A stretch of 62,575 bases of DNA, the filler included. It is 3 parts of 3 records of this genome, joined end to end, with 100 filler letters (N's around TTAATTAATTAA, not from the genome) between each part and the next. Parts side by side here need not be neighbours in the genome. Positions count along the whole stretch, not along the records: positions 47,071 to 62,575 come from SRR20825006_1769; 2 more parts are not named here. One strand, 5' to 3'. The notes below the pieces were generated by a model. The model did not search any database, was not told where the DNA came from, and saw only the letters and a list, made by a program, of their open reading frames with translations. Every line of letters starts with the position of its first letter. The stretch's first letter is position 1. Below, piece by piece: positions 1 to 62,575 of the stretch. A program made the translations under genes and the position numbers.

Positions 1-65
1 AACGCTGCCCGCATTTATCGGACAACAATATTTATAAATAAAACATAATTCCCTCGACATAAAAA

Positions 66-211
66 GCTTTCCTGCACCATAAAAAGGCTTTCCCCGCATG
101 GTAAGTACCTATCCCGACGAACTTTTATAGCTTCCTGCAGGTATAGTTACCCTTCCCGCCAGCTTAGTATGCTTTCCCCGCAGACTTGGAATGCTTCCCC
201 GCAGCGGGGAA
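66..211. repeat. 21-bp-period array of 7 units (core ~CTTTCCYGCA) ending in a short inverted repeat
   Basis: TCC occurs at exactly 70, 91, 112, 133, 154, 175 and 196, each inside a related core with variable spacers; terminal hairpin TTCCCCGC-A-GCGGGGAA at 195-211. Confidence 0.85.
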
Positions 212-287
212 ACAATTATTTACCCAATAACCCAACAAAAGTAGGATGTGCAAACATAAAAAGGGCTCAAAAGGAAAAAAAATCAAC

Positions 288-404
288 TACCTCTAGGCAA
301 GCCTACGAGGTATTCAAAATAAAAATATTTTAATTCATTTCGACGTAAAGCCCTTCGGGAAACTCAGACAAGCTTTGGGAGATAAACTCTTCCAGAGGGA
401 TTAA
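288..404. repeat. Interspersed palindromic repeat element, copy 1
   Basis: TACCTCTAGGCAAGCCTACGAGGTA hairpin followed by a CCTTCGGGAAACTCAG core shared with 22651-22768; the tail resembles 18640-18687. Confidence 0.7.
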
Positions 405-425
405 TTTTCAGGAATCCTTTTACAT

Positions 426-1445
426 TTATAGTGTAGATTCTCTTTTTACAAGACTGGATTTAATAATTTCGGTTTCGTAAGGACGCGATTCAAAATCTTC
501 TTCCTCCAAACGTTTTATAAGTAAGTCTACCGCCTTCTCTCCTATCTCTTCTCCGTGTTGACTTACGGTGGTTAATGACGGACTGCTACTAATAGATATA
601 ATCCCGTCTGTAAAACCAATTACCGAAACATCTTTTGGTGCTGATTTCCCCATTTTCTGAGCAATTTTCATTGCAGAAACAGCAAAAAATTCTGTAACTC
701 CAAAAACAGCATCTACTTCATTATTTTTAAAAAGCTCTTCAACAGGTTCAAAACCACCATAAAAATCTTCTACTTTCACTATTAGGTTTTCATCAACCTC
801 AATTCCAGCATCTGCAAGTGCTTTTTTATAACCTTCGGTACGTAACTTTCCAACACTCATATAATCGGGCATCGTAATTAATGCAATACGCTTACGCCCA
901 CTTTCTATTAAATATTGAACAGCACTGTAAGCCCCATGAAAATCGTCTATAATTACCTTATCACAATTTACTTGATCGGTTATTCTATCAATCATAACCA
1001 CAGGCATTCCTTGGTTAATTACTTCATTTATATGATGAAAATCTTGCTTTTTTTCGGTGTCTTTAGAAAGAGACATAATAAACCCATCAATACTTCCATT
1101 TGCCAACATTTGCATATTGATAACCTCTTTATCAAAAGATTCATTTGAGATACACACAATTACATTATAACCTTTGGCAGTTGCCAAACGCTCTACACCA
1201 GTAATTACGGAAGAGAAAAAATAATGAACAATTTCTGGAAGGATAATTCCAATATTTTTTGTTTTCTGATTCTTTAAACTTAAAGCAATATTATTGGGTT
1301 TATAGTGATGTTCTTTAGCAAAAGCTTGAATAATTTCTTTTGTTTTTTCACTAATTTCCGGACTATCTTTTAATGCTTTTGAAACTGTAGAAATAGAAAC
1401 ATTAAATCTTCTTGAAATCTCTTTAAGCGTTATTTTTTGCTTCAT
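426..1445 (-). CDS. LacI-family transcriptional regulator
   Basis: N-terminal HTH (ITLKEISRRFNVSISTVSKAL), YKPN hinge, sugar-binding domain with VSVIGF...PSLTTV. Confidence 0.95.
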   Translation of the reverse strand: MKQKITLKEISRRFNVSISTVSKALKDSPEISEKTKEIIQAFAKEHHYKPNNIALSLKNQKTKNIGIILPEIVHYFFSSVITGVERLATAKGYNVIVCISNESFDKEVINMQMLANGSIDGFIMSLSKDTEKKQDFHHINEVINQGMPVVMIDRITDQVNCDKVIIDDFHGAYSAVQYLIESGRKRIALITMPDYMSVGKLRTEGYKKALADAGIEVDENLIVKVEDFYGGFEPVEELFKNNEVDAVFGVTEFFAVSAMKIAQKMGKSAPKDVSVIGFTDGIISISSSPSLTTVSQHGEEIGEKAVDLLIKRLEEEDFESRPYETEIIKSSLVKRESTL

Positions 1446-1675
1446 AGTGTAATCTTCCTTTTATAGCTAAGTTCAAAATTACGCTTTTTCAATTAAATGG
1501 AAGTTTTTATTTCGCTAAGTAACTCTTAAATTAATACAATCTACTTGTATTAAATAACTTTCGTAGAATGAAAGTAAATACTCAATAATAAGCTCATTAA
1601 ATAGAAAAGAGAATCATAAAATGTTTTTCTCTAAGTATTAAAACTTTAAAACTTAAGTAGCCTATGCAAATTGGG

Positions 1676-2122
1676 TTATTTGTATTTTATAGATTCCCAG
1701 TATTTATCTGCTCTTTCTGCTAATCTATCTGCACCTTCTTCTGCCCATAAAGTCAATGTATTGGTTTTTCCAGCATTATAAAACAGATACAATTTCCCAT
1801 TTCTAATTTCATAGGTTTCTGGGTTTATTCTGACCTTTTCTCCACTTGCAATTGCATAAGCGCAATAACCTCCATATTGTGGAATGTATTTTTTAGGTGA
1901 ATTTTTAAATGCTTTTAAATGTGCTTCGGAAGTAAATAAAAATTTAGCATTATCATAAACAACAGCTAAGTTCTCTATCCCCTTAGTGGGTTTTCCTTCA
2001 AAATAAGAAACAACATCATAGCCTTGGGCAACAGCTCCCTTTTTGGTATTGTAATCTATAGAACTTTGTGCAGTGATGGTACTAAAAGTAAGAAGAAGAA
2101 ATAGAGAAATAAGTGTCTTCAT
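1676..2122 (-). CDS. Secreted YHS-domain protein
   Basis: Signal peptide; GYDVVSYF, PQYGGYCAYA and GKLYLFYN motifs. Confidence 0.85.
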   Translation of the reverse strand: MKTLISLFLLLTFSTITAQSSIDYNTKKGAVAQGYDVVSYFEGKPTKGIENLAVVYDNAKFLFTSEAHLKAFKNSPKKYIPQYGGYCAYAIASGEKVRINPETYEIRNGKLYLFYNAGKTNTLTLWAEEGADRLAERADKYWESIKYK

Positions 2123-2187
2123 AATAAATACAAAATATATTAATTACTAGCTTAGTAGCTATTATAATAGAAACATTACAGAAGACT

Positions 2188-3162
2188 TTATAAAACCATT
2201 AAATTACAACCACGGATGTCGGAATTATCAAAGCGACCAATAACCTCAAATTCTTTTCCGTTTTTCCTCCCTAAATCTTGAGTAGCAATAAAAGAACAGG
2301 AATTTATATTTGCCAAATCAATTACATTGATTCCTCCAGACTTTCCGTCATCAAAAATAGTAAGTGCATCTTCTGGATCTCGAATTATAATATCCATCCA
2401 CGGAGGACATTCAAAAACTCCATTCCCTATAGAATACCCTTGTGAAAGCAACTCGGTCATTCCATATTCAGAATGGATTTTATCAACATTAAAACCTGCT
2501 GCTAAAACCGAATGAAGTTCGGCGCGAATCATTTCCTTTCTACGACCTTTCATGCCGCCAGTTTCCATAACAATGGTATGCTGTAAATTAAAATTGAAGG
2601 TTTCTATTAAATTTAATAACGCAAAAGAAACCCCAATAAGCAATACTTTTTTGCCCGCTGCGTCCAATTTTTTGAGATGCTGTGCTAATTCTTCTAAATT
2701 ATGAAGGTAAAAGCCACTCTCGGAAGCCTCAGACTGCTCAATCATATCGTTTACCATATAAATAAGCGAAGAACCTGTACGTTCTAAATATGCAGGTAAA
2801 AGTGCTAAAACAGTATACTCTTTAATATTTCCATAGAAATAAGAAAACCCTTTTCTAAAGCTTTCTTCATAAACACTTATATCTGTAACCAAATGTTTAC
2901 TTGTTAAATTTCCTGTGGTTCCGCTACTGGTAAAGATAGTTTGTGGAGGTTTTGAAGAACTTAGAATTTCGCGAGATTTAAAAAACTCAATCGGCAAAAA
3001 AGGGATTTCTTCTTTTGTTTTTACATTTTGCGGATTGCGCTTAAGATAGTTGCAAAACTCACGGTAAACAGGATTGTTTTCATACTGAAATCCAAAAACA
3101 TTTAATGCTGTTTTATTAAAATCGGCATTCGTTTTAATTTCAAAAACACTTTCTGGACTCAT
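2188..3162 (-). CDS. LuxE-like acyl-protein synthetase / acyltransferase
   Basis: FTSSGTTG, ETGGMKG, SEYGMTEL, FIATQDLG and RGCN motifs; start placed at MSPES. Confidence 0.85.
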   Translation of the reverse strand: MSPESVFEIKTNADFNKTALNVFGFQYENNPVYREFCNYLKRNPQNVKTKEEIPFLPIEFFKSREILSSSKPPQTIFTSSGTTGNLTSKHLVTDISVYEESFRKGFSYFYGNIKEYTVLALLPAYLERTGSSLIYMVNDMIEQSEASESGFYLHNLEELAQHLKKLDAAGKKVLLIGVSFALLNLIETFNFNLQHTIVMETGGMKGRRKEMIRAELHSVLAAGFNVDKIHSEYGMTELLSQGYSIGNGVFECPPWMDIIIRDPEDALTIFDDGKSGGINVIDLANINSCSFIATQDLGRKNGKEFEVIGRFDNSDIRGCNLMVL

Positions 3163-3224
3163 ACACCTCTTATTATGTTGCAAAAATAAGTTTTAGTTAT
3201 AAGGTAAAGAAACATAAAAGGCAT

Positions 3225-3258
3225 AAAAAAACCACCCCGCAATGAAGCGGGGTGGTTT
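3225..3258 (-). terminator. Intrinsic terminator after the lipoprotein gene
   Basis: 12-bp stem AAACCACCCCGC/GCGGGGTGGTTT with a T-run on the minus strand. Confidence 0.85.
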
Positions 3259-3283
3259 GAAAAATATTTTTATAAACTTTATA

Positions 3284-5224
3284 TTAAAGTCTAGCCTCAA
3301 TCCAAGACCATCCAGAAATATCAAGTATTGTACCATTAAATACATCGTCTGTAGCAGACGTTAAAGCAGTACCATCTACAATAATATTACTAACTGGACC
3401 ATCATTTGCCATATCTACATTTGTAGCATAACCAGAAACATATGCGTTAGTAAAAGTAGCTCCAGATTCTTTTTTGAACTGTAAAGCAGTCCCATCTACT
3501 GTAGAAACTGCAGTAAAGTTTACTAGTGATGGATTTCCATTTGTTCCATCAGCTTCCACAGCTGTAGAGAAACCAGCAACAGTATGAGAAACATACGTAT
3601 TTGTTACAGTTCCATTCCAACCTTCAGTCCAGTCAACTGCATCATCTTCGTTATTTTCTAAATAAATATTTGTTGCAGAAACTGTTCCTCCAAAAAATTC
3701 CACACCGTCGTCAGCACCGTTAATTACAGCTATATTTTCAACAATAGTTTCAGAACCTACAGCGTAGAAAGAAACACCATTATATTGAGACTCAGAGTTA
3801 ATTTGAGCTCCAGTTCCGATAATTACTAAGTTTTTGATAGAACCTGAGCTATCAGCATCGTTACTTCCTCCATAGATAAATCCACCTACTTCAGCAGTAG
3901 CATTAACTCCTTCAGAAGTTGTAGCATCTCCACAAAGTGTTAATCCTCCCCAATCTCCAGGGTTCCCATTAGCTGAAGCCATAACAACAGGATTATCTTC
4001 AGTTCCTTGGATGTCTATTTCACCTCCTTTTAATACAGCAATATACACATCTGTACCACCATCTCTTGCAGTTATTTTTGTTCCTGCAGGAATAATTAAT
4101 TTTCCACCATCTAAAACAATTAAAGAAGAATTTAAAGTATATGCTACAGAAGCATCTAAAGTTACTTCTTCCTCTATTGTACCTTGTAATAAGGTATTAT
4201 CAATTACTACTTCTGTAGAAACCCAAGAAAAATCATCTGCAGAAACAGTAGGAGCACTTGTATAAGTTAACTCAGGATTTGCAGCAACACCTTCAATAAG
4301 AATATTTGCAAGTGGTCCATCATTAGCCATATCTACTGAAGTATCATATCCTGTTAAAGATAAACCTGTAATAGTAGCTCCAGATTCTTTTTTGAATTGT
4401 AAAGCAGTACCACCAACGGTAGAAACAGCTGTTAAATTAACAAGCTTTGGATTATTGTTAGTTCCATCTGCTTCAACAACAGTAGAAAAACCTTCGATAG
4501 TATGTAACACATAAGCATTTGTTACTGTACCATTCCAACCTTCAGTCCAGTCGATAGCATCATCTTCATTGTTTTCTAAATAAAGATTAGTCACAGAAAC
4601 AGCTCCACCAAAAAATTCAACTCCGTCATCAGAACCATTTAAGATTGCTACGTTATCAATAGTAGTTCCAGAACCAACAGCATACATTGTAAGTCCGTTA
4701 TATTGAGACTCTGCATTGATTTGAGCTCCAGCACCAGCAATTGTTAAATATTTGATAGAACCTGAACTATCTGCATTATCTGTACCTCCATAAACTAAGC
4801 TTCCAACTTCAGCAGTAGCATCAATCCCTTCAGAAGTAACACCGTTACCACAAAGTAATAAACCACCCCAATCTCCAGGATTTCCATCTTCAGAAGTCAT
4901 TAAAACAGGTGAACTTGCATTACCTTGAACATCTATTTCAGCACCTTGAAAAATTGCTATATAATTATCTGTTCCTTTCTCTGCTACAATTTGAGTACCA
5001 GCTGGAATTGTTAATTTAGCTCCTTCTAATACATTAAATGATCCTGTCAATTTGTATGTAATAGTTGGGTCTAATGTTAAATCTTCAGAAATACTACCCT
5101 CTAATGTATTTGGTGTAGGCTCTGGCCCTGGTGCAGGTGAATCATCATCACTACTACATCCAGTAAGGACAAGTCCGAAAAACACAGCACATAATGCTGA
5201 AATTTTAATAATTGATTTTTTCAT
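3284..5224 (-). CDS. Lipoprotein with two tandem ~290-aa acidic beta-rich domains, partner of the TonB receptor
   Basis: Lipobox LTGC followed by SSDDD; motifs GDWGGL, DDGVEFFGG and EDDAxDWTEGWNG each occur twice. Confidence 0.8.
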   Translation of the reverse strand: MKKSIIKISALCAVFFGLVLTGCSSDDDSPAPGPEPTPNTLEGSISEDLTLDPTITYKLTGSFNVLEGAKLTIPAGTQIVAEKGTDNYIAIFQGAEIDVQGNASSPVLMTSEDGNPGDWGGLLLCGNGVTSEGIDATAEVGSLVYGGTDNADSSGSIKYLTIAGAGAQINAESQYNGLTMYAVGSGTTIDNVAILNGSDDGVEFFGGAVSVTNLYLENNEDDAIDWTEGWNGTVTNAYVLHTIEGFSTVVEADGTNNNPKLVNLTAVSTVGGTALQFKKESGATITGLSLTGYDTSVDMANDGPLANILIEGVAANPELTYTSAPTVSADDFSWVSTEVVIDNTLLQGTIEEEVTLDASVAYTLNSSLIVLDGGKLIIPAGTKITARDGGTDVYIAVLKGGEIDIQGTEDNPVVMASANGNPGDWGGLTLCGDATTSEGVNATAEVGGFIYGGSNDADSSGSIKNLVIIGTGAQINSESQYNGVSFYAVGSETIVENIAVINGADDGVEFFGGTVSATNIYLENNEDDAVDWTEGWNGTVTNTYVSHTVAGFSTAVEADGTNGNPSLVNFTAVSTVDGTALQFKKESGATFTNAYVSGYATNVDMANDGPVSNIIVDGTALTSATDDVFNGTILDISGWSWIEARL

Positions 5225-5289
5225 AATAAAATTAAATTTAATATTCACGATTGATTTATAGCTGCCTTATGTATTTATGAGGCTTACTT

Positions 5290-8082
5290 TTAAAAACTAT
5301 AGTTAACACCTAAACTAAATCTTGCACCGTTTGAGTATGATCTTACAACCTGATTAGTCTCAATACCTGTTGTACTTGGTCTAGTTTTTTGAGTTCTTTC
5401 TATTTCTGGATTTAATAGGTTCCTTCCTAATATTTTAAAGTTCCAATGCTCTCCTAAATCTTGACTTAAAACTACATCTAACGTAACAAATCCTTTTTCT
5501 ATAATCTCGTCATTGTAGTTAATATCACTTTCTGTTTGAATAACTGGTGCACCTAATGCAAATATCTTATCTGATGCATAGTTTGCTGTTACGCTAGCAT
5601 TAAATTCATTAATACTATTTGTAGAAAAATTTAACGTTGAATTAAAGATCCAGTCTGAAGCTCCTTGAAGACCTGTTTCTGTAAGTCCTTTATATCTAAA
5701 AGTTCTAACAAAATTTCCATCTTCATTATAAATTTCTTTAAGATCTTGCTCATGCCACATTCTAGTAGCATTTAAATTTAAGTTTATATTATACCCTGCA
5801 TCCACATCAGCAGATTTAATAAGATCTAATTTTGTTTCTAGTTCTAAACCATAAACACGTGCTTCATCTCCAGAGTTGAAGTATGAAAATACGCCCGCTG
5901 AACCTCTATCTTGAACTTTATTTATAGGATCTTCTATAGTTTTATAAAACCCAGCAAAAGAAATTAATTGTCCTGGCGATAAAAAGTATTCATATTTTAA
6001 ATCGTAATTGTAGTTTGTAGAAGCTTCAATGTCTGGATTACCTCTAGTAACCTGACCTGTAGGCGATACATACTCAAAAGGCGCCATTTCTTTAAACTCA
6101 GGTAATGTAATTGTTTTACTTGTTGAAAAACGAAGTCCATGTTTTTCATTAAAACTATACTTCATATTCAAACTAGGATACACATTTGAATATGTTTTTT
6201 CAGAAACACCAACTCTTCCAGGATAGTTTCCAACGTTAAAGTCTACGTTTAAGTCATCATATTCGTATCGCATTCCTACATTAACATTGAAATTCTTAAC
6301 AGCTACATTAAAATCTACATAACCTCCGTAAGAATTTAATTTCCCATTATAAGTATCAGGAGTTAAAGCCTCCATATCCAATGTTCCATTATCAAAGTTT
6401 TGCTGTGTAAAAATGGCACCTAGATCATCAATAGATGTTGGATTTATTGCATTTGTAAAAGCTTCTTCAACACCATAAAATTGTGAAATAAAATCTCTCT
6501 TTTTATTTCTATAATTCATTCCTACATTCATATTAAAAGACTTTTCTTCTTCATCTATAAATGTTAATTTATCTTTCAATAAACCGTTTATTTCTCTGTC
6601 GTCAATTTCTTGGTAAGACTTACGTTGCTGAAAACCTCCTGTTCTTCCTAATTGAACAAAATCGCTATCTGGATCAAAGTTTACTTCATTACGAATTCTA
6701 TTAGGCTCATCGGCATCAACCATATTATAACCTAAAGCCCATTCTAAATGATTTCTTTCAGATATATAGTGACTTCCCTCTAATTGATTCACCCAGATTT
6801 TTGTTTGTTTTGTGTTTTGATCTCTTATAAACTGAGACAAACCTTCCACTGGTTCTGTTTCCTCAAAAATGGTTCCTTCTCCATTCCTACCTCCTTCATA
6901 TACATTATCTGAAACTGTATTAATAAATAAACTGTGATACTTTACTTTATTACTATTGTTAATATTATAACCAACATCTAAAAGTCCCGTAGTATTGATA
7001 TTCTTAGTATAGGTAGTTGCATCTGTAATGCTATCATCTATAAAATTGCTACTGAATTGTCTAAAAACACCTTCTCTATATTGATAACTTCTTCCTTGAG
7101 AACCTGCGAAGAAAACAGATAATTTCTCTCCTATACGTTTTCCTGCAGTTACAGCATAACGATAGTTAACAGGATTTTCTATACTTCTAGTATTCCATGT
7201 TTGGTTTGCAATAGCTGCTTCTGTAGACATTGGTTGCTTATAAAAACCCATCGTAATGTCATTAGAATTAGGAGAAAGTTTGAAATTATCTCTAACGCCA
7301 CTTTGCATAACATTAGTGTTAACGCCTCCTCTTATATCTACAGTAAGCTCTTTATTCCCAGCTAGCTCTTTTGTAGTAACATCTATATTTCCAGAAGCTT
7401 GATCTGCATACCCTTTTGCTGAATATGTCTTACTAATACTTACATTCTGAATAATTCTAGTAGGAAATAACGATAAATCTATATTCTTTCTTTCAACATC
7501 ATCAGAAGGAATTGGTAATCCATTTAAAGTAGTAGACAGGTATCTATCTCCTAACCCTCTTACAAAAACATCTCCAGAGCCCTCGCTACTAGTTACTCCA
7601 GATATTTTAGTTGTAGCTGTAGCCACATCAGAAACCCCTATTTTAGATAGTTGTTGTGCTCCAATACTTTCTTTTATCTCAACAGCTTTTTTCTGATCTA
7701 ATAATAAAGCAGTTTCAGAATCTCTTCTTGCAGTGGTAGTTACTACCACCTCATCTAAACTAACACTTCCAGCTCCTAAAGCAGTATTTAACTCTGTTAC
7801 TTTTCCTGCTTCAACTTTTATATTTGGTACTTGCAATGTTTCATAACCAACAAAACTTATAACAATTGTATAAGTTCCTGGTTCCACATCACTAATTTCG
7901 TACAACCCATCCATATCGGTAGTTGTACCTTTTGTTGCTCCGCTTATTTGCACATTGGCAAACGGTAGCGGATCGTTGTTCATTTCTTTGTCGGTAATAA
8001 CTCCAACTATAGATCCTGTTGTTTCTTGCGCCATACCTAACGCACTCACAAACAGTACTAATAATGTAAATAAATGTTTCAT
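5290..8082 (-). CDS. TonB-dependent receptor
   Basis: Signal peptide, CarboxypepD_reg-like N-domain, plug motif VRGLGDRY, GNPDIE, terminal Phe (GVNYSF). Confidence 0.93.
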   Translation of the reverse strand: MKHLFTLLVLFVSALGMAQETTGSIVGVITDKEMNNDPLPFANVQISGATKGTTTDMDGLYEISDVEPGTYTIVISFVGYETLQVPNIKVEAGKVTELNTALGAGSVSLDEVVVTTTARRDSETALLLDQKKAVEIKESIGAQQLSKIGVSDVATATTKISGVTSSEGSGDVFVRGLGDRYLSTTLNGLPIPSDDVERKNIDLSLFPTRIIQNVSISKTYSAKGYADQASGNIDVTTKELAGNKELTVDIRGGVNTNVMQSGVRDNFKLSPNSNDITMGFYKQPMSTEAAIANQTWNTRSIENPVNYRYAVTAGKRIGEKLSVFFAGSQGRSYQYREGVFRQFSSNFIDDSITDATTYTKNINTTGLLDVGYNINNSNKVKYHSLFINTVSDNVYEGGRNGEGTIFEETEPVEGLSQFIRDQNTKQTKIWVNQLEGSHYISERNHLEWALGYNMVDADEPNRIRNEVNFDPDSDFVQLGRTGGFQQRKSYQEIDDREINGLLKDKLTFIDEEEKSFNMNVGMNYRNKKRDFISQFYGVEEAFTNAINPTSIDDLGAIFTQQNFDNGTLDMEALTPDTYNGKLNSYGGYVDFNVAVKNFNVNVGMRYEYDDLNVDFNVGNYPGRVGVSEKTYSNVYPSLNMKYSFNEKHGLRFSTSKTITLPEFKEMAPFEYVSPTGQVTRGNPDIEASTNYNYDLKYEYFLSPGQLISFAGFYKTIEDPINKVQDRGSAGVFSYFNSGDEARVYGLELETKLDLIKSADVDAGYNINLNLNATRMWHEQDLKEIYNEDGNFVRTFRYKGLTETGLQGASDWIFNSTLNFSTNSINEFNASVTANYASDKIFALGAPVIQTESDINYNDEIIEKGFVTLDVVLSQDLGEHWNFKILGRNLLNPEIERTQKTRPSTTGIETNQVVRSYSNGARFSLGVNYSF

Positions 8083-8132
8083 TGTTTGATTTTAATTCCG
8101 ATGCAAATAAACGAGCCATCTACAAAAAGGAA

Positions 8133-8200
8133 GTTACCCGCGTGTTAAACATAAGTAAGTCCAATGTTACATTTGTGTTACCATATTAAATCATTGTTAA
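8133..8200. promoter_or_regulatory. Phased GTTA[A/C] direct repeats, candidate PhoB/OmpR-type boxes
   Basis: GTTAC 8133, GTTAA 8144, GTAAG 8155, GTTAC 8166, GTTAC 8177 (exact 11-bp steps), between the divergent TonB receptor and response regulator genes. Confidence 0.65.
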
Positions 8201-8356
8201 CTGCTTTCATATTTTAATATTATCTTTACTTTTGACCTCGGAAAGGATAACCAAGAACTTTTTAAATCATTAAAAATGTTTTAGTTATCTAAAAAAAACA
8301 ACTATAAAATGTTTTTGCTGAAGAAATGCGAGACATAACTAAACCTTACAACACAG

Positions 8357-9043
8357 ATGAAAAAAAGGGAAATTAAAATCCTTTTAGTCGATGACGAACC
8401 GGATATATTAGAAATCGTAGGATATAATTTATCTACTGAAGGATACAATGTTACTACTGCAAAAAACGGTATTGAAGCAATTGCTAAAGCAAAAAAAGAA
8501 AAACCACACCTTATTATTCTCGATGTAATGATGCCAGAAATGGACGGTATCGAAACTTGTGAACAAATAAGAAAATCTACCGATTTAAAAGACACTATTA
8601 TTACTTTTCTTACTGCACGTGGTGAAGATTACTCTCAAGTAGCAGGTTTTGATGCTGGAGCAGACGATTATATTACCAAGCCTATCAAACCAAAAGTATT
8701 GGTAAGCAAAGTTAAAGCTCTACTTAGACGCTTAAAAGAAGATGATGAGCCTGTTGAAAGCATTGTTAAGGTTGGTAATATTACCATTAACCGTGACGAA
8801 TACAAAATTATTCAGTCTGGAGAAGAAATTATCCTTCCAAGAAAGGAATTCGAATTACTTTCATTATTAGCCAGCAGACCAGGAAAGGTTTTTAAAAGAG
8901 ACGAAATCCTAGACAAGGTATGGGGTAACGAAGTAATTGTTGGAGGGAGAACTATTGATGTACATATCCGTAAACTACGTGAAAAAATTGGCGACGATCA
9001 TTTTAAAACTGTAAAAGGAGTTGGCTATAAATTTGTATTATAA
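8357..9043 (+). CDS. OmpR/PhoB-family response regulator (PhoB-like)
   Basis: Receiver motifs LVDDE, LDVMMP and GADDYITKP; winged helix RTIDVHIRKLREK...TVKGVGY. Confidence 0.93.
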   Translation: MKKREIKILLVDDEPDILEIVGYNLSTEGYNVTTAKNGIEAIAKAKKEKPHLIILDVMMPEMDGIETCEQIRKSTDLKDTIITFLTARGEDYSQVAGFDAGADDYITKPIKPKVLVSKVKALLRRLKEDDEPVESIVKVGNITINRDEYKIIQSGEEIILPRKEFELLSLLASRPGKVFKRDEILDKVWGNEVIVGGRTIDVHIRKLREKIGDDHFKTVKGVGYKFVL

Positions 9044-9152
9044 ATTCTATTATCCCAAGTATAACACCCAGAGAAAACCTGTAATGTATTCAAAAAAAAT
9101 ACTTTCACACATTTAATACAGAGGCTTTCGATAAAAATTTAATAAGATTTGA

Positions 9153-9309
9153 GAGGCTTTCTAAAGAGTAATTTGTAGTTATCATCCTTCGACAAGCTCA
9201 GGATGACAGACAAGCTCAGGATGACAGAAAAGATCTGGATGACAGACTAGCTCAGGTTAACAGACAATCAGGTTGACATATAAATTTTAAATACTTTTTA
9301 GATAGTCTC
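9153..9309. mobile_element. MITE-like element with imperfect terminal inverted repeats enclosing five tandem 18-bp REP-like units
   Basis: Ends GAGGCTTTCTAAAGAGTA and TACTTTTTAGATAGTCTC are complementary at 15/18 positions; units GACAAGCTCAGGATGACA at 9191, 9209, 9227, 9245 and 9263, decaying rightwards. Confidence 0.6.
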
Positions 9310-9488
9310 CAACAAACAAAAGGAACAACATTCTAAAATTAAAAATTGATAGATTTTGATTTAAGTTTATTCTTACAATCTAAATCTATCATCTTTATTT
9401 TATAACTTTAACCATGGTTTCATAAACCCTAATTTTTAGTATTTAACAAAACACATAGCAACCTTTTAGCAGATTTAACATAACAATT

Positions 9489-10538
9489 TTGGAAACCAAA
9501 TTAAAAAAATCATATCGTTTTGCACTGCGCTCATCAGCAATGATTGCAGCAGTAACAACCATCATTATTTCCTTATTTTTCTATTTCGAACTAAGAGGCT
9601 CTATGTATGCTGCAATTCTAATTTTAAGTGTTTTTATTGTTTCCTTTTTTATCATCCAATACCGTGTTGAAAAATTTATATACAAACGGGTTAAAAAAAT
9701 ATATGATGATGTTTCTCTTTTAGAATCTACCAATTTCCAAGCGCAACCTATTACTACAGATATGAGGACGCTAACAGAGGAAATTGAAAAATTTGCAGCT
9801 AATAAAAAACTAGAAATTGAAACTCTTAAAATTCGCGAAGGCTATCGAAAAGAGTTTATCGGAAATGTTTCGCATGAGTTAAAAACACCTCTTTTTACTG
9901 TTCAAGGCTATATTCTTACACTTTTAGACGGCGCAATGGACGATAAAGTTATTAGAAAAAAATACTTATCGAGAGCTAGTAAAGGGGTTGAAAGACTTAT
10001 TTATATAGTGAAAGATTTGGATATGATTACCAAATTAGAGGCAGGCGATTTAAATTTACAACGCGAAAATTTTGATATTGTAGAGCTTACTCAAGCTACT
10101 TTCGACTTAATGGAAATGAAAGCTCACAAGAAAAAAATCACCCTTACTTTCGACTTAGATTACAAGGAGCCAATTATGGTTAGTGCCGATAAAGAACGTA
10201 TTCAGCAGGTTCTTACCAACCTCATTGTAAATTCTATTAAATACGGAAAAGAAGGTGGAACTACCGAAATTAGCATTGAAAACTTAGTAAAAAATAAAGT
10301 TATTGTTAGGGTTACCGACAATGGAGAGGGGATTGAAAAACAAAATATCCCTCGCCTCTTCGAACGTTTTTATAGAGTTGATAAAAGCGGGAGCAGAAAA
10401 GAAGGAGGCTCTGGACTAGGACTTTCCATAGTAAAACATATTATTGAGGCACATAAAGAAAAGATTTATGTGGAAAGCGTTTTTGGAGTAGGTTCCGAGT
10501 TTTCTTTCACCTTAGAAAAGTCTAAAAAGAGCGCTTAA
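9489..10538 (+). CDS. PhoR-like sensor histidine kinase
   Basis: Two transmembrane segments, H-box VSHELKTPL, N-box NLIVNSIKY, DNGEGI, FERFYRVDK, GSGLGL; TTG start. Confidence 0.93.
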   Translation: METKLKKSYRFALRSSAMIAAVTTIIISLFFYFELRGSMYAAILILSVFIVSFFIIQYRVEKFIYKRVKKIYDDVSLLESTNFQAQPITTDMRTLTEEIEKFAANKKLEIETLKIREGYRKEFIGNVSHELKTPLFTVQGYILTLLDGAMDDKVIRKKYLSRASKGVERLIYIVKDLDMITKLEAGDLNLQRENFDIVELTQATFDLMEMKAHKKKITLTFDLDYKEPIMVSADKERIQQVLTNLIVNSIKYGKEGGTTEISIENLVKNKVIVRVTDNGEGIEKQNIPRLFERFYRVDKSGSRKEGGSGLGLSIVKHIIEAHKEKIYVESVFGVGSEFSFTLEKSKKSA

Positions 10539-11564
10539 ATCAAATGTGGATTCAAAGTTGGCCAAGCCCTTAAAATCTGTAACCGTTTCTAACATTTCAA
10601 TTTTAAAATCTTCTTGTTTACAATAAGGAACAAGATTTTCTTTTTGCAATCTTTCTGCCAAATACTCTTGCTCATATTGCCCTGGCGTAGGAATAAAAAA
10701 TGCCTTCTTTCCTAGCTTTGCCAAATCTAAAACTGTAGTATAACCCGAACGCGATAAAACTAATTCACTTTCATTAAACGCCGTTTCAAGCTGGGTAGAA
10801 TTCATATAATTATAAACTGTTACGTTTCCTTCTTGACAAAAATGCTGCTCGTCTTCAATCTTTCCTCTTACAAATAAAACATTGCCTTTATATTTTTGAG
10901 TTTCTTTAAGCAAATTACTTTCTAGTAGAGTACGCTGTGGTTCTGGCCCCGAAATAATAACCATTAACTTATATTTTACGGGCAACTCTTTACGTTCCAA
11001 TCTACTTAATGGCCCTATGTATTTCAATTTCGGATTTTCTTTTTTTAAATGACCTAAGCGGCCACTTAAATTTGGTTCTCCAGCAACATCTGGCACCCAA
11101 CATTCGTCAAACTTTTTGATTATTTTCTGATGCATTTCAGAACTAAACCATGTAGTATTTCCCGTCAATACATTTAATTGATGCGTAATAAAAACTGAAG
11201 GAACTTTTTTAGAATACACCCCCAAACGATTGTCGGAAATTATTCCGTCTAAAGCCAATTCTTTTACCAATTCTTTGGTTCTCTTTTTCTCCTTTTTGAT
11301 GGCATTTAAAATTTTGGGCGAGTCCCAAAGCATCTTCAGTTTAAAATTCTTTGCTTTTTCAGCATATTTTATTTTATAAGAAGGCAATTCCACAAATTGC
11401 AAATCGGGGAATTCTTTGTTTAATAATTTATAAGCCTCTCCATCTGAAGCAATAATTGGCTCAAAATTTTCGGCTATTAATGCTCTTAATATCGGAATGC
11501 ATCTTGTTGCATGTCCAAGCCCCCAATTTAAGGGAGCTACAAGAATTTTCTTCTTTTTAATCAT
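10512..11564 (-). CDS. GT28/MurG-like glycosyltransferase
   Basis: WGLGHATR, SRSGYTT and PTPGQYEQ motifs. Confidence 0.88.
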   Translation of the reverse strand: MIKKKKILVAPLNWGLGHATRCIPILRALIAENFEPIIASDGEAYKLLNKEFPDLQFVELPSYKIKYAEKAKNFKLKMLWDSPKILNAIKKEKKRTKELVKELALDGIISDNRLGVYSKKVPSVFITHQLNVLTGNTTWFSSEMHQKIIKKFDECWVPDVAGEPNLSGRLGHLKKENPKLKYIGPLSRLERKELPVKYKLMVIISGPEPQRTLLESNLLKETQKYKGNVLFVRGKIEDEQHFCQEGNVTVYNYMNSTQLETAFNESELVLSRSGYTTVLDLAKLGKKAFFIPTPGQYEQEYLAERLQKENLVPYCKQEDFKIEMLETVTDFKGLANFESTFDLSALFRLF

Positions 11565-11634
11565 AACTACAAATGAAGTTAATTTTTCACTACGAAAGAT
11601 TTCCTTAATTTTGCCTTTTAATTAAATAATTGTT

Positions 11635-12309
11635 GTGGGGAGTAAAAACAAACTAAAACGCTTTAAGGAAAACGAAACATTTTCAAATGTACTTCAACCT
11701 ACGCGTGATGAATTGGTAGAAGGAAACTTCAATCTAAAAGGAAATTGGAAAGCGTCTTTCTTTAAAAACAATAATCCTATTGTATTGGAATTAGGTTGTG
11801 GAAAAGGAGAATATACTGTGAGTTTAGCTCAAAGAAACCCTAACAAAAATTATATTGGTGTTGATATAAAAGGAGCTCGTTTTTGGCGCGGTGCAAAAAC
11901 ATCGGTTGAAGAAAACTTAACAAATGTTGCTTTTATAAGAACCCAAATAGAACTTATAGAATACATTTTTGCTGCTAATGAAGTGGACGAAATATGGATT
12001 ACCTTCCCCGACCCACAAATAAAGTACAAACGTACTAAGCATAGACTTACAAATTTTAAATTTTTAGAGCGCTACAATAACATTCTAAGCAAAGAGGGAA
12101 TTGTACATTTAAAAACCGACAGCGAGTTTATGCATGGCTACACTCTAGGGTTACTCCACGGATTAAATTATGAGGTTTTATATGCAAACCACAATATTTA
12201 TAAAAATGAAGGAAGTCCAGAAGAAGTAACCTCTATTCAAACTTTTTACGAAAAGCAATACCTTGAAGTAGAAAAACCAATTACATATATTAAGTTTAAA
12301 CCCAACTAA
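11635..12309 (+). CDS. trmB: tRNA (guanine-N7)-methyltransferase
   Basis: LELGCGKG, ITFPDP, KHRLT, LKTDS and TFYE motifs. Confidence 0.95.
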   Translation: MGSKNKLKRFKENETFSNVLQPTRDELVEGNFNLKGNWKASFFKNNNPIVLELGCGKGEYTVSLAQRNPNKNYIGVDIKGARFWRGAKTSVEENLTNVAFIRTQIELIEYIFAANEVDEIWITFPDPQIKYKRTKHRLTNFKFLERYNNILSKEGIVHLKTDSEFMHGYTLGLLHGLNYEVLYANHNIYKNEGSPEEVTSIQTFYEKQYLEVEKPITYIKFKPN

Positions 12310-12947
12310 TGTCGCATTTATTTATCCTTTTTTTTGCTACTTTTTCGGCATCTTTAATGGCGGTAGTTTTCCCTGGTTTAATTAATATCACAGCAGCAAA
12401 AACCAGTGCTAAAAAGGGAAAAACTAGCGGAATGATTTTTGCTCTTGGCGCTTCAACCACAGTTATTTTTCAAGCTTATATTGGAGTTTTAATCTCCAAG
12501 TATCTTTATAAAAATCCAAATGTTATTGACATACTACTAAAAATAGCTTTGGTAGTTTTTGGTTTTTTCGCTATTTATTTTTTCATCTTAGCAAAAAAGA
12601 AAAAAGATATAAAGCACCCTAGAAAGGTAAAGATTAATAAAAACAAGAAAAATGTATTCTTTAAAGGAATGCTTATTTCTGCTTTAAACGTTTTACCTAT
12701 TGCTTATTTCTGCGGACTAAACGCCGCGTGGAATGTTTCTGGCTGGATTAAGTTTCAATTATGGGATATCCTAGTTTTTGTAATTGCTGCAGGACTAGGA
12801 ACCTTTGCAATGCTCTATATGTATGTTTTTTATTTTGATAAACTTCAAGAACGCACCGATACCTTTTCACGCTATTCGGATTATATTTTAAGCGCCTTAA
12901 TGGCTGTTTTATTAATCATCACCTTTGTACGTTTGTTTTATTCATAA
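12309..12947 (+). CDS. LysE-family transporter
   Basis: Hydrophobic multi-pass protein with N-terminal PGLIN motif. Confidence 0.75.
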   Translation: MSHLFILFFATFSASLMAVVFPGLINITAAKTSAKKGKTSGMIFALGASTTVIFQAYIGVLISKYLYKNPNVIDILLKIALVVFGFFAIYFFILAKKKKDIKHPRKVKINKNKKNVFFKGMLISALNVLPIAYFCGLNAAWNVSGWIKFQLWDILVFVIAAGLGTFAMLYMYVFYFDKLQERTDTFSRYSDYILSALMAVLLIITFVRLFYS

Positions 12948-12950
12948 CAC

Positions 12951-13277
12951 ATGGAATCTTCAAATTTTTTTGATCGGGTATATAAAGTTGCTAAACAAAT
13001 TCCATACGGAAGAGTAACTTCCTACGGAGCAATTGCTACATACTTAGGCGCTGCCCGCAGTGCTCGTATGGTTGGCTATGCCATGAATGGTAGCAGTCTC
13101 AAAGAAGATGTTCCAGCCCACAGAGTGGTTAATCGAAAAGGGATTTTAACAGGCAAGCATCACTTTCAAGGCACCAATCTTATGCAGCAATTGCTAGAAA
13201 GTGAAGGCGTTGAAGTAATAGACAATCAAATTCAAAACTTCGAAAAGTATTTTTGGAATCCTTCTGAGGAGCTATAG
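12951..13277 (+). CDS. MGMT-family alkyltransferase-like protein
   Basis: IPYGRVTSYG, ARMVG, PAHRVV (Ala in place of the catalytic Cys). Confidence 0.9.
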   Translation: MESSNFFDRVYKVAKQIPYGRVTSYGAIATYLGAARSARMVGYAMNGSSLKEDVPAHRVVNRKGILTGKHHFQGTNLMQQLLESEGVEVIDNQIQNFEKYFWNPSEEL

Positions 13278-13466
13278 GCATAGTTTTTGAAAACTATGGT
13301 TTTTGAATAAGTCAAAGATTACATCCTCAAATTATTCAATTGTAACTTATCAATAAAATAACTTCATAACAACGTAACTCGATAGCTACTTTAATTTTAG
13401 AGGCGAAGTAATAAAATCTGTAATCTTCAATCCTAACAACGTAATCCCTAAACTTATTCTCTCTTT

Positions 13467-13522
13467 TACTCAATACTTTGTACTTTGTACTTTTCAACTT
13501 TCAACTTTCAACTTTCAACATT
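13467..13522. repeat. Heptamer tandem repeats
   Basis: TACTCAA-TACTTTG-TACTTTG-TACTTTT-CAACTTT x3-CAACATT, all in 7-bp phase. Confidence 0.85.
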
Positions 13523-13529
13523 AAATATG

Positions 13530-13561
13530 TATCTTTGTAATTTAGAATGAGTTTAAAATAA
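13530..13561 (+). promoter_or_regulatory. Bacteroidota -7 promoter element followed by an AT-rich imperfect palindrome
   Basis: TATCTTTG (TAnnTTTG) at 13530-13537; TTTAGAATGAGTTTAAA at 13541-13557 is 12/17 self-complementary; upstream of the Fe-S cluster genes. Confidence 0.45.
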
Positions 13562-13666
13562 AATCAACTCCAAAAAGACGTAAAAAGCTAGGAAATAGCT
13601 TTTTAAACAACTCTTTCTACAAGGAAAAAAGTCACAAAGTGACCACAAGCATAAGAAGAATAAAAC

Positions 13667-14797
13667 ATGAAATTAGATAAAAAAGAAGTTTTAAAAGCAC
13701 TCGAAACGATTTCCGCTCCAGGTGAAGGAAAAAACATGATAGAAAGTGGTGCCGTTACAAATGTTATGGTTTTTGGCGATGAAGTAGTAGTAGATATTAC
13801 TATTAACAATCCAAGTTTACAGGCCAAGAAAAAAACAGAAGTCGAAATTTTAAAAACAATACACGATAAGGTTTTCCAAAAAGCTAAGGTAAAAGTAAAC
13901 ATCAAAGTTCAAGCGCCAGAAAAACCAGAAATTAAAGGAAAAGCAATTCCTGGAATTAAAAATATTATTGCAGTAGCTTCTGGAAAAGGAGGAGTAGGAA
14001 AATCTACCGTAACTTCCAATTTAGCTGTTACTCTTTCTAAAATGGGATTTAAGGTAGGACTTTTAGATGCCGATATTTATGGCCCTTCTGCCCCAATTAT
14101 GTTTGATGTTGTTAACGAAAAGCCACTCGCTATTAATGTTGATGGGAAATCAAAAATGAAACCTATTGAAAGTTACGGAGTAAAAATACTTTCAATTGGA
14201 TTTTTTACACAACCTAATCAAGCCGTTATTTGGAGAGGACCAATGGCTTCCAAAGCTTTAAATCAAATGATTTTTGATGCCGCTTGGGGCGACCTCGATT
14301 TCCTTTTAATAGACCTCCCTCCTGGAACTGGAGATATCCATTTAAGTATCATGCAAGCGCTCCCAATTACGGGTGCTGTTGTGGTAAGTACCCCTCAGAA
14401 TGTAGCTTTGGCAGATGCTAAAAAAGGAGTTGCAATGTTTCAGCAAGAAAGCATCAATGTTCCTGTTTTAGGTATTGTAGAAAATATGGCGTACTTTACA
14501 CCCGAAGAACTGCCAGACAACAAATATTACATTTTTGGTAAGGAAGGTGCTAAAAATCTGTCTAATGATTTAAATGTGCCATTTTTAGGAGAAATTCCAC
14601 TAGTACAAAGCATTCGTGAAGCAGGAGATGTTGGCCGTCCGGCAGCATTGCAAGACAACACACCTCTTGAAATATCGTTTAAAGAAATTACAAAAAATAT
14701 AGTGCAAGAAGTAGTTGGTAGGAACAAAAGTTTGCCTCCTACAGAAGCCATCAAAATTACCACTATGGCAGGTTGTTCTGCGGTTACTAAGAAATAA
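13667..14797 (+). CDS. mrp: Mrp/NBP35/ApbC Fe-S carrier ATPase
   Basis: ASGKGGVGKST, DADIYGPS, WRGPM, DLPPGTGD and VENM motifs. Confidence 0.95.
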   Translation: MKLDKKEVLKALETISAPGEGKNMIESGAVTNVMVFGDEVVVDITINNPSLQAKKKTEVEILKTIHDKVFQKAKVKVNIKVQAPEKPEIKGKAIPGIKNIIAVASGKGGVGKSTVTSNLAVTLSKMGFKVGLLDADIYGPSAPIMFDVVNEKPLAINVDGKSKMKPIESYGVKILSIGFFTQPNQAVIWRGPMASKALNQMIFDAAWGDLDFLLIDLPPGTGDIHLSIMQALPITGAVVVSTPQNVALADAKKGVAMFQQESINVPVLGIVENMAYFTPEELPDNKYYIFGKEGAKNLSNDLNVPFLGEIPLVQSIREAGDVGRPAALQDNTPLEISFKEITKNIVQEVVGRNKSLPPTEAIKITTMAGCSAVTKK

Positions 14798-14808
14798 TTT
14801 ATACAGCA

Positions 14809-15048
14809 ATGACGTCTGAAGAAGTTAAATTAAATGTACAAAAAGCTCTAGAAGAAATAAGACCTTTTTTAGAAAGCGATGGAGGAGACATCAGTCTAGT
14901 TTCCATTGATAATGACAAAATAGTAAATGTAAGACTCGAAGGAGCTTGCGTAGGATGTAGCGTTAACCAAATGACCTTAAAAAGTGGTGTGGAAATGACG
15001 ATAAAAAAATACGCCCCGCAAATAGAACAAGTAATAAATGTAGAATAA
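14809..15048 (+). CDS. NifU C-terminal (Nfu) domain protein
   Basis: IRPFLESDGGD and GACVGC (CxxC) motifs. Confidence 0.93.
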   Translation: MTSEEVKLNVQKALEEIRPFLESDGGDISLVSIDNDKIVNVRLEGACVGCSVNQMTLKSGVEMTIKKYAPQIEQVINVE

Positions 15049-15168
15049 TTTGGGCGTATTTCCCTACCAATAAGCGCTGCTTATTGGTAGGGAAACCGGG
15101 CTTTTGCCACTCGCTTCTAGGCATTACTATGCCTAAAGAGCTCAAACAAAGGCGCAATCCCTTACGCA
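15049..15168 (+). ncRNA. Structured intergenic element resembling the Flavo-1 RNA motif
   Basis: TTGGGCGT start, perfect 17-bp stem 15059-15095, CGGGCTTT, inner TAGGCAT/ATGCCTA stem, CAATCCCTTACGCA end that pairs with the 5' GCGTA. Family assignment is from memory. Confidence 0.55.
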
Positions 15169-15236
15169 TATTAACAAATATCATATAAAAAAAGCATTGG
15201 GAGAGTACCTTTGCATTTTCTAAAAGTTATTTTGTA

Positions 15237-16289
15237 ATGATTCAAACAGATATACTTATCATAGGAGCTGGCCCAACAGGACTATTCACTGTTTTTGAAG
15301 CTGGTTTATTAAAACTCAAATGCCACCTTATTGACGCGCTACCACAACCAGGTGGACAATGCTCTGAAATATATCCTAAAAAACCAATTTATGATATTCC
15401 AGGGTTTCCAGAAGTTTTAGCAGGAGATTTAGTAACCAATCTGATGAAACAAATAGAAGCTTTCGAACCCGGATTTACTCTTGGAGAAAGAGCAGAAACT
15501 ATTGAAAAGCAAAAAGACGATTCCTTTATTGTTACCACCAATAAAGGCACAAAACACCAAGCAAAAGTAGTAGCCATAGCTGGCGGATTAGGAAGCTTTG
15601 AACCTAGAAAACCTCAGCTAGAAAACATTCTTGATTTTGAAGATAAGGGAGTTGAATATATTATTCGTGATCCAGAAATCTATCGAAACAAAAAAGTAGC
15701 GATTGCTGGAGGTGGAGATTCTGCGCTTGATTGGAGCATCTTTTTAGCCGATATTGCTCAAGAAGTAACGCTTATTCACAGAAGAAATGAATTTAGAGGC
15801 GCGCTCGATTCTGTAGAAAAAGTAGAAGAATTAAAAAAACTTGGTAAAATTAACCTTGTAACTCCTGCCGAAGTTACTGCACTTAAAGGTAGTACAAAAC
15901 TTGAAAATATTACTATTAAACAAAACAACGAGGAGTTTGATTTGGAATTAGACCATTTTATTCCGCTTTTCGGATTATCTCCTAAACTTGGACCTATTGC
16001 CAATTGGGGATTAGAAATAGAAAAAAATGCCATCAAAGTAGATAATACATTAGACTATCAAACTAACATTCCTGGTATTTATGCAATTGGAGATGTAAAT
16101 ACCTATCCAGGGAAATTAAAATTAATATTATGTGGATTCCATGAGGCTACTCTAATGTGCCAAAGTGCCTACAAACGTATTTTTCCTGATAAAAAATATG
16201 TCATGAAATACACTACTGTTAGTGGTGTTGATGGTTTTGATGGTTCAAGAAAAGAAGCAGAAAAAGCTGTTGTTAAATCCATTAATTAA
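15237..16289 (+). CDS. Ferredoxin-NADP+ reductase (TrxR-like)
   Basis: IIGAGPTGL, YPKKPIYDIPG, GGGDSALDW and YAIGD motifs; no CxxC. Confidence 0.9.
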   Translation: MIQTDILIIGAGPTGLFTVFEAGLLKLKCHLIDALPQPGGQCSEIYPKKPIYDIPGFPEVLAGDLVTNLMKQIEAFEPGFTLGERAETIEKQKDDSFIVTTNKGTKHQAKVVAIAGGLGSFEPRKPQLENILDFEDKGVEYIIRDPEIYRNKKVAIAGGGDSALDWSIFLADIAQEVTLIHRRNEFRGALDSVEKVEELKKLGKINLVTPAEVTALKGSTKLENITIKQNNEEFDLELDHFIPLFGLSPKLGPIANWGLEIEKNAIKVDNTLDYQTNIPGIYAIGDVNTYPGKLKLILCGFHEATLMCQSAYKRIFPDKKYVMKYTTVSGVDGFDGSRKEAEKAVVKSIN

Positions 16290-16368
16290 AAACTCTACTT
16301 ATTTACTAGAGTTTTATAGTTTTTCAAGGAAGTTTTATTTATTTTTGCCGCTTTAAAAACACAATGCA

Positions 16369-16698
16369 ATGTCCGACATCACAATAAAAATTAAAGACCG
16401 AGAAGGAGAAGTTCACGAAATATTAGCACCAACAGATATGGCTATGAATTTAATGGAAGTAGTTCGTTCCTACGAGCTTGCTCCAGAAGGAACTATTGGT
16501 GTATGTGGAGGCATGGCAATGTGTGCTTCATGCCAATGCTATGTAACCTCAGACCATACCCTACCAGAAATGAGTTATGACGAGGATCTAATGCTTGCCG
16601 AAGCCTTTAATGTAAAAGATAATAGCCGTTTAGGATGTCAAATCCAAATGACATTTGATTTAGACGGGCTCGAAGTGGAGTTAGCTCCAGAGGTATAA
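16369..16698 (+). CDS. 2Fe-2S ferredoxin (adrenodoxin type)
   Basis: CGGMAMCASC and SRLGCQI motifs. Confidence 0.93.
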   Translation: MSDITIKIKDREGEVHEILAPTDMAMNLMEVVRSYELAPEGTIGVCGGMAMCASCQCYVTSDHTLPEMSYDEDLMLAEAFNVKDNSRLGCQIQMTFDLDGLEVELAPEV

Positions 16699-16718
16699 AC
16701 ACCCAATAATTAAAATAT

Positions 16719-16768
16719 ATAAGAGTGAGTATTCTAGTTTTGATGCAGAATACTCACTCTTATTTTTT
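16719..16768. terminator. Long-stem, probably bidirectional terminator
   Basis: 17-bp perfect stem ATAAGAGTGAGTATTCT/AGAATACTCACTCTTAT between convergent genes. Confidence 0.8.
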
Positions 16769-17469
16769 TACTTTAAAAGATTCTTTTTTCGGATCTCAAA
16801 TAGAATTTGAGTTACAAAACTACTATAAGCTTCTTTAGAAGGATGTAAATCGTCTGAGGCAACCAACAAACTGTTTTTTAAACCTTCTCTAGTAATGTTT
16901 GTGACATTTACATAACTCACTCCCATAATCTCTGCAGTCTTTTTAGCAAAGGCATTGTATGAGTCAATTTCGTTTGAAATCTCTTCAGTATTGCCTTTCT
17001 TTTGTCCAAAAGGTGTATACGCATAATCTGGAATTGAAACCACAATTACTCTACTTTTATCACCTTTTGCCAATTGAATTGATTTTGCTAATAACGCAGG
17101 AAAATCCTCTTGATATAAAGAAAAATCTTTTCCTTGATATTGGTTATTCACCCCGATTAAAAGAGTTACTAAATCAAAAGTACTTGCAGGTTGCTCTTCT
17201 TTTATTGCTTGAATAAGATCTGCTGTTGTCCAACCTGTTTTTGCAATAATTTGGAGTCCAATTTTAGCATTGGTATCTTCCGCTAAATCTTCTATTAATT
17301 GTATCGGGAAATTACAGCTTTCGCAAACACTTTCTCCTATTGTATAACTATCTCCTAAAGCTAAATAATTAAAATCTTCTGCTGTTGGAGCACTTGTACT
17401 CTCCATGGATGTTTGTTGTGTTTTACAACCCACAACAAATACCATCAATATAATTACATATTTTTTCAT
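16768..17469 (-). CDS. SGNH/GDSL hydrolase lipoprotein
   Basis: Lipobox VVGC; LGDSYT, GVNN and DDLHP motifs; start placed at MKKYV. Confidence 0.9.
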   Translation of the reverse strand: MKKYVIILMVFVVGCKTQQTSMESTSAPTAEDFNYLALGDSYTIGESVCESCNFPIQLIEDLAEDTNAKIGLQIIAKTGWTTADLIQAIKEEQPASTFDLVTLLIGVNNQYQGKDFSLYQEDFPALLAKSIQLAKGDKSRVIVVSIPDYAYTPFGQKKGNTEEISNEIDSYNAFAKKTAEIMGVSYVNVTNITREGLKNSLLVASDDLHPSKEAYSSFVTQILFEIRKKNLLK

Positions 17470-17586
17470 TTGTTTATTATTTAAGTAGCCGGGGGATATA
17501 ATAAAGGACTTATGCACTCTTTAGGTTGGCAATTTACTACTATTTAGATAATTTAAGAATATATACCTCTAATTATTGGCTAAAAA

Positions 17587-18375
17587 TTAAGAGTTAACTG
17601 GTATGGTTTGCGCCTTAATATCTCGCAAAATTCCATCCCAAAGTTGTGTTCTTTTTTCTAAAGATACCAGCGCAACTTCTTCTACTTCTTGCCACTTATT
17701 TTCATCATTTCCGCAAAGCTCTTCTACCATTTTATAAGCTAGAGGGCCATGTGTATCTCCATCAACTTCTATATGCCTTTCAAAATAATACACCAATCTA
17801 GTCATATCTATTTCTGGATACTCTTGTTGCATATCTTTTAAAATGGCAGTAAACATATCTGGAATTAAATCTTCTCGTCCAAAGGTAAAAGCAGCAGCTA
17901 TTTTATGTGGTTTTCCTTCAGCAATAACTTCAAAAGTAAATTTTAGAAACTCTTGTATGCCACTCGGCAAGGTATTTTTATCTAAAACACTTTGAACATC
18001 TTTTACAGTGGATAAACTATTTACAAAATCTTCTATAGTACTAATTGAAGCTCCACACAGTTGCATGGCTTCTAGATACATTTCATAATGACTTTTGTAA
18101 GCTCCATTTTCGTCAACATCTGTTTCTTCTCCTAAAACAATCTCATTAATTAGATACCTAGTTACAGGATTCCCAACAGGTTTCCAAGGCAAAGAAGTAC
18201 AGGTTAAACTATTTTGAAGCGCCTTTAAAAGCGACATAAAATCCCATACTGCATATACATGGTGCTCTAAAAACGTTTGTAAATGAATTGGAGTTTGGAT
18301 TGCTTTATACAATGGATGTGCCAATAAAACTTCTCTTTGGCTACCTATATGTTCATTAATTTTTTCTATATTCAT
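17587..18375 (-). CDS. DUF3050-type heme-oxygenase-like protein
   Basis: HVYAVWDFMSLLK, NEIVLGEE, SHYEMY, FGRE and RHIEVDGDTHGP motifs. Confidence 0.85.
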   Translation of the reverse strand: MNIEKINEHIGSQREVLLAHPLYKAIQTPIHLQTFLEHHVYAVWDFMSLLKALQNSLTCTSLPWKPVGNPVTRYLINEIVLGEETDVDENGAYKSHYEMYLEAMQLCGASISTIEDFVNSLSTVKDVQSVLDKNTLPSGIQEFLKFTFEVIAEGKPHKIAAAFTFGREDLIPDMFTAILKDMQQEYPEIDMTRLVYYFERHIEVDGDTHGPLAYKMVEELCGNDENKWQEVEEVALVSLEKRTQLWDGILRDIKAQTIPVNS

Positions 18376-18639
18376 AACAATAAATCATGCAAGGCTTATA
18401 AACAATCTAAAACCTATACAGTTTTTAATTTGCAAATATAGAAATCTCAGTCCCAAATAAATATAAGAATTTAAGACTTTTATCATAAAAGACATTATGT
18501 CTGAGCAAAAACACAAGACTGCTTCGCTATAAAGAAACAGCGTAAAGACTAAATTTTAGCTATCATAAAGTTATGAGCTTTATATAAATATAGTTGATGG
18601 GAACAAATTTGACTCATTTTCAATACAAAGTCCTATAAT

Positions 18640-18687
18640 AAACTCAGGGCAGATGCTGAGGAATTAAACCCTCTACGAGGGATTGAA
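18640..18687. repeat. Degenerate partial copy of the interspersed repeat
   Basis: AAACTCAGGGCAGA...TAAACCCTCTACGAGGGATTGAA resembles the 3' half of 288-404. Confidence 0.5.
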
Positions 18688-18944
18688 ACGAACTTTCATT
18701 TATACTTTTTAACAGCAAGAGGTTATATGGAAAATATCTTTTAAACCTTGATATAGCTGGAGTTTATATTTATCGGACAACAGTTCTTAAAAGATAGAAA
18801 CGAAAAACAAACTTTTAAAAACTAAAAATGGACTTAAAATCAATCTAAAACAGTATATTCTCTAAATTAGAGTAAATTATTTATTTTATACTTAATATTG
18901 ATCTATAGATTACTATTAAAAAGTTTTAATCTCTATTAAATTGT

Positions 18945-21002
18945 ATGCTAAAAAAATTCTTGCTTTTTTTTCTCTTCATATACGCTCCGTATTGTATTGC
19001 TCAATACAGTGTAAGCAATGCTTTTTATAATGCTGTTGACGATACACTAAAGCCTGCAAATAGAGAAAACATTAAGTTAATGGAGTTGTTACGAATGATA
19101 GATCACAACTCATTATTTTACCCAGAATTTAATAGCGAAAAGGATTCTTTAATAGAAGTTATCAAAAAAAACACCTCCCCACTAACTACAGAGGACAAAA
19201 TTGATGCATACTTCATGCTAATGCTTTATAATTTTAATCATAATCATAGAGATAGTACACAAACGCTAAAATATGGAGATTCCTTAAAAATGTTAATTCA
19301 AAATAAGCAAGAAGGACATTTTTATCAACTCTATACACAAAATGCCATTGAAGCAATTCATCATCTTAATGCTAACCGATACGGAAAAGCTATTGAAATC
19401 CTCAATTTAACTATTGAAGATGCTAATAAAATAGAACACCCTGAATATCTAGCAAATGCCTATTCTGCCCTATCTTTTGCATATTATCAAACTTTTCAGT
19501 TTAATGAATCTCTAAAATATTATCATAAAACCGACTCCATTGCAGCACTATATTCCACAAAACAGTTTAGAGAACATATTAAAGTTGTTGCAAAAGATAA
19601 AGAAGTTGAAGAGCCAATTCTAAAATATATTGATATCAAAAATGCTGAAATGCTAACAGCTGCTGAAAAACGACTTAAGGAAAATAAAATCTACTATCAA
19701 AAAAATAAAAATGATTGGAATTATATATATTTTTTAAGAGCCGCCTATATAGCCTACCTAAAAAACGATGTAGAAAAAGCCAATGAGCTATTTAACAAAA
19801 TAGACATAGAAAGATTAAGTAATAATACATATTTAACTTCTGTATACCCAGTAAAAACCATGAAAGCCTTATTGCAAGTTCACAATGGGGCTGTGGACGA
19901 AGCTTATAACTTCTACAACAATACCGAAGCTTACAAACCTGTGGAACATTTGTATAAAGAGTTACTTATTGAAGCGCTTTACAAAGCATTTTTAAAAAAA
20001 GGAGACCTAGAAAAGGTTGAGTTCTTACACAAACAAACAGATAATAATACTATTACCCAAAACATATACAAATACCAGGGTCTGGTAGCAGTTGCAGAAG
20101 CAGAACACCTAACACATGTAAAAGAACTAAAAATATTAGACCTAGAAAACCAAATTCAAGAAGACAAGAATCAAGATATTATATTATACGCAACTTCAAC
20201 TATCCTCATACTTTTATTATTAGGAATTGTAATTATTCGAGCTAAAGAAAATCAGATTAAGCGACTTATTGATGAAGAAACATACAATAACCGAATTAGG
20301 TTGTTAGAAGAATCTCTAGAAGAAGTAGATAGAAAAATGAAAGATAATAGAAAAGACATTGGAGAGCAATTGCATAACGAGTATTTAGGCAATCTACTGG
20401 CTTTAAAATACCTTGTTTCCGATTATCATGACAAAGCTAAAATCCAAAAAAACAAAGATAAACTTAACGTTATTATTGAGGAACTAGATATGCTCTATCA
20501 AGAATCAAGAAATTTTTCGCACCAATTAATCCATGGAAAAGATGAAAATGTATCCTTAAATATTGTTGATTATTTAGACAGTCTACAATCTAGATTTGAA
20601 GAAGTAGGACTCTTAAAAATTCATTTACTATTAAACGATGATACAAAAGATAAATTACTAAACATACTCAATAAAGACCAACAACAAGTTATCTTCCAAT
20701 TATTAAAAGAAACCATTTCAAACACCATTAAACACGCCAATACTCAAAACCTAAGTATTGCCATTCGTTTTACAGATTCCACTTGTGCAATAGTGTTAGA
20801 AAATGATGGTATTAAAAATACAATTAAAAAACCGAGTAAAGGTGTCGGCCTTATGAGTTTAAGACAACGTTTTCAAAAAATTAATGGAACTATAGATTTT
20901 TCTTTAAGCGCAAACGGATTCAGAACAGAAGCCTCCTTTCCACTTCAAAACAATAGCAAACCAGCTAAAAGCAAGCTCGAAAAACATCAGAAAGAGAACT
21001 AA
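18945..21002 (+). CDS. Orphan sensor histidine kinase (HisKA_3/NarX type) with TPR-like periplasmic domain
   Basis: Signal peptide, helical N-region, one TM segment, IGEQLHNE H-box, ETISNTIKHA, ENDG, GVGLMSL. Confidence 0.8.
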   Translation: MLKKFLLFFLFIYAPYCIAQYSVSNAFYNAVDDTLKPANRENIKLMELLRMIDHNSLFYPEFNSEKDSLIEVIKKNTSPLTTEDKIDAYFMLMLYNFNHNHRDSTQTLKYGDSLKMLIQNKQEGHFYQLYTQNAIEAIHHLNANRYGKAIEILNLTIEDANKIEHPEYLANAYSALSFAYYQTFQFNESLKYYHKTDSIAALYSTKQFREHIKVVAKDKEVEEPILKYIDIKNAEMLTAAEKRLKENKIYYQKNKNDWNYIYFLRAAYIAYLKNDVEKANELFNKIDIERLSNNTYLTSVYPVKTMKALLQVHNGAVDEAYNFYNNTEAYKPVEHLYKELLIEALYKAFLKKGDLEKVEFLHKQTDNNTITQNIYKYQGLVAVAEAEHLTHVKELKILDLENQIQEDKNQDIILYATSTILILLLLGIVIIRAKENQIKRLIDEETYNNRIRLLEESLEEVDRKMKDNRKDIGEQLHNEYLGNLLALKYLVSDYHDKAKIQKNKDKLNVIIEELDMLYQESRNFSHQLIHGKDENVSLNIVDYLDSLQSRFEEVGLLKIHLLLNDDTKDKLLNILNKDQQQVIFQLLKETISNTIKHANTQNLSIAIRFTDSTCAIVLENDGIKNTIKKPSKGVGLMSLRQRFQKINGTIDFSLSANGFRTEASFPLQNNSKPAKSKLEKHQKEN

Positions 21003-21012
21003 AAAAAATAAT

Positions 21013-22113
21013 TTACAAACTACTTTTTTGTTGATTATAAAATGCATCTGCTTGAAGCTGCATAATCTCTCTTGCCGATTTTCTTTTATATTGATATAAC
21101 TCATCTTCCGACGCTAAATCTTCATAAACTTTATCGTTTATAGTTGCATCTGTAGCTAATTGTTTATTCCTTTGATACGCTTTTTGTTCAGCCCAATTTC
21201 TAACTGTGTTTTCAGCGTCTTCAAGTTTTATATCATATTCTCCTTTTGGCGCTAATAATTTAGAAATAATGGGAGCCGATTCAATAGCCAAAAACAATAA
21301 AAATATAAACAAAGAAGGCAACCAAGGTAATTTATCCAATGCATTTACCCTCGCCATAAGTCCGTCAAAGCCATCTATAGTTGGCTGTGTTGTATTTATT
21401 TTATCGTTTAGGTTTGCTTTTAAAGCATCAATTTCATTCTCTTTAGTCTGAATAGTATTTTGATTTTTAAGCTTTAATGCCTGTAGTTCTGCTAATGCTT
21501 TATCGTGTTTCTCTCGCTTCTCTTTATAAACAGGTCCTTTTCCTATTTTCATAGTCCCTTTTGTCCCTTCAGCTTCAGAAATAAATGTATTATACAAGCT
21601 ATTTACCTCAGCTTCTTTGGAAGCTATCTCTTCTTTTAACCCTAAGATTTCAGAATTTAATTTGTCGATTTCAGGCGAAAACTGTAACGCTATTTGCTCT
21701 TGGTTATCGAGTGTCATTTGGTTTTTTTCCTCTAAAAGAACACGATCTATTTCCTTCTGAAAAATTTTAAGCTCTAATGGTTTAGCAATCACCACAGCTA
21801 TAATAATTGCCAAAATAAGCCTTGGAATTGCTTGAAGAAATTCACTTTTAAAATTATCCCTCTTCTTTATAGTTGAAACTATAAATCTATCTAAATTGAA
21901 AATAAGTAATCCCCATATCAACCCGAAAAAAACAGCAGTATATACATTATCAAAAACAGTATATAGCGCATAACTGGAAGCTATAAAAGCCATAATAGCT
22001 GTAAAAAATACAGTCCCTCCTATTCCAGCCTGTTTTATTTGTTCTGCTTTTGAACATTTAGAAAGCAAATCGGTATCTGCGCCAGCGCACATCCAGAAAA
22101 AATTTTTAATCAT
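21013..22113 (-). CDS. DUF4407-type membrane / coiled-coil protein
   Basis: FFWMCAGAD, IFNLDRFIVST and KPLELKIF motifs; long coiled coil. Confidence 0.8.
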   Translation of the reverse strand: MIKNFFWMCAGADTDLLSKCSKAEQIKQAGIGGTVFFTAIMAFIASSYALYTVFDNVYTAVFFGLIWGLLIFNLDRFIVSTIKKRDNFKSEFLQAIPRLILAIIIAVVIAKPLELKIFQKEIDRVLLEEKNQMTLDNQEQIALQFSPEIDKLNSEILGLKEEIASKEAEVNSLYNTFISEAEGTKGTMKIGKGPVYKEKREKHDKALAELQALKLKNQNTIQTKENEIDALKANLNDKINTTQPTIDGFDGLMARVNALDKLPWLPSLFIFLLFLAIESAPIISKLLAPKGEYDIKLEDAENTVRNWAEQKAYQRNKQLATDATINDKVYEDLASEDELYQYKRKSAREIMQLQADAFYNQQKSSL

Positions 22114-22183
22114 AACATAGTCGATTTTAGATTGATGCTATATATAACGCTAAAACCCTGAAAATGTTACACTTTAAATCATT

Positions 22184-22597
22184 TTAATCTTTTAAAGATT
22201 TGATTTCCAACAACTTTAATTTTTTCCACATATTTGGAGTATCTAAAATAATAGCTCTTGTATGCAACAAATAACGCGCTCTCTTTCCTGCATATGCTTT
22301 TTGAAGCTCTTGCTCCAAATTCATAATTTCTCCCAATTCCAAATTTTCGTCTCCATAAACTCGATACACCACATGGTCGTACTTCATTACTGGCTGACTC
22401 CTAACGTATGATTTTGTATAAGCTTCTACCTCCTCTATATTTAGCAATGTATTATGGACTTTTATCTTCCCTTCATAATTTATAATTGCATCCACATATA
22501 AAGCTTTAGAATGCATCAAATCTGATTGAGAATATAGATGGTTTGCTGAAAAAATCAGTAAGAAAAGTACCCCTGATAGCTTTAAAATATATTTCAT
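22184..22597 (-). CDS. Secreted hypothetical protein, weakly ExbD-periplasmic-like
   Basis: Signal peptide; VYGDENLELGEIMNLEQELQKA resembles the ExbD C-terminal motif. Confidence 0.55.
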   Translation of the reverse strand: MKYILKLSGVLFLLIFSANHLYSQSDLMHSKALYVDAIINYEGKIKVHNTLLNIEEVEAYTKSYVRSQPVMKYDHVVYRVYGDENLELGEIMNLEQELQKAYAGKRARYLLHTRAIILDTPNMWKKLKLLEIKSLKD

Positions 22598-22650
22598 AAT
22601 TAATTGTTTTTCAACACACAATCAAAAATTATTCCATAAAAAGGAGTAAA

Positions 22651-22768
22651 CTCCCTCGGAGCAAGCTCACGAAGCACTATAAGGAAAAACTAAAAAATGT
22701 TTCAACGCAATTCCTTCGGGAAACTCAGGACAGACTTTGGAGCACTCAAATCTTGATTATCGAGTAAA
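22651..22768. repeat. Interspersed palindromic repeat element, copy 2
   Basis: CTCGGAGCAAGCTCACGA hairpin and CCTTCGGGAAACTCAGGACAGA core; flanked by GAGTAAA at 22644-22650 and 22762-22768. Confidence 0.7.
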
Positions 22769-22808
22769 TTATCTTGTTCTCGAAACATTAGAACAAGATA
22801 ATTTACTC
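22762..22808. terminator. 19-bp perfect inverted repeat downstream of the S9 peptidase gene
   Basis: GAGTAAATTATCTTGTTCT / AGAACAAGATAATTTACTC. Confidence 0.6.
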
Positions 22809-22844
22809 CGTTTTTATGAAATATAACTAGCTAAAATTTTAGTC

Positions 22845-25082
22845 CTATTTATTATGTTCTAATAGATAATTTGTAATTAATGTATACAAATGTCTAGAAG
22901 TATTAGCCCCCTCATAAATGCCATGCGAACGATTTGGATATACCATGATGTCAAATTGTTTGTTCTGACGAATTAATTCGTTTATTAAAAACTCCATATT
23001 TTGATAATGCACATTATCATCTCCAGTACCATGAATTACTAATAAATTCCCCTCCAAATCTTTAGCATAAGTTACTGGTGAACCTTCTATAAAATCCTCT
23101 TCATTTTCTTGTGGCAAGCCCATATAGCGCTCTTGGTATACATTATCATAAAACAACTGGTTTGCAACTGCAGCAACTGCAATTCCTGTTTTATAAATAT
23201 CAGGATATCTAAACATTAAATTCAACGTCATAGATCCACCTCCACTCCAGCCCCAAACAGCAACATTATCGGTATCAATAAAATCCCATTTTAAAACTTC
23301 TTTTGCTGCCAGCGCTTGATCTTTTGTGTTAATAACGCCTACTTTTCTATAAATAGATTTTCTCCACTCACTTCCTTTTAAAGAAGGAGTCCCCCGATTG
23401 TCCATTTTTATCACCACAAAACCTTGTTGCGCCAAAAAAATATCATATAATCCAATCCAACTATCTACAGCCATTTGTCCCCAAGGCTCTCCATAAACAT
23501 TAAAAACAACTGGATATTTTTTAGTACTATCAAAATTTGCAGGTTTTGTAATTCTTCCATCAACGTCTATTCCTTCGGAAGTAGTAACCGTAAAAAACTC
23601 GGTAGTAGGCAAGGTAAGCGTTTGTAACTTGTCATTCAATCGTTTGTTAGCTACTAAAGTAATTATGGTTTCGTGCTTTGGCAAACTAATTAAACGTGTA
23701 GTTTTAGGACTATTAATATTTGTATGATTATGAATAGCATACGCTCCATTTGGAGCTATATTATAGGTGTTAATCCCTTCATACTCACTAGGAGTAATTT
23801 TATGTAACTTTCCTTTTCCATTTAAAGAAACCCTGTACAAATAGCGTTGGGTTGGATTATCTGGCGAAGCACTTAAAAATAAATCTTTATCTGAAACAGC
23901 ATAAAAAGACGCTACGTCATAATCTCCAGGGGTTAAAAGTGTTTTCTTCCCATTTTCAATATTCACTTTATACACATGTCTCCAACCATCGGTTTCTGTC
24001 ATTCTTAAAAAGGAAGAATTATTATCTGTAAGCAATAACTTATTCCCATCCCATTGATTAGAAGACACATCTGGATATCCTATATCTACCCATGTATCTT
24101 CTGTTTCTGTATATATTTTTTTTACTGAATTTGAAGAAGGTTTATAAGTAAAAATATTCAGTTCATTTTGCTTTCTGTTTATCTGCTGAATTAATAAAAG
24201 ATCACTATTTACCCATTGCATACCTGGAAGATAATGCTGCACAGCATCTCCAGGAATATCAATCCATGTAATATCTTTTGAAACTGTATTTACCACAGCA
24301 ACCTTTGTGCTGGATGGGTTCTGTCCCACCTTTGGATATTGGACAGGAATAGGCTTTGAGTAAATAGAATCGGTATTATTAATCATATAAAAAGTTCCTA
24401 TTTCCGAAGCATCCAACTGCCAAAAAGCAATTAGTTTTGCATCTGGGCTCCATGAAAAACCATCACGCATTCCAAACTCTTCTTCATATACCCAATCAAA
24501 GGTTCCATTGATAATATCTTTAGTACCATCGGTTGTTAATTGCGTAATGTTTCCCGATTTAAAATCCTCTTTATACACATTAAAATTATGCACATAGGCT
24601 ACATATTTATTATCCTCAGAAAATTTAGCAAACATCAGAGAAGAAGCTGGGAAATTAGCTCCAATCTGTTTTAACGTATTGTTTTCAAAATTGTAGACCC
24701 AATAATCGCCTTTTGTATTAGAGCGCCAAACGCGACTAGAATTTGTAAAAATCAACACTTTACTTTCGTCTGAAGACAAGCTAAAATCTTCTATTCTTAG
24801 TGTTTTTTCACTTCCTTCAGGCTTTAATCCTTCCGCAGAAACAAAAACGCTTTTTTCATTATTCTTACTGATGTATTTAATGAGCTGGTCTTCACCAGCA
24901 TCATTTTTTTCAATAGTTACAAATGCTTCCCCATCAGAGATCCAAGAAATTGAACGCTGATGATCGCTTCTAAATTCCGAAGAATTATAAATTCTATCCA
25001 GCGTTAACATTTTATCTTGCTGCGCTACAGCATTGGTGCAAATAAAAATTGCAAGGCAAGAGAGCCAAAAGTAGATTTTCAT
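22845..25082 (-). CDS. Dipeptidyl peptidase IV (S9B)
   Basis: NGTFDWVYEEE, GWSGGG nucleophile, HGTGDDNVH, YPNRSH. Confidence 0.95.
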   Translation of the reverse strand: MKIYFWLSCLAIFICTNAVAQQDKMLTLDRIYNSSEFRSDHQRSISWISDGEAFVTIEKNDAGEDQLIKYISKNNEKSVFVSAEGLKPEGSEKTLRIEDFSLSSDESKVLIFTNSSRVWRSNTKGDYWVYNFENNTLKQIGANFPASSLMFAKFSEDNKYVAYVHNFNVYKEDFKSGNITQLTTDGTKDIINGTFDWVYEEEFGMRDGFSWSPDAKLIAFWQLDASEIGTFYMINNTDSIYSKPIPVQYPKVGQNPSSTKVAVVNTVSKDITWIDIPGDAVQHYLPGMQWVNSDLLLIQQINRKQNELNIFTYKPSSNSVKKIYTETEDTWVDIGYPDVSSNQWDGNKLLLTDNNSSFLRMTETDGWRHVYKVNIENGKKTLLTPGDYDVASFYAVSDKDLFLSASPDNPTQRYLYRVSLNGKGKLHKITPSEYEGINTYNIAPNGAYAIHNHTNINSPKTTRLISLPKHETIITLVANKRLNDKLQTLTLPTTEFFTVTTSEGIDVDGRITKPANFDSTKKYPVVFNVYGEPWGQMAVDSWIGLYDIFLAQQGFVVIKMDNRGTPSLKGSEWRKSIYRKVGVINTKDQALAAKEVLKWDFIDTDNVAVWGWSGGGSMTLNLMFRYPDIYKTGIAVAAVANQLFYDNVYQERYMGLPQENEEDFIEGSPVTYAKDLEGNLLVIHGTGDDNVHYQNMEFLINELIRQNKQFDIMVYPNRSHGIYEGANTSRHLYTLITNYLLEHNK

Positions 25083-25092
25083 ATTTCTTTAT

Positions 25093-26478
25093 TTAGGCGT
25101 TTTTTAATTCTTCAATATCAGCAACCGTTTTTGCTAATGGATTTCCTAGAATCTGACTCCCTTCTTTTGTAATCAAGATATCTTCCTCCACTCGGATTCC
25201 CCCGAAATTTTTAAACTTTTCAACCTCCTCATAATTCACAAAATCGGTGTATTTACCTTGTGCTTTCCATGCATCAATCAAAAACGGATTAAAATAAATA
25301 CCAGGTTCTACTGTAATTACAAAATTTTCTTTCAATGCTTTCCCTAAACGTAGAGACTTTAAACCAAACTCGGTACTTTTTTTCAGGGTATCGGTATATC
25401 CAACATAAGGCTCCCCAAGATTTTCCATATCATGAACATCAAGCCCCATCATATGTCCTAACCCACATTGAAAAAACAACGTATGTGCTCCTTTCGCAAC
25501 AGCTTCTTCTACATTTCCTTTCATCAATCCCATTCCCTTTAACCCTTCGACTAATTTAGTAGCTGCCAAAAGATGTACATCTCTAAAAAGAATACCTGGC
25601 TTTAAAGCATCTATAGCAGAGTTATGAGCATTAAGAACAATAGTATAAACCTCTTTTTGAAGAGTCGTAAAGCGCTCTGAAGCGGGGAAAGTACGAGTCA
25701 TATCTCCAGCATATCCCATGCCTGTTTCTGCCCCACAATCGCAAAGCACCAAATCTCCTTCTTTTATCAAATTCTCCGTAGCATGGTTATGTAAATATTG
25801 CCCGTTTGTTGTAAGAATAATTGGAAAAGAAATATTCCCTCCGCCACCAATAGCAATAGCTTGAAGATCTCCAGCAATTTGCTTCTCTGTTTTTCCTGCA
25901 TTTCCATTTTTAATTGCGTAGGTATGCATTTCTGCAGTAATATTTACCGCTTTTGTAATCTCTTGAACTTCTTCAGTTATTTTAATTTCTCGCTGCGCTA
26001 CAATTGCTTTCGTTAATGCTACAGAAAAAGCCCCTGCAACTTCTTGCACAGGAATATCCAATAATTCACTTAACTGAATAGTGGTTTCCGAACGATAAGG
26101 AGGCAAGTAATGAACTTTTGCCTGTTGCTTTCCATTTTTAATGTAGTTTGCAAGTTCGGTAAGTGGTTTTACCTTTTTTATTCCAGCTTTAGCAGCCAAC
26201 TCTTCAAGTGGAGTTGTTGCTCCAATCCAAACAATCTCCTCTGGAGTTGGATTATTACCAAAAAGTATTTCTTCATCTTTTTCAACATCTATTACAAAAT
26301 ATACATCTGGAATATTAACTCCTGTATAATATAAAAAAGTACTGTCCTGACGGAAAGGGTACCAATTGTCTTTACAATTCATTCCCATTTCCCCATTCCC
26401 TGGAAATAACAGTATTCCACTTTTTAAAGTTGACTTTAAATGATTTCTACGAGCTATATATATTTCTTTGGTAAACAT
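25093..26478 (-). CDS. Xaa-Pro aminopeptidase (M24B)
   Basis: FRQDSTFLY, LHNH, YAGDMTRT, GHMMGLDVHD, TVEPGIY and GIRVEED motifs. Confidence 0.93.
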   Translation of the reverse strand: MFTKEIYIARRNHLKSTLKSGILLFPGNGEMGMNCKDNWYPFRQDSTFLYYTGVNIPDVYFVIDVEKDEEILFGNNPTPEEIVWIGATTPLEELAAKAGIKKVKPLTELANYIKNGKQQAKVHYLPPYRSETTIQLSELLDIPVQEVAGAFSVALTKAIVAQREIKITEEVQEITKAVNITAEMHTYAIKNGNAGKTEKQIAGDLQAIAIGGGGNISFPIILTTNGQYLHNHATENLIKEGDLVLCDCGAETGMGYAGDMTRTFPASERFTTLQKEVYTIVLNAHNSAIDALKPGILFRDVHLLAATKLVEGLKGMGLMKGNVEEAVAKGAHTLFFQCGLGHMMGLDVHDMENLGEPYVGYTDTLKKSTEFGLKSLRLGKALKENFVITVEPGIYFNPFLIDAWKAQGKYTDFVNYEEVEKFKNFGGIRVEEDILITKEGSQILGNPLAKTVADIEELKNA

Positions 26479-26611
26479 GCTTGAAGTTTTTATGAATTTA
26501 ATTTAACAAATTTGAAGATAATACTGCATTATAGCAACATTTTAGCACGTTAAGGTTAATATAATACCATTAACAGCTAATATTTGCAGAAAAATCTTCT
26601 TGTCTTAAAAG

Positions 26612-26646
26612 AAAAAAGCCACTTATCTAATTGACAAGTGACTTTT
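26612..26646 (-). terminator. Probable intrinsic terminator
   Basis: AAAAGCCACTTATC...GACAAGTGACTTTT imperfect stem with a T-run on the minus strand. Confidence 0.6.
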
Positions 26647-26670
26647 ATAATTATGATACTCTTTCTGTAT

Positions 26671-28059
26671 TTACTTACTTAATTCTGTAAAATATTTATA
26701 GAAATAAGGAATTGTTTCAATTCCTTTAAGGTAATTCCACACACCATAATGTTCATTAGGAGAATGTATAGCATCGCTATTGAGTCCGAATCCCATTAAA
26801 ATAGTTTTGCTTTTCAGCTCTTTTTCAAAAAGAGAAACGATAGGAATACTTCCACCACTACGCTGAGGAATTGGCGTTTTTCCAAACGTTTCCTCGTATG
26901 CTTTGCTTGCAGCTTGATACCCTAAACTATCTATTGGAGTTACATATGGATACCCTCCATGATGTGGTTTTACCAAAACCTTTACTCCTTTTGGAGCAAG
27001 ACTCTCAAAATAAGCTTGAAACAGTTCGGTAATTTCTTTCCAATCTTGATCTGGCACCAAACGCATTGAAATTTTAGCATAAGCTTTACTCGCAATTACT
27101 GTTTTAGCACCTTCGCCAATATAACCACCCCAAATTCCATTAACATCTAAAGTTGGTCTAATACTTCCACGCTCGTTGGTACTGTATCCTTTTTCTCCAT
27201 AGACATCTTCAATAGCCAATGCATCCTTATAATTATCTAAAGAAAAAGGAGCTTTAGCCATTTCAGAGCGTTCTTCTACAGAAAGCTCAGCTACTTTATC
27301 ATAAAAACCTGGCACAGTAATATGGTTATTTTCATCGTGTAAAGCCGCAATCATTTTAGTAAGTACATTTATAGGATTTGCAACAGCTCCACCATATAAA
27401 CCACTATGTAAATCTCTGTTTGGCCCTGTAACTTCTACCTCCACATAGCTTAACCCACGTAGCCCCGTAGTAACCGACGGCACATCTTTGGCAATCATCC
27501 CTGTATCAGAAATTAAAATTACGTCATTTGAAAGTTTCTCTCTATTATTTTTAACAAACCATTCCAAACTTTCTGAGCCTACTTCTTCCTCTCCTTCAAT
27601 CATAAACTTAACATTACAAGGAAGATTTCCAGTTTGCGTCATAAACTCCAATGCCTTTACATGCATATACATTTGCCCTTTATCATCGCAAGCTCCACGG
27701 GCAAAAATCGCCCCTTCTGGATGAATTTCTGTCTTTTTAATTACAGGTTCAAAAGGAGGAGAATTCCATAAATCTAATGGATCTGGTGGCTGCACATCAT
27801 AATGTCCATATACCAAAACCGTTGGGAGTGTTTTATCTATAATTTTTTCTCCAAAAACAATTGGATATCCTGGAGTTTCGCAAACCTCTACATGCTCACA
27901 TCCTGCCTTATCTAACGCTTCTTTTACAGCTTCTGCTGTATTAAGAACATCTTGAGAAAATGCAGGGTCTGCACTTACAGAAGGTAACTTTAATAATTCG
28001 ATGAGTTCTGCAATAAATCGATCTTTATTTGTATCGATATATGACTTTATATTTTCCAT
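26671..28059 (-). CDS. M20-family dipeptidase
   Basis: YGHYDVQP, RGACDDKG, EGEEE, DLHSG, GGSIP and HSPNE motifs. Confidence 0.95.
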   Translation of the reverse strand: MENIKSYIDTNKDRFIAELIELLKLPSVSADPAFSQDVLNTAEAVKEALDKAGCEHVEVCETPGYPIVFGEKIIDKTLPTVLVYGHYDVQPPDPLDLWNSPPFEPVIKKTEIHPEGAIFARGACDDKGQMYMHVKALEFMTQTGNLPCNVKFMIEGEEEVGSESLEWFVKNNREKLSNDVILISDTGMIAKDVPSVTTGLRGLSYVEVEVTGPNRDLHSGLYGGAVANPINVLTKMIAALHDENNHITVPGFYDKVAELSVEERSEMAKAPFSLDNYKDALAIEDVYGEKGYSTNERGSIRPTLDVNGIWGGYIGEGAKTVIASKAYAKISMRLVPDQDWKEITELFQAYFESLAPKGVKVLVKPHHGGYPYVTPIDSLGYQAASKAYEETFGKTPIPQRSGGSIPIVSLFEKELKSKTILMGFGLNSDAIHSPNEHYGVWNYLKGIETIPYFYKYFTELSK

Positions 28060-28164
28060 GAAGTATTTTGTTGTGAACTCAAATGTACAAAAAAAGAACT
28101 TTTTTTAATTATAAAGTTTGATTATTGAAAAATTGAACTATATTTGCACCCACAAAATCACAAC

Positions 28165-28193
28165 GCGGGTGTGGTGGAATTGGTAGACACGCT
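28165..28193 (+). tRNA. tRNA 5' fragment truncated at contig end (Leu-type)
   Basis: GCGGGTGTGGTGGAATTGGTAGACACGCT is an acceptor strand plus Leu/Ser-class D-arm; TATATTTG promoter element just upstream; the anticodon is not in the sequence. Confidence 0.8.
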
Positions 28194-28293
28194 NNNNNNN
28201 NNNNNNNNNNNNNNNNNNNNNNNNNNNNNNNNNNNNNTTAATTAATTAANNNNNNNNNNNNNNNNNNNNNNNNNNNNNNNNNNNNNNNNNNNN
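28194..28293. other. Artificial contig linker
   Basis: N44-TTAATTAATTAA-N44 (stops in all six frames); base composition changes abruptly across it. Confidence 0.98.
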
Positions 28294-29394
28294 ACTTTTC
28301 CATTCATTGAGGCCCGTCACATAGAGCTGCACTGTGGGATGATTAAACTCTGGGCTCGAGCCTTTCAAATAGCGGTCAAAAAAGTCGAGATGTAGTTTTT
28401 TGATATCAACTATAGCGTTGTCAGCAAAAGCCACTTCCCCCACCGACGTGCTACCACCCATGAAACTCTGGATATGGGTCCAGGGCCCTATGACCAGATG
28501 CTGGTTGTTCGCGGCGTCAGAATGTTCTTGCATGCCTTGCCAGTAATAAAGCGTTCCAGTCTGGTCGCCATCAAACCACCCAGTGATATTCAGGACTGGC
28601 AAGTCAATCTGTCGGAAATCATGTTCTGTCAGTTGAATCCGCTGCCAATAGTCGTCCATCGTATCGTTCAGCAGCATCTGGCGGTACAGCGGCATACGCC
28701 GACCGAGTGCCTCATCCATGGTAAGGAGGGGGCGATGGCTGTAAATGCTTTCCCAGTCGAGCATCATCGAGTTCGGTCCCTGGCTGATTTTGCCAGACGT
28801 GTCGTTGAACCAGTTGAGGGCCCATGCCATCATGAACGCCCCGCCCTGCAAGGGTAGCTCGTTAAGATACTGACCAGCCGGTGACGTTGGCGCAATACAA
28901 GTCAGGTGTGGCGGGCGTTCCTTGGCCGCGAGCCATTGCACCGTTCCCCAATATGAAACACCCATCATACATGTCTTGCCATTGGACCATGGTTGTTCGG
29001 CAATACTTTCGATGGTGTCGAAGCCATCATTTGCTTCTTGAAAGAAAAAATCGAACTTACCATCCGAATCCCCTCGGCCACGCACATCCTGAACGACAAA
29101 AGCATAGCCATGTTTCACAAAATAGCTGGCCCATTCGGGAAAGTTGATGATTGGCATTGCTTTTATATAGGGGGTTCGCAAAAGGATGACTGGAAACGGG
29201 CCTTCACCGGCCGGAAGCCACACATCAGATGATAGCTCCACGCCGTCACGCATGGGGGTCCTGAGGTCAAATATGTGCCGAATTTTCACTGGCTCTTTGG
29301 CCTGATCTATGGCCTCGGAAGCGGCAGCATAAGATTGGGCGCTCAGAAGCAGGAGCAGTAGCACACAAATCGATTTTGAAATCGCATTATACAT
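28294..29394 (-). CDS. CocE/NonD-family hydrolase, 3' end truncated by contig edge
   Basis: Signal peptide; MRDGVEL, RTPY, QDVRGRGDSDG, GVSYWG, GWFD and GPWTH motifs. Confidence 0.92.
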
Positions 29395-29420
29395 GGGGGT
29401 TCTCGCTTGTCGGTTACACA

Positions 29421-29461
29421 ACTCAAAAAAAGAAAGTATATGCTTTCTTTTTTTGAGTCAA
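29421..29461 (-). promoter_or_regulatory. Sigma70 promoter overlapped by a perfect palindromic operator
   Basis: 16-bp arms ACTCAAAAAAAGAAAG/CTTTCTTTTTTTGAGT; the minus strand reads TTGACT-N17-TACTTT. Confidence 0.75.
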
Positions 29462-29539
29462 TGTAGCGCACGCGCAGAGAAGCTCCCGAAGCACATTGTC
29501 AGGCATGTGGTTTAGAGAGAGAGTTTGATGATGTGGTGG

Positions 29540-30148
29540 CTATCGGTGCATCTTGCCAAGCTCAGCAAGCACACATGGCAGATAGGATTTTGCAGAGGTC
29601 TCTGGGGCAATAACATTGGTAATCCAAAGGCCGCTCATCAGCATATTCAGTGTCTTCGCGCCAGTAGACACGTCGTATGACGGGTCAATTTCGCCGCTCT
29701 CCTGCAGGGTCTTCATGATTGCCAGAAGCTGTTCTTCCCTCACCAGAACAGCTCGCTTCGTGCGCTCATGCAGTTCCTCGTCCCGAAGGCTTATATTGAT
29801 GAGCTCATAATCAATTCGTGCTAGTTGGCACCTGCGTTCGTCGTCAAACTCTACCACTGCATCGCTCATAAATTTATGGAAGGCGTCAAAGCTTGCTATC
29901 CCTGACACAATCGAGTCCGAAAGCGTACGATCTACAACCGCCAACATAGCTTCGCGTTTGGTTTTGAAGTGCTTGTAAAAGGCACCCATGCTGATTTTTG
30001 CTGCATCGCATATGTCCGCCAGGGACATGCCATCAAAACCACGCTCCAGATAGCACTGCAAGGTTGCGTCGAGAATGTGTTTCCGACGCTCCTCCATATA
30101 TTCTGCACTTCGTTTAGGCATACAGTAGTTCCAGTTTTCCTGAGCCAT
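29540..30148 (-). CDS. TetR/AcrR-family regulator
   Basis: ILDATLQCYLERGFDGMSLADICDAAKISMGAFYKHFKTK HTH; true start may be MPKRS at 30121. Confidence 0.93.
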   Translation of the reverse strand: MAQENWNYCMPKRSAEYMEERRKHILDATLQCYLERGFDGMSLADICDAAKISMGAFYKHFKTKREAMLAVVDRTLSDSIVSGIASFDAFHKFMSDAVVEFDDERRCQLARIDYELINISLRDEELHERTKRAVLVREEQLLAIMKTLQESGEIDPSYDVSTGAKTLNMLMSGLWITNVIAPETSAKSYLPCVLAELGKMHR

Positions 30149-30531
30149 TAAACCTTTGTCGACACGTACATCGTGGGCAAATTATCCAGCACTAACGAGC
30201 GTCGCGAAAAAACCTCAGCTAGTATACCGATAAATGCAGGCATTCCCGGATAAAGAATTAATACATGCTAAATGGGGATGAGGAGGAAAGTATTTGACGT
30301 GCTCTCTTCATCGAGCGGAACAAGCTACTTACCTCTTCTGACTTAGTGCTCTAATTGCACGCCGAAAGTTAGCTATCAAGTGTTCAGCCCCAACTCTGCA
30401 AAGAATGCTGATGATTTAAAGGTGTCTTATCAGGTCCGCTTTGGGTCGAATTCAGCCAAAACATCGCCATGCCACAAAAATATAATGCGGTACCATGCCC
30501 ACTGATTCAACAGTAACATAGTGCTCACTCT

Positions 30532-30573
30532 GTCAAGGTAACCGCTACGCGGCGGCCTACGGCCGACCTTGAC
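30532..30573. other. Three-way hairpin junction
   Basis: GTCAAGGT...ACCTTGAC outer stem enclosing CCGC-TAC-GCGG and CGGCC-TAC-GGCCG. Confidence 0.75.
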
Positions 30574-30687
30574 TGCCGTTGCGCGCAATGTTCCTTGAGT
30601 TTTGTGGTTGGGACGGAAGGATGGTTTCGTGGTTTGACAAAAGGATAATCACCAAGGGTTTGGTTTATGCAATCGAATAACCTGTAA

Positions 30688-31350
30688 GTGACAACTTTTC
30701 GTCTAGATAGTAAAATCCCTGAATTTAACCGCTCCGCGCTTGAAGCGCTCCGGCAACCGCTTGAAAGCGGTGAGGTGGCTGTCGCGCGGGTGCAGGCCCA
30801 TGTCACCTACCCCGCGCGTTTTCAGCTTATTGCTGCCATGAACCCCTGCCGCTGTGGTTATCTGGATGACGCTGGCCTTGCGTGTGCGCGGGCGCCAAGG
30901 TGTGCGCTTGATTACCAATCAAAAATCTCCGGCCCGCTCTATGACCGTATCGATCTGCATGTGGATGTGCCCGCTGTGGCGGCGAGCGATTTGAGCCTGC
31001 CTGCGCCGCGGGAAAGCTCAGTCGATGTAGCCGCAAGGGTAAGCGCCGCGCGCGCGCTTCAAAAAGCACGGTTCAAGGTGCTGGGCGCACCTGCCCATAT
31101 GCGGCTGAACGCGCACGCGGATGGCAAGGTTCTGGAAGAAATCGCTGCGCTTGATGCAGCTGGCCGCAGCCTGATGGAACGGGCGGCGGACCGCATGCGT
31201 CTCTCCGCACGTGGCTATCACCGGGTGTTGCGTGTCGCGCGCACATTGGCGGACCTTGAGGGGCTCGAGCATATCAACACCGGCCATATCGCTGAGGCGC
31301 TGACCTACCGCCGCCTGAGCCCCGCGCTGGCCATGAGTGCAGCAGGTTAG
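30688..31350 (+). pseudogene. comM: C-terminal half of ComM/YifB Mg-chelatase-like ATPase
   Basis: PEFNRSALEALRQPLESG, FQLIAAMNPCRCG, SGPLYDRID, LSARGYHRVLRVARTLADL; Walker A and the FLDE Walker B are missing. Confidence 0.9.
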
Positions 31351-31415
31351 CTGAATATTTATTCCTTATATTTTTCAATAGGTTGAGATAATTTTATTAA
31401 AAATTTGGCTGATGC

Positions 31416-31442
31416 GGTCACGTTTTTTGGCGCCGTTTCGTC
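31416..31442 (+). promoter_or_regulatory. ECF41-type promoter
   Basis: GGTCACG-N16-CGTC against the ECF41 consensus TGTCACA-N16-CGTC, upstream of the sigma gene. Confidence 0.7.
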
Positions 31443-31497
31443 ACCGTGTTAGCACCTTATGACGATAACGATAAAAACCAGATGAGCAAAGACGCAG

Positions 31498-32445
31498 ATG
31501 GAACAGAACAGCTGGCTTGCTGAGCATTTTGAAGAAAGTCGCAGCCACCTGAAGGCGGTGGCTTACCGCATGCTGGGCACCAGGGCTGAGGCTGAGGATG
31601 CCGTTCAGGAAGCCTGGATCAGGCTCAACCGGTCGGACAGTGAGCAAATCGAAAATCTGGGCGGCTGGCTCACCACCGTGGTGGCGCGCATATGCCTTGA
31701 TATGCTGCGCTCACGCAAGTCACGCCGCGAGGAACCGATCGATCAGACGGCCTATGAGCTGTCACCCGAGACAGAAGACGACCCGGAAGCTGATCTCATG
31801 ATGGCAGACGCGGTTGGGCCTGCCCTTCTGGTGGTGCTTGACCACCTGAACCCGGCTGAGCGCATCGCTTTTGTGCTGCATGACCTGTTTGACCTGCCCT
31901 TCAGGGATATTGCGCCGATTATTGGCCGCACGGAAGAAGCCGCGCGCCAGCTTGCGAGCCGTGCGCGCCGTCGGGTAAGGGGCCGGGTACAGGGCCAAGT
32001 ACAGGGCCAGCTACAGGGCGCGGCCCCGCAGGAGGATAGCGCCCGCCAGACGGAGATGGTCTCGGCTTTCCTGAAAGCCTCAAGGGAAGGCAATTTTGAA
32101 GCGCTGATCACCCTGCTGCACCCTGATGTCGCGCTTTATGCAGACGAGGCGGCCCTCAAGATAACAGCAGCCAACAAAGACAAGGGCGCACCACAGTTCG
32201 AGGCTGAGATGAGCGGCGCCGCACGGATTGCAGAAACCTTCAAAGGCCGCGCCGCCGGGGCCCAGGTTGCGATTATTGACGGTGCCATTGGTGCCGCCTG
32301 GGGCTTTGACCATAAGCCTGTTGTTGCATTCTGTTTCACGCTTGAGGGTGACAAAATCTCAAGCATCAAGGTTGTTATGGACCAAAAACGGCTGAGCGAA
32401 ATGGATATCAAAATGCTCGGCGACAATGAGGGAGGACGATCATGA
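31498..32445 (+). CDS. ECF sigma factor with SnoaL-like C-terminal extension (ECF41/SigJ-like)
   Basis: AYRMLG..AEAEDAVQEAW, WLTTVVARICLD, AFVLHDLF, RQLASRARR, LLHPDV. Confidence 0.92.
   Translation: MEQNSWLAEHFEESRSHLKAVAYRMLGTRAEAEDAVQEAWIRLNRSDSEQIENLGGWLTTVVARICLDMLRSRKSRREEPIDQTAYELSPETEDDPEADLMMADAVGPALLVVLDHLNPAERIAFVLHDLFDLPFRDIAPIIGRTEEAARQLASRARRRVRGRVQGQVQGQLQGAAPQEDSARQTEMVSAFLKASREGNFEALITLLHPDVALYADEAALKITAANKDKGAPQFEAEMSGAARIAETFKGRAAGAQVAIIDGAIGAAWGFDHKPVVAFCFTLEGDKISSIKVVMDQKRLSEMDIKMLGDNEGGRS
31981..32016 (+). repeat. In-frame 12-bp tandem repeat (x3) in the sigma factor linker
   Basis: GGCCGGGTACAG GGCCAAGTACAG GGCCAGCTACAG, encoding GRVQ-GQVQ-GQLQ. Confidence 0.85.
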
Positions 32446-32810
32446 ATATTTTTCTTTGGGTTTTACAGGGTCTGCTTGCGTTGCACACAGCAATTGGTGC
32501 CGCGTGGAAATTTAACAATTCAGAGCAGGCCGTGCCGTCGCTGAATGCCATTCCCCATGGTGTGTGGATGGGCATGAGCGTGGTTGAGCTGTTGTGCGCA
32601 GTCGGCCTTGTGGTGCCTGCCTTTTATAAGCCGCTTGCCTTTCTTGCCCCTTATGGGGCGATCCTGATCGCGGCCGAGATGCTGGCCTTCTGCGCCATCC
32701 ACCTCGCATCCGGCGACAACAACATGGGCCCGATGGTATACTGGATCATTGTGGCCGCCATCTGCGCGTTTATCGCTTACGGGCGCTTTGTGCTCAGCCC
32801 GTTTTCGTAA
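32442..32810 (+). CDS. DoxX-like membrane protein
   Basis: MNIFLWVLQGLLA, ELLCAVGLVVP, AIHL and AFIAYGR motifs; ATGA overlap with the sigma gene. Confidence 0.88.
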   Translation: MNIFLWVLQGLLALHTAIGAAWKFNNSEQAVPSLNAIPHGVWMGMSVVELLCAVGLVVPAFYKPLAFLAPYGAILIAAEMLAFCAIHLASGDNNMGPMVYWIIVAAICAFIAYGRFVLSPFS

Positions 32811-32876
32811 GCCTATAGCTTCACATCCCTGCCGTCCTGCCGTCTTGAAAGCAAGAAATCTTTCGAGGAGGACAGG

Positions 32877-33458
32877 ATGGCTATTGATGCAACCCTTGCC
32901 GCTGGTGTGTCTGCGGTTCTTGATGACCTGCCCCCGGTGGTCGACCATATCCAGAAACGGGCGGATTATGCCAAAAGCACATCCGCCCAAAACACGGTGG
33001 CGACCTATGAGGCCTATGGTCTGGCGCTTAAAACCCTGCAAGCGAGCCAGAACCCGACCGCAGGTGATTATGAAGCGCTGGACGACACCACCAAGGAAGT
33101 TGTGCTGCCGCAAACCGCAGACCTGATCTCCGCCAACATCGCCCTTGCCAACATGGGGCAGCTCAACACCAGCCGCACGATCGAGCCCGCTTACGCGACG
33201 GCCGAGAACAAGCTGCTGACCAAGCTGCTGGATGATTGCCAGACCCTTTCGAGCCTCTTAGCAGCAGAGTATGAAACCGGTACATCGCCACCATCAAGCG
33301 ACCTGCCAGACCCGCCGCCCTCCCCCAGTGAAGGCGCGAACAGCGACACGCCCGATTTTGATCTGGATAGCTACAAGCCGGAAACGGTAACGGTGGGCGA
33401 GCTCGACCCTTACGAGCTGCCGGGCGATACCACGATCTATGTGCAGGACAAAACCTGA
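32877..33458 (+). CDS. Hypothetical protein (helical core, Pro/Ser/Asp-rich tail)
   Basis: Strong RBS GAGGAGG, GC3-biased codons, no recognised motif. Confidence 0.75.
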   Translation: MAIDATLAAGVSAVLDDLPPVVDHIQKRADYAKSTSAQNTVATYEAYGLALKTLQASQNPTAGDYEALDDTTKEVVLPQTADLISANIALANMGQLNTSRTIEPAYATAENKLLTKLLDDCQTLSSLLAAEYETGTSPPSSDLPDPPPSPSEGANSDTPDFDLDSYKPETVTVGELDPYELPGDTTIYVQDKT

Positions 33459-33534
33459 GACCCAACCCCCGAGCTGCCCCCAACCACAGGGAAATGACCC
33501 CCGAGCAAGAGCCCCCCAACAAGGACCACCCATC

Positions 33535-35259
33535 ATGCTGAACATAGACTTTACAGCCCAACTGCCAGCCACCCTGCCGGGCGTGAACCGCAATCAGGTG
33601 GTCAAGTTCAACAACAGCTGGGTGCAGATCGGCCAGAACGGCAATAATGTGCAGTTTCTGGTGGTGTATCGCGCCATGGTCCATAAGGTGCAAAACCCGC
33701 AGAACAACTGGGTTTTTGCCAACCCGGCACCATTGTTTCCGGGGCAGGCGGGTACACCATGGGGCTCCGGCTGGGGTTATCCTGTGGGTCAGGCCACCCT
33801 TGAGGGGCAAGTGCCGGATGGGCGTGGCGGGCGCTATTTTGACGGGGTGGGCATCGCCCGCATCCAGATAGACACCAACAACCTTGCCAACCCGGCGCAG
33901 GCATTTCAGGTTCTGGGTGACGAGATCATCCCCAACACAGACGGCTATGAAGACCCGCGCATCTTTGAGGCAAGCGGGCGTTATTTCATCCACTCCCACC
34001 GCTATCAGCCGGATAGTTTTCGGGGTGCGCCGGGGCCGCAACACCGCATCTACAAAGGTTATGCGCCCGAACGCATTCCCTGGGTGCCGGGTGATATCAA
34101 CACCCAGCAGCGGTCGCTTTTTGTCAAAATCACCGAAGTGGAAATCCGGAACAATCACGCCTGGATCGGGCCTGAGTTCTACTATGGCAGCAATGTCTCC
34201 AGCAATTTTGAGAAAAACTACGGCTTTTTCCTTGATGGTGACACGCTGTGTGCTGTGTATGGTGTTACACCCAACAACCGGCCTTTCACCATGCTGCGGG
34301 CCATACGCGGGCTTGGCGGGCAGGCGGTGCATGATTTCCCGCGCGGCAACCGTTTTATCGCGGAAGAGTTTCAACCCAATACAGACCCACAAACCAACAA
34401 CACGCGAGACTGTTTCCTCAGGTTGCAGCAGTATTATGCGAGCTTTTTCCCCGGCCCTGCACCTACGGTGTTTTCATCCAGCGGCCCGCTGATATGGGAC
34501 GGCGGTGTTAACCGTTGGCAAGGCGTGGGCCACGTGAAGGTGTTGCACGCCAACTATATGGCTTACCTGCGTCAGATTGTTGTCTGTGCGCTGGCGGCGG
34601 GGCAGGCGGCCAACTACCAGAATGGCCCGCAAAATGGCAATCAAGCCTATCAGGCGCTCATGAACATCAATGCTTATGTGCAGGCGGTGGGGCAGTATCT
34701 GGTTCAAAACCCCAATACGGCCCAGCAATATGTGGCGGCCTATCTGAACGGGGTCACAGGCGGCAATCTGCAACCCGGACAGGTCGCGGACGACGACCGT
34801 GATACTTTCATCAATGCTATCCGGTCGAACTTTATTCGTGGCAGCCTGAGCCGCCGCATTGCGGAGGCCTATAGCCTGCAACAAGGTAATGTGTCGCCGT
34901 GGCAGGGCAACCTGCTGCCCAACCCGCGCAACGGGGGTGACAACCGCGTCATTTTCCATCCGGCGTGTTTCTATTACAGCTTTTTTTACGAGATCGAGGC
35001 GAACACCTATCGGCTCAATCGCTTTTCCAATTCGTTTCTGGTGTATGATCAGAACAACCCGAGCTTCCTGCAGTTTGCCAGCAATCTGGCCCGCGCAGGC
35101 GGCAACTATCTCATGAGCTTCGGGCAGGATGACAACCGCGCCAAGGTTCTCCAGATAACGGCGCAGGAATATGATAACGCCATGGTGCATGATGCCACCA
35201 ATTTTGCACCAGCGAACTATAATTTCGTAAATACCCCAGTGAACGAGACCGTGCTTTAG
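33535..35259 (+). CDS. Orphan 574-aa protein with GH130/GT91-like five-bladed propeller motifs
   Basis: RBS AAGGA; motifs EDPRIF, EKNYGFF, GVGH, YYSFFY and QFASNL...MSFGQDD. Confidence 0.6.
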   Translation: MLNIDFTAQLPATLPGVNRNQVVKFNNSWVQIGQNGNNVQFLVVYRAMVHKVQNPQNNWVFANPAPLFPGQAGTPWGSGWGYPVGQATLEGQVPDGRGGRYFDGVGIARIQIDTNNLANPAQAFQVLGDEIIPNTDGYEDPRIFEASGRYFIHSHRYQPDSFRGAPGPQHRIYKGYAPERIPWVPGDINTQQRSLFVKITEVEIRNNHAWIGPEFYYGSNVSSNFEKNYGFFLDGDTLCAVYGVTPNNRPFTMLRAIRGLGGQAVHDFPRGNRFIAEEFQPNTDPQTNNTRDCFLRLQQYYASFFPGPAPTVFSSSGPLIWDGGVNRWQGVGHVKVLHANYMAYLRQIVVCALAAGQAANYQNGPQNGNQAYQALMNINAYVQAVGQYLVQNPNTAQQYVAAYLNGVTGGNLQPGQVADDDRDTFINAIRSNFIRGSLSRRIAEAYSLQQGNVSPWQGNLLPNPRNGGDNRVIFHPACFYYSFFYEIEANTYRLNRFSNSFLVYDQNNPSFLQFASNLARAGGNYLMSFGQDDNRAKVLQITAQEYDNAMVHDATNFAPANYNFVNTPVNETVL

Positions 35260-35318
35260 CCGGGCCGGTGGCCAGTAAAGGTTTGCAGCTTCCGCGCTAT
35301 GCAGCCTAAGCTGCGCCC

Positions 35319-35672
35319 ATGCAAAAGCAGCTTTATATTCTATCTGGCAGTTTGGTGATGGCAGTGGTGCTGTGCGGTGCCATATGGTTGCCCGAAGGCT
35401 TACATGGCACGGGCATGCGCTGGGCCGCGCGCGGCGCACTTGTGGGCGTGTTCATCTACCTGCGCCTTCGCCGCTATCAGATGCAGCCGCTTTATACCAG
35501 ACATGTGCTGTTCTCTGCCGCAACCGGCGGGTTTTTGGTCATGGCCGCCGCGTGCCTGTGGCTGATGGATACAGCACCCGCCCCCCTCATCTGGCTCACG
35601 CCTATCCTAAGCGCCAGCCTTCTCGGCCTCAGTTTTCACCTGCTCACCCTCGGGCGTGGCAGGATGGTTTAG
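35319..35672 (+). CDS. Small 4-TM membrane protein
   Basis: Four hydrophobic segments; fills the gap between convergent genes. Confidence 0.65.
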   Translation: MQKQLYILSGSLVMAVVLCGAIWLPEGLHGTGMRWAARGALVGVFIYLRLRRYQMQPLYTRHVLFSAATGGFLVMAAACLWLMDTAPAPLIWLTPILSASLLGLSFHLLTLGRGRMV

Positions 35673-35679
35673 TGCGGCG

Positions 35680-36450
35680 TTATGTTGCCTCTTCAGGCCA
35701 TTCGCTTACGGAAGTGAAAAAATGATCTGCTTTCTCTCTGATGACCGCCCAATCATCCTTCATCGCTCGCGCGAACCTGATCGAAATCAGAAACTTATCG
35801 CGCCACGCATACCTGAGGTGACACTGTGGATTTGGCCACCTATCGAACCGACCACAGATAAGCAACTGCCTGTATCCGTTTTCGTCCAATGCGCTGAAGA
35901 CATCATCCTCAAATCGTCCCGCTTCGGATGTAGTTGTTGACACCCTTATGCCCAGAAACTCCATACCCGACACAACCTCAGTTTGCTGTTCATCTAAGCC
36001 TAACGCAGGAACTGTTGGTTCTGCATACGCTTCAAAAATTCCTTTGAGGCGTGACTTTGTCGTGCATGGGCCAAACCCAGTGCGACGCCCCCGCCCCGAA
36101 CACAGGCGTTCGATGGATACGTATACTACCTTCTTCAATTGCCCCTCGGCGATGAAGTCGTTCTTGTGCTCATAAGAGAAAGGTAAAAAGTCAGGCATAA
36201 GGGCATGCACCATGAAGCCGTTTGCTAACTCGTCTGGTTTCCGATCACTAAGCTCCAGTAACGACCGGAGGTGATTGCCGGGAATATGAAATGTTACCCC
36301 CTCCATTCTTGCGTCAACGGTTTTGGCGGAGGTCTCCCAAGGGCTTGCTGGCCTGAACGGTTCGCCTTTTATTTTGCCGTACAGCAGAAACCCACCCACA
36401 AACAGGGCGGGTACCAGAAAAAGCGCGATGATATGGCTTGGTTTAACCAT
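35680..36450 (-). CDS. Membrane-anchored hypothetical protein
   Basis: RBS GGAG, N-terminal TM segment, two Cys pairs, C-terminal DW-containing helix. Confidence 0.75.
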   Translation of the reverse strand: MVKPSHIIALFLVPALFVGGFLLYGKIKGEPFRPASPWETSAKTVDARMEGVTFHIPGNHLRSLLELSDRKPDELANGFMVHALMPDFLPFSYEHKNDFIAEGQLKKVVYVSIERLCSGRGRRTGFGPCTTKSRLKGIFEAYAEPTVPALGLDEQQTEVVSGMEFLGIRVSTTTSEAGRFEDDVFSALDENGYRQLLICGRFDRWPNPQCHLRYAWRDKFLISIRFARAMKDDWAVIREKADHFFTSVSEWPEEAT

Positions 36451-36474
36451 TGATTTCTCCGAACACCTGGTTAT

Positions 36475-37287
36475 TTAAAGCTCTCGTTTGACACGCAAAC
36501 CCATCTGCTTCCCGTGGAAAAAAAACGGAGTGGCCTGTCGAGCGCTAGCTCTGACATTTCTGTTGCTCGCCTCACCGAAGCTGCCACCTCGGAATGCCCG
36601 CAGCTCACACTTATCAGACAAATGCGGCAAGCCATTAGGCGGCAGTGCCTCGAGTGAGTTGCTAAAGCAGTCAGCCACATACTCAGAAACGTTACCTAAG
36701 GTGTCATATATTCCGAACGGATTGGCTGCATAACTACCGACGACAGAAGGAACTCTGGTGGCAGTACTAAATCTACCCCCGCCGTCACAGTCCGTGCATT
36801 TGGCGTTATTTGTACCAATTTCGTCACCCCACCAATATATTGTGGTGGTGCCGCCGCGAGCTGCATACTCCCACTCCGCTTCAGAGGGCAGGCTGTACTG
36901 AAACCCGGTTTTCCGGCTCAGCCAGACAACATAGTCTTGCGCCTCTTGCCAGCTAACACCCGCGATCGGCATGGTGTCTGCCTCCCACCCTTGTTTGGGG
37001 GGCAGCGATGCACAGCCGCTGTCATCCACGCATGCTTTAAACTGCGCATAGGTGACTTCATATTTGCCGAGCGCGAAACTCTCCGGGATTGTGACGGGTC
37101 GTGCAGGCCCTTCAACGGCCATGCGGGCTTGCTTGTCATAGTCGCGTGCTCCCATCATGAACTGTCCGGCAGGGATCACAACCATTTCAGGGCATTCGCT
37201 GCAATCCTTGAAACTTGGGATATCCTCAAGGCTTTCATCTGCGCAGCCAACAAGCAGAAGCGTTGATATTACCAATATAAATCGCAT
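36475..37287 (-). CDS. FGE-sulfatase/SUMF1-domain lipoprotein
   Basis: Lipobox LVGC; CPEMVVIPAG, KYEVT, LPSEAEWEYAARGG, NPFGIYDTLGNV, RGGSF, GLRV. Confidence 0.92.
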   Translation of the reverse strand: MRFILVISTLLLVGCADESLEDIPSFKDCSECPEMVVIPAGQFMMGARDYDKQARMAVEGPARPVTIPESFALGKYEVTYAQFKACVDDSGCASLPPKQGWEADTMPIAGVSWQEAQDYVVWLSRKTGFQYSLPSEAEWEYAARGGTTTIYWWGDEIGTNNAKCTDCDGGGRFSTATRVPSVVGSYAANPFGIYDTLGNVSEYVADCFSNSLEALPPNGLPHLSDKCELRAFRGGSFGEASNRNVRASARQATPFFFHGKQMGLRVKREL

Positions 37288-37391
37288 CAATTCCCCCATC
37301 AACCGTTGGCGTTTCGCCTAGGCTTGTGGGGATACTAGGGGCGGGACATCCTCTTGTACATAACCTTCGTGCAATGGTTGTGAGGGTGGGG

Positions 37392-38453
37392 TTACTCCAC
37401 CCGAAACTCGGTGCGCAGGGTTTTGCTTTCCGCGCCATCGCGGGAGGCTTTGATCTCTGCGGTCCAGATGCCGGGGGTGAAGCCGCTTCCGGGGCGCTTG
37501 CGGCCAATGAAGCGGTAGATAAACTGGCGGTCTCGGTCCAGCGTTTCAGTTTTTTCGGCGAAGGTGCGGCCCATGGGGTCTTTGAGCTTCATGGCCCAGA
37601 CGTCCCCCTCGCGGGCATGAAAAGCGTGGGTTGTCATCACCAGCGCGGGCGCTGTGCGGCGGATGCTCTCATTCGGCGCCAGCCAGATATCTGCGCGCTC
37701 AGGCGGGGCGTCTGATATGCGGATGCCGATCAGCACCAGCGGCTCGTAAGCGGGCGTTGCGGCCCATTGGCTCTCGTCATCCTCACTGGTCGCGGTGCAG
37801 GTGTCGCTCATCTTGCGGCCATCAAAGGGGTCGATGATCTCACCACCCTCGCGCAGCATATAGTGAAGGTGGGGGTATTCCGTCTCGCCCGAGAGGCCCA
37901 CCTGCCCGAGCTTCTGGCCCGCCTTCACGCTCGCGCCCTCACCCACCGTGAGGCTGCCGTTTTTCAGGTGGCAATATTGGCTTTGGCGGCCATCTTCATG
38001 TTGGAGCACGATACCGTTGCCGCATTCCTTGCCGTCGATATCGCTTTCATCCAGCTGCCGGGCTGAGATGTCAGCCACGCCGTCGCGGCGGCGCAGGATG
38101 GTACCGTCCGCGACCGCAAGCACATCAACGCCTGTTTCCATCATGCCCATATGCCGGAGCGCGATATCCACGCCCTTGTGGTCCTTTTGGGTTTCGCCCA
38201 TGCAGCGGTAATCGGTCGCAGCACTATCAGCGCCCGCGCCCCGGTCTACATAACGGGCGATGAGGCAGGTATCGCCGAGCGTGCAGTCAAGCGGGAACTT
38301 GAGGCCACCCGGGTTGGTGATAGGAGTTGCGGTGCCGGGGGTTTGGTTTTCCGTGGCGGCAGTTTTCTGCTCACTCTTTTGCTCGCAGGCAGTGAGGGAG
38401 AGGGCTGTCAGGCTCGCGCAGATCAGGGTGAAGGTTTTCAGCTTTACGGTCAT
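37392..38453 (-). CDS. M23-family peptidase lipoprotein
   Basis: Lipobox LTAC; HKGVD, CGNG, QYCHL and PHLH motifs. Confidence 0.9.
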   Translation of the reverse strand: MTVKLKTFTLICASLTALSLTACEQKSEQKTAATENQTPGTATPITNPGGLKFPLDCTLGDTCLIARYVDRGAGADSAATDYRCMGETQKDHKGVDIALRHMGMMETGVDVLAVADGTILRRRDGVADISARQLDESDIDGKECGNGIVLQHEDGRQSQYCHLKNGSLTVGEGASVKAGQKLGQVGLSGETEYPHLHYMLREGGEIIDPFDGRKMSDTCTATSEDDESQWAATPAYEPLVLIGIRISDAPPERADIWLAPNESIRRTAPALVMTTHAFHAREGDVWAMKLKDPMGRTFAEKTETLDRDRQFIYRFIGRKRPGSGFTPGIWTAEIKASRDGAESKTLRTEFRVE

Positions 38454-38481
38454 TGCGGTTTGCCTTTCTTGCTCTCTCAAA

Positions 38482-38820
38482 TCAGGTTTCGCGGTTCGCC
38501 TTCTCGGTCAGGCCCGATAGCCCTTCGCGGCGCGCAAGCTCGTCTGTCACATCGCTGAGCGACAGGCCCTTGGCACTGAGGAGCACCATCAGGTGGAACA
38601 TAAGGTCGGCGCTTTCGCTTACCAGCTCCTTATCGTCGCCGCTTGCGGTGGCCATCGCAACCTCGACGGCCTCTTCCCCTACCTTTTGCGCGATCTTTTT
38701 GGCACCTTTATGGTAAAGCCGCGCAACATAACTTTCATCCGCTGAGGCACCCTTGCGACCCTCAAGAAGGGCTTCAAGCCGGGTCAGGGTATCGCCTACG
38801 CTGTTTTGATTGTCTGTCAC
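38482..38820 (-). CDS. hisE: Phosphoribosyl-ATP pyrophosphatase
   Basis: [14 protein letters not shown] and ESADLMFH motifs. Confidence 0.95.
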
Positions 38821-38936
38821 TGTTTATGCCTCACTTTTCGCCGCACATGCGCCACACATGCGCCGCATACCTGCCTACAGATACGCCACACATACGCCTC
38901 ATACCAGCCACACATTTGGGGTGTTTCGCCACACAT
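38817..38936 (-). CDS. Possible 39-aa ORF bridging hisF and hisE
   Basis: ATG one nt after the hisF TAA; TGA overlaps the hisE GTG (GTGA); [39 protein letters not shown]. Confidence 0.3.
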
Positions 38937-38937
38937 T
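38827..38937. repeat. ~11-bp-period array, consensus CGCCACACATN
   Basis: Units at 38827, 38839, 38850, 38861, 38872, 38884, 38895, 38906 and 38927. Confidence 0.85.
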
Positions 38938-39696
38938 TTATAGCCTAACAGCTATTCCCGCGTTTGCCATATGGGCTTTTGCCTCCGCGATCGTGTGGTC
39001 CCCAAAGTGGAAAATCGAGGCCGCCAGCACCGCAGAGGCATGGCCGTCTCGCACCCCTTCAACCAGATGGTCAAGCGTGCCAACACCGCCGGACGCGATC
39101 ACCGGAATGCTCACTGCATCAGAGATTGCACGGGTTAGTTCGAGGTTGAAACCCTCCCGCGTGCCGTCCCGGTCCATGCTGGTGAGCAGGATCTCACCCG
39201 CGCCAAGGCGCGCGGCTTCCTTGGCATACTCAACCGCGTCAATGCCCGTGGCTGTGCGGCCACCGTGGGTGAAAACTTCCCACTTGTCTGGCCCAACTTC
39301 CTTGGCATCAACCGCCACCACGATGCACTGGGCACCAAATTTTTCAGACAGTTCACCGATCAGCGCCGGGCGGTTTACCGCTGCGGTCATCACTGAGACC
39401 TTGTCTGCGCCTGCCAGCAACAGCTTGCGCACGTCTTCCGCCGTTCGCACACCACCACCCACGGTGAGCGGCATGAAGCAGGCTTCCGCCGTGCGGCTTA
39501 CGACATCGAGGAGGATATCCCGCCGCTCGCTGGAGGCAGTGATATCAAGGAAGGTCAGCTCGTCCGCGCCTGCGGCGTCATACACACGCGCCTGTTCCAC
39601 CGGGTCACCAGCGTCGATGAGGTCGACAAAGTTAACGCCTTTCACGACCCGGCCGTCCTTCACATCGAGGCAGGGGATGATGCGTGCTTTCAGCAT
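38938..39696 (-). CDS. hisF: Imidazole glycerol phosphate synthase cyclase subunit
   Basis: [22 protein letters not shown] and [10 protein letters not shown] motifs. Confidence 0.97.
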
Positions 39697-40412
39697 TTTG
39701 CAAGCTCCAGCGCGGCCTTGAGGTCCAGCCGTCCGTCATAAATCGCGCGGCCGGTGACCACGCCTTCAAGGTTGCCAGCGGTTTTCACACGGGTGATGTC
39801 GTCCATGTCTTTCACCCCGCCGGATGCGATCACAGGGATCGAGACGGCGTTCGCGAGCGCAGATGAGGCTTCCGCATTGACGCCGGTGAGCGTGCCGTCG
39901 CGGTCGATATCGGTGTGGATGATGGCGGCAACACCTGCGTCCTCAAACTGCACGGCAAGCTCAGCCACTTCCACTTCACTGGCTTCCGCCCAGCCTTCCA
40001 CAGCAACCATGCCGCCCTTGGCGTCAATGCCCACGGCGACCTTGCCGGGGAAAAGCCTGCAGGCCTCTTTCACAAGCGCGGGGTTTTTGACCGCGAGCGT
40101 GCCGAGGATAAGGCGCGAAATGCCAGCGTCTAACCAGCGGTCCATGGTCGCAATATCGCGGATGCCGCCGCCAAGCTGAACCGGGATTTTCACCGTGCCC
40201 AGAATGGCCTCAACGGCGGCGGCATTCACCGGTGCGCCCGCGAACGCGCCGTTCAGGTCCACCAGATGCAGCCACGTGCAGCCTGCATCTTCAAACTCCT
40301 TGGCTTGCGCCGCCGGGTTGTCGCTGAAGATGGTCGCAGCGTCCATATCGCCTTTGAAAAGGCGAACGCAATTGCCGTCCTTGAGGTCAATGGCAGGATA
40401 AACGGTAATCAT
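39690..40412 (-). CDS. hisA: ProFAR isomerase
   Basis: [23 protein letters not shown] and TDIDRDG motifs. Confidence 0.97.
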
Positions 40413-41065
40413 GGTTTCCACTCCAAAAACGCACTCAGGAGCCTGAGGCCAACGGCCTGACTCTTTTCCGGGTGGAACTGCGTGCCCACCATGTTGTCTC
40501 GCCCAACTATGGCAGTGACCTGTCCACCATGCTCGGCATAGCCCAGCAGGGCATCACCGGTAGTCAGCGCCATATGGTAGCTGTGCACAAAATAGGCGTG
40601 GTCACCGGCCTGAATGCCGCTGCACACCGGGTGTTTGGCGCCCGCGTCTGTGAGCATCAGGTCGTTCCAGCCCATATGCGGGATCTTGAGCGCGGGGTCG
40701 TTTGGTTCCATGCGCTCCACGGTGCCGTCGATCCAGCCCATGCCTTCATGGATGCCGTGTTCATGCCCTTCATGCGCCATAAGGTGCATGCCCACACAGA
40801 TACCAAGGAAGGGTTTTCCTGCCTCCAGCACGGCCTCTTCAATTGTATCCGCCAGGCCTTCAATCGCCATCAAACCGCGGCGGCAATCGCCAAACGCGCC
40901 AACACCGGGCAATACGATACGGTCAGCTTTCGCGATCACATCGCACTTGTCTGTTACAATAATCGTGCTTGAAAGCTTGGCCTCATGAGCCGCCCGCGCC
41001 AGTGCCTTTTCGGCAGAACGCAAGTTGCCCGAGCCATAATCAACGATGGCAACGGTTTCGGTCAT
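40409..41065 (-). CDS. hisH: Imidazole glycerol phosphate synthase glutaminase subunit
   Basis: [27 protein letters not shown] and QFHPEKS motifs. Confidence 0.97.
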
Positions 41066-41082
41066 CTAAAGCTCCTTGCCGC

Positions 41083-41682
41083 TTAGAGGCTGCCGCCGAG
41101 GGTGCCCTTGGTGCTTGGCACAGCGTCCGCCTTGCGGGGGTCGACCTCAAGCGCTGTCCTGAGCGCCCGTGCGAGCGCCTTGAAGCTGCTTTCAATAATA
41201 TGGTGGTTGTTCACACCATAGAGGTTTTCCACGTGTAGCGTGACGCCTGCGGCAAAAGCGAAGGCACGGAAAAACTCTTCAAACAGCTCCGTATCCATCT
41301 CACCGATCTTGTCGCGGCTGAAATCAACCTTCCACACAATGAAAGGTCGGCCTGAGATATCGATCGCGGCGCGGGTCAGCGTTTCGTCCATCGGGATATA
41401 GGCGCTGGCATAGCGCGTGATGCCCAACATGTCGCCCAGCGCCTTTTTGATCGCTGTGCCGATGACGATGCCGCAGTCTTCCGTGGTGTGGTGCCCATCG
41501 ATGTGCAGGTCGCCTTTTGCACGCAAGGTAATGTCGATTAGCGAATGGCGCGACAGTTGTTCGATCATATGATCGAGAAAGCCAATGCCGGTATGGACGT
41601 CGTACGAACCCGTACCGTCCAGATTTACCGTTGCGGAGATCTCGGTCTCCTTGGTCTTTCTTTCATATGATGCTGTGCGCAT
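41083..41682 (-). CDS. hisB: Imidazoleglycerol-phosphate dehydratase
   Basis: [24 protein letters not shown] and PSTKG motifs. Confidence 0.97.
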
Positions 41683-41805
41683 TTCATGCTCCGCATTGCA
41701 GTTTGGTTTGACCAATTGGTGCTCATGCCCCAATTTGAAAACATTATGGCTTTAGGATTAAAGCGCTCAAGACGCAAGGAATTATGCGGCTTTTGCGCAC
41801 ATAAG

Positions 41806-41834
41806 CTTGTAAGAGATCACTTCGGTTCATATAT
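41806..41834 (+). promoter_or_regulatory. RpoH (sigma32)-type promoter for hslVU
   Basis: CTTGTA-N16-CATATAT, close to the alphaproteobacterial CTTGAA-N16-CCTATAT consensus. Confidence 0.65.
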
Positions 41835-41877
41835 GCTTTCGCAAAGATAAAAAGTAGAAAAGGAAAACTTAAGTCTT

Positions 41878-42459
41878 ATGACTCAGTTCCATTCAGAGCT
41901 GCCAACCTGGCATGCCACCACCATCTGCAGCGTACGCAAGGACGGCAAAGTTGTGATCGCTGGCGATGGTCAGGTCTCGGTTGGTGATACGGTGATGAAA
42001 GCCAACGCACGCAAGGTAAGACATCTGGCGGGCGGCAAGGTGATTGCCGGTTTTGCGGGTGCGACTGCAGACGCCTTCACGCTTTTTGAGCGGCTTGAGG
42101 CCAAGCTTGAGCGCCATCCGGGCCAGCTTGCGCGCGCCTGTGTTGAGCTCGCGAAAGACTGGCGCACAGATAAATACCTGCGTCAGCTTCAAGCCATGAT
42201 GATTGTTGTGGACGGTGACACCAGCCTTGTTGTGACCGGTAACGGCGATGTGCTTGAACCCGAGCACGGTGTTGTGGCTATCGGTTCGGGCGGCAACTAT
42301 GCGCTTGCGGCAGCGCGTGCGCTCTATGACCAGGACCTGAGCGCCGAAGACATCGCTCGTAAGGCCATGAAGATCGCCGCTGATATCTGTGTCTATACCA
42401 ACGACAATGTGATCGTTGAGCAAATGGATGCATCAAGTAATACTGAGAGTCAGGAGTAA
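41878..42459 (+). CDS. hslV: ATP-dependent protease subunit HslV
   Basis: [27 protein letters not shown] and IGSGG motifs. Confidence 0.97.
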
Positions 42460-42461
42460 GT

Positions 42462-43772
42462 ATGAGCAGTTTTTCCCCCCGCGAGATCGTGTCCGAGCTG
42501 GACCGTTTCATCATCGGCCAGAAGGACGCGAAGCGCGCAGTTGCCGTGGCGCTCAGGAACCGCTGGCGGCGCCAGCAGCTTGAAGGCCAGATGCGCGAAG
42601 AGGTCTTGCCAAAAAACATCCTGATGATCGGACCAACGGGCGTTGGTAAAACTGAAATCTCCCGCCGTCTTGCCAAACTAGCGGAAGCCCCTTTTATCAA
42701 GGTTGAGGCCACTAAGTTTACGGAAGTGGGTTATGTGGGCCGCGATGTTGAACAGATCATTCGTGACCTGATTGAGAACGCCATTCTGATGATGCGCGAG
42801 AAGCGCCGCAAACAGGTGGCTTCCAAGGCGGAAATTCATGCGGAAGACCGCGTGCTTGATGCGCTTGTGGGCGAAGGTGCTTCTGATGCTACGCGGCAGA
42901 AGTTTCGCAAAATGCTGCGTGAAGGCGAGTTGGCGGAAAAGGAAATCGAGCTTGATGTGGCGGATACCGCCAGCCCGTTCCCGCAGTTTGATATCCCCGG
43001 TATGCCGGGCGCCAGCATGGGCATGGTAAACCTGGGCGATATGTTTGGCAAAGCCATGGGCGGCCGCAAGGTGAAGAAACGCCTGAAGGTATCTGAAGCC
43101 TATGAAGTGCTGATGGGTGAAGAGGCTGACAAGCTGGTGGACGACGAGAGCATCACGCGCGAGGCCACAACGCTTGTGGAAGAGCATGGCATCGTTTTCC
43201 TTGATGAGATCGACAAGATTTGCGCACGCCAGGACGTGCGTGGCGGGGACGTAAGCCGGGAAGGTGTGCAGCGTGACCTGTTGCCGCTGATTGAAGGCAC
43301 CACCGTGTCCACCAAATACGGTGCGGTGAAAACCGACCATATTCTGTTTATCGCGTCTGGCGCATTTCATCTGGCGAAACCGAGCGACCTGTTGCCCGAG
43401 CTTCAGGGCCGGTTGCCGATCCGCGTAGAGCTACGCCCGCTGACGGAAGAGGACTTCAAGCGTATCCTCACTGAACCTGACTATAGCCTTATCCGCCAGT
43501 ATGTGGCGCTGATGGGTACGGAAGAGCTTACGCTTGAGTTCACCGAAGATGGTATCGATGAGATCGCGCGCATTTCTGCGCACTTTAACGAGACGGTTGA
43601 AAATATCGGCGCGCGGCGCCTTCACACCGTGCTTGAAAAAGTGCTGGAGGAGGTCAGCTTCACCGCCAGCGACCAAAGCGGTACCAATATCACGGTAGAT
43701 GCCGCCTTTGTGCGTAAAAACATGGGTGAGCTTGCCGAGAAGGATAATGATCTTTCCAAGTTCATTCTCTAG
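42462..43772 (+). CDS. hslU: ATP-dependent protease ATPase HslU
   Basis: [24 protein letters not shown] and GVQRDLLP motifs. Confidence 0.97.
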
Positions 43773-43871
43773 AACGCGGCGTAATGTTCTTTTGTCGGTT
43801 GGTGGCTGGACGCCGCCAATCGGCACGTTATAGTGTGCCCATTCCATTCACCAATAGTGGGAGTGCATGCC

Positions 43872-44249
43872 ATGGCCTATGACAAGAACAACATCTTCGC
43901 GAAAATTCTGCGCGGGGAAATTCCTTGCAACAAGGTCTATGAAGATGAGTGGGCGCTTGCGTTCCATGACATCAACCCGCAGGCCCCAACCCATGTATTG
44001 GTCATCCCGAAAGGGCCGTATGTTTCCATGGCTGATTTCACAGCGGAAGCACCGGCAGACCTGATTGCAGGTTTTATGCGCGCTGTGGGCAAAACGGCTG
44101 AAATGCTCGGGCTTGTGGATGATGGTTACCGTACGCTGGCAAACGCAGGCGACAATGCGCATCAGGAAGTGCCACACCTGCATATCCATATTTTTGGCGG
44201 CAAAGCCCTTGGTCCCATGCTGATAAAAGACTGGTCTGGCCAGCTCTAA
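43872..44249 (+). CDS. HIT-family nucleotide-binding protein
   Basis: NIFAKILRGEIP and QEVPHLHIH motifs. Confidence 0.93.
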   Translation: MAYDKNNIFAKILRGEIPCNKVYEDEWALAFHDINPQAPTHVLVIPKGPYVSMADFTAEAPADLIAGFMRAVGKTAEMLGLVDDGYRTLANAGDNAHQEVPHLHIHIFGGKALGPMLIKDWSGQL

Positions 44250-44265
44250 CCTCCGGTCTTCGAGC

Positions 44266-44445
44266 TTAAAGCTCGCGTGCTTCATCCGCCAGCAGGATCG
44301 GGATGCCGTCCCGTATCGGGAAAGCGAGCCCTGCTGATTTGCTGATCAGCTCCTGCTTTTCTGCGTCATAGTCCAGCCGCATCTTGGTCACCGGGCATAC
44401 CAGAATTTCAAGAAGCTTGGGGCTTGTGCTGCTGCGATCAGGCAT
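44266..44445 (-). CDS. Trm112/YcaR-family protein
   Basis: [11 protein letters not shown]...[12 protein letters not shown]; start placed at MPDRS. Confidence 0.9.
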
Positions 44446-44473
44446 GTGTTGTCTCCGCACTCTGAAATGAAAT

Positions 44474-45139
44474 CTAGTGGGCTGAACCGTCGCTGTCATT
44501 GGCCGCGAGGTTTGATGCGGCCATGGTGAGCAGTTTTTTGAGAAGCTCCGACCGGTCCCACACCTCCGGAGCCTCAAGAAGCGCTTGTTTCTCTGCCGGT
44601 GAAAACGGGACAATCATCGAAAGTGTGTTCACCAGCACGTCGTCCGGCGCTTCGGCGATGGCGCTGAAATCTGCGTCTAACCCCTTGATATCAAGGTATG
44701 CCTTCAGGGATGCCATCAGGGCATCACGTTCCACACGGGTTTTGCTGTTGCCGCCCCATGGGTCTTGCTCGAACGCTTTCCAGTCGGCGCGTACCTGCCG
44801 ATACGGCGTGGTAACGCTTAGCTCTTCGTCAATCCGGAAGCGGGATAAACCCTTGAGCCGAATGACGATGCGGCCATCCTCAGTCTCATGAAACTCACTA
44901 ATAGAGCCCACGCCACCAACGGTGAACAAGGGTGGCGCTTTTGCGCCCACTTCCTTCACGCGTGGCTGGATCATGCCAATAAGATTGTGACCGGTTGCTG
45001 CGTCACGCACCATCTTCAGGTAGCGCGGCTCAAATATATTGAGCGGCAGGCTCGCACCAGGCAGCAGAATGACGCTGGGCAAAGGGAATACAGGAATGAC
45101 GGAAGGCAAAGCATCCAGTGTTTTGCTTTTTTCCGTCAT
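44474..45139 (-). CDS. LON peptidase substrate-binding domain protein
   Basis: [16 protein letters not shown] and EKQALLEA motifs. Confidence 0.92.
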
Positions 45140-45148
45140 TCCGGGGCC

Positions 45149-46081
45149 CTAGCTAAACAGAACGGACGACAGGCGCCGCCTGTATTTCATGGTGAAGGGG
45201 TCGCTGGCGCCTGCTGCTTCAAAAAGCTTCAGAAGCTGCTTGCGTGCGGCGTCGTCATTCCATTCACGGTCCCGCATGATGATGCCGAGAAGAGCTTCTG
45301 CCGCTTTATCAAGCTCACCTGTGCCCTGATAGGAAAGCGCGAGGGAATAGCGCGCTTCATGGTCTTGCGGGTCTTCGCTCACTTTGGCTTCAAGGGCCGC
45401 ACGGTCGCCGGCGTTTTCACCTTCAGCGGCCAGTTCAAGCGCGGTGTGAATACGCGCGAGACGCTCTTTCTGTTTGGGGTCGTCTATCTCATCCTCAGAC
45501 ACTGCCTCAAGAATGCGGGTGGTCTGGTCGCTTTGCCCAAGCTTGAGTGAAGCCTCCGCCATACCGATCAGTGCCGCCGTGTTGTTTTGGTCGTGCATCA
45601 GGATTTGCTGGTAAACTTGCACCGCCTGCATGGCCTCACCGCTATCAAGCAGGCCGTTTGCGTGTTCAACCGCTTCTGCGACGGGGTCGCCAGCTTCTTC
45701 ACCGCCTGCAAGGGCCACTAGTTTATCAACGAAGGTTTTGAGGTGCGATGCTGGCACAGCGCCCTGGAAACCATCAACCGGTTGGCCCTGCCAGAAGGCC
45801 AGTACGGTCGGCAGGCTTTGTACCTGCATCTGCGCGCATAACTGCTGGTTCTGGTCGGCGTTGACTTTCACAAGTGCAACCGCGCCGTTTGCAGCTTTTA
45901 CCGCAGTTTCAAGCGCGGGCATCAGTTGTTTGCACGGGCCGCACCAGTCTGCCCAGAAATCTACAATCACCGGGCGCTGTTGGGACGCGGCAATCACGTC
46001 CTCGCCAAAGGACTGCATGTCAGTGTCTTTAATTAAATCTGTGCTTGCGCCGGGGACACCGGCGCCAATAAGTGCGTCCAT
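45149..46081 (-). CDS. cnoX: Thioredoxin-TPR chaperedoxin (YbbN/CnoX)
   Basis: DFWADWCGPCK, GFQGA, TPR helices, C-terminal RRRLSSVLFS. Confidence 0.9.
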   Translation of the reverse strand: MDALIGAGVPGASTDLIKDTDMQSFGEDVIAASQQRPVIVDFWADWCGPCKQLMPALETAVKAANGAVALVKVNADQNQQLCAQMQVQSLPTVLAFWQGQPVDGFQGAVPASHLKTFVDKLVALAGGEEAGDPVAEAVEHANGLLDSGEAMQAVQVYQQILMHDQNNTAALIGMAEASLKLGQSDQTTRILEAVSEDEIDDPKQKERLARIHTALELAAEGENAGDRAALEAKVSEDPQDHEARYSLALSYQGTGELDKAAEALLGIIMRDREWNDDAARKQLLKLFEAAGASDPFTMKYRRRLSSVLFS

Positions 46082-46153
46082 CTCAAAACTCTTGGATCAA
46101 ATTTCAATACCATACCAATGAGGCAAGAGAAGCCCTTGGCGATCTATCGCTGA

Positions 46154-46182
46154 CCATAGGAGGTCGGGCTTCGCTTTGCCAG
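46154..46182 (-). promoter_or_regulatory. Possible RpoH-type promoter for cnoX
   Basis: Minus strand CTGGCA-N16-CCTATGG. Confidence 0.4.
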
Positions 46183-46209
46183 AGGGGATTGCTTATTTTT
46201 TAGCGTTTT

Positions 46210-46746
46210 TCAACCAGCGTTGTCAGTGAGGTTTATGATCAGCGGTTCATAACCGCATGCGCGAATAAATTTAATCAGATCATCAGGCGCGATGGTTGTG
46301 GTCGCGGCGTTGTGAAGTGGGTGGCAATTGATAACGCCGCCGCTCACCAGCGTTTCATCCAGTGCGACGACAAGCCGGGGTGGCTCCCCATCACTTATGC
46401 GCGCATTAAAAAGCCCAAACGGGGTAACGGAGCCGGGCTCTACCCCCAACATGTCTTTCAGGCTATCGGCGCTGCCAAACGACAGGCGACCCAGGCCAAT
46501 GAGATCAGCGAGACCGCGGAGGTCGATTTTTACACTCTCCTCAGCCACCACAAGGGCGCGGCGTTTCTTCTTGTCTCGCACGAACAGGTTTTTGGTGTGC
46601 CAACCGGGCATGCCGCCGTCTGCACCAAGCCGTGCGGCTTGCGCCTGCTCGACTGTGAAAACAGGCGCGTGGCGCACCGTTTTTATTGTGATGCCAAGTG
46701 TTTCCAGAAAGGTAAAGAGCGCCATCTCTGCGGGATGCGATTCCAT
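46210..46746 (-). CDS. YbaK/ProX aminoacyl-tRNA deacylase
   Basis: HAPVFTV, TKNLF, LGVEPGSVTPFG and NCHPL motifs. Confidence 0.9.
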   Translation of the reverse strand: MESHPAEMALFTFLETLGITIKTVRHAPVFTVEQAQAARLGADGGMPGWHTKNLFVRDKKKRRALVVAEESVKIDLRGLADLIGLGRLSFGSADSLKDMLGVEPGSVTPFGLFNARISDGEPPRLVVALDETLVSGGVINCHPLHNAATTTIAPDDLIKFIRACGYEPLIINLTDNAG

Positions 46747-46848
46747 GTGCGTGTCCTGTGTTTCGCGTGTGCCCATAAGGCTTTATCGCATAAATACCCA
46801 TGCATTTCATGAGCTTAGACGCGTTTCATAAAAAAATAAAAAAAGGTG

Positions 46849-46886
46849 TTGCAAAGGCAATGTGGATAGCTATTATCCCGCCTCGC
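46849..46886 (+). promoter_or_regulatory. Stable-RNA sigma70 promoter
   Basis: A-rich UP element, TTGCAA-N16-TATTAT, GC-rich discriminator CCCGCCTCGC, upstream of the tRNA. Confidence 0.75.
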
Positions 46887-46940
46887 AGACGGCACCGCCG
46901 CCTGTTACCCCTCACAACGCTTGCGTTGTGTACGCGATGA

Positions 46941-46970
46941 GCGGGCGTAGCTCAGGGGTAGAGCACAACC
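46941..46970 (+). tRNA. tRNA 5' fragment truncated at contig end (Gly-type)
   Basis: GCGGGCGTAGCTCAGGGGTAGAGCACAACC; the anticodon is not in the sequence. Confidence 0.8.
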
Positions 46971-47070
46971 NNNNNNNNNNNNNNNNNNNNNNNNNNNNNN
47001 NNNNNNNNNNNNNNTTAATTAATTAANNNNNNNNNNNNNNNNNNNNNNNNNNNNNNNNNNNNNNNNNNNN
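46971..47070. other. Artificial contig linker
   Basis: N44-TTAATTAATTAA-N44. Confidence 0.98.
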
Positions 47071-47071
47071 G

Positions 47072-47857
47072 ACAGCTTCTTTAAATGGTTTTGATACTAA
47101 GATTACGGGTGTAACCAACGATTATTCAAAAACTGCAGGTAGTGATATTTGTGTTATTACTAGTGGAATTCCACGTAAACCAGGAATGACTCGTGAGGAA
47201 TTAATCGGTATCAACGCTGGAATCGTGAAAGACGTGTCTTCAAACCTTGTGAAAAATTCTCCTAAAACTATTATAATCGTAGTGAGTAATCCTATGGATA
47301 CAATGGCTTACTTGGTTCATAAAACTTCAGGTTTAGATAAAAATAGAATTATTGGAATGGGTGGTGCATTGGATAGCGCACGTTTCAAATACCGTTTGGC
47401 AGAAGCATTGGAAGCTCCAATTAGTGATGTTGACGGAATGGTAATTGGCGGTCATAGTGATACTGGAATGGTGCCATTAACACGTTTGGCAACTAGAAAT
47501 AGCGTTCCTGTAACTAAATTTATTTCTGAAGAAAGATTAAGTCAAGTTATGGAAGATACTAAAGTTGGTGGTGCTACATTAACCAAACTTTTAGGAACTT
47601 CAGCTTGGTATGCGCCAGGAGCGGCAGTTTCTTCTTTGGTTCAAGCAATTGCTTGCGATCAGAAAAAAATGTTTCCTTGTTCTGTTATGCTTGATGGAGA
47701 ATATGGTTTGAAAGATATTTGTATTGGTGCTCCAGTTATTTTGGGCCGAAATGGTATCGAAAAAATCGTAGAACTTGAATTAAACGATGCTGAAAAAACA
47801 CATATGAAAGCAAGTGCAGAAGGTGTGAGAAAAACGAATGACTTACTTGAATTGTAA
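47072..47857 (+). CDS. mdh: Malate dehydrogenase (LDH-like), 5' truncated by contig edge
   Basis: Frame open from the contig edge; ITSGIPRKPGMTR, VSNPMD, LDSARF, GGHSD, SAWYAP. Confidence 0.95.
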   Translation, partial: TASLNGFDTKITGVTNDYSKTAGSDICVITSGIPRKPGMTREELIGINAGIVKDVSSNLVKNSPKTIIIVVSNPMDTMAYLVHKTSGLDKNRIIGMGGALDSARFKYRLAEALEAPISDVDGMVIGGHSDTGMVPLTRLATRNSVPVTKFISEERLSQVMEDTKVGGATLTKLLGTSAWYAPGAAVSSLVQAIACDQKKMFPCSVMLDGEYGLKDICIGAPVILGRNGIEKIVELELNDAEKTHMKASAEGVRKTNDLLEL

Positions 47858-47883
47858 TATTTAAGTTGCTTATTAATAAAATT

Positions 47884-47922
47884 AAAAAGCCGATTCCTTA
47901 AACTTTAGGAGTCGGTTTTTTT
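47884..47922. terminator. Bidirectional intrinsic terminator
   Basis: AAAAAGCCGATTCCT...AGGAGTCGGTTTTTTT. Confidence 0.85.
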
Positions 47923-47925
47923 ATT

Positions 47926-48354
47926 CTACTCAATACACATTTTGCCGTCAATTCTTTGTGTTTCACCATTAATGTCTAATGTTGATTTATAATAGAAACA
48001 TTTTCCTTCAATTTTAATAAGCTCAGTTAATATGCCATTATTGTCGTTTATGAATTGTTGAAACTCAGAAAGCTCCATTTTGGTTTCATCATACTTCAAT
48101 CTGTAGGTGCAATCATCAATCCATATGATGTTTTCGTATGCTGTTTTGTTAAAACTCTCGTCTAATTGGTTTTCAGGATCATGGACAATTTCAATTTGGG
48201 TGTCTCCTTGGCGAATAATTTTATAGCCTAATGGAATGTATTGATCTGCCTCTACATAAAAAGCACCATTTTTAAAATCAGAGCAATCTAATTCTTGGGA
48301 AAAAGTATTTAAGCTAGTCAATAATAAAGCGAAAATTAAAAAATGTTTTTCCAT
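47926..48354 (-). CDS. Secreted hypothetical protein
   Basis: Signal peptide; CSDFKNG and WIDDCTYRL motifs, a pattern common in flavobacterial small proteins. Confidence 0.75.
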   Translation of the reverse strand: MEKHFLIFALLLTSLNTFSQELDCSDFKNGAFYVEADQYIPLGYKIIRQGDTQIEIVHDPENQLDESFNKTAYENIIWIDDCTYRLKYDETKMELSEFQQFINDNNGILTELIKIEGKCFYYKSTLDINGETQRIDGKMCIE

Positions 48355-48459
48355 GATTACAATATTAAGTAAAAGCCTTCAAAACTTTTACATAGTAATG
48401 AAGGCTTTTATTTTTTAGTCTTGTCTCCTGAATCTATCAGCGAAGCGGTCTTTATATTC

Positions 48460-51012
48460 TTATCCACACTTCGAAGACCCACAATCTTTGCAAGTCAAAC
48501 ATCCTTCTTGATAAATTAATGAAGTGCTATTACAGTTTTCGCACTTCTGTTTTCTCGCCTCAGTGCCATCAGCTACGTAGCGTTTTAACGCACGGGCAAC
48601 GCCATTTTTCCATGTATTAATGCTTTCTGTGTCTAGCTGTAAACTATTAATCAATTCTACTGCTTTTTCAATAGGCATTCCGTGGCGAAGGGTGCTGGAA
48701 ATCAATTTTGCATAGTTCCAAAATTCTGGATTGAATTTATGCGAAAGCCCTTCAATAGTGGTTTTGTAACCTCTTTTGTTTTTGTATTGAAAATCGTAAC
48801 GCGAGCTGCCATCTTCGTTTCTATTCTTAATAATTACCCCTTCATTCACCCAACGCGGAATTAAAATTCCATCTTCGTCATCTGCAAAACCGGTAAAGAT
48901 TTCATAAGGTTTTCCGTCAATTAAGCCAATAAAAGCAATCCATTTGTCTTTGCTATTTTGGAAACGAACCACATCTGCTTCCAATATTTCTGGGCGTTTG
49001 GTGGGGAACGCTGTCAAGGTTTCATGTTCTTCTTCTTTCTTTTCTTCATTTGAAATCAACACACCCGAACGCGAACCATCACGATAAACGGTCACACCTT
49101 TGCAACCGGCTTGCCAAGCTTCCAAATAAAGTTTTCCAACCAATTCTTCGGTAGCATCATTTGGCAAATTTATTGTAACAGAAATGGAATGATCTACCCA
49201 TTTTTGTACGGCACCTTGCATGCGCACTTTGCTCAACCAATCTACATCGTTTGAAGTAGCTTTATAATAAGGAGACTTTTTTACAATTTTATTTAACTCT
49301 TCTTGGCTGTAATTTTTGTCGGTTGAAATTCCATTAACTTCCATCCACTGCTTAAAACGGTGATGAAAAACTACATATTCTTCCCAGCTGTCGCCCACTT
49401 CATCAACAAAATCTACACGTACATTTTTATCATTCGGGTTCACTTTTCTTCTTCTTTTATAAACGGGAAGAAATACTGGTTCAATTCCTGATGATGTTTG
49501 CGTCATTAAACTGGTGGTTCCAGTTGGTGCGATTGTTAGTAATGCTATGTTTCTTCTACCATATTCTAGCATATCGTAATAAAGCTTTTCATCGGCTTCT
49601 TTTAGGCGAAGAATAAATGGATTTTCTTTTTCTCTTTCACTGTCAAAAATAGCAAATGCACCACGTTCTTTTGCAGCATAAACTGAAGCGCGATACGCTT
49701 CTATAGCAAGAGTTTTGTGGATTTCAATTGAAAAATCAGTTCCTTCGTTACTGCCGTATTTTATGCCCAATGCAGCAAGCATATCACCTTCTGCGGTAAT
49801 GCCAATTCCAGTTCTACGACCTTCATTAGCTTTTGTTTGAATGTTTTTCCAAAGATTTCTTTCTACAGCTTTTACTTCATCACTTTGAGGATCTGCATCA
49901 ATTTTTGCGATAATAGCATCTACTTTTTCAAGCTCCAAATCGATAATATCATCCATTATTCTTTGCGCAATACCAATGTGTTTTTTGAAAAGTTCAAAAT
50001 TGAACTCAGCTTTAGAAGTAAATGGATTTTCTACATACGAAAATAAATTGATTGCCAATAAACGGCAGGAGTCATACGGGCAAAGCGGAATTTCGCCACA
50101 CGGATTTGTTGAAACGGTTTTGTAGCCCAAATCTGCATAACAATCTGGTACGGATTCATTGATAATTGTATCCCAAAAAAGAATACCGGGCTCTGCAGAT
50201 TTCCATGCGTTGTGAACTATTTTCGTCCAAAGTTTTTTAGCTTCAATCTCTTTAGAGAATTTTGGATTTTCACTAAATATTGGGTATTTCTGGGTGTAGT
50301 TTTTTCCATCTTTTACAGCTTCCATAAAAGCGTCGTCCATACGTACAGAAACGTTGGCACCAGTTACTTTTCCCTGTTCCATTTTGGCATCGATAAAATC
50401 TTCAGAATCGGGATGGTTTATAGAAACTGAAAGCATCAATGCGCCACGACGACCATCTTGCGCTACTTCGCGAGTTGAATTTGAATAACGCTCCATAAAA
50501 GGAACAATTCCTGTTGAAGTCAATGCAGAATTTTTCACCGGTGAGCCTTTTGGGCGTATGTGTGAAAGATCGTGCCCAACACCACCACGACGTTTCATTA
50601 ATTGAACTTGCTCTTGGTCAATTTTCATGATGCCACCATACGAATCTGAATCGCCATCGTTGCCAATTACAAAACAATTTGATAATGAAGCTACTTGAAA
50701 AGGATTGCCAATTCCGGCCATCGGACTTCCTTGCGGCACTATGTATTTAAAGTTTTTGATTGCGTCAAAAACTTCTGCTTCGGTCATGGGGTTGGTGTAT
50801 TTTTGCTCAACCCGCGCAATCTCTTTTGCAATACGGCGGTGCATTTGGTCTGGCGTTTTTTCATAAATATTACCGTCAGAATCTTTAAGGGCATATTTAT
50901 TTACCCAAACACGAGCGGCAAGGTCATCGCCTTTAAAATATTCAAGAGAGGCTTCAAAGGCTTCATCTTGGGTGTAAATAGTGTTGTTTTTAGGCGGATT
51001 TTCTATCTGCAT
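48460..51012 (-). CDS. nrdJ: Class II (adenosylcobalamin-dependent) ribonucleotide reductase
   Basis: SLSNCF, TNPCGE, IAPTGT, KGVTVYRDGSR and C-terminal CxxC..CxxCG.SKCG motifs. Confidence 0.93.
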   Translation of the reverse strand: MQIENPPKNNTIYTQDEAFEASLEYFKGDDLAARVWVNKYALKDSDGNIYEKTPDQMHRRIAKEIARVEQKYTNPMTEAEVFDAIKNFKYIVPQGSPMAGIGNPFQVASLSNCFVIGNDGDSDSYGGIMKIDQEQVQLMKRRGGVGHDLSHIRPKGSPVKNSALTSTGIVPFMERYSNSTREVAQDGRRGALMLSVSINHPDSEDFIDAKMEQGKVTGANVSVRMDDAFMEAVKDGKNYTQKYPIFSENPKFSKEIEAKKLWTKIVHNAWKSAEPGILFWDTIINESVPDCYADLGYKTVSTNPCGEIPLCPYDSCRLLAINLFSYVENPFTSKAEFNFELFKKHIGIAQRIMDDIIDLELEKVDAIIAKIDADPQSDEVKAVERNLWKNIQTKANEGRRTGIGITAEGDMLAALGIKYGSNEGTDFSIEIHKTLAIEAYRASVYAAKERGAFAIFDSEREKENPFILRLKEADEKLYYDMLEYGRRNIALLTIAPTGTTSLMTQTSSGIEPVFLPVYKRRRKVNPNDKNVRVDFVDEVGDSWEEYVVFHHRFKQWMEVNGISTDKNYSQEELNKIVKKSPYYKATSNDVDWLSKVRMQGAVQKWVDHSISVTINLPNDATEELVGKLYLEAWQAGCKGVTVYRDGSRSGVLISNEEKKEEEHETLTAFPTKRPEILEADVVRFQNSKDKWIAFIGLIDGKPYEIFTGFADDEDGILIPRWVNEGVIIKNRNEDGSSRYDFQYKNKRGYKTTIEGLSHKFNPEFWNYAKLISSTLRHGMPIEKAVELINSLQLDTESINTWKNGVARALKRYVADGTEARKQKCENCNSTSLIYQEGCLTCKDCGSSKCG

Positions 51013-51328
51013 GTTTCAAATATTTTTGTGATTGTAGTTTTCTTCTAAAGAATGTAAATGTAGGTAAATTGAAATCTTTAAACTTTGTTTTGTTTTAGAA
51101 GTTATCAAAAGTGAATTGTTAATTTATTGTTTTTCAGATAAATAAAAATTTATGAACATAAAAAAGTTTACAAATTTTTAAAATTATTATAAACTGGTTG
51201 CTCTTAATGATTGAGAACAAAGCGGTTGTGGAGTTGAGATAAAATCGCTTGTTTTTTTATTGTTTTTGATGTTGGAATACGTATTTAGGTAAAACAAATA
51301 AAGATGTGCATTACAGGCTTTATTTTTT

Positions 51329-51336
51329 TATATTTG
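51329..51336 (+). promoter_or_regulatory. Bacteroidota -7 element immediately before the start codon (near-leaderless transcript)
   Basis: TATATTTG ends 4 nt before the GTG at 51341. Confidence 0.6.
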
Positions 51337-51340
51337 GCGC

Positions 51341-51955
51341 GTGAACTGGAGATGGTACATTGCCGCATTTACAATAGCCCTTACTTTTTTTGGAGTAAGC
51401 TTGGAGCATGCTACAGCGCCCAATCAGGAAATTGTGCTTCAGTTTAATGCGAATTCTATTAGTGCTGATGAGGCTCAGCAGACTATTTCGAATATTACAG
51501 ACCAATTAAAATCATTAGGTGTTGAAGCGATTCGGGTTTCTGAAATACAGGATGGTAAGTTAAAAGTTACCTATTACAGTACGCTTGATGTTGCTGTAAT
51601 TGAAGCTTTATTTCAAACACAAAACGAGCTTCAAATTGGTTATGATGCATTTAATAATAAGGATGGTTCTTCTAATAATCCTTTTAATAATGATGTTACA
51701 ACCTATAAATTAGAGGTAGTAAAAATTCAAAAAGATTACGGGTCTGACATTGGTTTTCATGGCTTACTTGTTGAGATAAAGTCTGTAAAAGATTTATATT
51801 CAAACCAGTTTATTTCATTTGCAACAGCAGAAACTAACTTTAGTTTAAAGCCTGTTATTGAAAGAAAAATAGGTGAAAATAATCACAATGTTTCACTTCC
51901 AAAAACAAAAACTTCATACGAAATTCCAGAGGTTAGGGCTGGCCCAGTTTCTTAA
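51341..51955 (+). CDS. Exported upstream ORF with C-terminal RAGP motif; candidate translation-arrest peptide for secDF
   Basis: N-terminal hydrophobic signal/TM segment; ends SYEIPEVRAGPVS*; lies directly upstream of secDF on the same strand. Confidence 0.7.
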   Translation: MNWRWYIAAFTIALTFFGVSLEHATAPNQEIVLQFNANSISADEAQQTISNITDQLKSLGVEAIRVSEIQDGKLKVTYYSTLDVAVIEALFQTQNELQIGYDAFNNKDGSSNNPFNNDVTTYKLEVVKIQKDYGSDIGFHGLLVEIKSVKDLYSNQFISFATAETNFSLKPVIERKIGENNHNVSLPKTKTSYEIPEVRAGPVS

Positions 51956-52080
51956 GGGAATTCTACCTAACAAATACCCAAAATTCTAATATGTAATAAG
52001 GTCTCTGTTTGTATACACTCGGAGGCATTTCAAATTAATTTTAAATAAACCAGATAATTGTCAGATTTATAAGCAAATCA

Positions 52081-52088
52081 TATATTTG
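52081..52088 (+). promoter_or_regulatory. Bacteroidota -7 element upstream of secDF
   Basis: TATATTTG about 60 nt before the secDF ATG. Confidence 0.55.
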
Positions 52089-52146
52089 CGCTCCTGTTTC
52101 GAGGCTTCGGAATGGGTTAAAATAATTTGACCAAAAACAATAAAAC

Positions 52147-55100
52147 ATGCAAAATAAAGGACTCGTTACCGTATTTGCCATCCTTTTTGGATTGGTAAGT
52201 ATTTATCAGCTCTCTTTTACATTTGTTGCAAACAAAGTAGAGGATAGTGCCAAAGAATTTGCCAACAGCAAATTTTCTGAAGATCAACCCCATGAGCGCG
52301 ACTATGCAGAGACGCGTTATTTAGATTCTGTAGCTACAAACCCTGTTTTTTTAGGAATTGACTACAAAACTGCCAAAGAGAAAGAATTAAATAAAGGTCT
52401 TGACCTTAAGGGTGGTATCAATGTAATTCTTGAGGTTTCTGTTAAAGATATCTTGAGTGGTCTTGCAAATAATACTAAAGACCCTGCGTTTAATCAAGCT
52501 TTGCAAAGTGCAGACGAGCTTCAAAAGGATAGCCAAGATACGTATCTTGAGTCTTTCTTTAAAGCGTTTGAAGCACTTCCAGGTGAAAATAATCTTGCAT
52601 CGCCAGATATTTTCTTCAATAAAAACTTGGAAGATGTAATTGATGTTGGAATGACCAACGATCAGGTAAAGCCAGTTATTGAGCGTAAAATTGATGAGTC
52701 TATTACTTCTGCTTTTGAAGTTTTAAGAAAACGTATCGATAAGTTTGGTGTAACACAGCCAAACATTCAGCGTTTAGGAAAGTCAGCAAGAATACTTGTA
52801 GAACTTCCTGGAGCAAAAGATGTAGACCGTGTAAAAAAATTACTTCAAAGTACTGCACAACTTGAATTCTGGGATGTGTATAAATTTGAAGATATGGCAG
52901 GCTTCCTTCAAGCTGCCGACGCTAAAGCAGGTGAAATTGCAATGGCAAAATCTGCTACAGAAACAACCGAAACTGTTGAAGCAACTGAGGCTACAGAAAC
53001 TGCTGTAGATTCTACTAAAGCTGAAGATGACGATGTAAGTAAGCTTTTAGGAGGTGAAGATGTTAAAGATTCACTTGTAGATGATGGTAAAGCAAATCCA
53101 ATTCTTTCAAAAATGGTTTCTTTAGGAAGCCAAGGAGGACCAGTAATTGCTACTTTTAGATTGAAAGATACCGCTGCAATTGATAGCTATTTAAGAAACC
53201 CACAAATAAAATCGTTGTTGCCAAATGAATTGCGTTACGCAAAATTCGTTTGGAGTCTTCCAGAATCTAATCCAGGATTAAATGGTGAAGAAACCACAGC
53301 TTTATATGCTTTAAAAGGAAACCGTGATAACCTTCCTCCACTTGGTGGAAGTGTGGTAGTAGATGCAAGACAAGAATTTGACCAAATGAGTCGTGTTGTT
53401 GTTTCTATGCAAATGAATGGTAGAGGCGCTAAAGTTTGGGAACAGATGACAGGTGATGCGTACCAAAACCAAAGCCAGATTGCTATCGTGCTTGATAACA
53501 TTGTGTATTCTGCTCCAGGTGTAACTTCTGGTCCAATTGCAGGTGGTCGTAGCCAGATTTCTGGAAACTTTACAGTACCACAAGGTCAGGATTTAGCAAA
53601 CGTATTGCGTGCAGGTAAGTTGCCAGCTTCAGCAGAAATTATACAAGGTGAAGTTGTTGGGCCAACGTTGGGTCAAGAAGCAATTAACAGTGGGGTAATG
53701 TCTTTCGCTGTAGCACTTATCATTGTTCTTTTATGGATGATTGGTTATTATGGTAAAGCTGGTGCTTTTGCCGATGTTGCCTTAATGGTAAACATTCTAT
53801 TTATTTTCGGAATATTAGCAGGTTTGGGAGCTGTGCTTACGCTGCCAGGTATTGCAGGTATTGTATTAACCGTAGGTATGTCTGTAGATGCGAACGTACT
53901 TATCTTTGAACGAATAAAAGAAGAGCTTGCAAAAGGTAAAGCACAAAAAGATGCCATTAAAGATGGTTTTAATAATGCATTATCTTCAATTCTTGATGCG
54001 AACATAACAACGGGTCTTACCGGTTTAATCCTTTTGGTTTTTGGAACTGGTCCAATTCAAGGTTTTGCAACTACCTTATTAATAGGTATCGCAACTTCCT
54101 TGTTTACAGCAATTTTCATTACAAGATTGTTTATTGATCGTTATACTAAAAATGGTAAGCCATTGCCTTGCTCGACGTCAATTACTAAAAACCTTTTCAG
54201 AAATGTAAGTGTCGAATTCTTGAAGAAAAGAAAAGTTGCTTATATTATTTCTGGAGTTTTACTTTTAGTAAGTGTTACTTCATTATTTACGAATGGACTT
54301 AACCAAGGGGTCGATTTTGTTGGTGGACGTACATATACTGTTCGTTTTGCAAAAGATGTTAATTCTCAAGAAATTCAGAATGATCTTGTAAAAGCCTTCG
54401 GAAGTGCTGAAGCAAAAACTTACGGTGGTGATAACCAGTTGAAAATTACAACCAAATATAAGGTTGATGAAACTGGAACAGAAGTAGATGAAGAAATTGA
54501 AAGAATGCTGTTTGAAACAGTAAAAACGAATATGCCAGCAGATATGACCTATGATATGTTTGTAGGCGATCAGGACGGAAAAACTATTGGTAGAATGGAA
54601 TACTATAAAGTAAGTCCAACCATTGCAGATGATATTAAAAAAGACTCATTCTGGGCTGTATTTGGTTCGTTAGTGGTAGTTTTCTTATACATCCTTTTAC
54701 GTTTCAGAAGATGGCAATTTAGTTTGGGTGCGGTTGCTGCCGTATTCCACGATGTTGTTATTGTGTTAGGTGTTTTCTCTTTAACGTATAGATTTATGCC
54801 TTTTAGCATGGAAATAGATCAAGCATTTATTGCGGCAATTCTAACGGTAATTGGTTACTCGCTGAATGATACCGTAATTGTATTTGACCGTATTCGTGAA
54901 TACTTTGGGGAACACCCAACATGGAAAATGAACCGAATTATAGACGTTGCATTAAGTAGCACATTAAGTAGAACCTTAAATACATCGTTCACTACACTTA
55001 TCGTGTTATTATGTATGTTCTTCTTTGGTGCAGAATCTATCCGAGGCTTGTTGTTTGCAATTATAGTTGGTATCCTTGTAGGTACATACTCATCATTGTT

Positions 55101-55197
55101 TATCGCAACACCAATTATGTACGATACTGTGAAGCGTAAAAAAGTTGAAGATTTAATTGATAAAAAAGAAGAAGAGGAAGCTGCTCTTGAAGCATAA
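52147..55197 (+). CDS. secDF: Protein translocase subunit SecDF
   Basis: GLDLKGG, LTLPGIAG, VDANVLIFERI, GVDFVGG, FHDV and GYSLNDTVIVFDRIRE motifs. Confidence 0.97.
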   Translation: MQNKGLVTVFAILFGLVSIYQLSFTFVANKVEDSAKEFANSKFSEDQPHERDYAETRYLDSVATNPVFLGIDYKTAKEKELNKGLDLKGGINVILEVSVKDILSGLANNTKDPAFNQALQSADELQKDSQDTYLESFFKAFEALPGENNLASPDIFFNKNLEDVIDVGMTNDQVKPVIERKIDESITSAFEVLRKRIDKFGVTQPNIQRLGKSARILVELPGAKDVDRVKKLLQSTAQLEFWDVYKFEDMAGFLQAADAKAGEIAMAKSATETTETVEATEATETAVDSTKAEDDDVSKLLGGEDVKDSLVDDGKANPILSKMVSLGSQGGPVIATFRLKDTAAIDSYLRNPQIKSLLPNELRYAKFVWSLPESNPGLNGEETTALYALKGNRDNLPPLGGSVVVDARQEFDQMSRVVVSMQMNGRGAKVWEQMTGDAYQNQSQIAIVLDNIVYSAPGVTSGPIAGGRSQISGNFTVPQGQDLANVLRAGKLPASAEIIQGEVVGPTLGQEAINSGVMSFAVALIIVLLWMIGYYGKAGAFADVALMVNILFIFGILAGLGAVLTLPGIAGIVLTVGMSVDANVLIFERIKEELAKGKAQKDAIKDGFNNALSSILDANITTGLTGLILLVFGTGPIQGFATTLLIGIATSLFTAIFITRLFIDRYTKNGKPLPCSTSITKNLFRNVSVEFLKKRKVAYIISGVLLLVSVTSLFTNGLNQGVDFVGGRTYTVRFAKDVNSQEIQNDLVKAFGSAEAKTYGGDNQLKITTKYKVDETGTEVDEEIERMLFETVKTNMPADMTYDMFVGDQDGKTIGRMEYYKVSPTIADDIKKDSFWAVFGSLVVVFLYILLRFRRWQFSLGAVAAVFHDVVIVLGVFSLTYRFMPFSMEIDQAFIAAILTVIGYSLNDTVIVFDRIREYFGEHPTWKMNRIIDVALSSTLSRTLNTSFTTLIVLLCMFFFGAESIRGLLFAIIVGILVGTYSSLFIATPIMYDTVKRKKVEDLIDKKEEEEAALEA

Positions 55198-55218
55198 TCC
55201 CTGATTTTTCTTCGGAAT

Positions 55219-55254
55219 AAAAAAAGACCTTTCCAATTTGGAAAGGTCTTTTTT
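55219..55254. terminator. Bidirectional intrinsic terminator
   Basis: AAAAAAGACCTTTCCA-ATT-TGGAAAGGTCTTTTTT. Confidence 0.9.
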
Positions 55255-55318
55255 GTTTTTGAAATCTAGCGTATTAAAGCTTTTACAGAGTAATTAAATA
55301 CACGGCTAATTTCTACGT

Positions 55319-55813
55319 TTAATTTTTTGTGTACTGAATTTTATCACCTTTCTCTAATTGCCATACATCGGAAAGCCCTGCGTTTACTTCAAGTACGTAT
55401 TGAGCAAGCCCGTCTGATGGTAAAGAAGATTCGGTGAAAGGTTTTGTGTTTTTTTGAAAACTGATTATCTTCTTTTCAGCATCTAGATAAATAATATCGA
55501 GTGCAATTTCAGTGTTTTTCATATAAAATGATCGTTGGCGCGAATCATCAAAAACAAAAAGCATACCTTGATTTTTTTCCATGGAATGACGGTACATCAA
55601 CCCTGTTTGAGTAGAATATTCATCATCTGCAATTTCAATATCCAAACTTGCAATTAAGGAATCATTATTCGCTTTTAGAAGCTTTAATTCACCTTCTTTG
55701 TTGAATAAAATTTCTTTGGTAAGACTTTTGCTTTCTGAGCTAGTACTGTCTTTACAGTTGTAAAGTGAGAAAAGTGAAGCTACAATTGCAGCCGAAATAA
55801 GTATTTTTTTCAT
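55319..55813 (-). CDS. DUF192 lipoprotein
   Basis: GLMYR, GMLFVF, FYMKNT and YVLEVNAG motifs. Confidence 0.92.
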   Translation of the reverse strand: MKKILISAAIVASLFSLYNCKDSTSSESKSLTKEILFNKEGELKLLKANNDSLIASLDIEIADDEYSTQTGLMYRHSMEKNQGMLFVFDDSRQRSFYMKNTEIALDIIYLDAEKKIISFQKNTKPFTESSLPSDGLAQYVLEVNAGLSDVWQLEKGDKIQYTKN

Positions 55814-55882
55814 TTGAATATATTTTACCCAGAATACATATAGGATTTTAAAATGATTTGCCTATTCACTGGGTATTTTTAT

Positions 55883-56812
55883 TTAATCAATAAGTGGCTT
55901 TTTTGAAGCTTTCCACATAATGTAAATACCTGCAATTACAAATGGAACACTTAGCCACTGACCTGTGGAAAGCAGTCCAAGCGCAGACTCAAATCCACCT
56001 TGGCTTTCTTTTACATATTCTACAATAAAACGAACCATAAAAAGAAGGATTAAGAATACTCCAAAAATATAACCAATCTGTTTTCTGCGCTCCGTTTTCC
56101 AATATAAATACCAACATACCAAAAATACAATCACGTATCCTGCTGCTTCATAAAGTTGTGCAGGATGGCGAAAAGGTACAGTATTCAATATTTCTGAAAA
56201 CTGAGGATTGCTTACTATAGCATCATATGCTTTACTCGGATTCTGAATTCCAGTTGCGTTTACAGCTTCTTGTTTGCTGATGCCTTCATGCACAAAACGA
56301 ACTCCCAAAGGGAAATCTTCTGAAGGCTTTCCGATGATTTCAGAATTCATAAAATTTCCGATACGCACAAATATTCCACCGCAAGCTACCGCAATAACAA
56401 TACGATCCATTATCCACAAAAAAGGTTTCTTAATTACGTTTTTGCTATAATAATACATTGCAATTAATATAGCGATTGCTGCGCCATGACTTGCCAAACC
56501 TTGAAAACCAGTAAATTCAAATTCTGGAACAGTGCTAATGGGTAAAAATACCGAAAGCGGATCTTGTACAAAAAGTTCAGGTTGGTAGAAAATAACATGA
56601 CCCAAACGTGCGCCAATAAGGGTGGCCACTACCATGTATATAAAAAGGCTGTCAAGTTTTTCTTGTGGCTGACCTTCTCTTTCATAAATCTTTTTTGTGA
56701 TAATCCAGCCCAGTGTGAATGCTACGACGAACATTAAACTGTAAAAACGAATCATAAAAAAACCAAGATCAATCCCTTCTGAAGGATTCCATGTAAAACT
56801 TAAATAATGCAT
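55883..56812 (-). CDS. lgt: Prolipoprotein diacylglyceryl transferase
   Basis: GARLGHV, LASHG, RIGNFMNSE, HPAQLYE and GQWLS motifs. Confidence 0.96.
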   Translation of the reverse strand: MHYLSFTWNPSEGIDLGFFMIRFYSLMFVVAFTLGWIITKKIYEREGQPQEKLDSLFIYMVVATLIGARLGHVIFYQPELFVQDPLSVFLPISTVPEFEFTGFQGLASHGAAIAILIAMYYYSKNVIKKPFLWIMDRIVIAVACGGIFVRIGNFMNSEIIGKPSEDFPLGVRFVHEGISKQEAVNATGIQNPSKAYDAIVSNPQFSEILNTVPFRHPAQLYEAAGYVIVFLVCWYLYWKTERRKQIGYIFGVFLILLFMVRFIVEYVKESQGGFESALGLLSTGQWLSVPFVIAGIYIMWKASKKPLID

Positions 56813-56876
56813 ATTAAAGATTTTATTGCGCTGTGTAAAGATAGCAAAAGCGAAAAAGTATTATAGCGCATATTTT

Positions 56877-57110
56877 TCATTTCTTTTTTGGTGGTACTGG
56901 ATCATGACCAGAACCGCCCCATGGATTGCAACTTGCAATACGTTTTATAGCCAACCAGCCACCTTTTATTAAACCATGAGTTTGCAATGCTTCTACGGTA
57001 TAATAGGAGCAAGTTGGGTTATAACGGCAGGTTGCAGGTGTAAATGGTGAGATAAATTGTTGATATCCTTTTATTAAAAGTATAAAAGGATATGTTATAA
57101 TTTTTTTCAC
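56877..57110 (-). CDS. yidD: Membrane protein insertion efficiency factor
   Basis: [15 protein letters not shown] and [13 protein letters not shown] motifs. Confidence 0.95.
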
Positions 57111-57118
57111 CTTACTTA

Positions 57119-58594
57119 TTAATTTAATGAAAAAGTAGTTCCGTCTTTCCCGTCTTTTAGCTGAATTCCTTTTGCAGAAAGTTCGTCGCGTATTTTATCG
57201 CTCATTGCAAAATCTTTATTGGCACGTGCTTGGTTTCTTAATTGAATAAGAAGCTCAATTGCACCTGAAAGTTTTTCAGTGTCTAAAGAAGTTTCTGAAG
57301 CAACATCTTGCAATCCTAAAACATCAAAAAGAAAGTCGCTCATTGTCTGTTTTAGTAATTGTAAATCATTTTCAGAAATAATATCCTTTCCTTCTTTTAT
57401 TGAATTCGCAAATTTTACTGTTTCAAACAAGTTTGCAATCAAAATGGGGCTGTTAAAATCGTCATTCATTGCGTCATAACAAGACTTTCTCCAGCTTTCA
57501 ACGGCTATGCTGCTTTTTTCTGAAGTTGTAAGTTCGTCCAGCATTCTGTAGGCATCCATTAATTTATTGTATCCCTTTTCAGAAGCTTCTAATGCTTCGC
57601 TACTAAAGTCTAAAATGCTTCGGTAATGTGCTTGATACATAAAAAACTTTGTAACAGTAGGGGAGAATGGTTTGCTTAAAACATCGTTTTCTCCTGTAAA
57701 CATTTCATTCGGAAGAATATAGTTTCCAGTAGATTTCGACATTTTTTTACCGTTCAGTGTAAGCATGTTGGCATGCATCCAGTAATTCACGGGTGAAACA
57801 TGATTGCAAGCTTCTGCTTGTGCAATTTCGCATTCGTGATGTGGGAATTTCAAATCCATTCCGCCACCGTGAATATCGAAGTTGTTTCCTAAATATTTGG
57901 TGCTCATCGCTGTACATTCTAGGTGCCAACCTGGAAAACCTTCGCTCCAAGGTGATGGCCAGCGCATAATGTGTTGCGGTTCCGCTTTTTTCCAAAGGGC
58001 GAAATCTTGCGGGTTTTTCTTGTCTGTTTGTGCAGCAAGTTCGCGTGTATTGGCAATCATATCTTCTAATAACCTTCCGCTTAGTTTGCCGTAATTATTA
58101 GATTCGTTAAATTTTACAACATCAAAATATACAGAGCCGTTTCTTTCGTAAGCAAAACCTTGCTTGATTATTTTTTCAACAATATGAATTTGTTCATAAA
58201 TATGCCCAGTTGCGGTAGGTTCAATACTTGGTGGCAAAGCGTTGAATTTTGCCATGGTTGTATGAAAATCTACCGTGTATTTTTGAACCACTTCCATGGG
58301 TTCCAATTGTTCGATTCGCGCTTTTTTCAGAATAGGATCATCGCCACTTTCACCATCGTTTTCTAAGTGCCCCGCATCGGTAATATTTCGTACATAACGA
58401 ACTTTGAAGTCTAAATGCTTCAAATATCTAAAAACCAAATCGAAAGAAAGAAAAGTTCGGCAATTTCCCAAATGTACATTACTGTAAACTGTTGGGCCAC
58501 AAACGTACATTCCTACGGCACCTTCATGAATTGGATTAAATTTTTCCTTGCTTTTAGTAAGCGAATTGTAAATGTATAATTCTTGCTGTTTCAA
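57119..58594 (-). CDS. cysS: Cysteinyl-tRNA synthetase
   Basis: CGPTVY, HLGN, PGWHLEC, FPHHE and KMSKS motifs. Confidence 0.97.
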
Positions 58595-58644
58595 TTTTTT
58601 CGATATAATTGGTGAATTGGGATTTTTTTAGCTGAGCGAATAGT

Positions 58645-59325
58645 TTAGTACTCAGTATCCAGTTTTATATAATCTAAAAACTCGCGTCGTGTTTCTGGGT
58701 TTTTGAAAGCGCCACCAAACTCGCTGGTTACTGTGCTGCTATCAATATCACGAATGCCACGAGAGTTTACACACAGGTGTTTTGCGTCAATAACACAAGC
58801 AACATCTTCTGTATTTAAAACTTCTTGTAATTCTTTAACTATTTGCATTGTTAAACGTTCTTGAACTTGAGGGCGTTTTGCATAATAATCAACGATTCTA
58901 TTCATTTTTGAAAGTCCAACTACAGTGCCGTTAGAAATGTATGCAATGTGTGCTTTCCCTACAATTGGAAGTAAGTGGTGTTCGCAAGTAGAGTAGAGCG
59001 TAATGTTCTTTTCTACAAGCATTTCTTGGTATTTGTACTTATTTTCGAATGTAGAAGCTTTTGGTTTTCTGTCTGGATGAAGTCCGCCAAAAATCTCTTG
59101 AACAAACATTTTGGCAACTCTTGTAGGCGTACCTTTTAAACTATCGTCATTCAGATCGAGCCCTAAAGTTTGCATGATGTTGTGAACATCTTTTTTAATA
59201 CTTGCGATTTTTTCAATGTCGCTAAGTTCAAAGGCGTTAGAACGCATTGGGGTTTCTGTAGAACTACCAATGTGGTCATCACCCATTGCTTCTATTTCTT
59301 TTAGTTGTTTTTCTAAATCCATCAA
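58645..59325 (-). CDS. folE: GTP cyclohydrolase I
   Basis: TPTRVAKM, CEHH, GLSK, QVQERLT and HLCVNSRG motifs. Confidence 0.97.
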   Translation of the reverse strand: MMDLEKQLKEIEAMGDDHIGSSTETPMRSNAFELSDIEKIASIKKDVHNIMQTLGLDLNDDSLKGTPTRVAKMFVQEIFGGLHPDRKPKASTFENKYKYQEMLVEKNITLYSTCEHHLLPIVGKAHIAYISNGTVVGLSKMNRIVDYYAKRPQVQERLTMQIVKELQEVLNTEDVACVIDAKHLCVNSRGIRDIDSSTVTSEFGGAFKNPETRREFLDYIKLDTEY

Positions 59326-59448
59326 TTAAAATCTCGTTTTTTAGGCCTGCAAAGATACGCAATAGCATTTTGGTATTGAAAAGTGGTTGTTTTTATTTTA
59401 AGTGTTTTTATGTAACTGTTGTAAATTAATATTAGTTTTTTGAGGTAT

Positions 59449-60954
59449 TTAAAAGTTAAACCCTAATGATACCATAAAATTGCTGTAAATAGAATTTACA
59501 GTGGCGGTATCTGTTAACCCTACAGTATACAACTGTTGGTTGCGTTCTTGTTCTGATCTTGAATAGGCAATATCAAGCGTGTAGTTGCCAAAATTATAAC
59601 CAGCTCCTAACGAAAAACCGCTAAGATCTCCAACAACTTCTGTTTCTTGATACGGGCTTTCTTCATAATGAAATCCACCTCTAAAACTTAATTGGCGCAG
59701 GCGGTATTCTGCCCCAGCATTAATTGATGAGGCGCCTTTTAATGTATTTTCTATTGTTCTGTTTAAATCGTTAAAATAAGGGCTGTCATCAAACGTATAG
59801 CTAAAATCAATCGATGAATAATCCTTATACGAATAATCAATGCTTATTAATCCTTTTTGCCCAAAAATATAAGCTGCGCTAGCAGTAGCTTTTGCAGGTG
59901 TTTTCAAGGTATAGTCTTCATAAACATTAATAACTCTCGGGTCTACAAATTCATTAATAATTTGGTTTTCAAATACTCTCGCGCTTTCAAGATTTTGTGT
60001 TGTTTCTTCAGAAATTTGATACCATGTAGGGGTGTCCAAGCTTAATCCAAAGCGAAGTTTTTCTGCCACCCTTGCAATAGCTCCAATTTGAACCGAAAAA
60101 CCAGCTCCGTTTACAGAAAGATTGTTTTCAAAACCTACACTATTTACTGTAGAACCTGGGTTATTATTGTTTTCAAACAAGTATGTACTTTGGTCGTAAC
60201 TAATGGTATGAGTATTTAAATTAATTCCGAAGAAATAATTATCAGTAATCTGAGTCGCAAAGTTGATGGTAAACTTACTATTGTTTCCTTGTGAAAGATA
60301 AATATATTTCTGGTTGAAATTGTTTCCAGCTATATTTGAAACATACAAACTGTTTGAAGGATTGTTTGGGTCTACAGGGTCAAAAAGATATGCTTGGTAA
60401 CCTAAAAATGCATTCTGTGCTGCAGTTCCTTGAGTTTGTCCTAAAAATTGATAATCTGAATTTTGCAGTTGACTTAATGGAATTCCTTGTGCTTGCGCCA
60501 AAAAGAACGCTCCAATTGAAGTGTCGCCATTACCAGCGATGAATAATTCATCATTAAAATTTTTAGTAGTTTCAAAATTTAATCCTAGGGTGAATTTCTT
60601 AAATTTAGAGTCTTCGTTTGCGTTATTTAAAACAAAAACAGCTCCCAATTGATTTATAGAAGCAGTGTCTGAAAAGCTATTTTCAGTACTATTGAAATAA
60701 TTTGCTTTATTATCCACGTCAAATAAAGAAGCAGAAAACATTAAGTTTGAGTCTAAAAAAACGGCTCCTCCAGCAGGATTAATGCTCATTGCTGAAAAAT
60801 CGCCACCTAAAGCGCCCATTGCGCCACTAAGCGCGGTAAAACGTGCGGTTCCTGTATTTTGGTCTGTGCTATAACGCAAGCCATCAGTACTGTTTTGAGC
60901 TTGGGAAGTCGCTACTAAAAAGGCAATAAATAGGAAAGTTGTTATTTTTTTCAT
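59449..60954 (-). CDS. OmpP1/FadL-family outer membrane protein
   Basis: GTARFTALSGAMGALGGD..A..INPAG hatch motif; terminal Phe. Confidence 0.88.
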   Translation of the reverse strand: MKKITTFLFIAFLVATSQAQNSTDGLRYSTDQNTGTARFTALSGAMGALGGDFSAMSINPAGGAVFLDSNLMFSASLFDVDNKANYFNSTENSFSDTASINQLGAVFVLNNANEDSKFKKFTLGLNFETTKNFNDELFIAGNGDTSIGAFFLAQAQGIPLSQLQNSDYQFLGQTQGTAAQNAFLGYQAYLFDPVDPNNPSNSLYVSNIAGNNFNQKYIYLSQGNNSKFTINFATQITDNYFFGINLNTHTISYDQSTYLFENNNNPGSTVNSVGFENNLSVNGAGFSVQIGAIARVAEKLRFGLSLDTPTWYQISEETTQNLESARVFENQIINEFVDPRVINVYEDYTLKTPAKATASAAYIFGQKGLISIDYSYKDYSSIDFSYTFDDSPYFNDLNRTIENTLKGASSINAGAEYRLRQLSFRGGFHYEESPYQETEVVGDLSGFSLGAGYNFGNYTLDIAYSRSEQERNQQLYTVGLTDTATVNSIYSNFMVSLGFNF

Positions 60955-61066
60955 TTGAATAAAATAGTTTAATAACTAAAAAATGCCCAGAGTATCATTT
61001 CAAATAAAAAATGAATTGTCAATGGGCATTAAATGTTTTTATATTTAAAGTAAATTTGATTTAATC

Positions 61067-62083
61067 TTATCCACGGCCACCTCTGCCTCCGCTGCTAGAG
61101 CGTGTACTGCCGCCAGAACTTCTAACAGAACCAGAACTACTGCTTCTTGAAGGTGAAGAATACGAACTGTTTCGTGTGCTACGTGTAGTATTTCTAGTGC
61201 TTCTAGTTGTACTTCTTGTAGGTTGCGAATAGCTATTATTGCGTGTTGTAGTGTTATTGCTTCTTACATTTGAGTTTGTTCTATTGGTGCGTACATTATT
61301 TGTGCTGCGCGTAGTTCGTGTTGTGTTGTTTGCACGTACATTATTTCTATTTACACGACGTGAGATTTCTGTACGACTGTATGAAGAATTACGAGTTGAA
61401 GCATTGCTGGATCTTCCTCTAGCATCAGATCGGTTATAATCTGAATTTCTCCTGCCCCGGTTATACGAGACTCCGTTGTAATATGAATTGTTGTAATAAT
61501 TATTGTAATATCCGTAATTATGATAGTGGTAATGCCCATAGCCGCCATAGCCATAATACGGGTAATTCCATCCATAGCTTATGCCCCAATAGGGTGTGTA
61601 ATAATTATAGTAAGGGTAACCCCATCCGCCCCAATAGTTTGTGTACCAGTAAGGTCTGTTGTAAAAACCGTAGTTGTAACCACCATAGTTGTACACGTTA
61701 ACTGTTACATCATCGGCATTGCTTCCCCATGGGCCGTAACCATCTTCGGTGTAATTTTCTTCAATAACTATATTTCCATCTTCATCTAAGCTTTCAGTAG
61801 TAGAATATGCTTCAATGTCAGTAAAAATGGCTCCTTCTTCTGGAATGTCGGAGTAGGAGTTGGATTTACTTTGGAAATATTGTTTGTAATAATTCGATTT
61901 TTCGTTTGAATTAGCATCAGTTGCATATTCTTCTTCTACATTTGAAGTGCTTCCAGTAGAATAAATTCCATCATTATTGGTATAACCATTATTGTGTGTC
62001 CCACAAGATGATAGCAAGAGTGTAAAAACACCCAAAATGGTGATTGGGATGAAACGTTTTATATTGTAATTTTGAGTGAACAT
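61067..62083 (-). CDS. Low-complexity lipoprotein (Y/G/N/W-rich middle, R/S/N/T-rich tail)
   Basis: Lipobox LSSC, DGIY motif, compositionally biased blocks, ends GGRGGRG. Confidence 0.85.
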   Translation of the reverse strand: MFTQNYNIKRFIPITILGVFTLLLSSCGTHNNGYTNNDGIYSTGSTSNVEEEYATDANSNEKSNYYKQYFQSKSNSYSDIPEEGAIFTDIEAYSTTESLDEDGNIVIEENYTEDGYGPWGSNADDVTVNVYNYGGYNYGFYNRPYWYTNYWGGWGYPYYNYYTPYWGISYGWNYPYYGYGGYGHYHYHNYGYYNNYYNNSYYNGVSYNRGRRNSDYNRSDARGRSSNASTRNSSYSRTEISRRVNRNNVRANNTTRTTRSTNNVRTNRTNSNVRSNNTTTRNNSYSQPTRSTTRSTRNTTRSTRNSSYSSPSRSSSSGSVRSSGGSTRSSSGGRGGRG

Positions 62084-62152
62084 ATCTGCTGTAATTTAAT
62101 TGTTGGACATTATAAAAATAAGTAGTTTTGCGGACAATAACTAATCATTTAA

Positions 62153-62575
<423 letters not shown>

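Follow-up and report, generated by a model that had tools for sequence, protein, structure and literature searches.

A putative ribosome-arrest peptide upstream of secDF in Flavobacteriales is probably a shortened homologue of the P1 domain in SecDF

What a small and apparently exported protein ending in RAGP does directly upstream of secDF, and where such a protein came from, are the questions raised by a locus in the window, the whole stretch of 62,575 nucleotides that was analysed. The upstream reading frame (uORF, 51341-51955, plus strand) starts with GTG, encodes 204 aa with the C-terminal end ...EVRAGPVS before the stop codon, and is separated by a gap of 191 nt from the fused secDF gene (52147..55197, plus strand), which starts with ATG at 52147 and encodes 1016 aa with the Pfam domains SecD_1st, SecDF_P1_head, Sec_GG and SecD_SecF_C. 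secDF is the presumed regulated gene and also the presumed source of the uORF sequence. The predicted N-terminal signal or TM segment (aa 1-21, 51341..51403, plus strand) contains a hydrophobic stretch at residues 7-21 (best 15-residue Kyte-Doolittle mean 2.13) and was modelled by AF2 as a helix at residues 3-21, leaving a spacer of about 178 aa (aa 22-198) before the arrest motif R199-A200-G201-P202 (51935..51946, plus strand). An earlier note on this DNA had proposed an arrest peptide with a signal segment in this place; it was partly supported overall, and the reading frame, its RAGP near the end, its signal segment and all its coordinates hold.

By its sequence the uORF is assigned to uDF_RQH_Flavobacteriales, a family described by Fujiwara et al. 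(2024, PMC10987492). It is a small ORF before secDF in a Flavobacteriales host, with a predicted N-terminal signal/TM segment, a C-terminal RAPP-like motif, a spacer longer than the >30 aa from signal to motif that the sections of PMC10987492 covered here give for RQH peptides, and homology to the tested member. According to these sections, the tested construct was Aequorivita sublithincola uORF(19-204) together with an R199A mutant, the uORF having 204 aa with R199 as its motif Arg, and the in vitro arrest, reported to be Arg/Pro-dependent, was efficient on B. subtilis ribosomes and less so on E. coli ribosomes. The window uORF is 56% identical to Aeqsu_0581 of A. sublithincola over 204/204 columns, gapless and with R199 in register, and arrest by the window uORF is therefore well supported; both lie in the same place before secDF, and no substantive difference between the proteins was seen. 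Judging by species, length and residue number, Aeqsu_0581 is presumably the exact sequence tested. From the toeprint rule for RQH members in the same sections, by which the third motif residue occupies the P site, the ribosome is predicted to stall with P-site Gly201 and A-site Pro202. The arrest peptide proposed in the earlier note is thus backed by a tested orthologue; since it was already published, that headline is not new, as the note's own caveat about a catalogued family had foreseen. The nearest named locus is that of Aequorivita sp. Q41 (94%). Pfam and NCBIfam scans of 128 members gave no SecM family match, and the window uORF precedes secDF, not secA. For the window uORF protein itself no Pfam or NCBIfam family scored above cut-off, and the only Pfam matches, SurA_N_3 (E 0.02) and AXH (0.1), were both rejected.

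The two comparative checks that had been suggested, RAGP conservation and synteny, were run and agree with this assignment. RAGP was kept in 145 of 150 profile matches at 25-62% identity, the remaining 5 being truncated fragments, and was invariant in 128/128 aligned homologues. At 78 of the 80 GTDB loci secDF follows directly, and contig edges cut off the remaining 2.

As to origin, the uORF protein is very likely a truncated relative of the periplasmic P1 domain of SecD/SecDF, as profile comparisons suggest. This homology is the new point, missed by the earlier note, the arrest family itself being known. The uORF profile matched P1-only SecD lipoproteins, which carry the database name 'SecDF P1 head subdomain-containing protein', from end to end (HHalign 98.6%, E 7.5e-16) and with aa 24-100 (95.9%, E 6e-9). 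In the window SecDF the P1 base lies at about aa 188-245 and the P1 head at about aa 384-465 (within secDF, plus strand), and uORF aa 123-204 align to residues 384-465 with a single one-residue gap. This head segment gave 94% (E 1.5e-7), and 83.6% (E 8e-6) when aa 195-204 were removed; reversed and unrelated templates reached at most 1.2%, and reversed frames in the profile search ≤4.3 bits. The homology of base and head is collinear at the profile level, with reversed, unrelated and motif-free controls run. Among the matches listed for weak hits of the uORF profile in 201 genomes, 62/65 lay in frames of about 1000 aa, which were SecDF wherever fetched, and 3/65 were P1-only genes. NCBIfam SecD models matched up to 23 of the 128 family members, and the window uORF protein alone matched no SecD model in Pfam or NCBIfam. 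The nearest named Atlas clusters were SecD-TM1 and SecD_1st, with scores <0.9 that give a lead only. ParB C-terminal domains gave weak look-alike matches to aa 50-92.

The AF2 model is confident over aa 31-90 (pLDDT 83-92) and poor over aa 131-204 (about 46-63). From this model and HHalign, aa 29-128 (51425..51724, plus strand) are predicted to form an exported beta-alpha-beta-beta-alpha-beta ferredoxin-like domain matching the P1 base of SecD and P1-only proteins, in which N28, Q29, L56 and Y78 are invariant in the family alignment. The following aa 123-204 (51707..51952, plus strand) appear to be a degenerate, low-confidence remnant of the P1 head, serving as the spacer that leads into the arrest motif, and column conservation falls to 20-44% over aa 131-190. 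The modelled fold is compatible with the SecDF P1 base, its top structural matches being generic ferredoxin-like folds at Z 7-9.5; SecDF (5yhf) ranked second in one structure search (E 0.022) and was absent from the top 50 of two others. Foldseek and VIA placed ribosomal S6 on top of generic ferredoxin-like folds and did not single out SecDF, and searching the PDB sequences with the profile of the family gave three weak matches (E 0.05-1.2), none of them informative.

The arrest motif itself falls within the apparent homology. RAGP aligns on TSGP of SecDF, where P1-only lipoproteins often have SAGP or SSGP, and would be homologous to a SecDF (T/S)(S/T)GP; the collinear match runs to the GP after a SAP motif. 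The G is present in 108 of 109 SecDF segments and the P in 83, and an upstream P and V are shared as well. The uORF is proposed to be a copy that ends two codons past a GP already present in the P1 head. By sequence, TSGP to RAGP would take two substitutions and SAGP to RAGP one. The same inheritance, together with the weaker arrest on E. coli ribosomes and the mostly non-stalling behaviour of RAPP-like motifs in ordinary proteins (PMC10987492, sections covered), speaks for an exported accessory factor derived from SecD, whose RAGP would be a SecDF relic causing no stall on native ribosomes. This is nevertheless highly improbable, as, compared with SecDF, the R and A are gained residues (Arg at the first position in 0/109 segments) that are invariant in the family amid a drifting head remnant, the stop codon follows ≤2 codons past the motif at 68/79 loci, and the A. 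sublithincola orthologue arrests.

The route by which the uORF arose, a tandem truncated copy of SecDF P1 with a P1-only lipoprotein gene as intermediate, is somewhat favoured on sequence grounds. A P1-only gene lies just upstream of the uORF in 7/201 genomes and upstream of secDF without a uORF in one genome of 201, and the orders mdh-secDF, mdh-P1only-secDF and mdh-P1only-uORF-secDF are all extant. A Cys at residues 12-26 was found in 15/128 uORFs and a lipobox-like Cys in 20/21 P1-only proteins, consistent with loss of the lipobox Cys from most members of the uORF family. A tree of 63 rows and 113 columns, built by a suboptimal quick search from 20 of the 128 uORFs, 13 P1-only proteins and 18 + 12 SecDF, groups the uORFs with the P1-only proteins (SH-aLRT 90); AU tests rejected no alternative placement of the uORFs (p about 0.75), and the order of events cannot be fixed from this tree. 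A staged birth within Flavobacteriaceae is on balance plausible, in which tandem duplication of the P1 part of secDF would have given a P1-only lipoprotein gene, and a further copy would have lost both its lipobox and the terminal part of the head while its SAGP or TSGP became a SecM-like RAGP; a repressing helix would have been gained over the ancestral secDF promoter. The outcome would be a leaderless two-promoter feedback circuit without a Shine-Dalgarno (SD) switch. Among other Bacteroidia, the nearest upstream frames at 29 secDF loci gave no profile match, a weak negative because the flanks were short. Two of these frames end in NAP or LARAP. No SecD origin of the uORF was found in the open literature covered, and the main text of PMC10987492 has 0 occurrences of 'duplication'.

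How the peptide might act on secDF depends on the transcripts of the locus. The earlier note had pointed to a TAnnTTTG box 4 nt before the GTG, and this stands: promoter P1 has the Bacteroidota -7 box TATATTTG at 51329..51336 (plus strand), and the box has this position in 78/80 loci and in 41/49 loci of the family sample, against a baseline of 1/29 low-GC frames of the window, that one presumably being the uORF itself. P1 has no conserved -33 element (TTG at -33 in 1/41 loci). As the Bacteroidota -7 box spans -12..-5 according to the parts of PMC9723704 covered, which give 5.5% of mRNAs as leaderless, transcription would begin at the G of the GTG, and the uORF mRNA looks leaderless. A second copy of TATATTTG at 52081-52088 belongs to promoter P2 of secDF, TTG(-33)-N20-TATATTTG(-7), at 52058..52088 (plus strand) with a predicted start at about 52093, and the -33/-7 spacer is exactly 20 at 71/79 loci. 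The caveat that this box might be an independent secDF promoter came true: the P2 -7 box was found in 39/40 genomes lacking the uORF and in 34/48 uORF-bearing genomes of the family; P2 is the ancestral secDF promoter, kept beside the uORF. Having its own promoter, secDF need not depend on the uORF. A contig covering 51867-52377 has a poly(A) loose end, and its run was guessed to be RNA, while another run, of unrecorded type, contains the whole stretch as a single piece and may be the source of this DNA; neither was used as evidence.

Scanning of 51000-52300 found 0 terminator-like sites (shuffles 0.6), in line with the earlier claim that the gap has no strong terminator, and the only Rfam match there was due to chance (E 1.4). 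In most genomes without the uORF a terminator with a U-tract follows mdh, whereas the uORF gap has none. A hairpin at 52001..52026 (plus strand) lacks a U-tract and is not a classic intrinsic terminator; similar ones are common but variable in homologous gaps. The GGTTAAA/TTTGACC hairpin described earlier does fold in the short transcript of the window strain, but its 5' arm (52115-52121) overlaps an optional, lineage-variable inserted hairpin (52093..52116, plus strand) and is not conserved. What is conserved is the pairing of the TTTGAC arm with GTCAGAT at 52060..52066 (plus strand), in a long-range helix whose 3' arm is ATTTGAC at 52125..52131 (plus strand), which is -22..-16 from the secDF AUG and just 5' of an A-rich initiation region (A at -3, -12 and -13), such adenines being initiation determinants according to the parts of PMC6847099 covered. 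In the alignment, counted on 61 hand-picked loci of 79, 96% of cells were paired, against 13-43% in slid controls, and 3/7 pairs changed on both sides; the count of pairs with change was not above shuffles (93/500), the compensatory cells come from few lineages, and the -33 box shares sequence with the invariant pairs. A run of ≥5 contiguous pairs was found in 22/34 uORF genomes and 5/39 without the uORF, with median duplex energies of -6.7 and -1.6 kcal/mol, respectively, and the unpaired probability at -24..-13 was 0.42 in the long transcript against 0.76 in the P2 transcript. The helix occurs together with the uORF and is formed chiefly by the long transcript; it is weak (consensus -2.2 kcal/mol) and covers neither the secDF AUG nor the adenines at -14..-11. 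Pairing is likewise scored for an inner hairpin, G(C/T)AAA...TTTG; its letters occur in uORF-less promoters, and it was therefore treated as promoter sequence.

In equilibrium folding with the stalled footprint blocked, accessibility of the helix region was raised by >0.1 in 0/127 loci, and SecM-type unfolding by the stalled ribosome is not supported. As this model ignores kinetics, the result lowers a SecM-type output and not the monitor itself, and the output mechanism would be unlike that of SecM; the earlier note had expected this difference, but had named a hairpin that is not the conserved one.

The best explanation as a whole, at a probability of about 0.62, is that the uORF product would serve as a monitoring substrate for Sec. 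Starting at P1, a leaderless transcript would cover the uORF and run on into secDF, and the N-terminal signal would engage SecYEG during a stall at RAGP in which Gly201 occupies the P site. The stall was demonstrated with heterologous ribosomes for the orthologue of A. sublithincola and is very likely here. Pull by the export machine, SecDF included, would release the stall; the signal and the long spacer point to release by translocation, which is likely by analogy with SecM and VemP, and uDF_RQH_Flavobacteriales members may be force-sensing and may control secDF. The 7-bp helix near the SD-less start would hold the long transcript down, and the short P2 transcript could not form it, the 5' arm overlapping the P2 -33 element and being present only in transcripts from upstream. 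Under weak export, a lasting stall would raise SecDF output from the long transcript above the basal P2 level, a step that is moderately probable. The coupling would be indirect, by co-transcriptional folding, read-through or mRNA stability, as the stall lies 70-230 nt from the helix and the footprint does not open it.

The ancestral P2 kept in 34 of 48 uORF genomes, the helix left closed by the stall and the modelled exported domain with its invariant residues would also suit an arrest that is real and export-sensitive while secDF is expressed mainly from P2. The stall would then hold the shared mRNA at the translocon for on-site insertion of SecDF, or SecDF or a periplasmic chaperone would have the exported P1-like domain as a partner, and the helix would do no more than silence read-through transcripts. 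SecM has a cis-localising role, which counts for such tethering. The 14/48 uORF genomes without an exact P2 box would rely more on read-through, however, the helix was gained with the uORF and a related Alteromonas RQH member induces secDF, which leaves this alternative rather unlikely. Less likely still is a transcriptional coupling, in which P1 read-through would occlude P2 and yield a poorly translated long mRNA, and a lasting stall would alter the read-through, for example by Rho-dependent termination or decay in the gap, in favour of the well-translated P2 mRNA. It draws on the 5' helix arm lying upstream of the P2 start, so that only the long isoform is repressed, on the gap free of intrinsic terminators, and on gap lengths of 127 to 292 nt across loci, which suit a position-independent mechanism; against it, the stall site and stop codon are only 2-9 codons apart, and uncoupling would differ little between stalled and released states.

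The monitor reading is best seen beside the known systems. Like E. coli SecM (RAGP) and ApdA/ApdP (RAPP), the uORF has the RAG/P core with the third residue placed in the P site and an N-terminal export signal. Unlike them, it has a motif traceable to SecDF, a predicted leaderless mRNA and an internal promoter for the target; outside the motif no sequence relation to them is seen, and in the folding model no SD stem-loop lies within reach of the stalled ribosome. VemP of Vibrio and uDF_RQH_Enterobacterales of Alteromonas are likewise placed upstream of secDF genes, but act by unmasking an SD sequence, and in VemP there is no proline motif close to the peptidyl transferase centre. Release of VemP needs SecD/F and PpiD according to the parts of PMC11470409 covered. 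Within the sections of PMC10987492 covered, secDF-type downstream induction is shown only for uDF_RQH_Enterobacterales, whose Alteromonas member induces secDF2, and these sections contain no SecD homology, promoters, RNA structure or test of secDF regulation for uDF_RQH_Flavobacteriales. With the SecD/SecDF P1 domain (PF21760, PF22599) and the P1-only lipoproteins the uORF shares collinear base and head, and with the latter its tandem position in the 7 genomes; it differs in being truncated inside the head, with a degenerate remnant, mostly without the lipobox Cys and with no transporter TM domain, and in having gained the arrest motif.

Whether RAPP-like arrest peptides had one ancestor or rose repeatedly is left open in the Discussion of Fujiwara et al. 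(PMC10987492). Here one arrest family appears traceable to a specific non-arresting parent, the SecDF P1 head, one or two substitutions away from RAGP, which would be direct evidence for an independent origin of an arrest peptide and opens the question to a test by converting the parent segment step by step. The locus would show where Sec sensors can come from, namely a shortened copy of the target gene, and may serve as a concrete model for monitor-controlled translation in a phylum without SD sequences.

The uORF, a 204-aa frame at positions 51341-51955 of the plus strand, begins with GTG and ends in EVRAGPVS-stop, and secDF starts downstream at 52147 on the same strand. The frame and both TATATTTG boxes (plus strand, one before the uORF at 51329 and one in the gap at 52081) were found where the earlier note had placed them. 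The closest named relative of the locus is from Aequorivita sp. Q41 (94% protein identity). The uORF belongs to a known and experimentally tested arrest-peptide family, and an arrest motif before secDF is as a headline not novel; the suspicion voiced with it, that the family might already be catalogued, was right, since Fujiwara et al. 2024 (PMC10987492) define it as uDF_RQH_Flavobacteriales. According to the plasmid and strain tables of that paper, the construct tested was the A. sublithincola uORF, residues 19-204, together with an R199A mutant, and the window protein aligns gaplessly to Aeqsu_0581 of that species over 204/204 columns with 56% identity and R199 in register. In the sections of PMC10987492 covered, in vitro arrest of this member was efficient on B. 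subtilis ribosomes and less so on E. coli ribosomes, in stalled RQH members the P site is occupied by the third residue of the motif, in vivo arrest indices were high for most members, with exceptions named that do not include the Flavobacteriales one, and secDF induction was demonstrated only for the Alteromonas member. The RAG/P stalling geometry is common to SecM and ApdA/P, as summarised in the portion of PMC12992588 consulted. RAGP arrest has been shown for an orthologue, on foreign ribosomes, and that the uORF is a non-arresting relic is very improbable.

RAGP stood near the C-terminus in 120/120 homologues among the matches listed in a protein search, and in 145 of the best 150 of 429 profile matches (25-62% identity), the remaining five being truncated fragments. 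It was also present in 79/79 loci of the GTDB scan, a figure that is not independent because the motif was one of two seeds. The stop codon followed two codons after RAGP in 68/79 GTDB loci, and the next gene was secDF in 78/80, at 127-292 nt, the other two being cut by contig ends. The family is patchy, with full-length matches in 85/201 Flavobacteriaceae genomes and in 2/251 of a phylum-wide sample, both Flavobacteriaceae. A far-diverged member (35 bits) lies upstream of secDF at L129:4326-4991 on the minus strand, ends in VPDSRAGPLNV and has a 93-nt gap without an exact P2 box. Frames upstream of secDF in other Bacteroidia families (L240, L252) end in NAP-stop and LARAP-stop; they gave no match to the uORF family profile and probably represent the uDF_NAP-stop and RQH types already in print. 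Many family members carry Gln after the hydrophobic stretch (alignments A1, A3), where the window protein has His. A Q-rule has reportedly been described for signal peptidase I of Bacteroidetes, and the Gln may fit it.

The TAnnTTTG box is placed at -12..-5 in the part of PMC9723704 consulted, with 5.5% of mRNAs leaderless. The uORF's own box (promoter P1) stops 4 nt short of the start codon in 78/80 GTDB loci and 41/49 family-sample loci, and its mRNA is therefore predicted to be leaderless; a conserved -33 TTG upstream was not found (1/41 loci). The second box belongs to the element TTG-N20-TAnnTTT(G), whose spacer is exactly 20 in 71/79 loci. As the earlier note had allowed, it marks a promoter of secDF itself (P2), judged ancestral by its distribution because the box occurs in 39/40 sampled genomes without the uORF and 34/48 with it. 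A tethering or accessory role of the uORF, with secDF driven by P2, is unlikely. Genomes without the uORF mostly have a U-tract terminator after the gene that precedes secDF, which is most often mdh (16 among the matches listed). The uORF-secDF gaps have hairpins without U-tracts, and nothing terminator-like was found in 51000-52300, in agreement with the earlier reading of the gap. In many homologues a predicted local hairpin spans the RAGP codons and stop (51915-51975 in the window), often with a GGGAAT...TTCCC hairpin after it. In this lineage a 142-aa gene and an nrd ribonucleotide reductase gene oriented divergently from the uORF (47186-51012) separate mdh from the uORF, whereas mdh is directly upstream in most relatives.

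Beside the secDF start, ATTTGAC (52125-31, plus strand) forms a helix with GTCAGAT (52060-66, plus strand), which overlaps the P2 -33 box. The GGTTAAA/TTTGACC hairpin proposed earlier does fold in this strain's short transcript, that from P2, but is built on a variable insert. Over 61 of 79 loci, near-duplicates and five unanchored loci being dropped by choice, 96% of helix cells were paired (slid controls 13-43%) and 3/7 pairs had changed on both sides; RNAalifold recovers the helix at only -2.2 kcal/mol. At least 5 contiguous pairs were present in 22/34 genomes with the uORF versus 5/39 without, with median duplex energies of -6.7 versus -1.6 kcal/mol, and p-values for this co-occurrence are overstated as related genomes are not independent. 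Since P2 transcripts start downstream of the 5' arm, the helix would form only in the long transcript, from P1, and the unpaired probability of the region was 0.42 there versus 0.76 in the P2 transcript (107 loci). Switching between these isoforms, a transcriptional coupling that would exploit this difference, is distinctly improbable. The helix adjoins, without covering, the adenines at -14..-11, which in F. johnsoniae promote initiation, mRNA structure also tuning it (PMC6847099, part consulted). Blocking the footprint of a stalled ribosome in the folding model raised accessibility in 0/127 loci, which counts against a SecM-type switch.

Homology of the uORF to SecDF is well supported by profile comparison. 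NCBIfam SecD models match up to 23/128 family members collinearly (best E 6e-7). In whole-genome searches, 62 of 65 weak matches listed (four more exist) belonged to frames some 1000 aa long and three to frames of 304-329 aa. Those retrieved were either SecDF or P1-only proteins (SecD lipoproteins consisting of the periplasmic P1 domain) with PF22599. In a search of 963 frames the profile matched SecDF twice in collinear order (44-107 on ~190-255, 124-205 on ~380-465), reversed frames reaching at most 4.3 bits. HHalign against 94 SecDF N-halves gave 90.6% (E 1.3e-6), uORF 123-204 lying on SecDF 384-465 and RAGP on TSGP; against 21 P1-only proteins it gave 98.6% over the full length (E 7.5e-16). 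The match remained without residues 195-204 (83.6%, E 8e-6), and the reversed and four unrelated templates gave at most 1.2%. Across 109 segments of SecDF the corresponding positions read G-V-(T/S)-(S/T)-G-P-I, with R first in none, and several P1-only proteins have SAGP or SSGP there. All 17 listed SecDF segments of other Bacteroidia families lack GP at this position and the 15 scored gave <7 bits, whereas two Flavobacteriaceae scored 9 and 18. This suggests that the source lay within the Flavobacteriaceae. In the structural model aa 29-128 form a ferredoxin-like domain and confidence in the C-terminal half is low; this would suit a P1 base that stayed intact and a head that decayed. Structure searches with the uORF did not single out SecDF, and ParB C-termini weakly resemble aa 50-92; both count against a SecDF origin. 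In the tree uORFs group with P1-only proteins (support 90), but none of the placements is rejected by AU tests, so that the grouping does not settle the matter.

P1-only genes (E < 1e-62) occurred in 8/201 genomes, seven directly upstream of a uORF and one without it; in the latter, G019, the gene lies between mdh and secDF, P2 is present and no helix arm is evident. The genes of these lipoproteins (300-340 aa, lipobox in 20/21) lie after mdh and before the uORF or secDF (L111, L112, L113, L060, L078, L086, L230, L231, L232), and the products are possibly stand-alone periplasmic partners of SecDF; literature searches returned no paper on them. From gene order and profile scores we infer the order of events in the origin of the uORF. 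Searches of the literature, including part of the PMC10987492 supplement, found no published account of an origin from SecDF, and the LudP preprint, as far as consulted, regards the Sec/YidC arrest peptides as products of convergence and is silent on uDF_RQH_Flavobacteriales.

The window is several contigs joined, with N runs near 29400 and 46972-47071 and TTAATTAATTAA within the 47 kb spacer, after which the uORF contig starts. Its 29-47 kb part (28246-46971) has 55-60% GC and genes unlike those of the Flavobacteriaceae parts at 33-36% GC, differences that probably reflect mixing or contamination of the bin.

Beside the synteny, two promoters, helix and SecD homology, established by sequence comparison, export would release the RAGP stall as for VemP, whose release needs SecD/F and PpiD (PMC11470409, part consulted), and SecDF synthesis would go up during arrest by an indirect route. 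What is new and testable is an arrest motif traceably descended from its target gene, in an SD-free, two-promoter layout.
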